Below, piece after piece: positions 1 to 64,000 of a stretch of 64,000 nucleotides of DNA; the first letter of the stretch is position 1, and the number at the start of each line of letters is the position of its first letter. Made by a program: the position numbers and the translations under genes. Below the pieces are notes generated by a model. That model saw only the letters and a program-made list of their open reading frames with translations. It was not told the origin of the DNA and searched no databases. Origin of the DNA: Macrostomum lignano (lineage: Eukaryota); the NCBI GenBank assembly GCA_002269645.1, contig NIVC01000662.1, forward strand, positions 1-64,000, written 5' to 3'.

Positions 1-1009
1 AAATTCGAAAGATTAAAGAGAAAAGAGAGATAGATAGGTCAAGAAACGACCGTTGGGCTGGTAAATTTCACTGACAAGACGGCGGCCGAACCGCTGTTCC
101 GTATTCGTGCCTGGATAGGCAACATTAGGGGGGCTATGGTTAGCGAATGTCAGTTATCCCGATGGGGCAGGGGAGATTTACCTGCGTCATGTGACGCCGC
201 AGCGTCAGTCAACCGACGGGTCGCGACTACCGCCGGCCCAGCTTCAAGTAGAAAAAATGACGAATATCGCTTTATCCTATTTCTTCGTCCAATATCCCAC
301 AGGCTCATCCTCTCTATTATAACCTTATTCTGTCCTCCGCTCAGACTACAGGCGGCGGGCCTTGTTTTCTGTCGCGCGGACCAGAAAATTTCTCGCTTTG
401 TAACGCGGCTCGACTCTTAAAAAAAGGCGATTTTAGCGCCAAGGATATGCACTTTAAATAGGGGGACAGGCCTGGAAGCTGCTTCTTTGCAAAGCCAATT
501 TTTCATGGGAAAAAAGTGGTAGAAGCTGGGATGGGTGGACTGGATGAAAACAAACGTGTGACGCATTTGTTTTAATCTCAACAACACCGTCAGATATTGT
601 AAAGAAGTCTAATTTTCATAGAAATTTTATGATTTTAGAAGTCGCCTTCTAAAGAACACAAAAAATCTCGTGGAAGTTTATAATGCGAAGATTAAAAACG
701 GACTGATTGCATGGTAAGCCACTGTTCAGGATTTGGCACGAATTTGAAATCCATGATAGTTCATAGTTTGGCGCGAATTTAAAATCTGCGATGCTTATAT
801 TTCATAGTCTACGTCAAAATAAGCTTGATGCGAATTTTATCTAATTAGTTCCCAGACATTTTTTCTAATTTACTTGTTTTTGTGGCAAAACTCCTGTACT
901 TGCGTGCATCTTCAAATCATCCCTGTTTACAATCAATTTGAAAAAATTCGCGAAGTGCTACTTTCCCAATTGTCGCATGCACGGCAAAGCCAGTCTCAGT
1001 TTATCTCAC

Positions 1010-1203
1010 CGAGTCGTGGCTAGAGTGTACAGCAGCTGCCTGTCCATCGCGTCTTGAATGTCGATCACCTTCCGGTGTTGCAGCACCGTCTGAGTCAGTC
1101 CCAGCGGCAGCTGCGAGCGACCAGCAGACAGCCGTGCTGGCGAGTCCAGCAGCAGTAGCAACGGCAACAGCAATTGAAACATTGGCGGTAGAGTGGCTTT
1201 CAT
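1010..1203 (-). CDS. Probable first coding exon of a secreted or membrane protein; rest of gene lies left of or outside the recognisable sequence
   Basis: ATG at 1203 gives MKATLPPMFQLLLPLLLLLDSPARLSAG..., a signal-peptide-like N-terminus with GC-rich codons like the other exons. The reading ends at a donor ACTCG|GTGAGA (intron starts 1009, phase 2). No downstream exon identified; family not recognised. Confidence 0.5.
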
Positions 1204-1785
1204 GTCTGCAGTCTGTCTGTGCAGTGTAGTCTGGCCACCAGCTTTGGCGAGGCGCGGAGGTAGCTGCTATCTGCGAACAGAAAGCGGGAATCGCGGATGC
1301 GGGAGTAACGCGGTATTAAGGGGTTCCGCCCCGGTAATTATCCGCCGGCCTGTCGGGCCTCAGCCAATGAGACAAAGACGCGGCCGACTGGACCGGTTAG
1401 GATTGGGAACCATGGGAAATGGGAACTTGCCTTCCCAGCGCGTCCGTGCGAGCGGCAACAAGATTGCGCTGCAAGATAATTGCACCGTCTGATCGGCGCA
1501 AGAAGTCTGCGGCTTTGCTGGCGTGTTGAGGGCGAGGGCGAAATGCGAATTGGGGGGCATACATGCAGAGCTGGAGAGCATTACTATTCATGGCGTACAC
1601 GGCGTAGAGGCTCATAGAAGTACCGAGGAGTCATAGGCCAGCAGACAACTGGAGTACCAGTATGCATTTCTTAAACAGCCGGTAGTTTTAATGTCCCGGC
1701 ATTAACGTGAAACTTGTGTTAACTCGGCTAATGCTAACACGTATTTTTATTAGAGGCAGAGGGCTGTGTACTTTACCCTGGCGCA

Positions 1786-2128
1786 CTTTAAACGACATTG
1801 TCTCACAACCGGCGAGAGGCATTACTGCCCATTCCGCCGACTCCCCTGAACAGGTACACAAGCGCGCGGATACGTACGCAGTCATACGACAGGTACACAC
1901 TCACACATGAGTGTACAGCGGCCCTAACTTTATTTATCGTTAGGCATGTACACTTCACTGTGCCTTGGGGGCTGGCTCTCCTTTGCGAGGTTGGCCGTTA
2001 ATTGCACGAGCAGAGCCAAGCCGAGTTTCCAATTCAGCCCCAAATTAATGTGACTGCCTGCACTGGGAATCGAGCCTGGGCCGCTGGCACATCAAAGCGC
2101 CGCGCCAGACCACCGGGCTACGGCCCCC
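1786..2128 (-). mobile_element. tRNA-derived SINE, family A copy 1
   Basis: Minus-strand 5' end GGGGGCCGTAGCCCGGTGGTCTGG...GGCTCGATTCCC has Pol III A-box and B-box-like motifs. The ~340-bp body aligns by eye with an inverted copy at 59593-59903. Confidence 0.8.
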
Positions 2129-4662
2129 TTCTACACTGGAATTAGTCATGTAATTTATTGACTATTATAATGCATAAGCTTCATATAACACTATCGCATT
2201 CGAAGAGCAAATAATTATTCCTTTCCACATTCTTTCCCATCCAGTATTTTATCCGATATAGCAAAAACTGCCAGATTTCCAACCAGATAAGAGCCCCGAC
2301 CGACCCGGCAACCGGGCGGAGATCTTTAAAAAAAGCGGGACCTCCTGCATGCAGCCACCCATCGGCCCCATCCGCATCTTGGCAGCGGGCGAGACGTCGT
2401 TTCTGCGCAGCATCGTCGCAGAGAGTTTTAGTCATAATTGCCCATCTGCTGCGGCCGCTGTCTAACTGGCGGGGGTGCATAAAAGAAAAGAGATGGGGCA
2501 GGGGGGGGCAGAGCCGCAACTGGTTGATTTGTCCTTGCGGCCGGCTCCGCCTTTTTCTGTTGTCAGAAAACGCCGCCTCGTATTACTTAACCCCCCCCCC
2601 GACCACCCTCCAAGGTCGTGGCCGTGTTTATCCCCGGATCGGCAGGGCGAGGAGAAAGATCGCTAGAGAGGGAGGGAAAGGTAGGATAAGTGCGAAACTG
2701 CGCTCTGGGTCAAATTCGTGTGCGCCTGCATGACTCAGCCTGTGACACCTAGAAACCCTTTTAAAGAATCATTCAACAGAAAAAAACTGTTCTGCTTTTT
2801 AACCTTTCCCTGTAAAAAGCGGGGTAAGTTGGTTCACATGTACTTGCTAGTTAAACAGCGCTACCAGCTACAAACGATTTGGTTAAACAGGGTCACAGGG
2901 TCACAGAAAGTCCAACCCTTTAAGCCCCCAGAAAGTTCATAAAGAACAGCAGCAGACCGTCGGTTCTTAAGATACGCTCGTACGTGTAGCAACCACAGGT
3001 TGTATTTGGTTAAATGCAAACTTTCCCTGCAGCCGAAATCCCGCCCCAGGGACAGGCCCTAAAAAATTAGTTATCATTTGTTTTGCTACGATTTTTGACC
3101 TCTTCTAAAGTTAGGTTGGAAGGCCAAAATTTATAGACCCTCGGCCTCAGCTGAAGGCAGCGCGGGAAGTAGCGGGACCCGCCAGGCCGAACACCAATGT
3201 AAACCGGCCTGATGTAGGCAGTGGGCGCGGCATAGGAAGATCAGAAGGGAATTGGAAGGTCAAGACTGATGAAGGGGATCTGAGAGGAGAGAGAAAAATA
3301 ACGAGCAAGGAGATACACAGACTTGGCTGGGATACCTGGGGGGATTAGGGAGATGATGGGTGGAAAAATAGCTGACTGGAAAAGCCCCCATGCCAGGGTC
3401 AGCTTCACTCTATAATCCCCAAGGTGCCGCGATTTTCAAGATATTACGGACTGAGGAAGGTTGTATTTATAAGATCTGCCAGATCCCTATAATTGAACTC
3501 GTTGATTGCAGGGGTGTAGCCATAATTTTTCACTGCATGGGGAGGCCACATCTCAGATACATGTAGGGACGCCAAAGCTACTGCAAGGGGGCGCCATATT
3601 ACTTTTTTCCAGCCGATTGTAGGGGAGGAGGGGGCCTTGACCCGGTTGATCGCCTCCATCATCAGCCTTACATCAGCTCGCCTCCCTGCGATCCGCTCCG
3701 CAGTTGTCACCGCCGCACAAGCTCCCCCGCGGCACCTCCCGCTACTATACCCGCCACAAACGCCGTTTTTCTAACCCGACTGCTGCATCGAAACGAAAAT
3801 CTTTCCTCCTGCCAACACCCATTGGCCATGTCCACCGACCCCCGCACCGCCAAATTTGGACTCCAAACTTTAAATAGGCGGTTAAAGGCCTCGTAAGACA
3901 AACTTTCTGCTGATGAAATCTCCAAATCTTCGCCAGGAAGACGCAAGTCATCAGTAAAACGCCATCATGCAGTTGGCCCCGCTCGATCCACTTCAAATAA
4001 ATGCGAATCAGCAATCAGCGTCGGCACGATCTAATCCCGCCAACCCTGACCCGCTGACGAGATTTAACTGTCCATCAGCACTGGAATGAAAGGATTAGTC
4101 TAACCCTGCGGTCACATGATGCATCTGCTGGAGTAGACAAAAAATAGCGTTTCTAACAGAGACCTCGCCCTACTGGGCCCATGAAAGATGCTCTTATATT
4201 TAAAAAAAGATAATGACCGTCCGTTGTTTAAAGTAACAAGCAGCTCTCTTGCAAAAACTCTTGTGCAAACCACGGCCCCCATTCTGCTATTTTATCTGCT
4301 ATTTTAATGCTGATAGCGTTTTATGTCGAATTTGATGACCGTTTTTGGGCCGGTCTATTGTTTGCATTGAACAAGCCAGGGTCATTAAGCTCCTGTTTGA
4401 TTTGTCTCCCCAACAGGCGTAGCGAAGTAGTTCGTACACGAAAATCCGCAAAGCTCTTGAATGGCAAAATAAATGTACCGCTTAGCGAATACAAGTCACA
4501 GAGTACAAATGACAAAGCAAAACAAACACGCCAAAGTTCAACTGGGTGCAACTCAGAAACGACGGCACACGGATAGACGAGATTCGTCTGGAAGATGACT
4601 CAAAGAGTCTCACATTCTTTAATGAGACTTAGGATTATTCAACCATTGATATGTTGCTCGTC

Positions 4663-5066
4663 AACGAGACCAATCAAGAGATGGATGAATCTTGTGCTCA
4701 CAGAGACCAATCAAGAGATGCATATTTCGCTCACAGAGACCAATCAAGAGATGCATATTTTGCTCATTAACGAGACCAATCAAGAGATGGATGAATCTTG
4801 TGCTCACAGAGACCAATCAAGAGATGCATATTTCGCTCACAGAGACCAATCAAGAGATGCATATTTCGCTCACAGAGACCAATCAAGTGTTGCATATTGT
4901 GCTCACTAACGAGATCAATCAAGAGATAACTCTACCATCAATGTGCTCACCGAAGAGACAAAAGAGATGCACTATAATGGCTCAGATATCGGATGAAGGA
5001 TACCAAACCAGAGAGATGGATGACTCAATCATCGCTAAGGTGCAAATCGACGAGAATAACCAATGA
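4663..5066. repeat. 33-bp minisatellite (CACAGAGACCAATCAAGAGATGCATATTTCGCT), degenerating rightwards
   Basis: Direct tandem copies visible; explains the periodic ORFs at 4595 and 4692. Confidence 0.85.
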
Positions 5067-5445
5067 GACGATGACTCCAGAATCTCTGTTTTAGACGATT
5101 GATTTTAATTTTGAAAAAAATAGTGAAGAACTAGTTTCTAACTGCAACGAATTCGTTTGAGCTCAAAAAATTGTGCTCACAAGTCCGCCAAAGCGACAAA
5201 AGCAACAACGGTCTGCCTTGCTACTTGCAGCAGCCAATGCAAAGCCTATCAATTTATTCAGCCACACAGTTTAGTTATATCGAAGCACGAGTAGACTTAA
5301 GACAAGGATTAGGCCGGCTAGGAGAAGCGCATCAATTAAGGGCAACGTTTAAAATGCTCAAGCCGAAACATATTTTGCCAGGTTTTCGACAAACACAAAC
5401 TACTTTAAGTAGTCGAATAGAAAAAAATGGCCTTTTTGATGCTTG

Positions 5446-6567
5446 TCAAACTAGTAGCACGGCATTGATGCAGCCGTCATTCTCCGGACAGTTAGTCACC
5501 TGGGCGTATTTCCCCCAAACAACTTTGCCGGACTGCGTCACCAGGCCCAGATCGCTGACGTTCACCTCGATCACCGTGCCCTTAGTGATGATGCCCAGGC
5601 TGGTGTACAGAGACGATGTTGGATTCTTTTTCACGCCCAGCAACGGCAGCTGGAACGTGGCTTTGAGCTCCGGATGAGTCACGTGAGCGACCTTGAAGCG
5701 CAGTCCGGTTGGCCGAATAAATCGCTCATATTTCGGCGGCTTCCTAGTGAAACCGTCAGGCACAAATGTCACCTTGGTAACCATCCGCTTCCAGGCTTTG
5801 CGCTTGGATTTGCCGCTGCGCAGAGCGCGGAACGCCTCCGCCTCGGACGTGGCGCGGACCTTCGGGATCGGCACGTCCCACTTGCCTGCGGATTAGAGGG
5901 GTTCCAATTGTGTAGGTGCGCTTCCCCCGTATGGGGTTGGGGATTAGGGGTTGCAATTGATATGGGGAATATCTGGTGTGGGATCAAGGAGTAACTATCC
6001 ACTCCACTAACCCAAGGAGTGACTGATGAGGGGATCAAGGAGTGGCTGATGTGGGGATCAGAGAGTGTGGCTGACATGGGAGTCAGGGAGTGGCTGATGT
6101 GGGGATCAGAGAGCGGCTGATGTGGGGATCAGAGAGTGTGGCTGATATGGGAGTCAGGGAGTGGCTGACATGGGATTCAAGGAGTGGCTGATGTGGGGGA
6201 TCACAAAAAAGCATTACTCACCTGCTTTCTCCTTTCGCTTCTGCTTGAGCATGTTAGACAGCACCTTGGCCCTGGTCTGGTCCTCCCTATCCAGCAGGTA
6301 GACAGGCTTGGCGCCCTCCGGAACCTCCTGATCGTCGGCTCGCTGCCGCGTGTCCCGCTGATCGTGCGCACGCAGCGTCTTCTTCATCTGCACTTTCTCC
6401 TTGTGCCGCTCCTTGTTGTACAGCTTGGCCTTGAGTCCACGCAGAGTTCGCGCCTTCTTAGACCGCAGCCGGCCCTGTCTGGCCTCCTTCTTGCGCTGCT
6501 TCTCATCGTGATCGAACCGACGGCCGTGCCGCTTCCGGTGCAGCTCGATGTGCTCGTTCTGAGGCAT
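5446..6567 (-). CDS. NSA2: Ribosome biogenesis protein NSA2 homolog (2 exons, 261 aa)
   Basis: Exons 6567-6222 and 5885-5446, phase-1 intron (GCAG|GTGAGT ... CCGCAG|GC). Starts [20 protein letters not shown] and ends [22 protein letters not shown], the characteristic NSA2 termini. Confidence 0.97.
6010..6205. repeat. Degenerate ~22-25-bp minisatellite (GAGTGGCTGATGTGGGGATCA core) in the NSA2 intron
   Basis: Tandem imperfect copies ending ~15 nt from the donor. Confidence 0.75.
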
Positions 6568-6689
6568 GCAAATATTAAAAATTACAAACTACTTATAGTA
6601 GAAAACCGATTTGAAAACTAAATTTCTAAATCGTGTGCTAGATTCCCGAGACTGAAGATAAATAATGAGTCCCTGTAGGCCTTAAACTA

Positions 6690-6950
6690 TTAAAATTACT
6701 CCAAGGACTCCTTTCTAAAAATCTACTGGACTAGAAGTCCAATTGGGTCAGCCAAGGAGTCCTTTCTAGAAGTCAACTGGACTGGGAGCCTATCAGAGAA
6801 ATCCAAGGACTCTTTCGATCTAAAAATCTACTGGACTGGAAGTCCAATCGGGTCAGCCAAGGGCTCCTTTCTAGAAGTCAACTGGACTGGAAACCTATCA
6901 GGTAAAACCAAGGACTCTTTTCTAAGAGCATACTGGACTGGAACACTAGG
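6690..6950. repeat. Degenerate ~55-bp tandem repeat (CCAAGGACTCCTTTCTA...ACTGGACT) upstream of the NSA2 ATG
   Basis: Four to five diverged copies of the CCAAGG...TCTA...ACTGGACT motif; probably inside a 5'-UTR intron. Confidence 0.6.
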
Positions 6951-7113
6951 AAAATAGAAGCAGCAATTTTACCTTTAAAAAGCACAAATCTTAAAACATT
7001 TTTAAACTAGGAAAATTCAATTCAACAATGAAACAATCATATTCGGCTTTTATTTCATATCAATTCATAGCTAAACAAAAAATTTAACAAGAAAAGGTTG
7101 CGGTACGATTTAC

Positions 7114-7180
7114 CTTGTCCAGAACGCGAACACAGTAAAAAACACATTTCTTGTCGAAAATGAATAAGCAGCTTTAAGAC
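7114..7180 (-). other. Possible non-coding 5'-UTR exon of NSA2
   Basis: Minus-strand donor GGACAAG|GTAAAT at 7114/7113; candidate acceptors TCTTCAG (6652) or CTATAAG (6592) upstream of the ATG. The exon 5' end is not defined. Confidence 0.3.
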
Positions 7181-7643
7181 CAGTGGATACCTATAGTAGC
7201 ATATGGACTGGAACACTGGGCTGGGAGCGGCATAATTTATTAAACTCAAATCAGCGCTATAATGAGAGCGAGCAGCAATTTGATAGGCTAACTATTATCG
7301 ATACACTATATAATTTACTAATCGCCAAATGGTTTCAATTAAAAACACAGCATGAGCTAAGCTGTCAATCAAAGCCAGGGGAATCTAATGGAGCAAAGTG
7401 AAAACACGCACACAAAATAATGGCAATCTTTCGTAGTTTGCTTTAACTGGTTTTCTTATAAATTCATTCTTCGTCACAATTTAAACTCGCGCCGAGATAA
7501 ACTCCAGCTGTCGTTAAATACGTAAGACGCAATTGAGCCCCAAAAAAGATTGCCATAATATAGAATTCTCATTGGATTAACACAGCCCCGCTCCTAAAAG
7601 GCTCTCCAGTTCAAACACCAACTTGGCTGCGCAATCAATCAGT

Positions 7644-9487
7644 CTACTTCACCAGACCCTTCTCGCGAAGCTTGCCAACGAGGTCTTCCACTGATTCAAC
7701 TTTGGCGCCAGCTTTGCGCACCGGCGGGTCCTCGACGCTGATCACCTCCTGGCGGGGCTGCAGATCCACGCCGAGCTGGTCGGGGGACATCTTGGCTAGC
7801 GGCTTCTTCTTCGCCTTCATGATGTTCGGCAGGGTTGCGTAGCGGGGCTCGTTCAGCCGCAGGTCGCTAGTCACGACGGCCGGGACCGACACATCGATGG
7901 TCTCCAGGCCGCCGTCCACCTCGCGGGTCACCCGGAGCTGCTTAGAGTCCTGCGGAGGGTATTGATGGGCAATGGAGAGTCAGTGATGGCAATGGAGAGT
8001 CAGTGATGGGAAATGGAGAGTCAGTGAAGGCAATGGAGAGTCAGTGATGGGCAACGGTGAGTCAGTGATGGCAATGGAGAGTCAGTGATGGCAATGGAGA
8101 GTCAGTGATGGCAATGGAGAGTCAGTGATGGAAATGGAGAGTCAGTGATGGGAAACGGAGAGTCAGTGATGTGCGATGGAGAGTCAGTGATGGGAAATGG
8201 AGAGTCAGTGATGGCAATGGAGAGTCAGTGATGTGCGATGGAGAGTCAGTGATGGAAATGGAGAGTCAGTGAAGGCAATGGAGAGTCAGTGATGGCAATG
8301 GAGAGTCAGTGATGGAAATGGAGAGTCAGTGAAGGCAATGGAGAGTCAGTGATGGCAATGGAGAGTCAGTGATGGAAATGGAGAGTCAGTGAAGGCAATG
8401 GAGAGTCTGATGGGAAATGGAGAGTCAGTGAAGGCAATGGAGAGTCAGTGATGGGAAATGGAGAGTCAGTGATGGGAAACGGAGAGTCAGTGATGTGCGA
8501 TGGAGGGTCAGTGATGGGAAATGGAGAGTCAGTGATGGCAATGGAGAGTCAGTGATGGCAACGGCGAGTCAGTGATGGCGATTGAGAGTCAGTGATGGGC
8601 AATGGAGAGTCAGTGATGGCAATGGAGAGATAAGATACGATCTATAACAGAGTCGATTAGATCTATAAGAGAATCGATGAGATCTATCATCGATGAGATC
8701 TATAAGAGAATCGAAGAGATCTATCAGAGTATCGAAGAGATCTATCAGAGAATCGAAGAGATCCATGAGAGAATCGAAGAGATCTATAAGAGAATCGAAG
8801 AGATCTATCAGAGTATCGAAGAGATCTATCAGAGAATCGAAGAGATCTATCAGAGAATCGAAGAGTTCTATCAGAGAATCGAAGAGATCTATCAGAGAAT
8901 CGAAGAGATCTATCAGAGAATCGAAGAGATCTATCAGAGAATCGAAGAGATCTATCAGAGAATCGAAGAGATCTATCAGAGAATCGATAGAGGTAACAAT
9001 CGCTAACCTGGCTAGGCTCAATCTTGGAGGCGAAGGTGGCTTGAGGCCAGTCAAGCAGGGCAGCCAGCATCTGGCCAGTCTGGTTGCAATCGTCATCAAT
9101 AGCCTGCTTGCCAAGGATGACTAAATCCGGTTTCTCTGATTCGCACACTTTGGCCAATAGCTTTGACACGTGAATTGGCTGCAGTTTCTCTAATTGGGCC
9201 AGCGGAATCTCAACGTGAATGGCCCGATCGATGCCCATCGCCAGTGCGGTGCGCAGAGTCTCCTGGGACTGCGGCGGGCCAACCGAGATGGCCACGGCTT
9301 CGCCAGCCAGTTTCTTCTCTTTCATGCGGACAGCCTCTTCTACAGCGATCTCGTCGAATGGGTTCATGGAGTGCTTGACGCCCTCGGTCACAACCCCAGA
9401 CCTGTCTGGTTTGACGCGAACTTTAACAGCGTAGTCAATGACTCGCTTGCAGCCAACAAGAATTTTCAGGCCTTTGCTTGCCGCCAT
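7644..9487 (-). CDS. ETFB: Electron transfer flavoprotein beta subunit (2 exons, 261 aa)
   Basis: Exons 9487-9008 and 7949-7644, phase-0 intron (CAG|GTTAGC ... CCGCAG|GAC). Motifs [44 protein letters not shown] and [22 protein letters not shown]. Confidence 0.97.
7963..8630. repeat. 20-21-bp minisatellite (GGAGAGTCAGTGATGGCAAT), 3' half of the ETFB intron
   Basis: About 30 tandem copies ending ~13 nt from the acceptor. Confidence 0.95.
8660..8990. repeat. 21-bp minisatellite (AGAGAATCGAAGAGATCTATC), 5' half of the ETFB intron
   Basis: About 15 near-perfect copies starting ~17 nt after the donor; source of the IEEIYQR / RFSDRSL ORFs. Confidence 0.95.
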
Positions 9488-12210
9488 GTCTGCTTTGTTG
9501 ATAATATGAATATACTTGGCATGCATAAGGCCAATTCAATAGTAATGTTAGAGCCTGGGTTTCAAGTGTCAGCATTGCAGTGCATGCAGTGCATCAGAAA
9601 AGTTCAAAATCAAACAAACCACCAACATCTCTACCCTACCCTTTACACTGCTGAGTCTCTCTGGCTGACAGAAGTGTCAAAAGTCTACAGACTTAATCTT
9701 TTACAGATTACTCCAATTTGACAAGTGATAGAAACCTTGAAATCCCAAAAGTCCTGGGTCCCAATTAGGGGAGTTCAGGTTTCCATTTTTGGTTAATTAA
9801 ACATTTATTTAATCTAATATCATATCGCAAATAGTCTATTATATTTATTATAGAAACTAGAGATAGATTGTAACTGATTTTTCAATTGAAATTTTAAGAC
9901 AAAGTTTTCTAAAATTGAAATCATTTTTTAAAATCTTCTAGTAATAGTGCATTTTAATGATGAGGCAAAGACAAAACTTAATTATTTGAAGCACAAAACT
10001 TATACTTAGATCAAAATAGTTATAAACTGCAGCTCATGGCTTAATTGACATCTTCAATATAAAAATAAAGAACAGATTAAGTCAGATGAATCAATACAAC
10101 TTATATAGTAAATTGTTAAATATGTACCAATTTGGGATATGAAATCTTGACTCTTAAGGCAATGGGATTAGGCACAAAGTCTAAACTAGTAAGATTCCAA
10201 ATAAAAATGGAGAAATAGGATGTGCAGACCTTAGATATACAGATATATAGATAGACTAGGCCTATCAAACAAATAAATAGGTAACTAGGAATAAATAAGA
10301 ACAGGGATAAGGTAGAAGGTTATTGCTTATTGATATATCAAGCACTTTGTTTATCTATTGCTTTCTTCTTTTCTATTTTCCTCCCTAACCATTTTATCTT
10401 ACATGTTTTATAGACAAAATATGTATAAAATTTGAAATTTAAAATTGGTATATTTAAATCTTTAAATAAAGTTGATTTATATATCTTATATTTGCTTATA
10501 ATTATATATTTAATATTATGTGGTAGCCAGTGGTTATAATATAAAATTGTAGATATTTATGATTCTAAGAAGATAAGAAAGACTAGAGCTCCAATTGAAA
10601 GCTATACTATTATAAGAAAGACAACCTAGCTAGCTATTGCTAATTGTATATCTAATTGTGATTAAAATAGCCAATATTGAATAAACAAGGATAATTGCAA
10701 TGTTTCTATATATTTAATAGACCTAATTTATTATAACCTAATATTAATAACCTAATAATGGATAATATTAAGCTATAGCTTGTTTCTTATTATTGTTGTT
10801 TTATCTATACTAAAAATTATTGATCTAGATAGGTAGATAAGTAGGTAGGTAGGACTATATGATTGATTTTAGCAAAAATAGCAATTTGTGACAGAGAGTG
10901 TACTCCACCCTAGACAGTCTGTCCCCAGCGTCTAGTGCACTGTCTTGGTAGACATCATGCGCAACCTCCAAAATTCGGTCAGCCATGCGACTTAGTTTTA
11001 ACAAAAATGCGACATAGTTTTTGGCCAAAAATGTGACATGTAAAAAACCCTAGCATAAGTAGCGTAAAGCAAAATTAATGCTACTTTGGGTAAACGGCAG
11101 GAGTAACTATGATTGTCTTATTAAGTCAAAATGCCTCATCAGCTACTTAGTACTACTACTTGGGTATTATTTTGGTTGGGCATTTTTGCGACTTCCTTGT
11201 TTGGCCACCAAATTGGTTGGCTGGATCGGCTGACTTGGCCAACTGTTGCACATGTATATTGGTAGAAATGCACTATCTATCTCTATGCAGCGTGGGCCAA
11301 GCCCCAATTGATTGGTTCAACCTCTGTAAGATCTGCATGTCTGGAAGCTGGGGAGGGGGGGACAAAGACTCATATTGCACTGGCCTACTATAAGGCTCTT
11401 TGTATCCCCATTCCATGCTTTATCATTTTTCCACTCTGCAAAATATACTTGCTCTGCGTGCAATACATAGCAAGTTTTGTCACTAGCTACAAATTACTAT
11501 ATTAGGCCTAGCTAAAGCTTTGCTATAGCTATAGTATAGGCCTAGTATTATATTGCTATCTAGACTATTATGCATTCCAAACTCTGCATACAGCATGGCT
11601 ACATATACAATATCTAGCTGCCTTTCCAAGGCATCTATCAGGGTTCTATGTCTTAATGTTATATAATAATAGTTATAATGGAATTTACCAGCTAAGCTAC
11701 AAATATAAATATAGGAAACATTAATATTAGCTTGAAAATTATGTTTCTAAAATGAGTTAAAGTTATATATATCATTTCAATAACAATTATTACTAATAAA
11801 AAATCAATAGCATATTTAGGAATAAAGGCTAAAAGCATCCTTATAAAATATAAGTTTTAGTTTGACTTTATAATTTTTGTATATTGCTAGGCCCTATTTT
11901 ATATTTTATTTAAATCAATCAATCAAAAGCAAAGATACAATTTGGTAGGCTTAGGCCTAATCTATCTATGTCCCTTCAAAACTTTTTTAGATCTATGCTT
12001 ATATAATAAAAATAAGGAAATATATAGACCTAGGGCCTAGGCTTACCTTACTCTTAATTTAGAGCTATGGCCATCTTGGATTATTGGTATATGGCCATGG
12101 CTATCTTTGTCATGTGCCTAATAATAACATTGATTATGCCTAAATATAAATTAAAACAATATTGCAATTTGGCCTATGCAATTATGGGTAACTAATAACT
12201 AATAATAATA

Positions 12211-13560
12211 CTTCGCCTGTCTGGAAAGTTGTGAGAATGTGTCAGTCAAGCAAGAAAGCAGCAAGCTGATGACATGGCACACATAAAATTTCAATGATAG
12301 CCTCATAGATGTCTATGGTGAAAATTCTTGTTATTCTAGCAGCAAAATTAGGGGCAGGGGCGAGCTCAGCATAAAGTGCTCAAAAACCAATGCAACGGGG
12401 TGATCAAGCTTGAAAAATTTAAAAGAGAGTTTGTCAAAATGGAAGATTTCCAGGCTTATGCCTACGCTAGATACCGTCTTGGAATCTCTGCTATTAGTTG
12501 TTATGATGAACTACTTAAAGTTTATGGAGATGCCGCACCAGGTCAATCAACAGTTTACAGATGGTACTCAAAGTTCCGTGATGAAGCATTTCCCCTGGCC
12601 TCAGCTCCTCGGACTGGCTGGCCACGGTCAACAAGGACAATGGAACGGATCGAAACCTGCCAAGCTCTAGATGAAGAGGATTCATCAGTTAGTGTCCGAG
12701 ACCTCGCCGACTTTTTGGAAGTTGGTAAAACAACAGTGCACGAAATTTTGACCGAGGATTTGCACCTTCGAAATGTTTCTGCCGTCTGGGTTCCTCATGC
12801 TCTATCCAAGGAGAACAAGACTGCTCGCATCAATTGTGCCAAGCAAATCCACAGGCTTTTTTACAACGAGGGGGTGGAAAACTTTTGCAACAAGTACGTG
12901 GTGGAAGATGAGACGTGGGTGTACCTGAACAACACTGGCACAAAGCAAAACAACAGGTGCTGGCTTGGCCAAGGAGATCATTGGCCCCAGGTTGTCAGGC
13001 ACTCGGTCGGGAATGCAAAGACAATGCTTCTGGTTGCTTTCATTCCAAGCAAGCGCTTCTCCATTAAATCCACAGCCCCGAAGCAAACTGTTGATGCAGA
13101 TGGCTAGTTGAATTCATTCGACACACGGGAGACCTATGGCATACTCTGAGGTCAAAGCCAATTCACCTGTCGGATGTTCTTTGGCAGTGGGACAATGCGC
13201 GACCTTATGTAGCCCGTTCTGTGCAGCAGTACATGGAGTCCTGTGGATTTCAGCTGGTATTTCAGAGTCCTTACAGCCCAGACTTCAATCTGTACGACCA
13301 TTTTTTGTTCAGTTGGATGAAGACTGATTTCTCCAGGCAAGTATTCAGCAACCACAATGAAGTTCAAGAAGCTGCGTTGCAGTGGGCAAGAGGCCTTGAC
13401 AAAGATTGCTTAAAAAGAGAGGTTCAGCGACTCATTGACCATTGCCAAGTTGTAATCAATGCAAGGGAAAATTACATTACCAACTAGTGTTGTTATTGTG
13501 TTTTTGATAGTTCTAACTGATTTTTTAAATACATTCTCGCAACTTTCCGGACAGCTGAAG
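12211..13560 (+). mobile_element. Full-length mariner (Tc1/mariner, DD34D) element, 1350 bp
   Basis: 30-bp TIRs at 12211-12240 (CTTCGCCTGTCTGGAAAGTTGTGAGAATGT) and 13531-13560 match at 26/30 positions. TA flanks on both sides (12209-10, 13561-62). Encloses a transposase. Confidence 0.93.
12439..13487 (+). pseudogene. Mariner transposase with one frameshift
   Basis: HTH-type N-terminus (YRWYSKF), WVPHAL (WVPHEL-like), EDETW, then WDNARP and SPYSPDFNLYD with exactly 34 residues between the second and third Asp. Reading shifts by -1 near 13101-13106 (GATGGCTAGTTGAA). Confidence 0.9.
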
Positions 13561-14657
13561 TATAATCAACCAAACCAAATTCTTAACTATTGCCAAGGTT
13601 GCTTAATGGTTGGCCATTACCTATGTAGTAGCGGTACTGTATTTCTAGGAATTATTGTTTTAAAACTAGCGCAAAAATTAATATTCTTTTGTTATAATAT
13701 GCGAAATATTCTCAAGTTGTAAGAGTTTATTTTAAATATACGCAATTGACTAGGAGAAATAAGAGAGAGCCGAAGGGATGGAAGGATAACTTGTTTGCTA
13801 GCCACAAGCTCAAAACATGTTCGATAACTTCTATCAAATCATTGCTTATTTCTAAGAGTATTACAGAAAAGGTTGAAAGTTGCAATTGGAATTCATGCAA
13901 AGAGTAGTATTAAGAGTAATCGCTATGACCCTCTAATCTCAGTAACACCCAGACTGGAGAAAGAGAGAGAGAAAATACATATAGCAGTACTAGACTGCTC
14001 AGGCGATATACTAGCCTAAGAATGCTACCAGACCATATACTAAGAACACTACCTAGAAATATATGAGATTCAAAGAAACAGTTAGAAAAATTAAGGCAAA
14101 AATTTAGTATCAGCAGTAAAAATTTAATAGAGGGAAATTGAAAACCTGTCACAACTGGTAGCAATCAGTGGGATAGTCAGAGGATAGAAGTAAGCCCTAC
14201 GACAACTTTGGTGCCAACTGTAGGATAATTTCTACTAGAGAGAGCTGAAAGGCCTGTTACACCAATGCATTTAACCATCTAGTGCAGTGCTAAGGATAAA
14301 TGGCTCTTTAATAGGGCCTAGAGGCCTAGTAGGCAATAGCTAGGGCCTAGTAGTGGTACTGTCATAGGCCCTAGTGACGTCATACCAGTAACCAAATAGA
14401 CTAGGCCCCTAGCTTTAATTGAGTAAACAACTGATAGACCTAGGCCCCTATTCATTTAAGTATAATGTTTTAATTAATGCTTTAATGTTAATGTAAATTA
14501 AGTAAGCAAAATTTAAGTATAATTTAATTTTACATTAAATTGCAGAGCATAAACTTTTTTCTGAAGTCGGCCTAACATGTTTACTGTGCATTCTGATATT
14601 TTTTCTTTATGTTCTAATCAGTTCAATTTCATTTTCAGACTGACCAGCCAACTTGTA

Positions 14658-15025
14658 GGCTTTTCATATTACCGATTCCAGAACCAGAATCGGTTCGAGA
14701 AGCTTATTCATATTGTCTGTTTAATTTTCAGAATCGGTTCCAGAACCGTGTTCTAATTCTGGAAATTTGGACCGAGAAATTTTCATGTTTACTTACATTT
14801 AAACAGTAAAATAGATTTGAAATCGTCAAGTTCTTATTATCGGTATTTCGTTAATAATAATTCCTTTTTTGTTATATCTACGAAAAAACAAAGTCAAGGA
14901 AAGACAAAATTAAATTGTAAAGACAGCAAACATAAAATGGGTTCGAAGCTCTTTCATTTTCCTACCGATTCTGGTTCTGGAATCGGAAAATTATTCTGGT
15001 TTTAGACCGATCTTCGTGAAAAGCC
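14658..15025. mobile_element. 368-bp MITE-like non-autonomous element
   Basis: Termini TA|GGCTTTTCA ... TGAAAAGCC|TA. Subterminal 22-bp perfect inverted pair CCGATTCCAGAACCAGAATCGG / CCGATTCTGGTTCTGGAATCGG. No coding capacity. Confidence 0.7.
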
Positions 15026-18000
15026 TATCGCTTGAATTGCGTCTTCTTCGGATTTCGATGAAAATTAAAATTTATGATAAACTTAACAGTAACTTTTTGG
15101 ATAAAGTTAAAATTAGCGAAAAATTATAGTATATATCGTTTTTTGCATATAACGACGAAAAAATATGACTTTGTTTTATTAGTTTTAGAAGCCTAATCAA
15201 ACATTTTCGACTTCTTCAGAAAGTAAAATATTTATTTGTTACTGACTTATCAAAAATAAAAAAACTGTTAATGAATAAGTGTTATTGAATAACTGTTAAT
15301 AAACCTTATTCATTAAAAAAACTGTAATGAATAAGGTTTAAGTACCTCGCTCAGTATTTTAATCGAAGAATCAGATATTTTCAAATCGTTTATACTAAAA
15401 TCAGAGCTAAAAACCTTATCATGCTGATGCTCTCACTCAGTTAAACTTCTGAATTCACGTCACGATTCTTGAACCTGATTAGCTGAGTTCTTTAGTTGAG
15501 TTCTATGCTAAGCTAAGCTAGGTAGCTAGGCTTGGTCCTATGCGATAGTCTAGATCATTAATTTTTTATATTCTAGACCTATCTAACTGAATAAATTAAA
15601 TGGTATAATGTCTAATGATTTTGTGAAAGTTTTAGGGACCCTAGCCTAGACTGATCACTGATGACGATGTACTATGTAGAAAGTTATAGAAATTTTTCAC
15701 TTACTAAGTTTTTAACTTTTATAGGGCCCAACCAAAATTTTTTTGAGGGGAGGGCCATAGTCAAGATCATGGCATGCCATGCCTATTACTATCAGATAAA
15801 TGTGCTTGCACTATGTATCTTAACTTATTTTGTCAAAAAAACACAATAACATATATATCTCCATTTTTACAATGATTTTGTTTGCTTAGCTTTTGACTAG
15901 TTTCTCAAGTTCTGCCAACATTTTGACTTTTGACTGGTTGACCCACCTGACCCCCCTCAACTGGCGTGACCCCCAGACAAAATTCTTGGCTATGCAACTG
16001 ACTATATTATTATAAGCATTAAGTATTTACATTACAAGCTAATTAATTAACAAATAAATAAATAAATTTCAAGGTAAGGCATTTAAAGAGCTATGCTTAT
16101 AAAACATATAAGATCAGACTACAAAGTGGTAATCAACAACTTTGCTAATGTCATAATTTGTAGCTTGGCCTCAAGTAGCAAAAAAGAAGGGGTCCTAATA
16201 CTGCAAAACCCCATGCTCTCAGTCACCCTTGTAATAGAGGCAAGCAGTGTTGTTTAGTAGGCTCTCCATCTTTAACTATGTTAGCAAAATATCATGCCAA
16301 AATTTTTGTGCCAAATTGTGCCAAATTTTTTTCCTGCACTGCACTGCATCAATTTCCTCCCCCCTGTCTGCTGTTGCACTGGAATGCGCTGACATAGTGC
16401 ATTTCCAACCTCCTTTTGCAATGGAATTCTCCATAAAAAAGGCCATCTTCTTGATTTTGGAAGGGGGCAGATTCTGAAGGGTAAAGTCCCAGGAGAGGGG
16501 CGGAGGGGTGTCTCTGTTTTTGGCAAAAATTTGCTTGGCCCCCTTTCATTTTTTTGGGTCTCTGCCTAAGGGGGGCAACTGCCCCCCTCCCTACCCCCCC
16601 CCCCTTGGTTGCACCAGTGATAGGGCCTAGCTTTAATGATATCATGTGTATTGACTGTTTTTTGTTATTTAATGTAGTGACCTTTGCAAAAGTTTGATAC
16701 AGTAGGGTGAGTAGGCCTAAATACCCTATACTAAAATATATTATATAGTATACCTAATCCCAATACCCAATAATAATAGGGTTTCAATGGGGGTAATAGT
16801 CCCCCTTTCATCTTATCAGAGACCTAAAAATGAAAGGGGGATCAAGCACATTTTTGCCAATGTTGGTCTGCCCTCTAAAAGATTTATGAGGTAGCTAACA
16901 AAAAGCAAATCAGTTTTTTTGCCAACTAGGCCCTAATAGGGTTGGAAAAAAGCTAGGCCTAGCCATGATTAGTCATTAAATTAAATTCAATCTATTTCAA
17001 ATCAAAACCACAAGAACAATTAATAGAAAGGCATTTTAATATTCAAAAAATATATGCTTTGTTGCTTGCATGTCAATATTTTTCCCCCTTTCTTTTTGTC
17101 CCTATGCATTCCCCCTTTATCCCTCTCATTAGTAAGCACTTTAAGTTATTGTTATCAACTTGCAATTCTATTACATGTGAATATGAATAACTTATGCCAC
17201 ATGTTATTTTGTATGTTATTCCACATATCATTCTGCACATTGTTAAGCATGCTATTCCATAAGTTATTCCACACATTATTTTGCATGTTACAAAGCATTT
17301 TTCTACAATGTACATGTTCTCTATAAAATTTACAAGTAATTTTTTAATTTTTGGTACATTTTAAATGTAAAGCAAAAGACCACATGTACATGATCTTGTT
17401 GTTATATTTTCCTGGATTGCAAGTATATACCATTTGTAAAATTATAATTGACTGCAACAGAGTACTATAGTTGCAGAGTTGTAAGTTGAGTTATGGAGTT
17501 GCATGCATAGCGACGGGGTTGTAGAGAGGAGAAGGAAATATGTTTAAAAAGTAGATGTGCCAAATAAAGTATGGAACGACATACAGACTTAATCCCTGAA
17601 TGGTCAACGCATCGCTATGGATGGAGAATAACATGTGGAATAACATGCGTAATAATGTGTGGTGTATGTTACACTCCTTTCTATTACTTTAATAGGCCTA
17701 TATAGTTAAAAATTAATATAAAGTATTAACACTGACATACTTGAGAGCTTTATTACTCTTGTGTTATCTAGCATTTGTCAAATCTTGCTATTAGCACTTA
17801 TACTATATTTTTATTTATTAAAGAGATTTGTATTCATTAAGCCTTTATCATTTTATAATTGGTAGCAATCTTATTTGAATTTGTCAATTTTATATTGAAC
17901 TCTGTATCTGTCAATTCTATGCCTAGTTTAAAAAATTAAAATATAGGGCCTAAGACTGGACTAGCTGCGTGAACTTTTCTTTTGTTAGTAGATGGGTACT

Positions 18001-19025
18001 AATACTATAATCTCTTTTTGAAAAAGACATTAGGAGCAAGCTTGACTTGGTCAGTTGATATAAATTTGGTTTGACATAGTTGCAAAAGTTTGTTTCACAA
18101 CTTCTTGAATACTTAAGACTAGTTTATTTACTAAGTAAATGAATTATTACATAGTGACTAGAAAGCCAAAGCACTATGCCTTTCTTTGGTCCAACTCTGC
18201 TTTTTTCCACTAAATTTCTAGTTGCATAATTGTACTACTATATTCATTTTTATCATAGACCCAGAATACACTATGCAGGCATTATAGCACTAATAGTAGT
18301 ATGTGTAGATTATAACAATAGGCCAAAAACCTTGGTGGGCTCCCTGTTGCATGCTGTGCACATGGCATGACTGCCTTAGAGTACCTAAGAGTATAGCCTA
18401 ATCTTATCAACTTATTAAATATGCTTCTTATTAACTAACAACAATAATTTAGCTTTTTAAGTTCTCATCACCCTTTTAATTAATAAATATAGTTTATCCT
18501 AAGGCTATAGTATTAATACTTAGTTGTGCAACTAAAACTATATACTAAGGTCTTATTTATAAAGTTTATTCAGTTTAATATGCTTTGTTGTTCTATTTCC
18601 ATGTGGTACCCCTCTAAAAATTTACTTTACTATGTCCAGAGACAGGAGAAATTTAGACAGAAAATATAAGCTAGCCTTTCTCTGCCTTTGGGTCTTGCTC
18701 CTTACCTTCTTAATAAAATTTAGGTATTATGGCTAAGCAAAGTATTGAAAAAACATACTATCAAAGCAAATACTTCTAAATAAATTAGCATATGAAATTC
18801 AATGTAAAGCAGCTCATTATACTACCAATGATGTTGGGAAAAAAATTGATATTCACATAATTTTGTTTATTTTCAATTACATTTAGGTAGCAGACTCTTA
18901 ATAGAAGAACACAGGTGTGGATGTGTGCACAGTTATTTGTTAAAATCTAGTTTAATTTAGGAAATTACTACGTGGATCGGTTGAACTGGGAGTCAAAATG
19001 AAGGCCACGCACTCAGCTTGCAGCC

Positions 19026-22000
19026 ATGGCCTCTACTAGCACCGCGGGCAGTCCAATCAAAGAATCTTTCCCGCTGCACGCCGCCGTCTGGAACAACGAC
19101 GCCGACTGGTTGAAACGCCAGCTGGCAGAGCTCAACACTGATGCGTCATCGTCTGAGGCGGTCACGGCCAAACTCGAGCTCAAAGACCCTCGACACCGGA
19201 CAGCGCTGCAGCTGGCTGTAGTCCTTTGCCGGGTAGACTGCGCCAAACTTCTGCTGGACGCCGGCGCCAGCACCCAGGCCAACGACGGCATCTGGGACGT
19301 GCTGGACGAGGCAATCAGCCGATCCGATGTGGAGCTGACATCCTCTGTCCTTAGCTACAGGATTCTGCAGATGCAGCGCCACTTCAACGCCGACACCAGA
19401 CGCCTGTTGCAGCAACTGAACGAATCGCCTGATTTCTACGTTGAACTCAAATGGGATTTCTCGTCTTGGATACCTTTGATTAGTCGCTATTGCCCCAACG
19501 ACAGTTGCCGAGTGTACAAATCCGGCTCGCTTGTCCGAGTGGACTCCACCCTGATTGGCATGGACGGCACCACGGCTGTGCGGGGCAATCTGTCGTATAT
19601 ATTCCGCTTGTCCGAGAGCGGACTCCGGCTGGACATTGTTAATCACGATAAGCGCACCGTCATACAGGAGACTCTGTCCGATCTGACTGGGTCGGCGGCT
19701 GGCGGCGAGGGATTGGCGGAATCGAGACAGCCGGAGGTGGCGCTGCTGGGTCAGGTGAGTAATACATGTAATTCTGGCTATTAATATCAATATTATGATG
19801 CTAGTGTGTTGCTCAGGCTTGGCAAGAAAATACTAGATTTCGCTTCGATTATTAGCCATGTTGTCATTCCTAATCATCGATGAGCCAGGTGATAATTGAT
19901 CAGGTAATATTTGGATCCCGCTGACTAGCCAGGTTATAATTAGATCGTACTGATAAGTCAGGTGATAATTAGATTCTACTGATAAGCCAGGTGATAATTA
20001 GATGCTACTGATAAGCCAGGTGATAATTAGACGTTACTGATAAGCCAGGTGATAATTAGATGCCACTGATAAGTCAGGTGATAATTAGATGCCACTCTCA
20101 CCTGTGCCACTATTCGGACAGGTCGAATACCTGCTGAGCCGGCCAGTCCGCGGCACCCGAGTGCTATTAGAAAACGTTGTTTTCGAGCGCAGCAAGTCCG
20201 GCATCCTCGGCTGGAAAGGCGAGCGCACGGAGACTGTGGCCGGTCGCGAATGCAAAGTATTCAGCGCTTCCGGCGTTCGAGTTCTCAATTTCCGGCGCAC
20301 GGATCACCTGACCGCCGAGCAGAAGGCGGAGCTGCAGAGCTCGGCTAACCCGTTAGCCAGCCTGGTGCAGAGCGAGCGCCGGCTCGAGTACGTGCCCGGT
20401 GCCGTCTCCGCCCAGGAGTACTTCAACCGGCAGCTGAGCCTAGCCGGCCGCGACGTCGGGGTGCCGCGCGACATCTCGCTGCGCGAGCACAGCTTCACAG
20501 CCAAGCTGTGGATGTGCGACAGCTTCCCGCTCAATCTGCAAGACCAGGTTAGGTGCTTGTGTTGCCGAATTTGATTGACCAATTGTTTTAACTGTCCGCA
20601 GTTATGGCGGGGGCCATCGAGTGTGCGGTTGAGCACAAATGTCAAGTCAATTTTCACAGTCCCCAGTTATTGGTGATATTAATACTTTTTTATAAACTTG
20701 TCACCTGTCTCCCCTCCCCCCTCAGGTGCTGCCAGTGCTGGACCTGATGGCCAATAAATCGGCTCATTTTTCGCAGTTGCGCGAATTCGTCACCCTCCAA
20801 CTGCCGGCCGGCTTCCCCCTGCGCGTTGAAATCCCGCTGCACACTCTGTTGCAGGCCAACGTGTCCTTCTGTAACCTGTTCGCCGCTGATAGCCCCGCCG
20901 AGCACGTCAGCTGCCTGCGCGATGTTGTCCAGGTGATGGCCCGTCTGTACTAGCATCCACATTGGCTAGATTAGCAATCCATTCTCTACCTGCATCCACA
21001 TTGGCTAGATTAGCTATCCATTCTCTACCTGCATCCACATTGGCTAGATTAGCAATCCATTCTCTACCTGCATCCACATTGGCTAGATTAGCAATCCATT
21101 CTCTACCTGCATCCACATTGGCTAGATTAGCTACCCATTCTCTACCTGCATTCACATTGGCTAGATTAGCTATCCATTCTCTACCTGCATCCATGTTGGC
21201 TAGATTAGCAATCCATTCTTTACCTGCATCCACATTGGCTAGATTAGCAATCCATTCTCTACCTGCATCCACATTGGCTAGATTAGCTATCCATTCTCTA
21301 CCTGCATCCACATTGGCTAGATTAGCAATCCATTCTCTACCTGCATCCACATTGGCTAGATTAGCTATCCATTCTCTACCTGCATCCACATTGGCTAGAT
21401 TAGCAATCCATTCTCTACCTGCATCCACATTGGCTAGATTAGCTATCCATTCTCTACTTGCATCCATGTTGGCTAGATTAGCAATCCATTCTCTACCTGC
21501 ATCCATGTTGGCTAGATTAGCAATCCATTCTCTACCTGCATCCATATTGGCTAGATTAGCAATCCACTCTTTACCTGCATCCACATTGGCTAGATTAGCT
21601 ATCCATTTTTTACCTGCATCCACATTGGCTAGATTAGCAATCCATTCTCTACCTGCATCCATGTTGGCTAGATTAGCAATCCATTCCCTACCTGCATCCA
21701 TGTTGACTAGATTAGCAATCCTTCTTTACCTGCATCCACATTGGCTAGATTAGCTATCCATTTTTTACCTGCATCCACATTGGCTAGATTAGCAATCCAT
21801 TCTCTACCTGCATCCATGTTGGCTAGATTAGCAATCCACGAACTAGATTAGCAATCCACGAACTAGATTAGCAATCCACGAACTAGATTAGCAATCCACG
21901 AACTAGATTAGCAGACCATGAACTAGATTAGCAGTCCATGAACTAGGTTAGCAATCCACGAACTAGATTAGCAATCCACGAACTAGATTAGCAGACCATG

Positions 22001-22882
22001 AACTAGATTAGCAGTCCATGAACTAGGTTAGCAATCCACGAACTAGATTAGCAATCCACGAACTAGATTAGCAGACCATGAACTAGATTAGCAGTCCATG
22101 AACTAGGTTAGCAATCCACGAACTAGATTAGCAATCCACGAACTAGATTAGCAGTCCATGAACTAGATTAGCAGTCCATGAACTAGATTAGCAGTCCATG
22201 AACTAGATTAGCAGTAAATGAACTAGATTAGCAATCCACGAACTAGATTAGCAGTCCATGAACTAGATTAGCAGTCCATGAACTAGGTTATCAATCCATC
22301 AGCAACACAATAGTTTATTGCTGTTCAACCCTCGCCTCTCAGGAGGAATCCCGCGGCCCAGACCATGTATACTGCGCCGTAGACGAGCGCGCATTTGCCA
22401 TCCCTGGCGGCTACCGCCTGCTGTCAAATCGTCGCCCCAGATTCTCTCCAATGGGCCGAGAGGAGGATTATTACGCAAGCACAATGGCCGCCTCATCTGG
22501 CGGCGGCAGCGAGTTTGAGCAGCAGTTCACGGAGGAGCAGGACCTGCTGCAGATGGCGCTGGCCCAGTCGGATCTGCAGAAGGCTATCGAAGATTCTCTG
22601 CTATCCGCGGCTATTGAAGGCGGCGGCGGGGAGGCTGCCGAGGAAGGCAGCAGCGCGGAAGACAGCAGCGGCCGGCAGCAACAGCAGCAACAGCAACTGA
22701 CTGCGTATGAGTTGCTTCGCGAGCAGTCGCAGCAGCAGCCGCCGCAGCCAGCCGAAGTCGATCCAGAGTTAGCCGAGGCTGTCCGACTCAGCGAGCAGGC
22801 GGAAGCCGAACGTCGGCGTCTTGTCGAAGACGAAGAAGAGCAGCTGCGGCGAGTGTTGGAGCTGTCGCAGACAGAGAAGTGA
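19026..22882 (+). CDS. ANKRD13: Ankyrin repeat domain-containing protein 13 family (ANK repeats + GPCR-chaperone/DUF3424-type domain + C-terminal UIMs), 4 exons, 633 aa
   Basis: Exons 19026-19754, 20122-20547, 20726-20932, 22343-22882, all phase 0 with GT-AG. Motifs FPLHAAVW, DFYVELKWDFSSWIPLISRYCPNDSCRVYKSG, LWMCDSFPLNLQDQVLPVLDLMA, LPAGFPLRVEIPL and UIM-like EEQDLLQMALAQS / EEEQLRRVLELSQTEK. The A/B/D paralog cannot be assigned. Confidence 0.93.
19880..20095. repeat. ~29-bp minisatellite (CTGATAAGCCAGGTGATAATTAGATGCTA) in ANKRD13 intron 1
   Basis: About 6-7 copies ending ~25 nt before the acceptor. Confidence 0.85.
20953..21835. repeat. 39-bp minisatellite (TACCTGCATCCACATTGGCTAGATTAGCAATCCATTCTC) in ANKRD13 intron 3
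   Basis: About 22 copies starting 20 nt after the donor. Confidence 0.95.
21836..22298. repeat. 20-bp minisatellite (AACTAGATTAGCAATCCACG) with 80-bp higher-order repeat, ANKRD13 intron 3
   Basis: About 23 copies directly following the 39-mer and sharing its CTAGATTAGCAATCCA core. Confidence 0.95.
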
Positions 22883-23193
22883 CAGTAGTTCGAAGTTGCA
22901 CCTATTTTTCTAATTTGTGTGTTTCCATACCTGTTCTGATCATCGCTGCGTCATTAATTGGCTCTGTGTTGTTGAACAGCTTGCCATTCAATGCCTTTGT
23001 TTATATAGTTACTACTCAGCCGCTACCATCTGCTCACAACTTTGAGCTTGCTGAGTTTTGTTGTGTCGCGATTGTTTCAAGTTTAATCATCAGTGCATAT
23101 ATAAAATTACAAATGATTCTTTATTTTATATTCATATTTTGCACGCAAATATGGGGGGTGATTATTGCTGATCTTAAATATTGATAGGCAGAT

Positions 23194-23218
23194 GATAGAC
23201 AGATAGACAGATAGACAG

Positions 23219-23287
<69 letters not shown>

Positions 23288-23344
23288 CAGATAGATAGAT
23301 AGATAGACAGATAGATAGATAGATAGATAGATAAATAGATAGAC

Positions 23345-23423
<79 letters not shown>

Positions 23424-23448
23424 CAGATAGATAGATAGATAGATAGAC

Positions 23449-23494
<46 letters not shown>

Positions 23495-23514
23495 ATAGAT
23501 ATACAGATAGATAG

Positions 23515-23545
<31 letters not shown>

Positions 23546-23548
23546 GAC

Positions 23549-23647
<99 letters not shown>

Positions 23648-23648
23648 C

Positions 23649-23725
<77 letters not shown>

Positions 23726-23736
23726 AATAGATAGAC

Positions 23737-23819
<83 letters not shown>

Positions 23820-23832
23820 CAGATAGATAGAC

Positions 23833-23863
<31 letters not shown>

Positions 23864-23864
23864 C

Positions 23865-23895
<31 letters not shown>

Positions 23896-23900
23896 CAGAC

Positions 23901-23947
<47 letters not shown>

Positions 23948-23990
23948 AGATAGATAAATCGATAGGATAGATGTGTATTTAGATTTATTG
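23194..23990. repeat. (GATA)n/(GACA) microsatellite, ~0.8 kb
   Basis: Long GATA run with interspersed GACA and AATA variants, ~310 bp downstream of the ANKRD13 stop. Confidence 0.98.
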
Positions 23991-24256
23991 ATTAGTAAAT
24001 TAGCTACTGGCAAGAGTGAACCCGGAAATTACCAGACATTATAACAAAGGTGAAGTAATTATTAATGTTGTAAAGTAAAAACTACTTAGATAAGAAATGG
24101 TTACTCTTAAGAAATGTAGTAATATTTGGTTATCACTTTTATAACGAGTATTTACGAGTACTGTATTATTTTTAGGCATTTTTACCGAAATTACCCTCAG
24201 AAGACCCTATGGCCTCTTTCTTACCTAGGAAACATTTTCTTCAATTAATGAGTTTG

Positions 24257-24629
24257 ATGGGCCACGCATCACATTTGTGTGTAAGCTACTTTCAGTTCAG
24301 TAGCAAGTTTTAAATAGAAGCATTTTAATGTATTTTAGGCACCCCCAGCTAAACCCCTCCGACCGCGTCTTTCCACCCCAAACTTCTACCCCCTCCCCAA
24401 CCCCAATTTTTTATTGCTTTCCTTTCCCCGGTGTTTCAGCCTAAACCGCCTGCCATGTACATTCTTATTAGCGCTGGGCTAATGTACATTGCGGCTGCAC
24501 CAATCGCAATAAGCTGTTCATGTCTGCAAACTGCCTTACTTTTTATAAAATAGCTTACGTATTCCTTCTTGCTACTGAACTGAAAGTAGAGGAACGGTTT
24601 TACCAATCAAATATGTCGAAGTGGCCCAT
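24257..24629 (+). mobile_element. ~370-bp MITE-like element, copy 1
   Basis: Termini ATGGGCCAC ... GTGGCCCAT and subterminal inverted CTACTTTCAGTTCAGTAGCAAG / CTTGCTACTGAACTGAAAGTAG; the whole body is homologous to an inverted copy at 25341-25712. Confidence 0.65.
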
Positions 24630-24958
24630 TTACATGTAAGTTATATTATAGTACCAGAGCTTTGCAGTCTATTCGATATAATTAATTCTAATTATATTGC
24701 GCTAATTTATGCCCACAAGAGTTAATTTGTTGGTTAATTAGATTTGTTAGATCATCATAATGATAGCTAGCTGAATTTAATACACATCTGTCAATATTAT
24801 TATATTGTGTTGTCGCACTGTGTCTTCTGTTGCCTGTCGCCTGTTCTTTCATGTAAGCTATTTTGGCTATTATATATATTGGTTAAGTTTTATATAGAAT
24901 CAATAACGCTTGCTAGTCTCTGTCTGTGTCTGTTTTGTTGTTGTAAAATTCTTTAACG

Positions 24959-25023
24959 CCACGTCACGCGCCACGGTAACAATCGCGCTGTAATGGTTAA
25001 TTACTCGTAAATCGCCTATAAAG
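24959..25023 (+). promoter_or_regulatory. Possible CBS core promoter (CCACGTCA motif and CTATAAAG TATA-like box)
   Basis: CCACGTCA (reverse complement TGACGTGG, a bZIP CRE/UPRE-type site) at 24959-24966 and CTATAAAG at ~25016-25023, ~1 kb upstream of the CBS ATG. Short motifs only; TSS unknown. Confidence 0.2.
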
Positions 25024-25340
25024 GTTACGTAAAGTGTTCTGTGTGTCTTGAAACTCACCATTTGCTATTTTGTTCCGAAAAGCCGCTATCCACACTTTCA
25101 CAAATTCGTCTTAGGCGTAATTTTATCCTGCGCTAAAAATTATAATTAACTGTTTTGAATAAATGTATTCACCACTATGCTATAAGCAATGAAGAAAAGT
25201 CTTTTTAGTTTTTATTCTTTTTCTGTTGTTCAAATAGCGAGTTCCATTGGCAAGGATTCGATGTTTCAGTGTTTAAGATCTCGGTTTAACACATTTTCTT
25301 GTGTCCTCTTTTTTTCAAACTCCACATATATAAACACTCG

Positions 25341-25712
25341 ATGGACTATTTAGGCATATCTGCTTCGTAAAACTGTTTCTCTACTGTCAGTTCAGTAGCA
25401 AAGAAGAATGCGTAAGCTATTTCATAAAAAGAAAGTCAATTAGAAGTGACTTGCAGACGTAAACAGCTTACTGCTATTGGTGCAGCCGTAATGTACATTG
25501 GCTCAGCGCCACTGAAAATCTGAAATGTACATGGCAAGGCAACTTTAGGCTGGAACACTGGGCATTGGGCAATAAAAATAGGCGCGTGGTGGGGGTGAGG
25601 GTTTGGTGTGGAAAGACGCGGTCGGAGGGGAGCAGCTTGGGCTAACCAAAGTACGTTAAAATGCTTCTATTTTATTTACTACTGAACAGACAGTAGCTTA
25701 CACGCGAATGTG
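25341..25712 (-). mobile_element. MITE-like element, copy 2 (inverted relative to copy 1)
   Basis: Reverse complement aligns over ~350 bp with 24270-24629 (e.g. CCCCTCCGACCGCGTCTT and GCCATGTACATT...AATGTACATT.CGGCTGCACCAAT); one terminus is eroded. Confidence 0.65.
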
Positions 25713-26025
25713 TTAAGTAATTACGATTATATTGTATCTTTGACACTGTCGAGAACTTTAAATAAATCATCGAATAAATACAGAGATTTTTTAGTTCAAA
25801 TAATATGTATGTCGCCAGGTTAATAAAAGTAGTTTGATTGCAATCCAAACTAATACAAATTATAGTATTACTAGTATTACTTCGTACGCGTAAACTATGA
25901 GTCATGATTCTCGTCAAGTTACTAACAGTAGTTTAGTCAGTGCTTTGAGACTTGGTGAACAAATACAAAAGAATTATTCAATGCATGAATTTGCATTCAA
26001 ACCGCGCTCTATAAATTTAACTACT

Positions 26026-29000
26026 ATGAGTAGTGCAGCGGAGCTCAATTCATCCTGCCCTGTTAGCGGTGGCGACGACTGGACTAATGGCGGTCAGCGC
26101 TGGTTGCCGCCCAATCATGACAGCCGGTGCACTTTTCGAATTGATAAGCCGGTCTGCGAATCGCCGCACTTGCATCAGAAGCGGTGAGTTGCGAGTGCAC
26201 ACTGTACTTTTTTGCGCTAAATGGGCTTTTAGTGGGTTTCAAACTACATATAAAAGTGTTTATCTGTAGAGGTCAGATCCCAGAAGTATTTTTTCTGTAG
26301 AGATGAGATTCCGGAAGTGTTTATTCTGTAGAGGATGAGACTCCAGAAGTGTTTATTCTGTTGAGATGAGACTCCAGAAGTGTTAATTCTGTAGAGGATG
26401 AGATTCCAGAAGTGTTTATTCTGTAGAGGATGAGATTCAAGAAGTGTTTATTCTGTAGAGGATGAGATTCAAGAAGTGTTTATTCTGTAGAGGGTGAGAC
26501 TCCAGAAGTGTTAATTCTGTAGGGGATGAGATTCCAGAAGTGTTTATTCTGTAGAGATGAAATTCCAGAAGTGTTTATTCTGTAGAGGATGAGACTCCAG
26601 AAGTGTTTATTCTGTAGAGATGAGATTCCGGAAGTGTTTATTCTGTAGAGATGAGATTCAAGAAGTGTTAATTCTGTAGAGGATGAGATTCCAGAAGTGT
26701 TAATTCTGTAGAGATGAGATTCCAGAAGTGTTTATTCTGTAGAGGATGAGACTCCAGAAGTGTTTATTCTGTAGAGATGAGATTCCGGAAGTGTTTATTC
26801 TGTAGAGATGAGATTCAAGAAGTGTTAATTCTGTAGAGGATGAGATTCCAGAAGTGTTTATTCTGTAGAGGATGAGATTCAAGAAGTGTTTATTCTGTAG
26901 ATGATGAGATTCCAGAAGTGTTTATTCTGTAGAGGATGAGATTCCAGAAGTGTTTTTTCTGTAGATGATGAGATTCCAGAAGTGTTTATTCTGTAAAGGA
27001 TGAGATTCAAGAAGTGTTTATTCTATAGATGATGAGATTCCAGAAGTGTTTATTCTGTAGAGAATGAGATTCAATAAGTGTTTATTCTGTAGAGGTTGAG
27101 ATTCCAGAAGTGTTTATTCTGTAAGGGTTGAGATTCCAGAAGTGTTTATTCTGTAAGGGTTGAGATTCCAGAAGTGTTTATTCTGTAGGGGGTGAGATTC
27201 CAGAAGTGTTTATTCTGTAGGGGGTGAGATTCCAGAAGTGTTGATTCTGTAGAGGTTGAGATTCCAGAAGTGTTGATTCTGTAGAGGTTGAGATTCCAGA
27301 AGTGTTTATTCTGTAGAGGTTGAGATTCCAGAAGTGTTGATTCTGTAGAGGTTGAGATTCCAGAAGTGTTGATTCTGTAGAGGTTGAGATTCCAGAAGTG
27401 TTTATTCTGTAGAGGTTGAGATTCCAGAAGTGTTTATTCTGTAGAGGTGAGATTCGAATGCTGCTTCCCAAACTCCCCGTCCCCCACTGTTCATTCCACG
27501 GCAGCAAGGAGCGGCCGAAGATTCTGCCCGACATACTGCATCACATTGGCAATACGCCTCTGGTCAGAGTTAACAATATCACTAAGGAGGAGGGCATCGA
27601 GTGCGAAATTTGTAAGCGTTTAATCTTGCTGAAGGACTATAATTGTGCGTGTATATTTTTAACATTGATTTTCAATAACTGCCACTTGCAGTAGTAAAAT
27701 GCGAATTTTTCAACGCCGGCGGATCAGTTAAAGATCGAATTGGGCTGCGCATGATTGAGGATGCCGAGAGGAGCGGCCGTTTAAAGCCTGGTGACGTGCT
27801 AATTGAGCCGACGTCTGGCAACACGGGTGAGTCTCCGCTCATGTACATTCCACTGCTGTTGATGTCCCCGCTCATGTACATTCCACTGCTGTGATGTCCC
27901 CGCTCATGTACATTCCACTGCTGTTGATGTCCCCGCTCATGTACATTCCACTGCTGTTGATGTCCCCGCTCATGTACATTCCACTGCTGTGATGTCCCCG
28001 CTCATGTACATTCCACTGCTGTAATGTCCCCGCTCATGTACATTCCACTGCTGTGATGTCCCCGCTCATGTACATTCCACTGCTGTAATGTCCCCGCTCA
28101 TGTACATTCCACTGCTGTGATGCCCCTGTTCCCAGCACATTCTACTGCTGTGATGCCCCTGTATTGCATATAGGTATAAAGGTGGTTGTAGCCTAGTGGT
28201 TAGAGCGTCGGATTCACGACTTGAAGGTCGGGGGTTCGATTCCCGATCCTACTGGAATAATTTGTGTCTTTTAGCAAGACACTTAACTCTGCATTGCTTC
28301 AGTTCAGCTGTAAAATGGGTACCAGTGTTAGCTGGGGTAATTGAGTTGTGTGGCGACCCCCCAGTCCTTGGACTGAACAGCCGTACGCGGCCTTCAGATG
28401 CGCCGCCGCGCAATAGCTGCGGCTGAGCTGTCGGTTGCACAACTGGCAAATTAGGGCAGGTGTAATCAATTTTATTACATGCATTATTGTTATATAGTTA
28501 TGAACATTTTAAGAAATGAAGTCTACGAAATGTTGTGAGCGGTGCATTAAAATTAAGATTGTAGGTTAGCTGCTAATATAAAGGATTTGTTCTGAAACTA
28601 TACACGGCACGTAATAATAGAAGATTGATTGATTAAGTGGCGCCAATACTGTTCTCCGAGATTGAATGTCTATCCGCATACAATAGCTTGCATCATAAAA
28701 TATAATTACACTTGTAAACTTATGCATACCCCACTTTGCTAAGTCATCGGTGAGGTCATAAAAAGGGTTGCCGGTTACTAGAAGGTCACTCAGCACCTAT
28801 TAAGCCTTATTGTCTGGGGGGTTGCAAGACAATTGACTGCTGAAAATTTAGGTATAGGGTTAAGGTTTCGAATAGAGTTTAAGTTAAGTTAGGGTTAGGT
28901 TTTAGGTTAGAGTTATGGTTTCTAAGTTAGGGTTATGGTTTTTAGGTTCTGGTTATGGTTTTTAGGTTTGGGTTAGAGTTTCTAGGTTAGGGCTATGGTT

Positions 29001-32000
29001 TCTAGGTTAGGGTTATGGTTTCTAGGTTAGGGTTATGGTTTCTAGGTTAGGGTTATGGTTTCTAGGTTAGGGTTATGGTTTCTAGGTTAGAGTTGTGGTT
29101 TCTAGGTTAGGGTTACGGTTTCTAGGTTAGGGTTATGGTTTCTAGGTTAGGGTTATGGTTTCTAGGTTAGGGTTATGGTTTCTAGGTTGGGGTTATGGTT
29201 TCTAGGTTAGGGTTGTGGTTTCTAGGTTAGGGTTACGGTTTCTAGGTTAGGGTTATGGTTTCTAGGTTAGGGTTATTGTTTTCTAGGTTAGGGTTATGGT
29301 TTCTAGGTTAGGGTTATGGTTTCTAGGTTAGGGTTATTGTTTTCTAGGTTAGGGTTATGGTTTCTAGGTTAGGGTTATGGTTTCTAGGTTAGGGTTATGG
29401 TTTCTAAGTTAGAGTTATGGTTTAGGTTAGGGTTATGGTTTCTAGGTTGGGGTTATGGTTTCTAGGTTTGGGTTATGGTTTCTAGGTTATGGTTATGGTT
29501 TCTAGGTTAGGATTATGGTTTCTAGGTTAGGGTTATGGTTTCTAGGTTAGGGTTATGGTTTCTAGGTTAGGATTATGGTTTCTAGGTTAGGGTTATGGTT
29601 TCTAGGTTAGGGTTATGGTTTCTAGGTTAGGGTTATGGTTTCTAGGTTGGGGTTATGGTTTCTAGGTTAGGATTATGGTTTCTAGGTTTGGGTTATGGTT
29701 TCTAGGTTAGGATTATGGTTTCTAGGATAGGATTAGGGTTAGGATTTTGATTTTAAGGTTAGGTTTACTTTCAGTTTAAAATTAGGATTACTTAGGCACT
29801 TAGGTTGGGCATACAGTCATTTATCGGACATATCCGCACAAACTGTAATGATAATCTGTATTCTAATATTCAGCAAATTCTACAACCAGCTAATTAAGGG
29901 TCACGTGATTCGCCATTTATCGATACACAGTCATAATAACTGTCTTCTCTCTATTAACTTGCTAATGCTAGTTGTGTTTAAATAGTCAGTCATACGATTG
30001 TCTCGTCTTCCCCGCTGCTGCCGCCGCCGCCGCCGCCGCCGCCGTCGCAAACTCCGCTGTCGCAATTGTTGGCAAAGTGAACCTGCAGCTGCAATCCGCG
30101 TCTGGAGGCCACGGCAGATCGAACTGCTAGCGGAGGCCTGGGCATCTGCTGCTGCTGTTGAGAATCTTGACGCTGATCGGGCTGCGTCAGGTTGGACTCG
30201 CTGACGGCCGAGCGCACCCGCTGACCTCCGATGCTGCCGTGCAGCTGGCAGACCGCCGGCGACTCCCCACCCGGAAGTGAATCGAAGCCACCGGCTTGAC
30301 TGGAAATGTCGCTTGTCGGCGGGTGCGGATGCCGCCGCAGGTGGGGCACAGGCCGCCAGTGCTGCTGCAGCAGTCCTGCCTCCGCCGTTGTCTCTGCCGC
30401 TGCTGCCGCCTCTTCGCCGTGCTGCCGACTGGCAACGGTGAGGTGGCGGAAGCGGCCGTTGCTGCTGTCGCTGCTGCCGTGGCCGCCGCCGACGCGGAAG
30501 CGGCCGCTCGGGCAGTCCGCACCTGTGCCAGCCCGGCCAGCAGCAGCAGCAGCAGGGCGGCCGCTGACACGCCAGCGAAGGCTCTCATCAGAACGGCGGC
30601 GTCGTCAAATTCAATGCGGGACAGGTGCGGCGGCAGCGGCGGCCGATGGTTGGCCTCGCCGCCGCCCTGAAGTCCGCCGCTGGTCCCCGCGCCAGCCAGG
30701 CCGCCGCCTGCCCTGTTGACGCCTGTGCAGTAGTCAGTCCGGCAGTTGATCTCATAGGAGGTGTACTGTAACAAGCTGCTGGTATTGACCAGGTAGTTCA
30801 GGTGCAGATAATCAAGCGAGCACAGGGCGCCCGTAGCCGACGGCTCAGCGGCCAGCTCAGCCTGCTGCCTGTACACTATGCACATTCGGCGCACATAGCT
30901 TGGCGGCGACTTACACGGGACAGGGTAGCCCTTGCTGCCCGGCTCTACCGATCGGTCTCGGAATAGGCAGCTGAACTGCTCTCCGTTGTCATGGTTACCA
31001 ACAGTGCCAGCTTCGCGCTGCTGTTGCTGCATCTCCATCCGATCGTTACACATTGGCCGATCTCTGCAATACTTGATGGTCACATTGTACTCTGACGGGT
31101 TCGGCTGTCGTTTAGCGCATAGTCTGTGCAGCAACAATTGGCGACCGTGGGCGTCGATGTACATCAACGAGGCGCAGCCGTGCTGGCACAGTTGCGGACG
31201 GAACACCTCGGTGCGGTTGCAGCCGCCTAGGCGGTCGCATCGACCGGTTAGACAGGGCACGGCTGCTGTCGCTTCGGATTTGGCAGCGTCCTCGGCTGCA
31301 GCTGCCGACTTGATTATCGTGACTTGAGTAGTTCGCGCCGGCATGTGCGACAGCGCGGCCAGCAGCAGGACGGCTATTGGGGCTGGAAGATGTCCGCTCA
31401 TGCCTTGCTTGCTGCTTTGGGGCTCGTCTGCAGTGTTCAGTTATGGAGTTTGGCTCGGTTCTTGCTGCCCTATTCTTGCATCTGGCGTCCTGTGCTCTCA
31501 TCACCCAGTCTCTGCTACTCCCATCATCCTGTCTCTGCTACTCCCATCATCCTGTCTCTGCTACTCCCATCATCCTGTCTCTGCTACTCACACCATCCTG
31601 TCTCTGCTACTCCCACCATCCTGTCTCTGCTACTCCCATCATCCTGTCTCTGCTACTCCCACCATCCTGTCTCTTTTACTCCCATCATCCTGTCTCTGCT
31701 ACTCCCCTCACCCAGTCTCTGCTACTCCCATCATCCTGTCTCTTTTACTCCCATCACCCTGTCTCTGCTACTCCCATCATCCTGTCTCTTTTACTCCCAT
31801 CATCCTGTCTCTTTTACTCCCATCATCCTGTCTCTTTTACTCCCATCATCCTGTCTCTTTCACTCCCATCATCCTGTCTCTTTTACTCCCACCATCCTGT
31901 CTCTTTTACTCCCACCATCCTGTCTCTTTCACTCCCACCATCCTGTCTCTTTTACTCCCACCATCCTGTCTCTTTCACTCCCACCATCCTGTCTCTTTCA

Positions 32001-35000
32001 CTCCCACCATCCTGTCTCTTTTACTCCCACCATCCTGTCTCTTTCACTCCCACCATCCTGTCTCTTTTACTCCCACCATCCTGTCTCTTTCACTCCCACC
32101 ATCCTGTCTCTTTCACTCCCACCATCCTGTCTCTTTCACTCCCACCATCCTGTCTCTTTTACTCCCATCATCCTGTCTCTTTTACTCCCACCATCCTGTC
32201 TCTTTCACTCCCACCATCCTGTCTCTTTCACTCCCACCATCCTGTCTCTGCTACTCCCATCATCCTGTCTCTGCTACTCCCATCATCCTGTCTCTTTTAC
32301 CTTGTCTTTTACCTCCCATTATCTTGTCTTCTATATATTGATAATTATTGCAATAGTTGCTAAGGTCTATTATGAATACTTTTAGTATTTAACACACCGT
32401 GGCATTTAGCGCGTTGATTCACAGTTGTTTTTTTCACTAAAGGAGACGGGGCCTTTTTCGGTCCAACATTTATTTCTCTGTTGCATGCGATGGACTGGAT
32501 GAAAGGTGCTGATTAGGGTTGCAGTTCCGGGACTGTAGTCGACCCATGTGGTAGTGCTTGTGTGTTTTAGTGTGCCTACTACCTACCTCCAAGACCCCCC
32601 TCTTTCTCTTTCTCTCGGTTTTTTCTCAGTCCCTAGCCGACAATCGGAATGACTGATGATTGCCCTTATTCTAATGAATTATTAATTAGCTGATGAGGTG
32701 TGCGGCTAGCTAGTTGATTTTTTGCTACTATTGAGTTGGTTATATACGTACCTTGTAGGGTGTGCTGTTCTTTTTTTGTGAGCTGCTGCCGCGCACGCGA
32801 GGCGTTGTTACACGCCAAACTGTACTAGCTAGTAATACTAACTAACACGAGGGTTAGTCAGTAGCTGCGCCGGTTCATGTTTACTGTTTTCAGGGGTCAA
32901 CTAAGGGATGCAAAAAATGGCTGTAGGTGCCCCACTCCAAACAGAATAAACTGGGCCTGTAGGTGCCCCACTCCAAACAGAATAAACTGGGCCTGTAGGT
33001 GCCCCACTCCAAACAGAATAAACTGGGGCTGTAGGTGCCCCACTCCAAACAGAATAAACTGGGCCTGTAGGTGCCCCACTTGAAACAGAATAAACTGGAG
33101 CTGTAGTTGCCCCACCCCAAACAGAATAAACTGGGCCTGTAGGTGCCCCACTCCAAACAGAATAAACTGGGGCTGTAGGTGCCCCACTCCAAACAGAATA
33201 AACTGGAGCTGTAGGTGCCCCACTCCAAACAGAATAAACTGGGCCTGTAGGTGCCCCACCCCAAACAGAATAAACTGGGGCTGTAGGTGCCCCACTCCAA
33301 ACAGAATAAACTGGAGCTGTAGGTGCCCCACTCCAAACAGAATAAACTGGGCCTGTAGGTGCCCCACTCCAAACAGAATAAACTGGGCCTGTAGGTGCCC
33401 CACTCCAAACAGAATAAACTGGGCCTGTAGGTGCCCCACTCCAAACAGAATAAACTGGGGCTGTAGGTGCCCCACTCCAAACAGAATAAACTGGAGCTGT
33501 AGGTGCCCCACTCCAAACAGAATAAACTGGGCCTGTAGGTGCCCCACCCCAAACAGAATAAACTGGGGCTGTAGGTGCCCCACTCCAAACAGAATAAACT
33601 GGAGCTGTAGGTGCCCCACTCCAAACAGAATAAACTGGGCCTGTAGGTGCCCCACTCCAAACAGAATAAACTGGGCCTGTAGGTGCCCCACTCCAAACAG
33701 AATAAACTGGAGCTGTAGGTGCCCCACTCCAAACAGAATAAACTGGAGCTGTAGGTGCCCCACTCCAAACAGAATAAACTGGAGCTGTAGGTGCCCCACT
33801 CCAAACAGAATAAACTGGGCCTGTAGGTGCCCCACCCCAAACAGAATAAACTGGGCCTGTAGGTGCCCCACTCCAAACAGAATAAACTAGAGCTGTAGGT
33901 GCCCCACTCCAAACAGAATAAACTGGGCCTGTAGGTGCCCCACTCCAAACAGAATAAACTGGGACTGTAGGTGCGCCACCACAGAATAAACTGGGGCTGT
34001 AGGTGCCCCACTCCAAACAGAATAAACTGGGCCTGTAGGTGCCCCACTCCAAACAGAATAAACTGGGCCTGTAGGTGCCCCACTCCAAACAGAATAAACT
34101 GGGCCTGTAGGTGCCCCACTCCAAACAGAATAAACTGGGCCTGTAGGTGCCCCACTCCAAACAGAATAAACTGGGCCTGTAGGTGCCCCACTCCAAACAG
34201 AATAAACTGGGCCTGTAGGTGCCCCACTCCAAACAGAATAAACTGGGCCTGTAGGTGCCCCACTCCAAACAGAATAAACTGGGGCTGTAGGTGCCCCACT
34301 CCAAACAGAATAAACTGGGCCTGTAGGTGCCCCACTCCAAACAGAATAAACTGGGCCTGTAGGTGCCCCACTCCAAACAGAATAAACTGGGGCTGTAGGT
34401 GCCCCACCCCAAACAGAATAAACTGGGCCTGTAGGTGCCCCACTCCAAACAGAATAAACTGGAGCTGTAGGTGCCCCACTCCAAACAGAATAAACTGGAG
34501 CTGTAGGTGCCCCACTCCAAACAGAATAAACTGGGGCTGTAGGTGCCCCACTCCAAACAGAATAAACTGGAGCTGTAGGTGCCCCACTCCAAACAGAATA
34601 AACTGGGCCTGTAGGTGCCCCACCCCAAACAGAATAAACTGGGCCTGTAGGTGCCCCACCCCAAACAGAATAAACTGGGCCTGTAGGTGCCCCACTCCAA
34701 ACAGAATAAACTGGGCCTGTAGGTGCCCCACTCCAAACAGAATAAACTGGAGCTTCATACTCGTAAGTACAAGCACCTAAATACACAAGCAGGACTTACC
34801 AATGTGAATCGCTTCTTTATATATTGTTGATAAGTATTTAAAGCATTATAAAAATACTTTTCTAAGGTTGTTTTACGTCTGGCCGGCTAAAATGTAGAGC
34901 TTTGGTTCAGAGCAAAGTTAAAATGCTTATAGCATGCTATTCTGAGCAAAGCATGCATGGGTTTAGTACTACCAACTTATTAGCTAGTGGCTGAGCACTG

Positions 35001-38000
35001 CCCGCGGAGCAGATTCTGATTGGCTTACCAGATTGAAGATAGAAAAAAGGCAGATGGCAATGCCGCATAGTACTGTGGTGTGTATGCTCACGCCTAAGAA
35101 TTGATTGTCCTTCTGTGCCTCCATCTCTGTCTTCACCAGTTGATGAAGGCTTGGACCGCTGGGGGCTCTTGACGGATGAGGCGGGACGGGGTGGAGCAGA
35201 GTGAAGCTTAGGTTTAGTTTCAGCTCCTACCTCCTTGAGCAGTCTCCGGTCTTCAATGCCTGTTTGTCCGTTCATTTCTACCATCTCATCTTCTCACCTT
35301 ACTATCTGTTCGCGTATGCCTCATCAGGAACTGCTGGGTGCTGCTCTTGCAAATGGTGTCTAACTCATATACGACAGTAGTGCAGTAATGTGTCAGTAGC
35401 TAAGTAGAATGTTCAAGACTCACTGATTAAACATTTAACAGATGACATGAGCTGCACTATCAGGTGCTGTTTTCCATGGCTGCTGCTGTTCGTGACCAGA
35501 GTGGGCAATACAGTATTAAATTCTTCTATCTATCAATCATTGGTTCCCTCTATTGTCGCTAGATAGAAAATTGAATCAATCGCATTTTTACTGATTTCAT
35601 TTAAGCAGTGCCGGGGTCACTAGCTTCTGCTAGCTTCAGTGCCAAGGCAGTCCAATTTTGAGCATTTGATTTCATTTTAGTGAGTTCAATAGCTTCATTT
35701 ACTCATTATTTTGCCTGACAAGCGTGATTTTTGCCCGGCTGGCCCTAATGAAGCGAGGCGCAAAGTTTCTCACTTTATTGGCTTGTGTCTTGTTAGCTTC
35801 ACTTTGCCGACACGATTCAAGTTGACTGCATTAGAGACCTCCGGTTATTCTACAATTCAAGAGAAGAGACTTGGAGAGAGAAGAGAGGAGACAGATGAGA
35901 GATGAGAGAGGGAGGAGAGAAGAGTTTGGAGAGAAGGCAGGGGAGAGAAGAAATGGAGAGTAAGGGTCAGAAGGGGAGAGAAGGGGAGTGAAGAAAGTGA
36001 GCTGATTCGGTGTTAGAGCTTGTACGATGCCACACGGCCTAACTGTTGAAGAAGATACCAACCCAAGTGTTGAAAGCATTTGTGGTTTCTACACTGGATT
36101 ACGAGTAGGATTTTAGTCCCATTATATCCCATGCTTGTTGTCCCTGTCTCTCTGCCGTACGGGCTGAGCAAACACACCAGACTGTGCTAATATGTTCGCG
36201 CTGCAACTCTGAGCCCGGGCTTCCTAAACCATTTGGGACAGCACTCTCTTGCCTGCCTGTCAAATCCTGGCGTCTGCGATCCCTATAGGCCTCTTAGTTT
36301 TTGTTCCTGAACTCCCTGGCTTGCATTCTATCCCATCCCATCATTCCCCAAGGTGGTCTCCAGGTGAGGGTGTCATTGTCTTTTAACATCTAATGATCGC
36401 TACAGGTTGACATCTACCCGGGTATTGATTATTATGCTTTTTTTCTTCGTCGCTATTGGACAGAGTCAGTGTGTATTCTGAGCCTCTCTATCAGCAGTCG
36501 GATAGAGTCAGTGTGTATTCTGAGCCTCTCTATCAGCAGTCGGATAGAGTCAGTGTGTATTCTGAGCCTCTCTATCAGCAGTCGGATAGAGTCAGTGTGT
36601 ATTCTGAGCCTCTCTATCAGCAGTCGGATAGAGTCAGTGTGTATTCTGAGCCTCTCTATCAGCAGTCGGATAGAGTCAGTGTGTATTCTGAGCCTCTCTA
36701 TCAGCAGTCGGATAGAGTCAGCCTGTATTCTCAGCCTCTCTATCAGCAGTCGGATAGAGTCAGTGTGTATTCTGAGCCTCTCTATCAGCAGTCGGATAGA
36801 GTCAGCCTGTATTCTGAGCCTCTCTATCAGCAGTCGGATAGAGTCAGTGTGTATTCTGAGCCTCTCTATCAGCAGTCGGATAGAGTCAGCCTGTATTCTG
36901 AGCCTCTCTATCAGCAGTCGGATAGAGTCAGTGTGTATTCTGAGCCTCTCTATCAGCAGTCGGATAGAGTCAGTGTGTATTCTGAGCCTCTCTATCAGCA
37001 GTCGGACAGAGTCAGTGTGTATTCTGAGCCTCTCTATCAGCAGTCGGATAGAGTCAGTGTGTATTCTGAGCCTCTCTATCAGCAGTCGGATAGAGTCAGC
37101 CTGTATTCTGAGCCTCTCTATCAGCAGTCGGATAGAGTCAGTGTGTATTCTGAGCCTCTCTATCAGCAGTCGGATAGAGTCAGTGTGTATTCTGAGCCTC
37201 TCTATCAGCAGTCGGATAGAGTCAGCCTGTATTCTGAGCCTCTCTATCAGCAGTCGGATAGAGTCAGTGTGTATTCTGAGCCTCTCTATCAGCAGTCGGA
37301 TAGAGTCAGCCTGTATTCTGAGCCTCTCTATCAGCAGTCGGATAGAGTCAGTGTGTATTCTGAGCCTCTCTATCAGCAGTCGGATAGAGTCAGTGTGTAT
37401 TCTGAGCCTCTCTATCAGCAGTCGGATAGAGTCAGTGTGTATTCTGAGCCTCTCTATCAGCAGTCGGATAAAGTCAGTGTGTATTCTGAGCCTCTCTATC
37501 AGCAGTCGGATAGAGTCAGTGTGTATTCTGAGCCTCTCTATCAGCAGTCGGATAGAGTCAGTGTGTATTCTGAGCCTCTCTATCAGCAGTCGGATAGAGT
37601 CAGCCTGTATTCTCAGCCTCTCTATCAGCAGTCGGATAGAGTCAGTGTGTATTCTGAGCCTCTCTATCAGCAGTCGGATAGAGTCAGCCTGTATTCTGAG
37701 CCTCTCTATCAGCAGTCGGATAGAGTCAGTGTGTATTCTGAGCCTCTCTATCAGCAGTCGGATAGAGTCAGTGTGTATTCTGAGCCTCTCTATCAGCAGT
37801 CGGATAGAGTCAGTGTGTATTCTGAGCCTCTCTATCAGCAGTCGGATAGAGTCAGTGTGTATTCTGAGCCTCTCTATCAGCAGTCGGATAAAGTCAGTGT
37901 GTATTCTGGCATTCCCAGATATATCAGGAAATATATTATAGAGCAATTGTTTCAGAAATCGTAGCTTTAAAAAGGAGCAGTTCGTTGCAGCTTGTATCTA

Positions 38001-41000
38001 TTTTTCGTCTTCCATATTTAGCTGGGGAAAAACATTTTCCCAAACTCTCGCGCGGTGACAACTCAGCTTCCCCATGGCGTTTCCTGAGCTGATGTGGTGC
38101 CCATTGTTTTAAGTCTTTTTTCTTTCATGTTTTTTGCTGCTGAATTTCTGCTGGCTACAAAAAATAAAATTAATTTCTGCTGCGAGTTAGGACTTTTGTT
38201 TGGTTGCACTTTTGTGTACCGGCTTGCTTGACATTCAACGATTTGCCTTAGCTGATGGGGATTTACCACCATTGCTGATGGGGATTCACCATTGCTGATG
38301 GGGATTTACCATTGCTGATGGGGATTTACCATTGCTGATGGGGATTTACCATTGCTGATGGGGATTTACCACCATTGATGATGGGGATTTACCATTGCTG
38401 ATGGGGATTTACCATCATTGCTGATGGGGATTTACCATTGCTGATGGGGATTTACCACCATTGCTGATGGGGATTTACCATTGCTGATGGGGATTTACCA
38501 TCATTGCTGATGGGGATTTACCATTGCTGATGGGGATTTACCACCATTGCTGATGGGGATTTACCACCATTGCTGATGGGGATTTACCACCATTGCTGAT
38601 GGGGATTTACCATTGCTGATGGGGATTTACCATCATTGCTGATGGGGATTTACCATTGCTGATGGGGATTTACCACGATTGCTGATGGGGATTTACCATT
38701 GCTGATGGGGATTTACCATCATTGCTGATGGGGATTTACCATTGCTGATGGGGATTTACCACCATTGCTGATGGGGATTTACCACCATTGCTGATGGGGA
38801 TTTACCACCATTGCTGATGGGGATTTACCACCATTGCTGATGGGGATTTACCATTGCTGATGGGGATTTACCATCATTGCTGATGGGGATTTACCATTGC
38901 TGATGGGGATTTACCACCATTGCTGATGGGGATTTACCACCATTGCTGATGGGGATTTACCATTGCTGATGGGGATTTACCATCATTGCTGATGGGGATT
39001 TACCATTGCTGATGGGGATTTACCACCATTGCTGATGGGGATTTACCACCATTGCTGATGGGGATTTACCATTGCTGATGGGGATTTACCACCATTGCTG
39101 ATGGGGATTTACCACCATTGCTGATGGGGATTTACCACCATTGCTGATGGGGATTTACCACCATTGCTGATGGGGATTTACCACCATTGCTGATGGGGAT
39201 TTACCACCATTGCTGATGGGGATTTACCACCATTGCTGATGGGGATTTACCACCATTGCTGATGGGGATTTACCACCATTGCTGATGGGGATTTACCACC
39301 ATTGCTGATGGGGATTTACCACCATTGCTGATGGGGATTTACCACCATTGCTGATGGGGATTTACCACCATTGCTGATGGGGATTTACCACCATTGCTGA
39401 TGGGGATTTACCACCATTGCTGATGGGGATTTACCACCATTGCTGATGGGGATTTACCACCATTGCTGATGAGGATTTACCATTGCTGATGGGGATTTAC
39501 CATTGCTGATGGGGATTTACCATTGCTGATGAGGATTTACCATTGCTGATGGGGATTTACCATTGCTGATGGGGATTTACCATTGCTGATTGGGATTTAC
39601 CATTGCTGATGAGGATTTACCATTGCTGATTAGGATTTACCACTCTCAAATGAGCTAGGATTTACCACTGTCAATTTGGGAACAAAGAACAAAACATGGG
39701 TCATACTGCTATCTGAGCTCAGCTTACCAACTATCGCTAGATGCTGCGGAGGTCCATAGTGACACTTTCGCACTGATGTGGAACTCCCATCGTCTACCCG
39801 GGACATATCTCCCTCCCAAGGGGCCTCTGGGGTTAACTGGGCCAACTAGAGGGGACAGATTTGAGTCGAATAGTATCCCTTGTCTACCCTACTCCCAACC
39901 TCCCCATCTCAGACCGCGGGAAGGATGCAGCAGGCCTTCTCGACTTGTGATTGATCGGATCGTTTGCTCCAGACTTTAGGAAATCGATCTGCTTTTCCTT
40001 ACTTCGTTCGTCAGTTGCTTTTTTAACTTTGCTTTCTTTAAGTAGACCAATCTTTTAACTCTTCTGCTGACTCAACCCGCTGCAGGAATCGGCCTGGCTC
40101 TGGCTGCTGCTGTCAAAGGCTACCGCTGCACCATTGTCATGCCGGAGAAGATGAGCAAGGAGAAGGTGATGCGCCACCGCCAGCCTCCCAGATCCCCAGT
40201 TGCTGGGCCAGCCTCCCAGATCCTCAGTTGCTGGACCAGCTTCCCAGATCCTCAGTTGCTGGGACAGCCTCCCAGATCCTCAGTTGCTGGGCCAGCCTCC
40301 CAGATCCTCAGTTGCTGGACCAGCCTCCCAGATCCTCAGTTGCTGGGCCAGCCTCCCAGATCCTCAGTTGCTGGACCAGCTTCCCAGATCCTCAGTTGCT
40401 GGGCCAGCCTCCCAGATCCTCAGTTGCTGGGCCACCAGCCTCCCAGATCCTCAGTTGCTGGGCCAGCCTCCCAGATCCTCAGTTGCTGGACCAGCTTCCC
40501 AGATCCCCAGTTGCTGGGCCAGCCTCCCAGATCCTCAGTTGCTGGACCAGCCTCCCAGATCCTCAGTTGCTGGGACAGCCTCCCAGATCCTCAGTTGCTG
40601 GGCCAGCCTCCCAGATCCTCAGTTGCTGGACCAGCCTCCCAGATCCTCAGTTGCTGGGCCAGCCTCCCAGATCCTCAGTTGCTGGACCAGCTTCCCAGAT
40701 CCTCAGTTGCTGGGCCAGCCTCCCAGATCCTCAGTTGCTGGGCCACCAGCCTCCCAGATCCTCAGTTGCTGGGCCAGCCTCCCAGATCCTCAGTTGCTGG
40801 ACCAGCTTCCCAGATCCCCAGTTGCTGGGCCAGCCTCCCAGATCCTCAGTTGCTGGACCAGCCTCCCAGATCCTCAGTTTCTGGACCAGCCTCCCAAATC
40901 CTCAGTTTCTGGGCCAGCCTCCCAGATCCTCAGTTGCTGGACCAGCCTCCCAGATCCTCAGTTTCTGGGCCAGCCTCCCAGATCCTCAGTTGCTGGACCA

Positions 41001-44000
41001 GCCTCCCAGATCCTCAGATGCTGGGCCAGCCTCCCAGATCCTCAGTTGCTGGGCCTGCCTCCCAGATCCTCAGTTTCTGGGCCAGCCTTCCAGATCCTCA
41101 GTTGCTGGACCAGCCTCCCAGATCCTCAGTTGCTGGGCCAGCCTCCCAGATCCTCAGTTGCTGGACCAGCCTCCCAGATCCTCAGTTGCTGGGCCAGCCT
41201 CCCAGATCCTCAGTTGCTGGGCCAGCCTCCCAGATCCTCAGTTGCTGGGCCAGCCTCCCAGATCCTCAGTTGCTTGGCCAGCCTCCCAGATCCTCAGTTG
41301 CTGGGCCAGCCTCCCAAATCCTGTTTAGGACCCTCTACTATCCTCGCGATTTTCCTAGACAGCATCTCGCCCCCTCTTATGCTGACCGTCAGGTCGACGT
41401 TCTGCGCGCCCTCGGCGCCGACATCGTCCGCACGCCGACGGCGGCCAGCTACGACAGCGCCGAGTCGCACATCGGCGTTGCCAAGCAGCTGCTGAACACC
41501 GTGGCCAATTCGCACATCCTTGATCAGTACACCAACCCCTCCAACCCGATGGCCCACTTCGACGGTGAGTTTCACGTTTTATACTGCTGGATGTCATTTG
41601 GAATTTAGAGGCTGACTATTCTACCAACCCACTCATAGTAGATTTTGTATTAATCACTCACATTCCACCTATATAATCACTCATAATTTACCTGTCAATC
41701 ACTCGTAATTCACCTGTCAATCACTCGTAATTCACCTGTCAATCACTCATAGGCCACCTGGCAATCACTCATAGTCTACCTGTCAATCAGTTACCTTTCA
41801 CCTGTCCAATCATTCACGTTCCTACTCCAGGCACAGCCGAGGAGATCCTGGAAGCGTGCTCCGGTCAGCTGGACATGGTGGTGCTTGGCGCTGGCACAGG
41901 CGGCACCCTGTGCGGAGTGGCTCGCAAGCTGAAGCAGCGCTGCCCAGACTGCCTGATCATCGGGGTTGATCCGCTGGGCTCGATACTGGCTCAGCCTGAC
42001 GAGCTGAACGCCACCAAAGTGACTGGCTACGATGTTGAGGGAATCGGGTGGGTTGGCTGCACTGAAATCATATGATCTGTTCTGATATCACTGCTAGTCT
42101 ATGGCCTGATGTCACTGTTAGTCTATGGCCTGATGTCACTGTTAGTCTATGGCCTGATATCACTGCTAGTCTATGACCTGATATCACTGCTAGTCTATGA
42201 CCTGATGTCACTGTTAGTCTATGGCCTGATATCACTGCTAGTCTATGACCTGATATCACTGCTAGTCTATGACCTGATGTCACTGTTAGTCTATGGCCTG
42301 ATATCACTGCTAGTCTATGGCCTGATATCACTGCTAGTCTATGACCTGATATCACTGTTAGTCCATGACCTGATATCACTGTTCGTCTATGACCTGATAT
42401 CACTGCTAGTCCATGACCTGATATCACTGTTAGTCCATGACCTGATATCACTGTTAGTCTATGGCCTGATATCACTGCTAGTCTATGACCTGATATCACT
42501 GTTAGTCTATGGCCTGATATCACTGCTAGTCTATGACCTGATATCACTGTTAGTCTATGGCCTGATATCACTGCTAGTCTATGACCTGATATCACTGTTA
42601 GTCTATGACCTTATATTACCCGGCAGGTACGATTTCGTCCCCACCGTGCTGGATCGGTCCCTGGTGGACCGCTGGTACAAATCGAATGACGTGGACTCGC
42701 TGCGCATGGCCCGCCGTCTGATCAGACGCGAGGGCCTCCTCTGCGGCGGCAGCAGTGGCAGCGCTTTCGATTGCGCGCTGCGCGCCGTTCGCGATTTTGG
42801 CCTCGGCGCCGGCAAGCGGGTTGTTGTGCTGCTGCCCGACTCGGTTAGAAACTACATGACCAAATTTCTCAGCGACGACTGGATGATTGAACGGGGACAC
42901 ATGCCCGATCCCGAGGTTGGCTGGCTAGTTTTACTACTAACTCTCTTAAATCAGTAGCCAGTAAAGAATGTTTTTTGCTAATTTTATTGTATTCTATTAA
43001 AGATTCTGGTAAATTTTCTGAGCTCTAATACTTACGAGTTGGAAAAATGATTTATTTTTCTGTTGAAAAAGGAAGATAAAAAGGATGACACACTTTATGA
43101 GCGTATTATTGGTGCCGGAGAAATGTACATTGTTATCAGCGCGGCAGGTAGGCAATGTACATTGTTATCAGCGCGGCAGGTAGGCAATGCACATTGTTAT
43201 CAGCGCGGCAGGTAGGCAATGTACATTGTTATCAGCGCGGCAGGTAGGCAATGTACATTGTTATCAGCGCGGCAGGTAGGCAATGTACATTGTTATCAGC
43301 GCGGCAGTTAGGCAATGTATATTGTTATCAGCGCGGCAGGTAGGCAATGTACATTGTTATCAGCGCGGCAGGTAGGCAATACATTGTAATGAAAATGCTG
43401 TAGAAAGAAGAAGCGATACCACTGTTTTGAAAGTAGCTTAATTTTCAAAGTTGAGTAATTTTCAAACAACGATTTTAATTGCTTTTTTGCTGCCCAGGAC
43501 GATCCCAGCCTGGGCCCGTCCCATACCTGGATGTCCGTCCGGGTCGGCAGCCTCGACCTCCGCGCCCCCCTGACCGTGGCGCCTGACGTGTCCGTCAGCG
43601 AAACCCTGGAGCTGTTCAACCGCGAGTCCATCGACCAGGTGCCAGTTGTTGAACGGTCAAGCGGCGCCATCGTTGGCATGGCAACGCTGAGCAACATCAC
43701 GTCGAGAATTATTCGAGGCAGCCTGGCACCCACCGACCCGGTTGGCTCGGCGGCCTTCGACAAGTTCACGAAGGTGACGCCCGACGCCAAGCTGGGCGCC
43801 GTGAGTCGGAGGCTGGACACCGACCACTTTGTGCTGGTGGTGCAGCAGCAGCGGCAGTGTGAGTTCTAGGAAGAAGTTTGTGTAGTTTGTGTAGTTTTTG
43901 GCGTAGTTAGTGTAGTTTGTGGTGTAGTTTGTGTAGTTTGTGGTGTAGTTTGTGTAGTTTGTGGTGTAATTAATGTAATTTGTGGTGTAGTTAGTGTAGT

Positions 44001-44967
44001 TTGTTGGTAGTTAATGTAGTTTGTGGTGTAGTTTGCGTAGTTTGTGGTGTAGTTAGTGTAGTTTGTGGTGTAGTTAGTGTAGTTAGTGGTGTAGTTTGTG
44101 TAGTTTGTGGTGTAATTAATGTAATTTGTGGTGTAGTTAGTGTAGTTTGTGGGTAGTTAATGTAGTTTGTGGTGTAGTTAATGTAGTTAGTTGCGTAGTT
44201 AATGTAGTTTGTGGTGTAGTTTGCGTAGTTTGTGGTGTAGTTTGTGTAGTTTGTGGTGTAGTTAGTGTAGTTTGTGGTGTAGTTAGTGTAGTTTGTGGTG
44301 TAGTTAGTGTAGTTTATGGTGTAGTTAGTGTAGTTTGTGGGGTACTTAGTGTAGTTTGTGGTGTAGTTAATGTAGTTTGTGGTGTAGTTAGTGTAGTTTG
44401 TGGTGTAGTTAGTGTAGTTTGTGGGGTACTTAGTGTAGTTTGTGGTGTAGTTAGTGTAGTTTGTGATGTAGTTTCTGTAGCTTGTGATGTAGTTAGTGTA
44501 GTTTTTGATGTAGTTAGTGTAGTTAATGGTGTAGCTTGTGTAGTTTGTGATGTAGTTGGTGTAGTTTGTGGGTAGTTAGTGCAGTTTGTGTAGTTTGTGA
44601 TGTAGTTAGTGTAGTTTGTGTAGTTTGTGATGTAGTTGGTGTAGTTTGTGGGTAGTTAGTGCAGTTTGTGGGGTAGCTGGTGCAGCCTGTGGGGTGTTTA
44701 GTATAGTCTGTGGTGTAGTTGGAGGTTTATTGGTGTTTGGTGTTTAGCGGTAGGCAGGTGGTTTCGCAGTTTTAGCTTAGTATTTCGTTGGCTAGCATCA
44801 GTTAGCTCAGTAGTATTGGTGGGACATTGACTGAAATATGAATTATTGAAGCCACCCCTCACCGCCTGTCCTCAGTCGGCAGCGCCGGCGAGGCGGTCAG
44901 GGAGTTCGTGTACGGCATTCTCACCCGCATCGACCTGCTCAACTTTATCCTCAAGATGCAGGAGTGA
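26026..44967 (+). CDS. CBS: Cystathionine beta-synthase (heme-binding N-terminus, PLP catalytic core, C-terminal CBS domains), 9 exons, 536 aa
   Basis: Exons 26026-26183, 27505-27611, 27692-27826, 40086-40165, 41393-41564, 41831-42047, 42627-42915, 43498-43858, 44876-44967 sum to 1611 nt with consistent phases. Motifs SRCTF...ESPHLH (heme Cys/His), [16 protein letters not shown] (PLP Lys), [31 protein letters not shown] and [11 protein letters not shown]. Confidence 0.96.
26265..27455. repeat. 30-31-bp minisatellite (GTAGAGGATGAGATTCCAGAAGTGTTTATTCT) filling CBS intron 1
   Basis: About 38 tandem copies with a variant gradient (GATGAG to GTTGAG rightwards). Confidence 0.95.
27830..28160. repeat. 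30-31-bp minisatellite (GTCCCCGCTCATGTACATTCCACTGCTGTGAT) at the start of CBS intron 3
   Basis: About 10 copies; the first copy overlaps the donor GTGAGT. Confidence 0.95.
28181..28470 (+). mobile_element. tRNA-derived SINE with CORE-like domain (family B)
   Basis: Head GGTGGTTGTAGCCTAGTGGTTAGAGCG...GGGTTCGATTCCCG has A/B boxes but poor acceptor and anticodon stems. It is followed by GCAAGACACTTAACTCTGCATTGCTTCAGTTCAGCTGTAAAATGGG (28261-28320), resembling the MIR/CORE conserved domain. The 3' end is approximate. Confidence 0.75.
28885..29745. repeat. 20-bp telomere-like minisatellite (TCTAGGTTAGGGTTATGGTT) in CBS intron 3
   Basis: About 40 copies, each containing TTAGGG, with degenerate TTAGGG-like flanks. 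Confidence 0.95.
30187..31401 (-). CDS. Nested antisense gene: signal peptide, two Cys-rich three-finger (LU/Ly6 or activin-receptor-ectodomain-like) domains, single TM helix, low-complexity cytoplasmic tail; true C-terminus may extend to 29990
   Basis: 404-aa ORF with hydrophobic N-terminus ([10 protein letters not shown]). Domain 1 has 8 Cys ending CRDRPMCN; domain 2 has 6 Cys ending CRTDYCT. N-glycosylation sequons NRT/NVT/NTS and [23 protein letters not shown]-rich codon style matches neighbouring exons. Confidence 0.75.
   Translation of the reverse strand: MSGHLPAPIAVLLLAALSHMPARTTQVTIIKSAAAAEDAAKSEATAAVPCLTGRCDRLGGCNRTEVFRPQLCQHGCASLMYIDAHGRQLLLHRLCAKRQPNPSEYNVTIKYCRDRPMCNDRMEMQQQQREAGTVGNHDNGEQFSCLFRDRSVEPGSKGYPVPCKSPPSYVRRMCIVYRQQAELAAEPSATGALCSLDYLHLNYLVNTSSLLQYTSYEINCRTDYCTGVNRAGGGLAGAGTSGGLQGGGEANHRPPLPPHLSRIEFDDAAVLMRAFAGVSAAALLLLLLAGLAQVRTARAAASASAAATAAATAATAASATSPLPVGSTAKRRQQRQRQRRRQDCCSSTGGLCPTCGGIRTRRQATFPVKPVASIHFRVGSRRRSASCTAASEVSGCARPSASPT
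31495..32310. repeat. 22-25-bp pyrimidine-rich minisatellite (ACTCCCAYCATCCTGTCTCTKYT)
   Basis: More than 30 imperfect copies just upstream of the nested gene; source of three spurious ~330-aa ORFs. Confidence 0.93.
32920..34753. repeat. 36-bp minisatellite (CTGTAGGTGCCCCACTCCAAACAGAATAAACTGGGC) in CBS intron 3
   Basis: About 50 near-identical copies with variation mainly at two positions and one shortened unit at ~33965. Confidence 0.98.
36456..37907. repeat. 42-bp minisatellite (GATAGAGTCAGTGTGTATTCTGAGCCTCTCTATCAGCAGTCG) in CBS intron 3
   Basis: About 34 near-identical copies. Confidence 0.98.
38256..39650. repeat. 20/23-bp minisatellite (ACCATTGCTGATGGGGATTT with or without an extra ACC/ATC) in CBS intron 3
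   Basis: About 60 copies mixing two unit lengths. Confidence 0.97.
40177..41322. repeat. 28-bp minisatellite (GCTGGGCCAGCCTCCCAGATCCTCAGTT) filling CBS intron 4
   Basis: About 40 copies starting ~11 nt after the donor. Confidence 0.97.
41680..41800. repeat. ~22-bp short array (TCACCTGTCAATCACTCGTAAT) in CBS intron 5
   Basis: About 5 imperfect copies. Confidence 0.75.
42078..42612. repeat. 24-bp minisatellite (CTGATATCACTGYTAGTCTATGAC) filling CBS intron 6
   Basis: About 22 copies ending ~14 nt before the acceptor. Confidence 0.96.
43122..43388. repeat. 32-bp minisatellite (AATGTACATTGTTATCAGCGCGGCAGGTAGGC) in CBS intron 7
   Basis: About 8 copies. Confidence 0.95.
43878..44700. repeat. ~21-bp GT-rich minisatellite (GTAGTTTGTGGTGTAGTTAGT) in CBS intron 8
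   Basis: Many imperfect copies starting ~20 nt after the donor. Confidence 0.93.
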
Positions 44968-46122
44968 ATGCTGCATCTTGTTCTCTTTTTCTGTCCTGGA
45001 AAACAAATTACTCTTTTTTGCTCCAATGCCCTAACAGAAAAATTTCGATTTTTATTGCAACGCCATTTTTCGCTTTTTTTGGGGTGTTTTGTTGTCATTC
45101 CAGTGTTTCTGTGTCCTTTTTGTTTGTTGCAATGAATTTTGCAGAATCTATTATGTTTAAATGCGCGCTGGATGTGTTGAATTCAATGCAATTTTGTCAC
45201 CAGAGAGATCTCAAAGTCTGTGCCACTGTTTAAAGAAATTAGTGAAATTTTATTATCAACTGCCGTTTTATTGTCTCATTTTTTAATCTTTCCTTTGTTT
45301 TGGTGACTTTTTTGAGCCGTTTTTTCTCTCTTTTCTGTTCTGAGTTTTGTTGCAGCAACCAGATAATCTCTAGTAGGAGTGCTTTGTGTAACTTTGTACG
45401 CACTTTTTGCTCTATATATTAGATCTCACTACTTACTGTCTACACTAGTTTTTCAGTAGTCATCTACGATTGTTTTGTGATAAATATAGTTCTCAATACT
45501 AGGAAGATGTTGCTAGCACCTGACAGATGTAACTCAATAAAGGCCATAAATTTCTTATTATCAGCTTGTTTTTGATTTTCATAAATCCGTGCGACAGCTG
45601 GGCTCATTTACTTTGGAAGAAGAAAAAAGAAAACATAAGAGAGAGAAACAGAATTGACAGCAAATGAACGGGGCGATAAAGTTTCTCTTTTGCCAGTTTG
45701 AAAATAAAAAATATGTCAGCTGGTTGTCCAACACTCGAAACATTCGCCAAATTAGGCTGTGAGAGAATCCGCATGCCCGTTTAAGCTGTAAAAGTTGAGA
45801 TATTAAAATTACACAGAATTTTGCCGGAGATTCGAAATTCCAAAACTATTAAGAAGTGCAGTAGCCAGGGTGAGGGTGGGAATAAAAATAAGCGAGTGGG
45901 GGCTCAGGGCTTCTCATAGATCATTAATTATAGGCAATCATTAAACGTATATATAAACACCGTACTGTAACAGGCCTCCGCTATTTTCATGGGCCTCTAA
46001 AAGTAGCTTGAAGTACACTTAAGGCATAGAAAGAAATGTTAAGTGAGTTTCTTCTGTTCAGGCGGACGATGTTTGTCGGATTTTCGAGTATCTCTTCTTT
46101 TAGCTCGTATAATTAACTATTG

Positions 46123-49100
46123 TTAGTTGCTGACCAAGGGCGGCAGCTGCTGCTTGCCCGCCGACAGCGGCCGGGTCTCCAGTTCGTTAATCTGGGTGCG
46201 CAGCTGCTGGATCAGCAGCCGCTGGGTTTCAATTGTCCGCTCCTTCTCCTCCATGTCCTTCTCCAGCATTGGATTGGACTTGTTGGACGTCACCATGGCT
46301 ACTAGTTGCTTGGCCTGGTCGTTGTTCTTCCTGTGCAGGCCGACCGCCGCCTCGAGGTCATGAATCTGGGTTCGTGACTTCTTCAGGTCGCGCCGCAGGT
46401 CGTTGATCTCCTTGATTAGCGACACGTTCTCCTGGTAGGGTGGGGAAGTTTTAATTCGTGCTATAATTTTTGGGAGTTTAGTTTTTTTAGGTGTTTTTTA
46501 AATGGGTTAAAAATTTTTTTAGAGCGACGGAGGGAGAAATTCCTAGAATCTCTCTGGACCCAACCACCTTACTCCGCCAACCACCTCACTCCGTCAATCC
46601 TCTCACTCCGCCAACCCCCTCACTCCGCCAACCACCTCACTCCGCCAACCACCTCACTCCACCAACCAACTCACTCCGCCAACCCCCTTACTCCGCCAAC
46701 CACCTCACTCCGCCAACCACCTCACTCCGCCAACCATTTCACTCCGTCAACCCTCTCATTCCGCCACGCCCACCGACCTCACACCTTCCAGAATCATCAG
46801 ACGCATCCCACTCACCTGCATGATGCGCACGTAATCAGCCCTGTGAATGTCATTCTCTTTAGCCAGCTTCTTTCGCAGCGAGGCCACGGATCTTTCAAGG
46901 TGCTCGCGCTGCCTGGCGAACTCCTTCTGTATGTCGGCGTCCATGTTGGCCTCGCTAGCCTGGTAGTTAGTGCGGGAAAGTTGTATTTAAAAATTTCTCT
47001 CTGATTATTTCATATTGAGTCCACAACTTCACTGCATCGAACTCACCATATCGTCATCACGGACGTGCTTCCTGTACATCGACATGATGCTCTCCTTCAG
47101 CTGTTTTGGCTCCTGAATGAAGTTTACGCAATTGTGCAGGTCGGTCTTGAACCGGCGCACCGCCGCCTCGACCCTGAACTTCTCGGTCTTCTCATTCTTC
47201 AAATCGTTCTCAACCGCCTTGAGCTTGTCCCTCATCTCGCTGATGTTGAGCTCCAGCTGCGTGTTCTGCTTGTGGAACCGCTCCAGCTCGGACTCCATTC
47301 CTGGATCTGCTCCTTGTAGTTCTTGATGTCCTGCTCGCGCGGCTCGATCTGCTTCTTGAGCTCCTTGATCTTGTAGTCCAGGACGAACTTGAACTTCTCC
47401 AGCTCCTGGTTCTTCTTCTTCAGATCGTAGATTCGCTTCTCCTTGTCCTGGATGGTCTCATCTCGCTCCTGGATCTCCTTCTTCAGTCCGTCGATGTCCT
47501 TCTGCAGGTTGCGGATGACGTTGTTGAGCTTCTGATTCTCCGTCTGCAGCTTCTTGATTTCGTCCTTGTGATCGTCGATCTCCTTCTGCAGCGAGGTGAA
47601 CTTCTTCTTCATGATGCCGGACTCGCTCTTCAGCTTCGTGTTGGATTCTTTCTCCTCGCGGAGCCGCTTCTCGTACTTGATCTTCGAGTCCAGAATCTCG
47701 CGGTCGGCGTCCTCCTCGATTAGCTTCTTGGTCTCCTCGTACTCCTCCGTCTGCTGGTGGATCTGGCTCTCTAGCTCCTCGATCTTCTCGTCCAGCTGCC
47801 GGATTCGCTCCTCGAATTTCTCGGTGATCTCCTCCTCGGACTTCTGGCGCGCCTCCTCCATCTCCTGCAGCTGGCGCTCGTAGTCCTCCTGCATCTTCTG
47901 CGACTTGGACTGCAGCTCCTGGTACTTCTCGTACTCCATCATCAGCTTCTGGTTGTTGGCGGCTTCCATGTCCTGCACCTCCTTGCTGTGCTTCTCCATC
48001 ACCTCCTGCAACTGTTCCTCGTGCTTGGCCTCCTCCTTGTCCTTCTCCGTCTTCAGCACTTGGTTCTTTGTCTTGAGCGATTCCATCTCCTGGATGAACT
48101 TCTCAGTGAGCTCCTTGATCTTGTCGTTATAGTTCATGTCCTTCATGCGCAGCTGGTACTCGTTGCCGATCTTCAACTCCTCCACGCGCTGGTTGAGCTC
48201 GGCGGTCAACGCGTTCTTCTCCTCCAGGTCGGACTTGGTGATGAGGATCTCCTCGGCCCAGCCAGTCTCCTTGTCGCGCTTGAGCCCGCGGCCCTCTTTG
48301 TCCGTCACCTTCCAGATTAGCACGCAGCCATCGTCGCCAACGGTGACCATGTACTCGTCGGTGCAGACCAGGCGCATCTTGTTAACGCCGCCGCTATGCG
48401 CTGCCACCTCCTGCCAGTCGGAACCGGCGCCGCCGCCAACCGAGGCCGCCGTGAAGGGGAACTTGATGGCCCGGACTGAGCCGGACTTGGTGCCGGCGAA
48501 CATCATCCGGCCGGAGTTTGACATGGCCAGCGAGGTGAACTCGGCCTCGCCGGCGTCAATGGCCGGCATCGGCTCCTCATCGGTGATCTCCTTCAGCTTG
48601 CCGTCGCTGCCTACAGCGTAGGTTGTCTTCACGTCGGCCGTGGCGGCGACGCCCGTGTAGCTGCAGGTCTTGAGCACGTGCTCGCGCAGCCGCTTGCCGG
48701 TGGCCACCTCCCACTCGTAAACGGCGCCGTCCATGCCGCAGGACACCAGCTTGCTGTCGTCGTTGGACCAAACTAAGCCTTTGATCTTGCCGTTGTGGCC
48801 TTTGAAGTTGCCGACATTTTCAAAGCTGATGGTTGAGAAGATCTGGATGATGTTGCCGTGGACGGCGGCGAACAGATGGCCACCGTTGCTGAAGGCGCAC
48901 TGCGGGGGGGAGACGTTTGGAGAGGAAATAATTGACACTATGAGATGAATCGTGTGCTCATCGCTATGAGTTTCTGAGTCTGTACTCGAGGACCACATTA
49001 GGCAGGCTCACGCGTTCAAAGTTTTATTCAATGGGACTCACCTCGCGGCAGCCGCGGATAGTGAACTCTTTGAAGGTGCGAATGTCGTCAATGAGCAGGT

Positions 49101-51188
49101 TCATCAGGCGGAGCTTGTCGCTGAATCCTACCAGCAGGAACAGGCCGGACGGGTGCAGGGCCACGCTGTAGGCCTCCTCAGCGAACTCCTTGTACAGCTC
49201 GCATTGGCTGGGTGGGTTGGGGTGGCGATTTAATACAATTTTTGCTCCTAACTTTAGCTCTGGGCCATTCTCGAGCCCCAGCTACGCGAACTCACTTGGT
49301 CTCAAAGTTCCAAATTCGAACCGAACGATCCACGGAGCAGGTGGCGACCAGCGGTTTTCGCGCGCAGACGTCCAGTCCGAGCACCTGGCTGCTGTGGAAA
49401 CTGTGCGACAGCTGCTCAAATTGAGCATAGTCACCGCCCTGGATTTGCGAAGTTTTTTTAATTGTTATACATTGCTTGTTCAACTTTTAGGCCAGAATTT
49501 TCTTCACCTGCTTCTTACCTTGCCAAGCTCTGACGAGGCCAGGGAGATCTGGTAGATTTGGCCTCGGTCAGTGGCCGCCACCAGGTTTTCCTCAGAGGGA
49601 CTGATGCTGAGCTGAATGATGATCTGCTGCTCCGAAACTGACGGATCTGCGCTAAATGGGTCTGCCGGGATCTGCGCAATAAAGATGTACGGGTTTGCCT
49701 TTGGTTTTTATGCACAAAGACTTTGTATATATTCTGGGATTGGTGGGAGTAGAGAGGAAGCCATCCCGCCCTAGACTGTACATTCTGGGGTTGACGGGAG
49801 TAAAGAGAGAGCCATCCCGCCCTAGACTGTACATTCTGGGGTTGACGGGAGTAAAGAGAAAGCCATCCCGCCCTAGACTGTACATTCTGGGGTTGACGGG
49901 AGTAAAGAGAGAGCCATCCCGCCCTAGACTGTACATTCTGGGGTTGACGGGAGTAAAGAGAGAGCCATCCCGCCCTAGACTGTACATTCTGGGGTTAACG
50001 GGGGTAAAGAGAGAGCCATCCCGCCCTGGACTGTACATTCTGGGGTTGACGGGGGTAGAGAGAAAGCCATCCCACCCTCGACTGTACATTCCAGGCTTGA
50101 TAGGGATAAGACAGAAAGCCAGCCTACATTATGGTACTTTCCGGGTAATGGAACGGGGGGTTCAGCCTTACCCTGATCTCTCTGGCCTTCTTGTAGTACT
50201 CTTTGCCGTCCTCCATGCGCTCGAACAGATGCACCCGGCCGGCGCCGCACGAGACAGCGAAGCCTTTTGAGTAGGCGGCGATGGAGTGCGCCTGGTTGGC
50301 CATCGCGGCGTTGAGATCGGACTCGCGGTCGCCGGACTCACTGGCCGACTCGGCCATGGTGAACTCGGCTCGCTGCTCGCCGTTCTCCATCAGCACCCAC
50401 TTGCCGCTGTCTGTGCCGGCAACAATTCTCTCGTCCGACACCCAGCAGTGGCTGACGAAATTCTGCGGCTCAGTTTTTGACACGGCGAACTGTTTGAGAT
50501 TGTTCTCGGAGTAGCGGTACAGCTTGAAGGTGCCGTTGCCAACAACGGACACCTGGGTGCTGTCTTGCGGGTTGAAAGCAATCTGGAAAGTTTTTTTATG
50601 GACCGAAATCAATCATTTTTTCACGTAGAAGTCTAGGCTCAATCAAGGGTGTCTGTTGACCTTCTGTGACCTCTTAATCTCTATTGGCGCACTGTGACTC
50701 ACCTGATTAACAGAAGCGTGCGGCGTCACCTGCACGTTGAGCGATTTGACAATGGCGAGCTGCTTGTTTTTCTCCCAGCTCCAGTAGACCAGGTGATAGT
50801 CCGGCTTGCCAGACTGCCCGGCCAGGTACTTTGAGTCAGGCGAGAAGGCCACGCTCATATAGTCTCCGGAGGCCACCTCGGCCGAGCTCACCGTCTTCTT
50901 CTTCTTGGTTGTCTGCACGTCGTAGACGTGAATCAGCGGCTTTTCCTCGGCTCTGGCCGCTTCGGCTACGGCGACGAATCGCCGATTGGGCGACACGGCC
51001 ATGGCGGTGATGCCGGCGCATTTCTCCGACAGCGAGATAAATCTCTGAGTCTTCTGGTCGACATTGTGCAGCACGATGCTGTTACCGCACGGATAGACCA
51101 CCGTCTGCTCGTCCACAAAGTAGATGTTCCCGGCGACTCCGGTGCGCAGGCCGAAGGCGTGCCTCAGCTGGATACCGGCGATTGACAT
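46123..51188 (-). CDS. CFAP57: Cilia- and flagella-associated protein 57 (WDR65): WD40 repeats plus long coiled coil, 8 exons, ~1221 aa after correcting a 1-nt frameshift
   Basis: Exons 51188-50703, 50582-50172, 49671-49519, 49438-49296, 49207-49042, 48899-47047, 46959-46816, 46431-46123 with GT-AG. Motifs [64 protein letters not shown] and [25 protein letters not shown]. Exon 6 is 1853 nt (one short of 618 codons) at CAG GA ATG (47299-47300). Confidence 0.93.
46558..46760. repeat. 17-bp minisatellite (CACTCCGCCAACCACCT) in CFAP57 intron 7
   Basis: About 10 imperfect copies. Confidence 0.85.
49725..50100. repeat. 51-bp minisatellite (CTAGACTGTACATTCTGGGGTTGACGGGAGTAAAGAGAGAGCCATCCCGCC) in CFAP57 intron 2
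   Basis: About 7 copies. Confidence 0.93.
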
Positions 51189-54100
51189 GGTGGCTGGTTG
51201 CCTGACTGCTTGAGCATGCATAATAATTATTATATAGGCTATTTAGAAGCAAAGACAAAGATATGCTTTATTTTTCTTAATTAAAAAATTAGAAGGATAA
51301 AAAGACACTTATAGGAATTGTCTTTTTAAATTAAAAATATTTACAAGCTTATGGCTTCTTAGACCTTGAAAATTGTGTTTTAAATCTGACTATCATTTTC
51401 ATCGATTCTGGTTAAATTCAGATTTGTTTACAAATTTAAAAAATGTCAATTTGACCTAAAATCATTAGAGCAAAGTATAAAAGTTAACCATATCATTTGA
51501 TTCAAAATCCTTCCTTCCTATATACTAAAACTTTAAACAGCTTGAAACCAATACACTAGATTTTGGCATGTGTCTGATAATCGAAAATTACCTTACAGAG
51601 TATAATTTAAAGGGCTAAAGTTGCAATATACAATCCTGTAAATGACCTGATAAGTTGAGTCTATTTTTGCACATTCAAAGTTTATTAGTCAACTCTGATT
51701 TGATTCGTGCAATAGTATTAGTTAGTTTACCAATTATATGATAATTTTATAATTTACTAACAAAAACATCAATTTATATGCTAGAACCTACAAAAAGATG
51801 CTATGTCGAAATACAAATATGAATATAGTCTAAAAAGCTCTAGTCTAATATTTTTTTAATTAAGAAGTGAAATAATTATATGCACAATAATGTAATATAC
51901 AAATATTTTGGCAGCTTTTTCCTAGTTTAAAAGTACCCAGTTTCCTAGTTTCTCCTAGTACTTCAAAAGTAGGAAGTGGGAAGGCAAGATGGATACCATA
52001 CATTTAGTTCTTCAAATACGCTCGTATATAGCTCGTTCTCGTTCAATGTTTCACTTGATTATTTTATATTGAAGCCCAAAAGGGACTCAAATGAATCTTA
52101 CTAATCTTTCAAAAGTTATATATTCGCAGCATATACGAAGCATGTTAAATAATTTGTAGTTATTATTTCGTAGGTTCAATTTTTTATTGTACTGTAGATA
52201 CTCCTGTTGTCAACAGAAACTAGCAAAAAAATTATTTTTCTCACTGAAGCTTTTATTATTAGTCTTTATTTGTTTATTTATTTTTCTTTTACAAAACCTA
52301 TAAAGATGCTTTGTTGCAAGATTAATGAGTTTTGTTATATCGTTTAAATTTTTATAAAAAGAAAACCGTGAAAGTGCAAGCAAGAGTTGTTGTTAATATT
52401 TATCGAGATAGAAAATCTATGCATGTTTTAAATTGCTTTTTTCAGCTGTGAGATCAGCGAGACAGTCAGGTTGCTTGTTGATCGACTGCTCGATTCTCTG
52501 CCTTGCATCTTTTATTGGACTTATTTGCATTGTACATGTACGAGTATAACGTTCAGCTGTACAGCTACACGTACGTCACGGACTACTAGATATTTGGGGG
52601 ATGAGGACCTAATGAGGGCTTATTCATTGAAGGCAACATCTTTTTCTGTCAAAAAATGATTAGAAAAGTTTCTAAGTACGGGGTAAAAGTTCTATATTTT
52701 AAATCTGATTGAAGACGAAAATTAGCTGGGAATCGTACCTGAATTCATTGTTGGATAATTGAGCGAGGTTTTTTCGATTTGTTGCATACATATATTTGAC
52801 ATGAATATTTTTTGTCACGTTCCAACTGGAACAAATTATTACTTGATTATCACACGCGATTAAAGAATATAAGCAAGAAATCAGGGGCACAGGGATCGAA
52901 GGGGGTTGGGGAATGTATATCCTCCCGAACAGCCTAAAAAATTTGAAGTATGTTATTCTAGTACAAGCATTTTCAATCCCTAGGGGCGTCCTATCCCCCG
53001 AGAGGAAAATTTCTGGTGGCCTAGCTAAATCCCCCAGAAGAATTAAGATTTCTGGCTACGCGCCAGCTGCAAGGATCTAGTTGATAGCTTGCTATAAATT
53101 TGAGTTTGAGTTGAATTAAGCCGCTGTATTGATCGACATTCATAAAAACGAATTAGTACAACAAGCAGAACATCAAAAGCGAAAAGCGTAATATAGAAAA
53201 ATTTAGTCGGACACAGCTGCAGCACATTAAAACAAGTTTACAGATTTAGGAAAACAAAATGCCTAATTTCCAAAAGCGATGAAGCCTGCTTTGTGCGACA
53301 CATGTACAGCTATTGCGTCTGCAGATATGATTCGAAAAGCTGTGGAAAAATCATTTTGAATGAATTTTACGGCTCATATTTATTCACAACGATTATCAAA
53401 AAGCAATTAGCTATTTTGTAATGAAATGAGCTAAAATTAAAAAGGAGCATTGTGCAACACCAATTGCAGTAGAATAAGAAATAGGTTAAATTTTCCAACG
53501 AACATTTATAGTAATAAATAATATAAACAACAGATGATGCACGGCCGCATATACAGTGTATAAATTAACGTATTGAACAAAAATAACGAAAATGTTTGTA
53601 TTGAATTGGAATTGGCAGAAGAGCAATCTGGAACCAACAACTTTACCTATAAATACAAATAGTTTTATTCAGAATTTAGAATAAGAAACTTACTTTGATT
53701 CAATTACGAGAAAATTATATTGAGTTATAACAAATTAAAAACTGACTTTTGAATGTTTTTTTCGGCTTTAATCTGTAAGCGAATCTATTTGAATGACTAA
53801 ACACTTATGTGGCGGCAAATAAAAAATAACCATTATTCATTGATCAGTACCTTGATGATTACTATTCATTAAAACACGTTTTTTTTATGTTTTATACCTA
53901 TTTTTGAGATGGGGTAAAAATGGCGAAATTTATTGGCATAAAAACTTTGTGACATTTCCTTTGCGATGATACAATTTAGCTGTTTGTGCCCTTGGTCTAC
54001 GATGTACATCATTCTCTATGTACAAAGCTGGCTTGCTTGCGTACATTTAACTGATGGCAGCCCACTCTCTCCATCCACCCAATGTACGAGAGTGGTACAA

Positions 54101-54477
54101 TACATTCTTGCCTTCCTAGATCAAGCCTAAAATTTTCCATCGTTGATTGGCTAACCAGCTAGGGGGAATCCCAGAAAAATTTCTAATTAGAGAAAATCGA
54201 TAATCGAGATTTTCAGTGTCTATAAAAAACGGATTTTTTACTCTAACAATTAATATAGTAAATATTTGATTATTTAATTTCACATCGATTCATCTGGATT
54301 CCTTATCTAGCATCAGCTTATTTGATAAACCGATTTTTTTGTTGTTTCAACACATGCTAAACAAACGTCTTCAGTTATAGTCTTCAGTAGGTTGGAATTC
54401 CGGGAATACCGCGCATTGATGGTCAACTTTAAACATTGCATCGCATGGAGAAGCATTCACGGTTGCCAGCAAGTTGA

Positions 54478-57400
54478 TCAGGGATAAGCAACCTGCTGCT
54501 GCCAACCAGCCGAGTAATAGGGAAGCACAGTGCCGGTAAACAGGTGCTCCTGGTGATACTGCAGGTGCTGGTGCTCATGCTGGTACTGCTGCTGCTGCTG
54601 CTGCTGAACATCTGGGAACTGCTGGTATCCGTCAGTTGCATGGCAGCTTGAGTAGCGAGCTCGCATCTGCTCATAGTACTGCTGATAGGCCTCCGCTGAA
54701 AATTGAAATTTACGTGCATAATTTTCTACAGCTAATAAATATTATTGAAGACCATTCGCACAATAAAACAGCACACTGCAGGAGACTGCAGGAGTCAGGA
54801 TCTATAGGGTATTGTTAGAGACCCAGAAACTCATGAGACCTTTGTAAATACCCTGTAGGGACCCTTGTAAATACCCTGCAGGGACCCTTGTAAATGCCCG
54901 CTAGAGATCCCTGTAAATACCCCTGCAGAGACACCCAGGCACATTTTAGAAAACTTTGTAGCTCGTAAATACCCTATAGAGACCCTTGTATCTCTTCAAC
55001 GATGGACTGCAATATACAACAGCAAGTGCAGTGGACCCCCTTAACTCTACAGCTGCAGCCTGTCAATCAGCACCTGTTCGGTGACACTCACGCGCATTAG
55101 CCGGGCAGCTGTAGGCCAGCTCCGCCCAGGACGGGTTGGCCATCCCTGTGCCCGGAGACAGCCCTGATGAGGGCGCGGCCAGAGCTGCATCCTCCCCGAA
55201 CTGATCGAGGTACGGAGCGGCATTCATGTGGATGGCCGGCTGCTCCTGCGGCTGGTACACCGAGGCCACGGCTGCCTGCATCGCTGTCATCTGGTACTCG
55301 GATGACAGACTGGCGTTGCCTGTGGAGTTTGATAGAAGGCAGGTGTGGTGGGTTGGCCTGTGCTGTATAGTATCCCTGGTGGCCAGCTGCGATTGCATCT
55401 GAGGGCACCGGGGGCTTTAGTACCAGGGACTTACACCATGGGCTTTAGCACCAGGGGCTTTAGCACCAGGGACTTTAGCACCAGGGGCTTTAGCACCAGG
55501 GGCTTTAGCACCAGGGGCTTTAGCACAAGGGGCTTTAGCACCAGGGGCTTTAGCACAAGGGGCTTTAGCACCAGGGGCTTTAGCACCAGGGGCTTTAGCA
55601 CCAGTGGCTTTAGCACCAGGGGCTTTAGCACCAGCGCTTAAATGCCATTAACCTGTGAAACAGCCTCGTGCAGAGCACATCTCTGGACTAGAGTGATCCT
55701 TACTATGCTACTGACAAGCAAACAGTAGAATGTTCAACATTTGCCGAAATCAAGTTTCATCAGCTCTCACCGGCATCGGTGCTGGAGCCTTCAAACGATT
55801 CGTTAGATTCCGTTTTCACCGCTGCCCCTTCGTTCACCTCGCCATCGTGGGGCAGGTGTTGCAGAAACTCCTGGTGGTGCTGCTCATGCTGAAGCAACTG
55901 CTGCTGCTGCTGCTGATGCTGCTGCTGCTGGCAATGGTAGAACATCTGGCGGGGCTCAAATAGTTTGCTTTCGTCTTTGAGCAAGATCTGATGCTGCTGC
56001 TGCAAGGCCAGGGTTTGCTCGCGCAGAGTTTTGTCGTTGGATTTGCGCAGGGCAATGAGCTCACACTTCTCGCAGATGCAGTTGGCGAACGGGCAGGTCT
56101 TCTTGTGGCCCTTCCACAGCTGCATCTTGTTGTGGTTGCGGCAGCGGCGGCAGTGCGGGAAGTCGCCTGCAGTTCGGGTTTCGGTTAGCCATTCACTCAA
56201 TTCACATTCTTTGCTGGTCAGCCATTCACCCAATTCACATTCTTTGCTGGTCAGCCATTCACCCAATTCACATTCTTTGCTGGTTAGCCATCACCCAATT
56301 CACATTCTTTGCTGGTCAGCCATTCACCCAATTCACATTCGTTGCTGGTTAGCTATTCACTCAATTCACATTCTTTGCTGGTCAGCAATTCACCCAATTC
56401 ACATTCTTTGCTGGTCAGCAATTCACCCAATTCACATTCTTTGCTGGTCAGCCATTCACCCAATTCACATTCTTTGCTGGTCAGCAATTCACCCAATTCA
56501 CATTTTTTGCTGGTCAGCCATTCACCCAATTCACATTCTTTGCTGGTCAGCAATTCACCCAATTCACATTCTTTGCTGGTTAGCCATTCACCCAATTCAC
56601 ATTCTTTGCTGGTTAGCCATTCACTCAATTCACATTCTTTGCTGGTTAGCCATTCACCCAATTCACATCCTTTGCTGGTCAGCCATTCACCCAATTCACA
56701 TTCTTTGCTGGTTAGCCATTCACCCAATTCACATCCTTTGCTGGTCAGCAATTCACCCAATTCACATTCGTTGCTGGTTAGCTATTCACTCAATTCACAT
56801 TCTTTGCTGGTCAGCAATTCACCCAATTCACATTCTTTGCTGGTCAGCAATTCACCCAATTCACATTCTTTGCTGGTCAGCCATTCACCCAATTCACATT
56901 CTTTGCTGGTCAGCAATTCACCCAATTCACATTTTTTGCTGGTCAGCCATTCACCCAATTCACATTCTTTGCTGGTCAGCAATTCACCCAATTCACATTT
57001 TTTGCTGGTCAGCCATTCACCCAATTCACATTCTTTGCTGGTCAGCAATTCACCCAATTCACATTCTTTGCTGGTTAGCCATTCACCCAATTCACATTCT
57101 TTGCTGGTTAGCCATTCACTCAATTCACATTCTTTGCTGGTTAGCCATTCACCCAATTCACATCCTTTGCTGGTCAGCCATTCACCCAATTCACATTCTT
57201 TGCTGGTTAGCCATTCACCCAATTCACATCCTTTGCTGGTCAGCCATTCACCCAATTCACATTCTTTGCTGGTTAGCCATTCACCCAATTCACATTCTTT
57301 GCTGGTTAGCCATTCACCCAATTCACATTCTTTGCTGGTCAGCCATTCACCCAATTCACATTCTTTGCTGGTTAGCCATTCACCCAATTCACATCCTTTG

Positions 57401-60400
57401 CTGGTTAGCCATTCACCCAATTCACATCCTTTGCTGGTCAGCCATTCACCCAATTCACATTCCTGGCTTAGTCAGCCAATCATCCAATTCACATTCTGTG
57501 ATGGGCAGTTATTCACCCAATCCATAGTGAATGACGGTCTTTCATTCACCCATTTACAACGAATACTCACTCACCAATTAAAACCACTTTGCCTTTGGCT
57601 TGCTCTAAAATGTCTTCTGAGCGCTGTTTCCTGTAATTGCTAATCTGCTTGGCAACAATTTGCCTGCCGTGATCGACCAGCATGCACTTGGGGCAGTTGC
57701 AGTCCTTGTACTGGCATTGACGCTTGTGGCCTTTGACGCTGATGCAGATGCCGTGGCTCTTGCATTTGCGGCAGAAGTACTGCTTCCGGTTGGCGGCTCC
57801 CGCGACACTGGATGCGGCACTGCTGCCGGACTTCTTGCTGGATGAGGAAAACGAGGATGCTGTGCTGATTGGTTGATGGTGGTTGCAATAATCAATGAAT
57901 AACCAACTATCAAGCTTGTATGTTGGGGTGATTCTCATCAATAGCACTGATTCTCATCAATAGCACTGATTCTCCTCAATAGCACTGATTCTCATCAATA
58001 GCACTGATTCTCCTCAATAGCACTGATTCTCATCAATAGCACTGATTCTCATCAATAGCACTGATTCTCATCAACAGCACTGATTCTCCTCAATAGCACT
58101 GATTCTCATCGATAGCACTGATTCTCATCAACAGCACTGATTCTCATCAATAGCACTGATTCTCATCAATAGCACTGATTCTCATCAATAGCATTGATTC
58201 TTATCAACAGCACTGATTCTCATCAACAGCACTGATTCTTATCAACAGCACTGATTCTTATCAACAGCACTGATTCTCATCAACAGCACTGATTCTCATC
58301 AATAGCACTGATTCTCATCAACAGCACTGATTCTCATCAATAGCACTGATTCTCATCAACAGCACTGATTCTCATCAATAGCACTGATTCTCATCAACAG
58401 CACTGATTCGATTCTCATCAATAGCACTGATTCTCATCAACAGCACTGATTCTCATCAACAGCACTGATTCTCATCAACAGCACTGATTCTCATCAATAG
58501 CACTGATTCTCATCAATAGCACTGATTCTCATCAATAGCACTGTTTATCAACAAATACACATTCAATTAATCATAATTTTACTTTTTTTTAAAAAATAGC
58601 TTCTGCTTTGAGATTTCATTAAAGCTTGAAACTGCTTGGAATGAAACGCAATGCCATCAGGATAAGCCATCCCAGGCACGCTACAGCACAACTCTCTCTG
58701 TTCATATTTCCTGTAAAAGGGAAACTTAATTGTTTTAAACCTGTGGAGCTCGCACGTGTCAGTCAGCAGTTTAAAACTGCGAGCTCCAATTTGTCTGACC
58801 GTAAGGATTAACTCTGTTTTTGCAACAGCAAATTCGATTGTTTGGGCTTTGATATTGATGTTGGTCTTTCATAAATCTCTCTGTGATCTCAGCAATCCGC
58901 TTTGACCCCGAGGGCACGCCTGGCCGTTTTCTGGGGGATCATTCTGCAGGGAAAGGGGAACAGTCAGCCAGTGCGCCCCCAAGCCCAGCTGTTGAGAGGA
59001 TATTTTCCCTTAGACAGGTGTCTCAGTGTCAGAGCATAAAAGTGAACTCTATAATCAGATTAACATCTATGTAGTTATTTATACAATAGTGTTCTGTCTA
59101 CCATCATAGAACCCTATAGCGTGTATATCCTGCAGTGAAAAAGCATGTCGGCAAAAAATTAATGATTTATTGCCCTTGTGAGTCTAAATTTACAGTATGG
59201 TTTTCGGGTGCAGTGACTTCTATGGCCATCCATTGTCACACGCTAACATGCAGGCTATTTAATAACTTTGAGACTGGTCACTCATTTTTATGCTGAATAG
59301 ACAAATTTTCCCGAATCACAGCAATACATTTTACTCTAGACTCCTAGAGCAGGGGTCGGGCAATTACAGCCTACGAAGCCTCCCTATCCGGCCCTCGGGT
59401 CCTTTGAAACTTCACAATAGCAATCGCAATAGAAAGTGTGTCTCTTCTCAGCTCTCTTACCTCCTCTCTCTTCTAATCTCCTGTCTCTTATTTCCTATGC
59501 TCTTTTCTCTCTCCTCTATTTCATCTCTATTCTCGTATGGCATTAGCCAGGTTCTTTATCTGGCCCTTGAGGTACAATAGAAAAAGTTCAAAGGGGGGCC
59601 GTAGCCCAGTGGTCTAGGGCGGCGCTCTGATTTACCAGCGACTCAGGCTCGATTCCCAGTGCAGTCACCATTAATTTGCGGATAAATTGGAATCTCGGCT
59701 TGGCTCTGCTCGTGCAATTAACGGCCTTGAGGCCCAGCCCCAAGACACAGTGAAGTGTACATGATAAATAAAGTTAGGGCCGCTGTACACCCCTGTGTGT
59801 GCGTGTGACTGCGTACGTATCCGCGCGCTTGTGTGCCTGCTCAGGGGAGTCGGCGGAATGGGCAGTAATGCCTCTCGCCGGTTTTGTGACAATGTCCTTA
59901 AAGTTTATGTATGAAAACCGTGACAAAAAGATAAAAAACTGCATTATGAATCATAAATCATGCGCGACAGGAAACCGAGGTTTGGCTGGGGGCTTGTCAG
60001 AAAAGCAAAGAAACAAATACAGGTGCAACAATTCCCGTTTTTCCTCACATTAATGACCCGCAGGCATGCAGGGCGACATTCGATATTCATCTTCCAACCT
60101 GGCCAGCCACATTGTTGGGGAAATAACATGCTAAATTGGCGACGCAGGTAAGACGCTTTGACCACTTTGCTGAGCAATTTCTTTTAGTTTCTGGCGACAT
60201 TCAATACTTTGCAGCCATATAGAGTTCAGGTTTTGTGCCTATACCTTGCAGTATGGCTTGTTATGATTCCTGATTTACCCTCCCACCATAATTATAGCAG
60301 TGCCTGTGTGCAGCATTTCCCCGATTATATACAATGAATCAGGAGTGAGATGCATTGTTAAAGTACAGTGGCTTGACTTTGTAATGGCGGTGCTGTTTGG

Positions 60401-61278
60401 ACAGTTTCTACGGGCAGGGGCGGATGAAAGGGCGGATAGCTCAAGGGTTTATCCTATGGGTAGGGGCGGATGAAAGGGCGGATACCTCAAGGGTTTCCTA
60501 TGGGTAAGGGCGGATGAAAGGGCGGATACCTCAAGGGTTTCCTATGGGTAGGGGCGGATGAAAGGGCGGATAAATCAAGGGTTTCCTATGGGTAGGGGCG
60601 GATGAAAGGGCGGATAAATCAAGGGTTTCCTATGGGTAGGGGCGGATGAAAGGGCGGATACCTCAAGGGTTTCCTATGGGTAGGGGCGGATGAAAGGGCG
60701 GATACCTCAAGGGTTTCCCATGGTAGGGGCGGATAGCTCAAGGGTTTCCCATGGTAGGGGCGGATAGCTCAAGAGTTTCCCATGGTAGGGGCGGATCGCT
60801 CAAGATGTTTCCCATGGTAGGGGCGGATAGCTCAAGAGTTTCCCATGATAGGGGCGGATAGCTCAAGGGTTTCCCATGGTAGGGGCGGATAGCTCAAGAG
60901 TTTCCCATGGTAGGGGCGGATCGCTCAAGATGTTTCCCATGGTAGGGGCGGATAGCTCAAGGGTTTCCCATGGTAGGGGCGGATAGCTCAAGAGTTTCCC
61001 ATGGTAGGGGCGGATAGCTCAAGAGTTTCCCATGGTAGGGGCGGATAGCTCAAGAGTTTCCCATGGTAGGGGCGGATAGCTCAAGAGTTTCCCATGGTAG
61101 GGGCGGATCGCTCAAGGGTTTCCCATGGTAGGGGCGGATCGCTCAAGAGTTTCCCATGGTATAGACTAGCCAGCATCAGGCGGAGACAACGCTGGAAGAC
61201 TTACCCAACGAGATGGTTGGTGGCAATGAAGCTTCTCGAATCGGCGGCTCCCAACGATTTGAAACCGGTTTCCTCCAT
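54478..61278 (-). CDS. DMRT: Doublesex/mab-3-related (DMRT/dmd) transcription factor with two tandem DM zinc-finger domains and a Q/Y/H-rich C-terminus, 5 exons, ~401 aa
   Basis: Exons 61278-61205 (MEETGFKS..., donor GG|GTAAGT, phase 2), 57864-57575 (DM1), 56166-55771 (DM2), 55319-55092 and 54695-54478 sum to 1206 nt in frame. Both domains fit C-x2-C-x2-H-x8-H-x3-C-x4-C-x-C-x2-C. The exon 4 start is uncertain (55319 or 55398) and the symbol is family-level only. Confidence 0.88.
54835..54990. repeat. Degenerate ~23-bp array (GACCCTTGTAAATACCCTG) in DMRT intron 4
   Basis: About 5-6 diverged copies. Confidence 0.65.
55407..55637. repeat. 15-bp minisatellite (GGGGCTTTAGCACCA) in DMRT intron 3
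   Basis: About 14 copies, homogeneous centre and degenerate left edge. Confidence 0.95.
56183..57495. repeat. 33-bp minisatellite (AGCCATTCACCCAATTCACATTCTTTGCTGGTC) filling DMRT intron 2, between the two DM exons
   Basis: About 39 copies ending ~16 nt from the acceptor. Confidence 0.97.
57933..58545. repeat. 19-bp minisatellite (AAYAGCACTGATTCTCATC) near the 3' end of DMRT intron 1
   Basis: About 32 copies. Confidence 0.96.
59350..59588 (+). mobile_element. Probable hAT (Charlie-like) non-autonomous element, right end interrupted by a SINE
   Basis: Starts CAGGGGTCGGGCAATTACAGCC...ATCCGGCCC, resembling Charlie-type termini, and ends GGCCCTTGAGG...AAAAAGTT just before the SINE. The internal part has an inverted homolog at ~63295-63420. 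Confidence 0.45.
59593..59903 (+). mobile_element. tRNA-derived SINE, family A copy 2 (in DMRT intron 1)
   Basis: GGGGGGCCGTAGCCCAGTGGTCTAGG...GGCTCGATTCCCAGTGC head and a body homologous to 1786-2128. Confidence 0.8.
60412..61160. repeat. Composite G-rich minisatellite: 44-bp unit switching to a 31-bp unit (GGTAGGGGCGGATAGCTCAAGAGTTTCCCAT), 5' end of DMRT intron 1
   Basis: About 7 copies of the 44-mer, then about 14 copies of the 31-mer; ends ~45 nt from the donor at 61204. Confidence 0.93.
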
Positions 61279-61852
61279 GCGAGGGCTGCGGCAATATTTT
61301 TGTTAATGCTTTTTATATTAGCAACCCGGTAGCGAGTGGGGCGACAATGTAGCCTTCTTGGCTCCTATATTTCAATACAGACTCAGGGCTGCGGCGCAGA
61401 GAGGGAAGAGAGGTCGGGCCGGCTGCTTTCGGAGCAGAAAAAAAGACCAAAGCCTGGAGGAGGAGGGCCGAAGTTCCTCGGGGGGTGTTGGAGTTCGCTA
61501 CACTAGCGGGGATTGTGCTGCTTCCTCTCAACGGTTGCCTCGCTCACCAAAAATCTTCCCAAAGCGTGTTGCGGACGGAGGCTGATGTTCTCGATTCTAC
61601 TTGCGGGGGCGGCCGGCGAGCCAGGATTATTTCTTAACTGCGCAGCGGCCGCGTCTGCCGCTCTCCCCGCCCCCCCCCCTCGGGCGGAGGCTGGGGTGGG
61701 CGGCCAGCCAATCCGGGGGCTCCGTCTCTTCTGCCTTCGTCTCTCAATCCATCCGCTACACCGCGATATGGCGCGCGCGATTTTGTCACGACTTATTTTG
61801 GTTCATTGCTTAAATCGGCTTTGCTTTTTGGCCTATTGCGATTTTTTCATGC

Positions 61853-62750
61853 TGCTCTACTGCTCACTCTACTGCCCACTCTCACTCTCTACTGCTCACT
61901 CTCACTCTCTACTGCCCACTCTCACTCTCTACTGCTCACTCTCACTCTCACTGCCCACTCTACTGCCCACTCTCACTCTCTACTGCTCACTCTCACTCTC
62001 ACTGCTCACTCTCACTCTCACTGCCCACTCTACTGCCCACTCTCACTCTCTACTGCTCACTCTCACTCTCACTGCTCACTCTCACTGCTCACTCTCACTC
62101 TCTACTGCTCACTTTCTACTGCTCACTCTCTACTGCTCACTCTACCGCCCACTCTCACTCTCACTGCTCACTCTCACTGCTCACTCTCACTCTCTACTGC
62201 TCACTTTCTACTGCTCACTCTCTACTGCTCACTCTACCGCCCACTCTCACTCTCACTGCTCACTCTCACTGCTCACTCTCACTCTCTACTGCTCACTTTC
62301 TACTGCTCACTCTACCGCCCACTCTCACTCTCTACTGCTCACTCTCACTGTCTATACTGCTCACTCTCTACTACCCACTCCCACTCTCTACTGCTCACTC
62401 TCTACTGCCCACTCTCACTCTCTACTGCTCACTCTCAATCTCTACTGCTCACTCTCACTCTCTACTGCCCACTCTCTACTGCTCACTCTACCGCCCACTC
62501 TCACTCTCTACTGCTCACTCTCACTGTCTATACTGCTCACTCTCTACTACCCACTCCCACTCTCTACTGCTCACTCTCTACTGCCCACTCTCACTCTCTA
62601 CTGCCCACTCTCACTCTCTACTGCTCACTCTCACTGTCTATACTGCTCACTCTCTACTACCCACTCCCACTCTCTACTGCTCACTCTCTACTGCCCACTC
62701 TCACTCTCTACTGCCCACTCTCACTCTCTACTGCTCACTCTCTAGTGCTC
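61853..62750. repeat. CT-rich low-complexity minisatellite (CTACTGCTCACTCTCACTCT family)
   Basis: Imperfect tandem CTACTGCYCACTCT units with longer duplicated blocks. Confidence 0.9.
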
Positions 62751-63216
62751 ACCTGACACCCCGGATCCTACCTGACACCCCGGATCCTACCTGACACCCC
62801 GGATCCTACCTGACACCCCGGATCCTACCTGACACCCCGGATCCTACCTGACACCACGGATCCTACCTGACACCCCGGATCCTACCTGACACCCCGGATC
62901 CTACCTGACACCCCGGATCCTACCTGACACCCCGGATCCTACCTGACACCCCGGATCCTACCTGACACCCCGGATCCTACCTGACACCCCGGATCCTACC
63001 TGACACCCCGGATCCTACCTGACACCCCGGATCCTACCTGACACCCCGGATCCTACCTGACACCCCGGATCCTACCTGACACCCCGGATCCTACCTGACA
63101 CCCCGGATCCTACCTGACACCCCGGATCCTACCTGACACCCCGGATCCTACCTGACACCCCGGATCCTACCTGACACCCCGGATCCTACCTGACACCCCG
63201 GATCCTACCTGACACT
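62751..63216. repeat. 19-bp near-perfect minisatellite (CCTACCTGACACCCCGGAT)
   Basis: About 24 copies, all but one identical; directly abuts the CT-rich array. Confidence 0.97.
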
Positions 63217-63294
63217 AGATAGATCCTGACGCAAATCTTCTACAAACACACGGTTTAGTAACTCCAAGCTAAAGAATCCAGCTCATGGTTGCGG

Positions 63295-63420
63295 GAATAG
63301 AAGAGAGAGAAGTGGAGAGGAGATGAGAGAAGAGAGCTGAGTATAGAGACACATTAAACCTTGAGTTTAATGATTGATTGCTATGGTGAAGTTTCAAAGG
63401 ACCCGAAGGCCGGACAAAGA
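63295..63420 (-). mobile_element. Fragment homologous to the putative hAT element at 59350
   Basis: Reverse complement contains TCCGGCCTTCGGGTCCTTTGAAACTTCACCATAGCAATC...TGTGTCTCT..CTCAGCTCTCTT, matching 59385-59460. Confidence 0.55.
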
Positions 63421-64000
63421 GGTAACTCAATCTGCCAGTTATATATTTTGCAAAGCAGAAAGCGATTTGTAAAAGTGAAAATTAATATGTTGATAATTTA
63501 TGAGGCCACTCGCTCAGAAATGCAGAAGAAATCTTTCAAGCCAAAGCTCGTCTCTTTGCAGTGCAGCCTGTCAGCATTGATGAATTGTGGCAGCATGGAG
63601 CTGCGTTATTACTAGCGACATTATTATATATTTATTCAGGTAAATTGAACAGGTTACAGGTAAGAATTTGACGTGTGAAGGCTTAACACCTACCTGTTGA
63701 TGCATTGCATGCACCATGTATGCATTTGAATGCTGCAGGATCAGCGACTCCCACAGCCCCTGCAGTGCCCCAGTTGCCGGACTTGTGCCGCCTCTGGCTG
63801 CAAGCACGAGCTAAAAAAGGCCTATAGATAACGCATTATATTGATCCTAAATCCATTTTTTACGATCGTGTTTGCCCCATTCTGCTCTCGGCCTCCTGGC
63901 TGCCAGTCCCAGGCAGCCCCCAGACTGCTGAGTTTTGCTACTTTCAATGACGGGCTGCAGTCAGCGAGTGAGAGAGCACAGGACCGATCCCTGTTTTCGC

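Follow-up and report, generated by a model that had tools for sequence, protein, structure and literature searches.

Two tandem DM domains in a Macrostomum lignano gene of the planarian Dmd-1 type, a candidate sex regulator

A single gene with five coding exons

The locus studied here raises the question of whether two DM domains encoded by separate exons in Macrostomum lignano belong to one protein and, if so, to which family this protein belongs and what it may do. We found that the locus holds a single gene, intact and with five coding exons, which specifies a 392-aa transcription factor with two different zinc-binding DM domains in one chain. The sequence was identical to that of the public contig, NIVC01000662.1 (GCA_002269645.1), and the spliced model, obtained by tblastn followed by combination of splice sites, matched exactly the 392-aa GenBank entries PAA69735.1/PAA78849.1 (P0001; Mlig015551), with only one canonical GT-AG combination yielding P0001 exactly. 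These entries are labelled 'hypothetical protein', and the gene is not new to the databases, since GenBank and UniProt already list an uncharacterised DM-domain protein. The first-pass annotation of the window (the whole 64-kb stretch of DNA analysed) had placed two tandem DM domains, on separate exons, at 55771-57864. This arrangement was borne out by Pfam scores of 53 and 52 bits and by an in-frame GT-AG junction, and position 55771 is indeed where the DM2 exon ends, but 57864 overshoots the acceptor at 57837 by 27 nt; similarly, both DM exons lie where they had been placed, but the full gene is larger, its five coding exons spanning 61278-54478 on the minus strand.

Coding exon 1 (61205-61278, minus strand as are all features below; 74 nt) starts with the ATG at 61278-61276, encodes MEETGFKSLGAADSRSFIATNHLV plus the first two bases of Gly25, and ends at the donor GG/GTAAGT, as given by tblastn of P0001 and the unique GT-AG model. 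Intron 1 (57838-61204; 3367 nt, and 4172 nt in the second genomic copy) contains a 19-bp array of 33 units at 57929-58554 and 44/31-bp repeats at 60404-61161. Coding exon 2 (57575-57837; 263 nt) contains DM domain 1, and coding exon 3 (55771-56166; 396 nt; donor GCCG/GTGAGA) contains DM domain 2, with a Q/H-rich stretch after the DM2 tail. Between them, intron 2 (56167-57574; 1408 nt, phase 1, GT..AG) consists almost entirely of a 33-bp minisatellite (56183-57521, about 40.6 copies), which is 13 units shorter in the second genomic copy, where the intron measures 979 nt. The exon 2-3 junction is in frame, with the donor ATTG/GTGAGT after 57575, the acceptor CTGCAG/ before 56166, and Gly113 split as G/GC. 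The gene continues with intron 3 (55320-55770; 451 nt; a 15-bp array of 15.5 units at 55405-55634), coding exon 4 (55092-55319; 228 nt; NASLSSEYQ...CPANA), intron 4 (54696-55091; 396 nt; a 23-bp array at 54837-54922) and coding exon 5 (54478-54695; 218 nt including the stop TGA at 54480-54478; PEAYQQYYEQ...QQQVAYP, Q-rich). Minisatellite arrays are thus found in every intron, and more than 25 occur within the window. Exons 4 and 5 are each without a Pfam domain, and the C-terminal half of the 392-aa protein is Q-rich and domain-free. As had been noted at first pass, a DMA domain (PF03474) is missing, for Pfam scans returned only DM, both with the whole P0001 protein and with exons 4 and 5, and no DSX-type C-terminal dimerisation domain was detected in the Macrostomum protein. 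Membership of the DMA-containing DMRTs (DMRT3/4/5, Dmrt93B/99B) was rejected because of the absence of DMA from these scans.

Two other explanations of the locus were considered. The genome is repeat-rich and partly polyploid, and the locus might be a decaying or mis-assembled duplicate giving no functional protein, a reading favoured by the minisatellites in every intron, by the more than 25 arrays of the window and by the three near-identical copies (Mlig015551 g1 to g3; the product studied here is that of g1/g3). We regard this as extremely improbable, as the reading frame is open and intact, the splice sites are canonical in all four introns, all zinc ligands and family-invariant residues are present, and differences between copies are either synonymous only or outside the DM domains. 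Specifically, the second genomic copy shows four synonymous and no non-synonymous coding differences, and g2 differs just in polyQ length and by two substitutions, neither of which falls within a DM domain. It is also very unlikely, although somewhat less so, that the DM exons serve as alternatives to each other, in the manner of spider Dsx2, the main products being proteins with a single DM domain and notably a DM1-only form made by skipping exon 3. Exon 3, with 396 nt and phase 1-1, can be skipped in frame to leave an intact 260-aa DM1-only protein, the two DM domains of Parasteatoda Dsx2 occur in different isoforms (PMC6604209), and Smed-dmd-1 of the planarian Schmidtea mediterranea has four splice forms (PMC3674237). 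However, all four RACE-cloned Smed-dmd-1 isoforms contain both DM domains and differ from one another only in the part that follows, skipping exon 2 causes a frameshift, and the DM2 exon lacks a start codon of its own, as no ATG occurs in frame ahead of its zinc module. In addition, DM1 and DM2 share one exon in Cichlidogyrus and Taenia, where the inter-domain intron is absent, and both domains are united in three deposited proteins (PAA69735.1/PAA78849.1, PAA67585.1 and, from MetaClust, one of 319 aa). The separate-exon layout, in which an intron divides the two DM domains of the Macrostomum gene, is therefore not conserved across the flatworm family.

Zinc modules and helices of the two DM domains

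A Pfam PF00751 search, as proposed at first pass, placed both domains above the gathering threshold of 27 bits and far beyond chance. DM1 (E=3.2e-14, 53 bits, profile positions 1-47 of 47, in ORF 57567-57947) matched over residues 43-89 (57785-57645), its first Cys codon starting at 57773, and consists of a zinc module, CRKCKSHGICISVKGHKRQCQYKDCNCPKC, and, after it, a helix, MLVDHGRQIVAKQISNYRKQRSEDILEQ. DM2 (E=6.3e-14, 52 bits, profile positions 3-41 of 47, in ORF 55760-56266) matched over 56158-56042, with the first Cys codon starting at 56152; its zinc module, CRRCRNHNKMQLWKGHKKTCPFANCICEKC, is followed by a family-specific conserved tail, ELIALRKSNDKTLRE, extending to 56018. The peptide strings first quoted for the two domains were correct. 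All eight zinc ligands are present in DM1 (C47, C50, H53, H62, C66, C71, C73 and C76), spaced C-x2-C-x2-H-x8-H-x3-C-x4-C-x-C-x2-C (CCHC + HCCC), and the eight of DM2 (C118, C121, H124, H133, C137, C142, C144 and C147) have the same spacing. Human DMRT1 (PDB 4YJ0) and Drosophila DSX (PDB 1LPV) likewise have an intertwined CCHC/HCCC zinc module and then a helix, but with one DM domain per chain, separate protomers assembling on DNA, and DSX, unlike the Macrostomum protein, has a C-terminal dimerisation domain.

The description of the DM1 helix as canonical-looking held, in that DM1 aligned with human DMRT1 (4YJ0) ungapped through the whole length of the recognition helix, ...RQIVAKQISNYRKQRSEDI (E=1.8e-11). 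A Gly is aligned to human DMRT1 R111, with the invariant Arg one residue on, and a mutation of R111 to Gly has been reported with testicular dysgenesis (PMC6855215). Because of this Gly, DM1 is not fully canonical, and its binding may differ somewhat from that of DMRT1. The DM2 tail, described from the outset as divergent despite a full set of ligands, proved to be so: only the zinc module aligned with 4YJ0/1LPV, the 4YJ0 helix being unmatched beyond 'AER', and the tail was at most 15% identical to other DM tail classes, with no likeness to recognition helices known to touch DNA. The tail (LI..RK.nEK.LRe) is nevertheless conserved within the family and predicted to be helical, with L149, I150, R153, K154, K158 and R161 invariant across the aligned members. 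In an AlphaFold2 (AF2) model of a 139-aa construct (pLDDT 87, pTM 0.74), a long helix follows each zinc module, at construct residues 36-67 for DM1 and 107-138 for DM2. The top Foldseek match was the DSX DM domain (TM 0.73 normalised to target), lower matches being helical hairpins (prefoldin and EsxA, for example), and 4YJ0 was not among the matches listed; the model did not include DNA, and the way in which its helices pack may be artefactual.

These features bear on whether DM2 reads DNA sequence at all. The product could be real and yet owe its specificity to DM1 alone, with DM2 acting as a zinc-stabilised scaffold for protein contacts, through whose amphipathic helix the protein would bind a second copy of itself, another DMRT or a co-factor, or else lending non-specific affinity for the minor groove or phosphates. 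Such a role would fit a tail only 7% identical to that of DM1, a Pfam match that stops at profile position 41 of 47, the pattern of LI..RK.nEK.LRe followed by hydrophobic residues every three to four positions, as in an amphipathic helix, and the high pTM and hairpin matches, which suggest that the two long helices pack together. However, the zinc module of DM2 is the more canonical of the pair (CRRCRNH, KGHKK), Arg is retained where DMRT1 has R80 and R111, both linked to DNA contact (PMC6855215), and most of the residues conserved in the tail are basic (R153, K154, K158 and R161), as expected of a helix facing DNA. We consider such a scaffold or non-specific role for DM2 rather unlikely.

Relatives in flatworms, nematodes and arthropods

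Based on sequence comparison, the Macrostomum protein belongs to a two-DM family that includes planarian Dmd-1. The family comprised 33 representative clusters at E<1e-30 against a DM1-DM2 profile; all named members are from Platyhelminthes, and every named relative has the DM1-DM2 order. This order is fixed as a DM1-class domain (CRKC[KR]xHG ... GRx[IV]VA[KRQ]QIalYRdQ), a variable linker and a DM2-class domain (GPHCRRCRNH....WKGHKK.CP ... LI..RK.nEK.LRe). Against a six-member family profile P0001 scored 311 bits in one stretch, with all family-invariant residues present. The closest studied relative is planarian dmd-1, whose product Smed-Dmd-1 (AGL61623-AGL61626; Chong et al. 2013, PMC3674237) matches in two-module architecture and order, with the DM1-class tail GREIVARQIRLYRNQ and the DM2-class tail MRKTNEKSYRE. 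It scored 129 bits against the Macrostomum protein (46% identity over the 134-aa DM1-DM2 block) and 97 bits (37%) against the other M. lignano paralogue (P0035/P0036). The linker, measured between the final Cys of DM1 and the initial Cys of DM2, is short in both, with 32 aa in Smed-Dmd-1 and 41 aa in Macrostomum, and the two proteins have no detectable likeness outside the DM region; planarian dmd-1 cDNA isoforms part right after 'NEKSY' of the DM2 tail, where the Macrostomum exon continues. Neodermatan two-DM proteins (Taenia crassiceps 'dmd-3', P0019; Schistocephalus VDL95340.1; Trichobilharzia CAH8857378.1; Cichlidogyrus KAL3318115.1) have DM1 and DM2 classes as in Macrostomum, with 59-64% identity over the two domain cores, an almost identical DM2 tail (RKSNEKNLRE versus RKSNDKTLRE) and longer linkers, of 43-158 aa. 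Two DM2 tail subtypes, RKSNEK and RKDTEK, occur in the parasite lineages, which suggests a duplication there; Sm_dmd-1/-2 of Schistosoma and dmrt-1a/b of Clonorchis have been named (PMC3674237).

Two adjacent DM domains, one with a canonical and one with a divergent tail, are also found in nematode MAB-3 and DMD-3 ('group 3' DMRTs; bioRxiv 10.64898/2026.01.01.697290), MAB-3 having a role in male development. The first-pass annotation had given the order in MAB-3 as opposite, and this is what we found: in P0063 and P0070, both named MAB-3, the divergent tail (mVE.RR.LNn.Ls) comes first and the canonical one (LVe.RR.LMA.QIkLRRdQ) second. Membership of the MAB-3/group-3 type was accordingly rejected, the order of CQRCLNH ... 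RRQLNN first and canonical domain second being reversed relative to Macrostomum. The second nematode domain (DM-b) also has H-x4-C, one residue more than the H-x3-C by which the second His and the Cys after it are spaced in both Macrostomum domains. The flatworm DM2-class tail shared 14% identity with that of the first nematode domain (DM-a), and identities between flatworm and nematode classes were no higher than to generic DM domains, save for the canonical tails of DM1 and DM-b (47%). The flatworm DM1 and DM2 classes were 31% identical overall and 7% in the 20-aa tail, and formed a joint clade in none of 100 bootstrap replicates; neither flatworm DM2 with nematode DM-a nor flatworm DM1 with nematode DM-b appeared as an exact clade in any of 100. 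The per-domain phylogeny proposed at first pass thus did not cluster flatworm DM1 with DM2. The domain-core neighbour-joining tree (about 100 aligned positions) had no clear structure and did not separate subfamilies; given this tree and at least one further family member in M. lignano, the gene is a possible one-to-one orthologue of Smed-dmd-1. The two-domain layout of flatworms probably has an origin separate from that in nematodes.

Arthropods also have two-DM genes, including malacostracan iDmrt1/iDMY (PMC10252143, PMC12154352), which were compared by published architecture alone (two N-terminal DM domains), spider Dmrt_like2 (PMC6604209), mite and spider 'DMRT A1/A2' (P0045, P0040) and CLUMA_CG008542 of the dipteran Clunio marinus (P0168). 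In the chelicerate examples compared both tails are canonical, and Clunio-type proteins have tail classes of their own (..RQ.FIA.EIA.HR and ..RR.IMAKQIKDYR); the flatworm DM2 tail was absent from the chelicerate and Clunio two-DM sequences compared.

Proposed mode of binding and role

Taken as a whole, the reading that we find best, and quite probable, is that of a two-module Dmd-1-type factor that binds DNA as a built-in heterodimer and serves the male organs, with a layout independent of that of nematodes. Within one chain, DM1 would insert a DMRT1-like recognition helix into the major groove and DM2 would supply its zinc module, which is basic and very canonical and whose counterpart in DMRT1 binds the minor groove. 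The conserved amphipathic basic helix of DM2 may read a second, different half-site or pack beside the DM1 helix, and the outcome would be an asymmetric composite DNA site. MAB-3 is reported to bind an asymmetric composite site, for which it reportedly needs both DM domains (Yi and Zarkower 1999).

Searches of the literature for Mlig015551, or for Macrostomum with 'DM domain' or 'doublesex', returned nothing relevant. The suggestion that the gene is a candidate regulator of sexual development is strengthened by its homology to Schmidtea dmd-1, a male-specific regulator on which male germ cells and male organs depend (PMC3674237). RNAi of dmd-1 removes testes and male accessory organs both in Schmidtea (PMC3674237) and, for Dr-dmd-1, in Dugesia ryukyuensis (PMC12654950), and Macrostomum, like the planarian host of dmd-1, is a simultaneous hermaphrodite. 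To judge by its homologues Smed-dmd-1 and Dr-dmd-1, the gene would most likely act in specification and maintenance of the testis niche and the male copulatory organs. A non-gonadal role is also possible, because planarian dmd-1 is expressed in neurons too (PMC3674237). Overall, the Macrostomum gene is a good candidate sex regulator rather than a new kind of gene.

Gene structure, copies and surroundings

We found the two DM domains on the minus strand: the ORF at 57567-57947 encodes the zinc module YFCRKCKSHG...CPKC followed by MLVDHGRQIVAKQISNYRKQ (DM1), and the ORF at 55760-56266 encodes PHCRRCRNHN...CEKC followed by ELIALRKSNDKTLREQ (DM2). When searched with Pfam PF00751, as the first-pass annotation had proposed, both exceeded the threshold of 27 bits, DM1 with 53 bits over all of the 47-position profile and DM2 with 52 bits over profile positions 3-41 only, and each retained eight of eight zinc ligands at standard spacing. 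That two DM domains are present at this place is correct and far beyond chance. The intron between them is canonical (donor ATTG/GTGAGT after 57575, acceptor CTGCAG/ before 56166) and of phase 1, with Gly113 as the junction codon, joining the two segments in frame; the original reading of tandem DM domains on separate exons was borne out.

A protein search returned a 392-aa M. lignano GenBank protein with 100% identity to the query, named 'hypothetical protein BOX15_Mlig015551g3' and also listed under g1 (PAA69735.1/PAA78849.1), and in UniRef 'DM domain-containing protein'; the gene model is already public but uncharacterised. With this protein as the target, every GT/AG site near the tblastn blocks was enumerated, and exactly one combination reproduced it, giving five coding exons on the minus strand (61278-61205, 57837-57575, 56166-55771, 55319-55092 and 54695-54478) separated by introns of 3367, 1408, 451 and 396 nt. 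A Pfam scan of the full protein detected the two DM domains only and no DMA domain, as the earlier reading had stated, and the C-terminal 227 residues are rich in Q, A and H. The window gene matches contig NIVC01000662.1 of assembly GCA_002269645.1 at every base. Between its coding sequence and that of a second genomic copy, on NIVC01001296.1, there are four differences, all synonymous; in a third copy (g2, PAA67585.1) the differences are limited to polyQ length and two substitutions, neither of them within a DM domain.

Four lines of evidence agree, at the level of sequence and homologous transcripts, that both domains would be carried by one product. The DM2 exon has no in-frame ATG 5' of the zinc module, the first ATG being the Met within NKMQLW. 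Skipping of exon 2 breaks the frame and skipping of exon 3 keeps it; a DM1-only isoform could in principle arise by the latter route, though nothing supports it. In Schmidtea mediterranea, all four RACE-cloned splice forms of dmd-1 contain both domains and vary solely downstream. The homologous gene of Cichlidogyrus is intronless and a single exon carries both DM domains in Taenia crassiceps; for this reason we rejected the DM1-DM2 intron as an ancestral feature, and regard the separate DM exons as a feature of Macrostomum rather than of the family.

Repeats are abundant in and around the gene. Every intron contains a minisatellite array (54837-54922, 55405-55634, 56183-57521, 57929-58554 and 60404-61161), and a 33-bp array takes up nearly all of intron 2. 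In the second genomic copy (stretch L003, compared with the window), intron 2 is exactly 13 units (429 nt) shorter (L003 8510-9488), intron 1 is 805 nt longer, and introns 3 and 4 are equal in length to those of the window. Over the whole window (1-64000) there are more than 25 separate tandem arrays, whose periods range from 15 to 51 bp and whose copy numbers reach approximately 64, for example 36 bp x 51 at 32921-34750, 42 bp x 34.5 at 36458-37908 and 23 bp x 64 at 38251-39643, together with an (AGAT)196 microsatellite at 23190-23972, and many of the arrays yield long spurious ORFs in several frames. Directly downstream of the DM gene lies a large WD40/EML-like beta-propeller and coiled-coil gene (47232-51221, minus strand), whose position relative to it is kept in both genomic copies (L003 14442-15177; L004, another compared stretch, 14073-14801). 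Exons of a pyridoxal-phosphate-dependent enzyme at 40139-42957 (plus strand) gave a weak PALP match of 30.6 bits, under the threshold of 35; they lie between 28-bp and 24-bp arrays open in frame with them, such that ORFs pass from repeat into enzyme sequence. Further gene fragments are a Ribosomal_S8e-family match with resemblance to NSA2, a protein of ribosome biogenesis (5446-5874, minus strand), an electron-transfer-flavoprotein domain whose ORF continues into a 21-bp array (8687-9526, minus strand), a Mos1-type transposase HTH remnant (12376-13107, plus strand) and an ankyrin/ANKRD13-like exon (19026-19784, plus strand).

The flatworm Dmd-1-type family

A profile built from six two-domain proteins was searched against 1.84 billion representatives and retrieved 2731 DM proteins, with 33 clusters below 1e-30 that mostly matched as one stretch over both domains. 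Motif extraction gave CRKCraHG...pVk.HKRnCPy..C.C..C.LV..GR.iVA.QIalYRdQ for the DM1 class and CRRCRNHg....WKGHKK.CP.r.C.C..C.LI..RK.nEK.LRe for the DM2 class. All family members with an organism name are flatworms, namely Macrostomum and Schmidtea, the monogeneans Cichlidogyrus and Protopolystoma, the cestodes Schistocephalus, Taenia, Hymenolepis, Hydatigera and Mesocestoides, and the schistosomatid Trichobilharzia; a restriction to flatworms, which would rest on these named members, is not proven, as many members come from assemblies without an organism name. The family had become known with dmd-1, and databases already list the proteins in it as DM proteins.

Splice form 1 of the planarian male regulator Smed-Dmd-1 (AGL61623) aligned over 134 residues with the 392-aa protein, scoring 129 bits at 46% identity. 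M. lignano has a further family member (UniProt A0A1I8FPH8/A0A1I8I6F9), which matched Smed-Dmd-1 with 97 bits and 37% identity and, since this paralogue is the more distant, the window gene is the better dmd-1 candidate. A neighbour-joining tree of the concatenated domain cores (approximately 100 positions) separated neither subfamilies nor one-to-one orthology. The 341-aa protein P0032, guessed from its length to be Smed-Dmd-1, was rejected, as it proved to be an ENA contig protein and the true Smed isoforms were found. In UniProt the M. lignano paralogue (P0035/P0036) appears joined to a universal-stress-protein (Usp) domain, and in one version its first zinc site is damaged (CRKVPAHG); a gene-model fusion or faulty older annotation is the likely cause. 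Planarian and neodermatan homologues diverge directly after 'NEK.(L/Y)' of the stretch following the DM2 zinc module (P0180 versus P0164; P0003, P0161, P0162 and P0163), and from this point splice form 3 of Smed reads on as 'SK...', as do several predictions derived from Logan, suggesting a conserved intron with read-through products in these homologues. The Macrostomum exon has no intron there.

Divergence of DM1 and DM2 and comparison with other two-domain proteins

In the first-pass annotation DM1 was described as having a canonical-looking helix and DM2 as having all zinc ligands but a divergent one, and the alignments to DMRT1 and DSX are in accord with both statements. For DM1 the alignment to human DMRT1 (PDB 4YJ0) was gap-free and extended through the recognition helix; for DM2, alignment to DMRT1 and DSX was limited to the zinc module. 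Among 249 distinct DM domains, the flatworm DM1 and DM2 classes shared 31% identity overall but 7% in the 20-residue tail after the zinc module. The DM1 tail shared 47% identity with that of the second nematode domain, and the DM2 tail at most 15% identity with every other class. A clade of flatworm DM1 plus DM2 appeared in 0 of 100 bootstrap neighbour-joining trees, as did the exact clades of flatworm DM2 with the first nematode domain (DM-a) and of flatworm DM1 with the second (DM-b); as this strict-clade test is harsh for 249 short sequences, best-Jaccard values and class identity matrices were relied on. The sequence data argue against a recent tandem duplication as the origin of DM1 and DM2, and the bootstraps, from short sequences, lend no support to a common origin with the two-domain genes of nematodes.

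The first domain of nematode MAB-3-type proteins reads CQRCLNH... with the tail mVE.RR.LNn.Ls, and the second CARCsAHG... with the tail LVe.RR.LMA.QIkLRRdQ. The divergent tail thus comes first and the canonical one second, the reverse of the flatworm order, in agreement with the order given for MAB-3 in the first-pass annotation. It was read from Bursaphelenchus P0063 and Aphelenchoides P0070, for which the sources give the name MAB-3 or 'male abnormal 3', and from Caenorhabditis two-domain proteins; Toxocara P0197 also bears such a name. As no listed match was named C. elegans MAB-3, we infer the order of that protein from its named orthologues and close Caenorhabditis relatives.

Two DM domains also occur in a separate family with its own tail classes, ..RQ.FIA.EIA.HR and ..RR.IMAKQIKDYR (P0168, P0052, P0165 and relatives), of which the dipteran Clunio marinus CLUMA_CG008542 (P0168) is the sole named member, and proteins of the mite Tetranychus (P0045) and the spider Araneus (P0040) each have two canonical DM domains. 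Since the Clunio-type, mite and spider proteins also have two, tandem DM domains are present in several unrelated lineages. A 2026 survey described two adjacent DM domains as restricted to nematodes and lacking from DMRT genes of other invertebrates (bioRxiv 10.64898/2026.01.01.697290, 'Nematode DMRT family members'), a claim that flatworms, malacostracans, spiders, one mite and the Clunio-type proteins all contradict.

Residues L149, I150, R153, K154, K158 and R161 of the DM2 tail do not vary between the sequences from Macrostomum, planarians, monogeneans, cestodes and trematodes, showing at the sequence level that this tail is under constraint. According to PMC6855215, a second-hand source for the residue roles, R80 of human DMRT1 belongs to the first zinc finger and R111 to the recognition helix, and an R111G variant has been reported with testicular dysgenesis (PMC6855215). 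We deduced that the first Cys is C76, the sole numbering that fits both residues; it puts R80 at the Arg in C-R-N-H and R111 at the first of the Arg residues in ERQR. By this deduced numbering DM2 has Arg at both aligned positions, and DM1 (window 57645-57785) has Lys at the position of R80 and Gly at that of R111 (G82), a nuance to its canonical appearance, with an Arg that is invariant across the family directly after G82.

Predicted DNA recognition and biological role

An AlphaFold2 model of residues 39-177, made from a 12-sequence alignment and free of DNA, had a pLDDT of 87 and a pTM of 0.74, with a helix of approximately 32 residues after each zinc module and a short connector of lower confidence. 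Used as the query of a Foldseek PDB search, the two-domain model had the DSX DM domain 1LPV as its top match (TM 0.73 on target) and sole meaningful one; DMRT1 4YJ0 was not among the matches listed, and the others were generic helical hairpins. The hairpin matches suggest that the model packs the two helices together, an arrangement not to be over-read in a DNA-free model.

The protein combines two different intact DM modules in one chain. In DMRT1, the helices of neighbouring protomers lie side by side in a single major groove, and binding of MAB-3 to its asymmetric site is reported to require both domains. The flatworm protein is predicted to act on DNA as a built-in heterodimer, in which DM1 would supply a DMRT1-like helix for the major groove. 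From DM2 would come a zinc module, canonical and of the minor groove, and an amphipathic, basic helix, which might read a different half-site or sit beside the DM1 helix. In the main rival reading, DM2 would serve as a scaffold for protein interactions and would not read DNA sequence. DM2 may be a distinct old DM subclass (its named members all Platyhelminthes) with a re-specialised post-zinc helix, LI..RK.nEK.LRe, and the DM1-DM2 chain would then be a convergent mirror image of nematode MAB-3, a covalently linked heterodimer reading an asymmetric DNA site; we advance this tentatively, with rather more doubt than confidence.

The biological role of the Macrostomum gene may be inferred by analogy with its relatives. 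RNAi of dmd-1 in Schmidtea and Dugesia causes loss of testes and male accessory organs and spares the ovaries, and Sm_dmd-1 is male-enriched in schistosomes (PMC3674237, PMC12654950). The dmd-1 literature examined did not discuss the two-DM architecture, and a literature search returned nothing on Mlig015551, nor on Macrostomum with 'DM domain' or 'doublesex'.

The finding is real and was correctly read in the first-pass annotation, and offers mainly an entry to functional work in a tractable hermaphrodite and to composite DNA recognition by DM domains. For annotation, it turns three 'hypothetical protein' records into a dmd-1-family DM transcription factor. As a natural experiment, the fixed joining of a DMRT1-like module to a second module with a different conserved helix bears on the way in which composite DNA sites are built by DM proteins and, if the convergent mirror-image heterodimer is true, Macrostomum would permit a direct test of the evolution of oligomeric DNA recognition by DM domains. 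To our knowledge, no class of regulators other than the DM-domain factors serves sexual development throughout the animals; in hermaphroditic planarians the key male-identity gene is dmd-1. Macrostomum lignano, a transparent, transgenic-ready and genetically tractable simultaneous hermaphrodite used as a model of sex allocation, branches outside the planarian and parasite lineages, and a dmd-1-type gene in this species provides a handle on whether this family's control of male organs goes back to the ancestor of the rhabditophoran flatworms.
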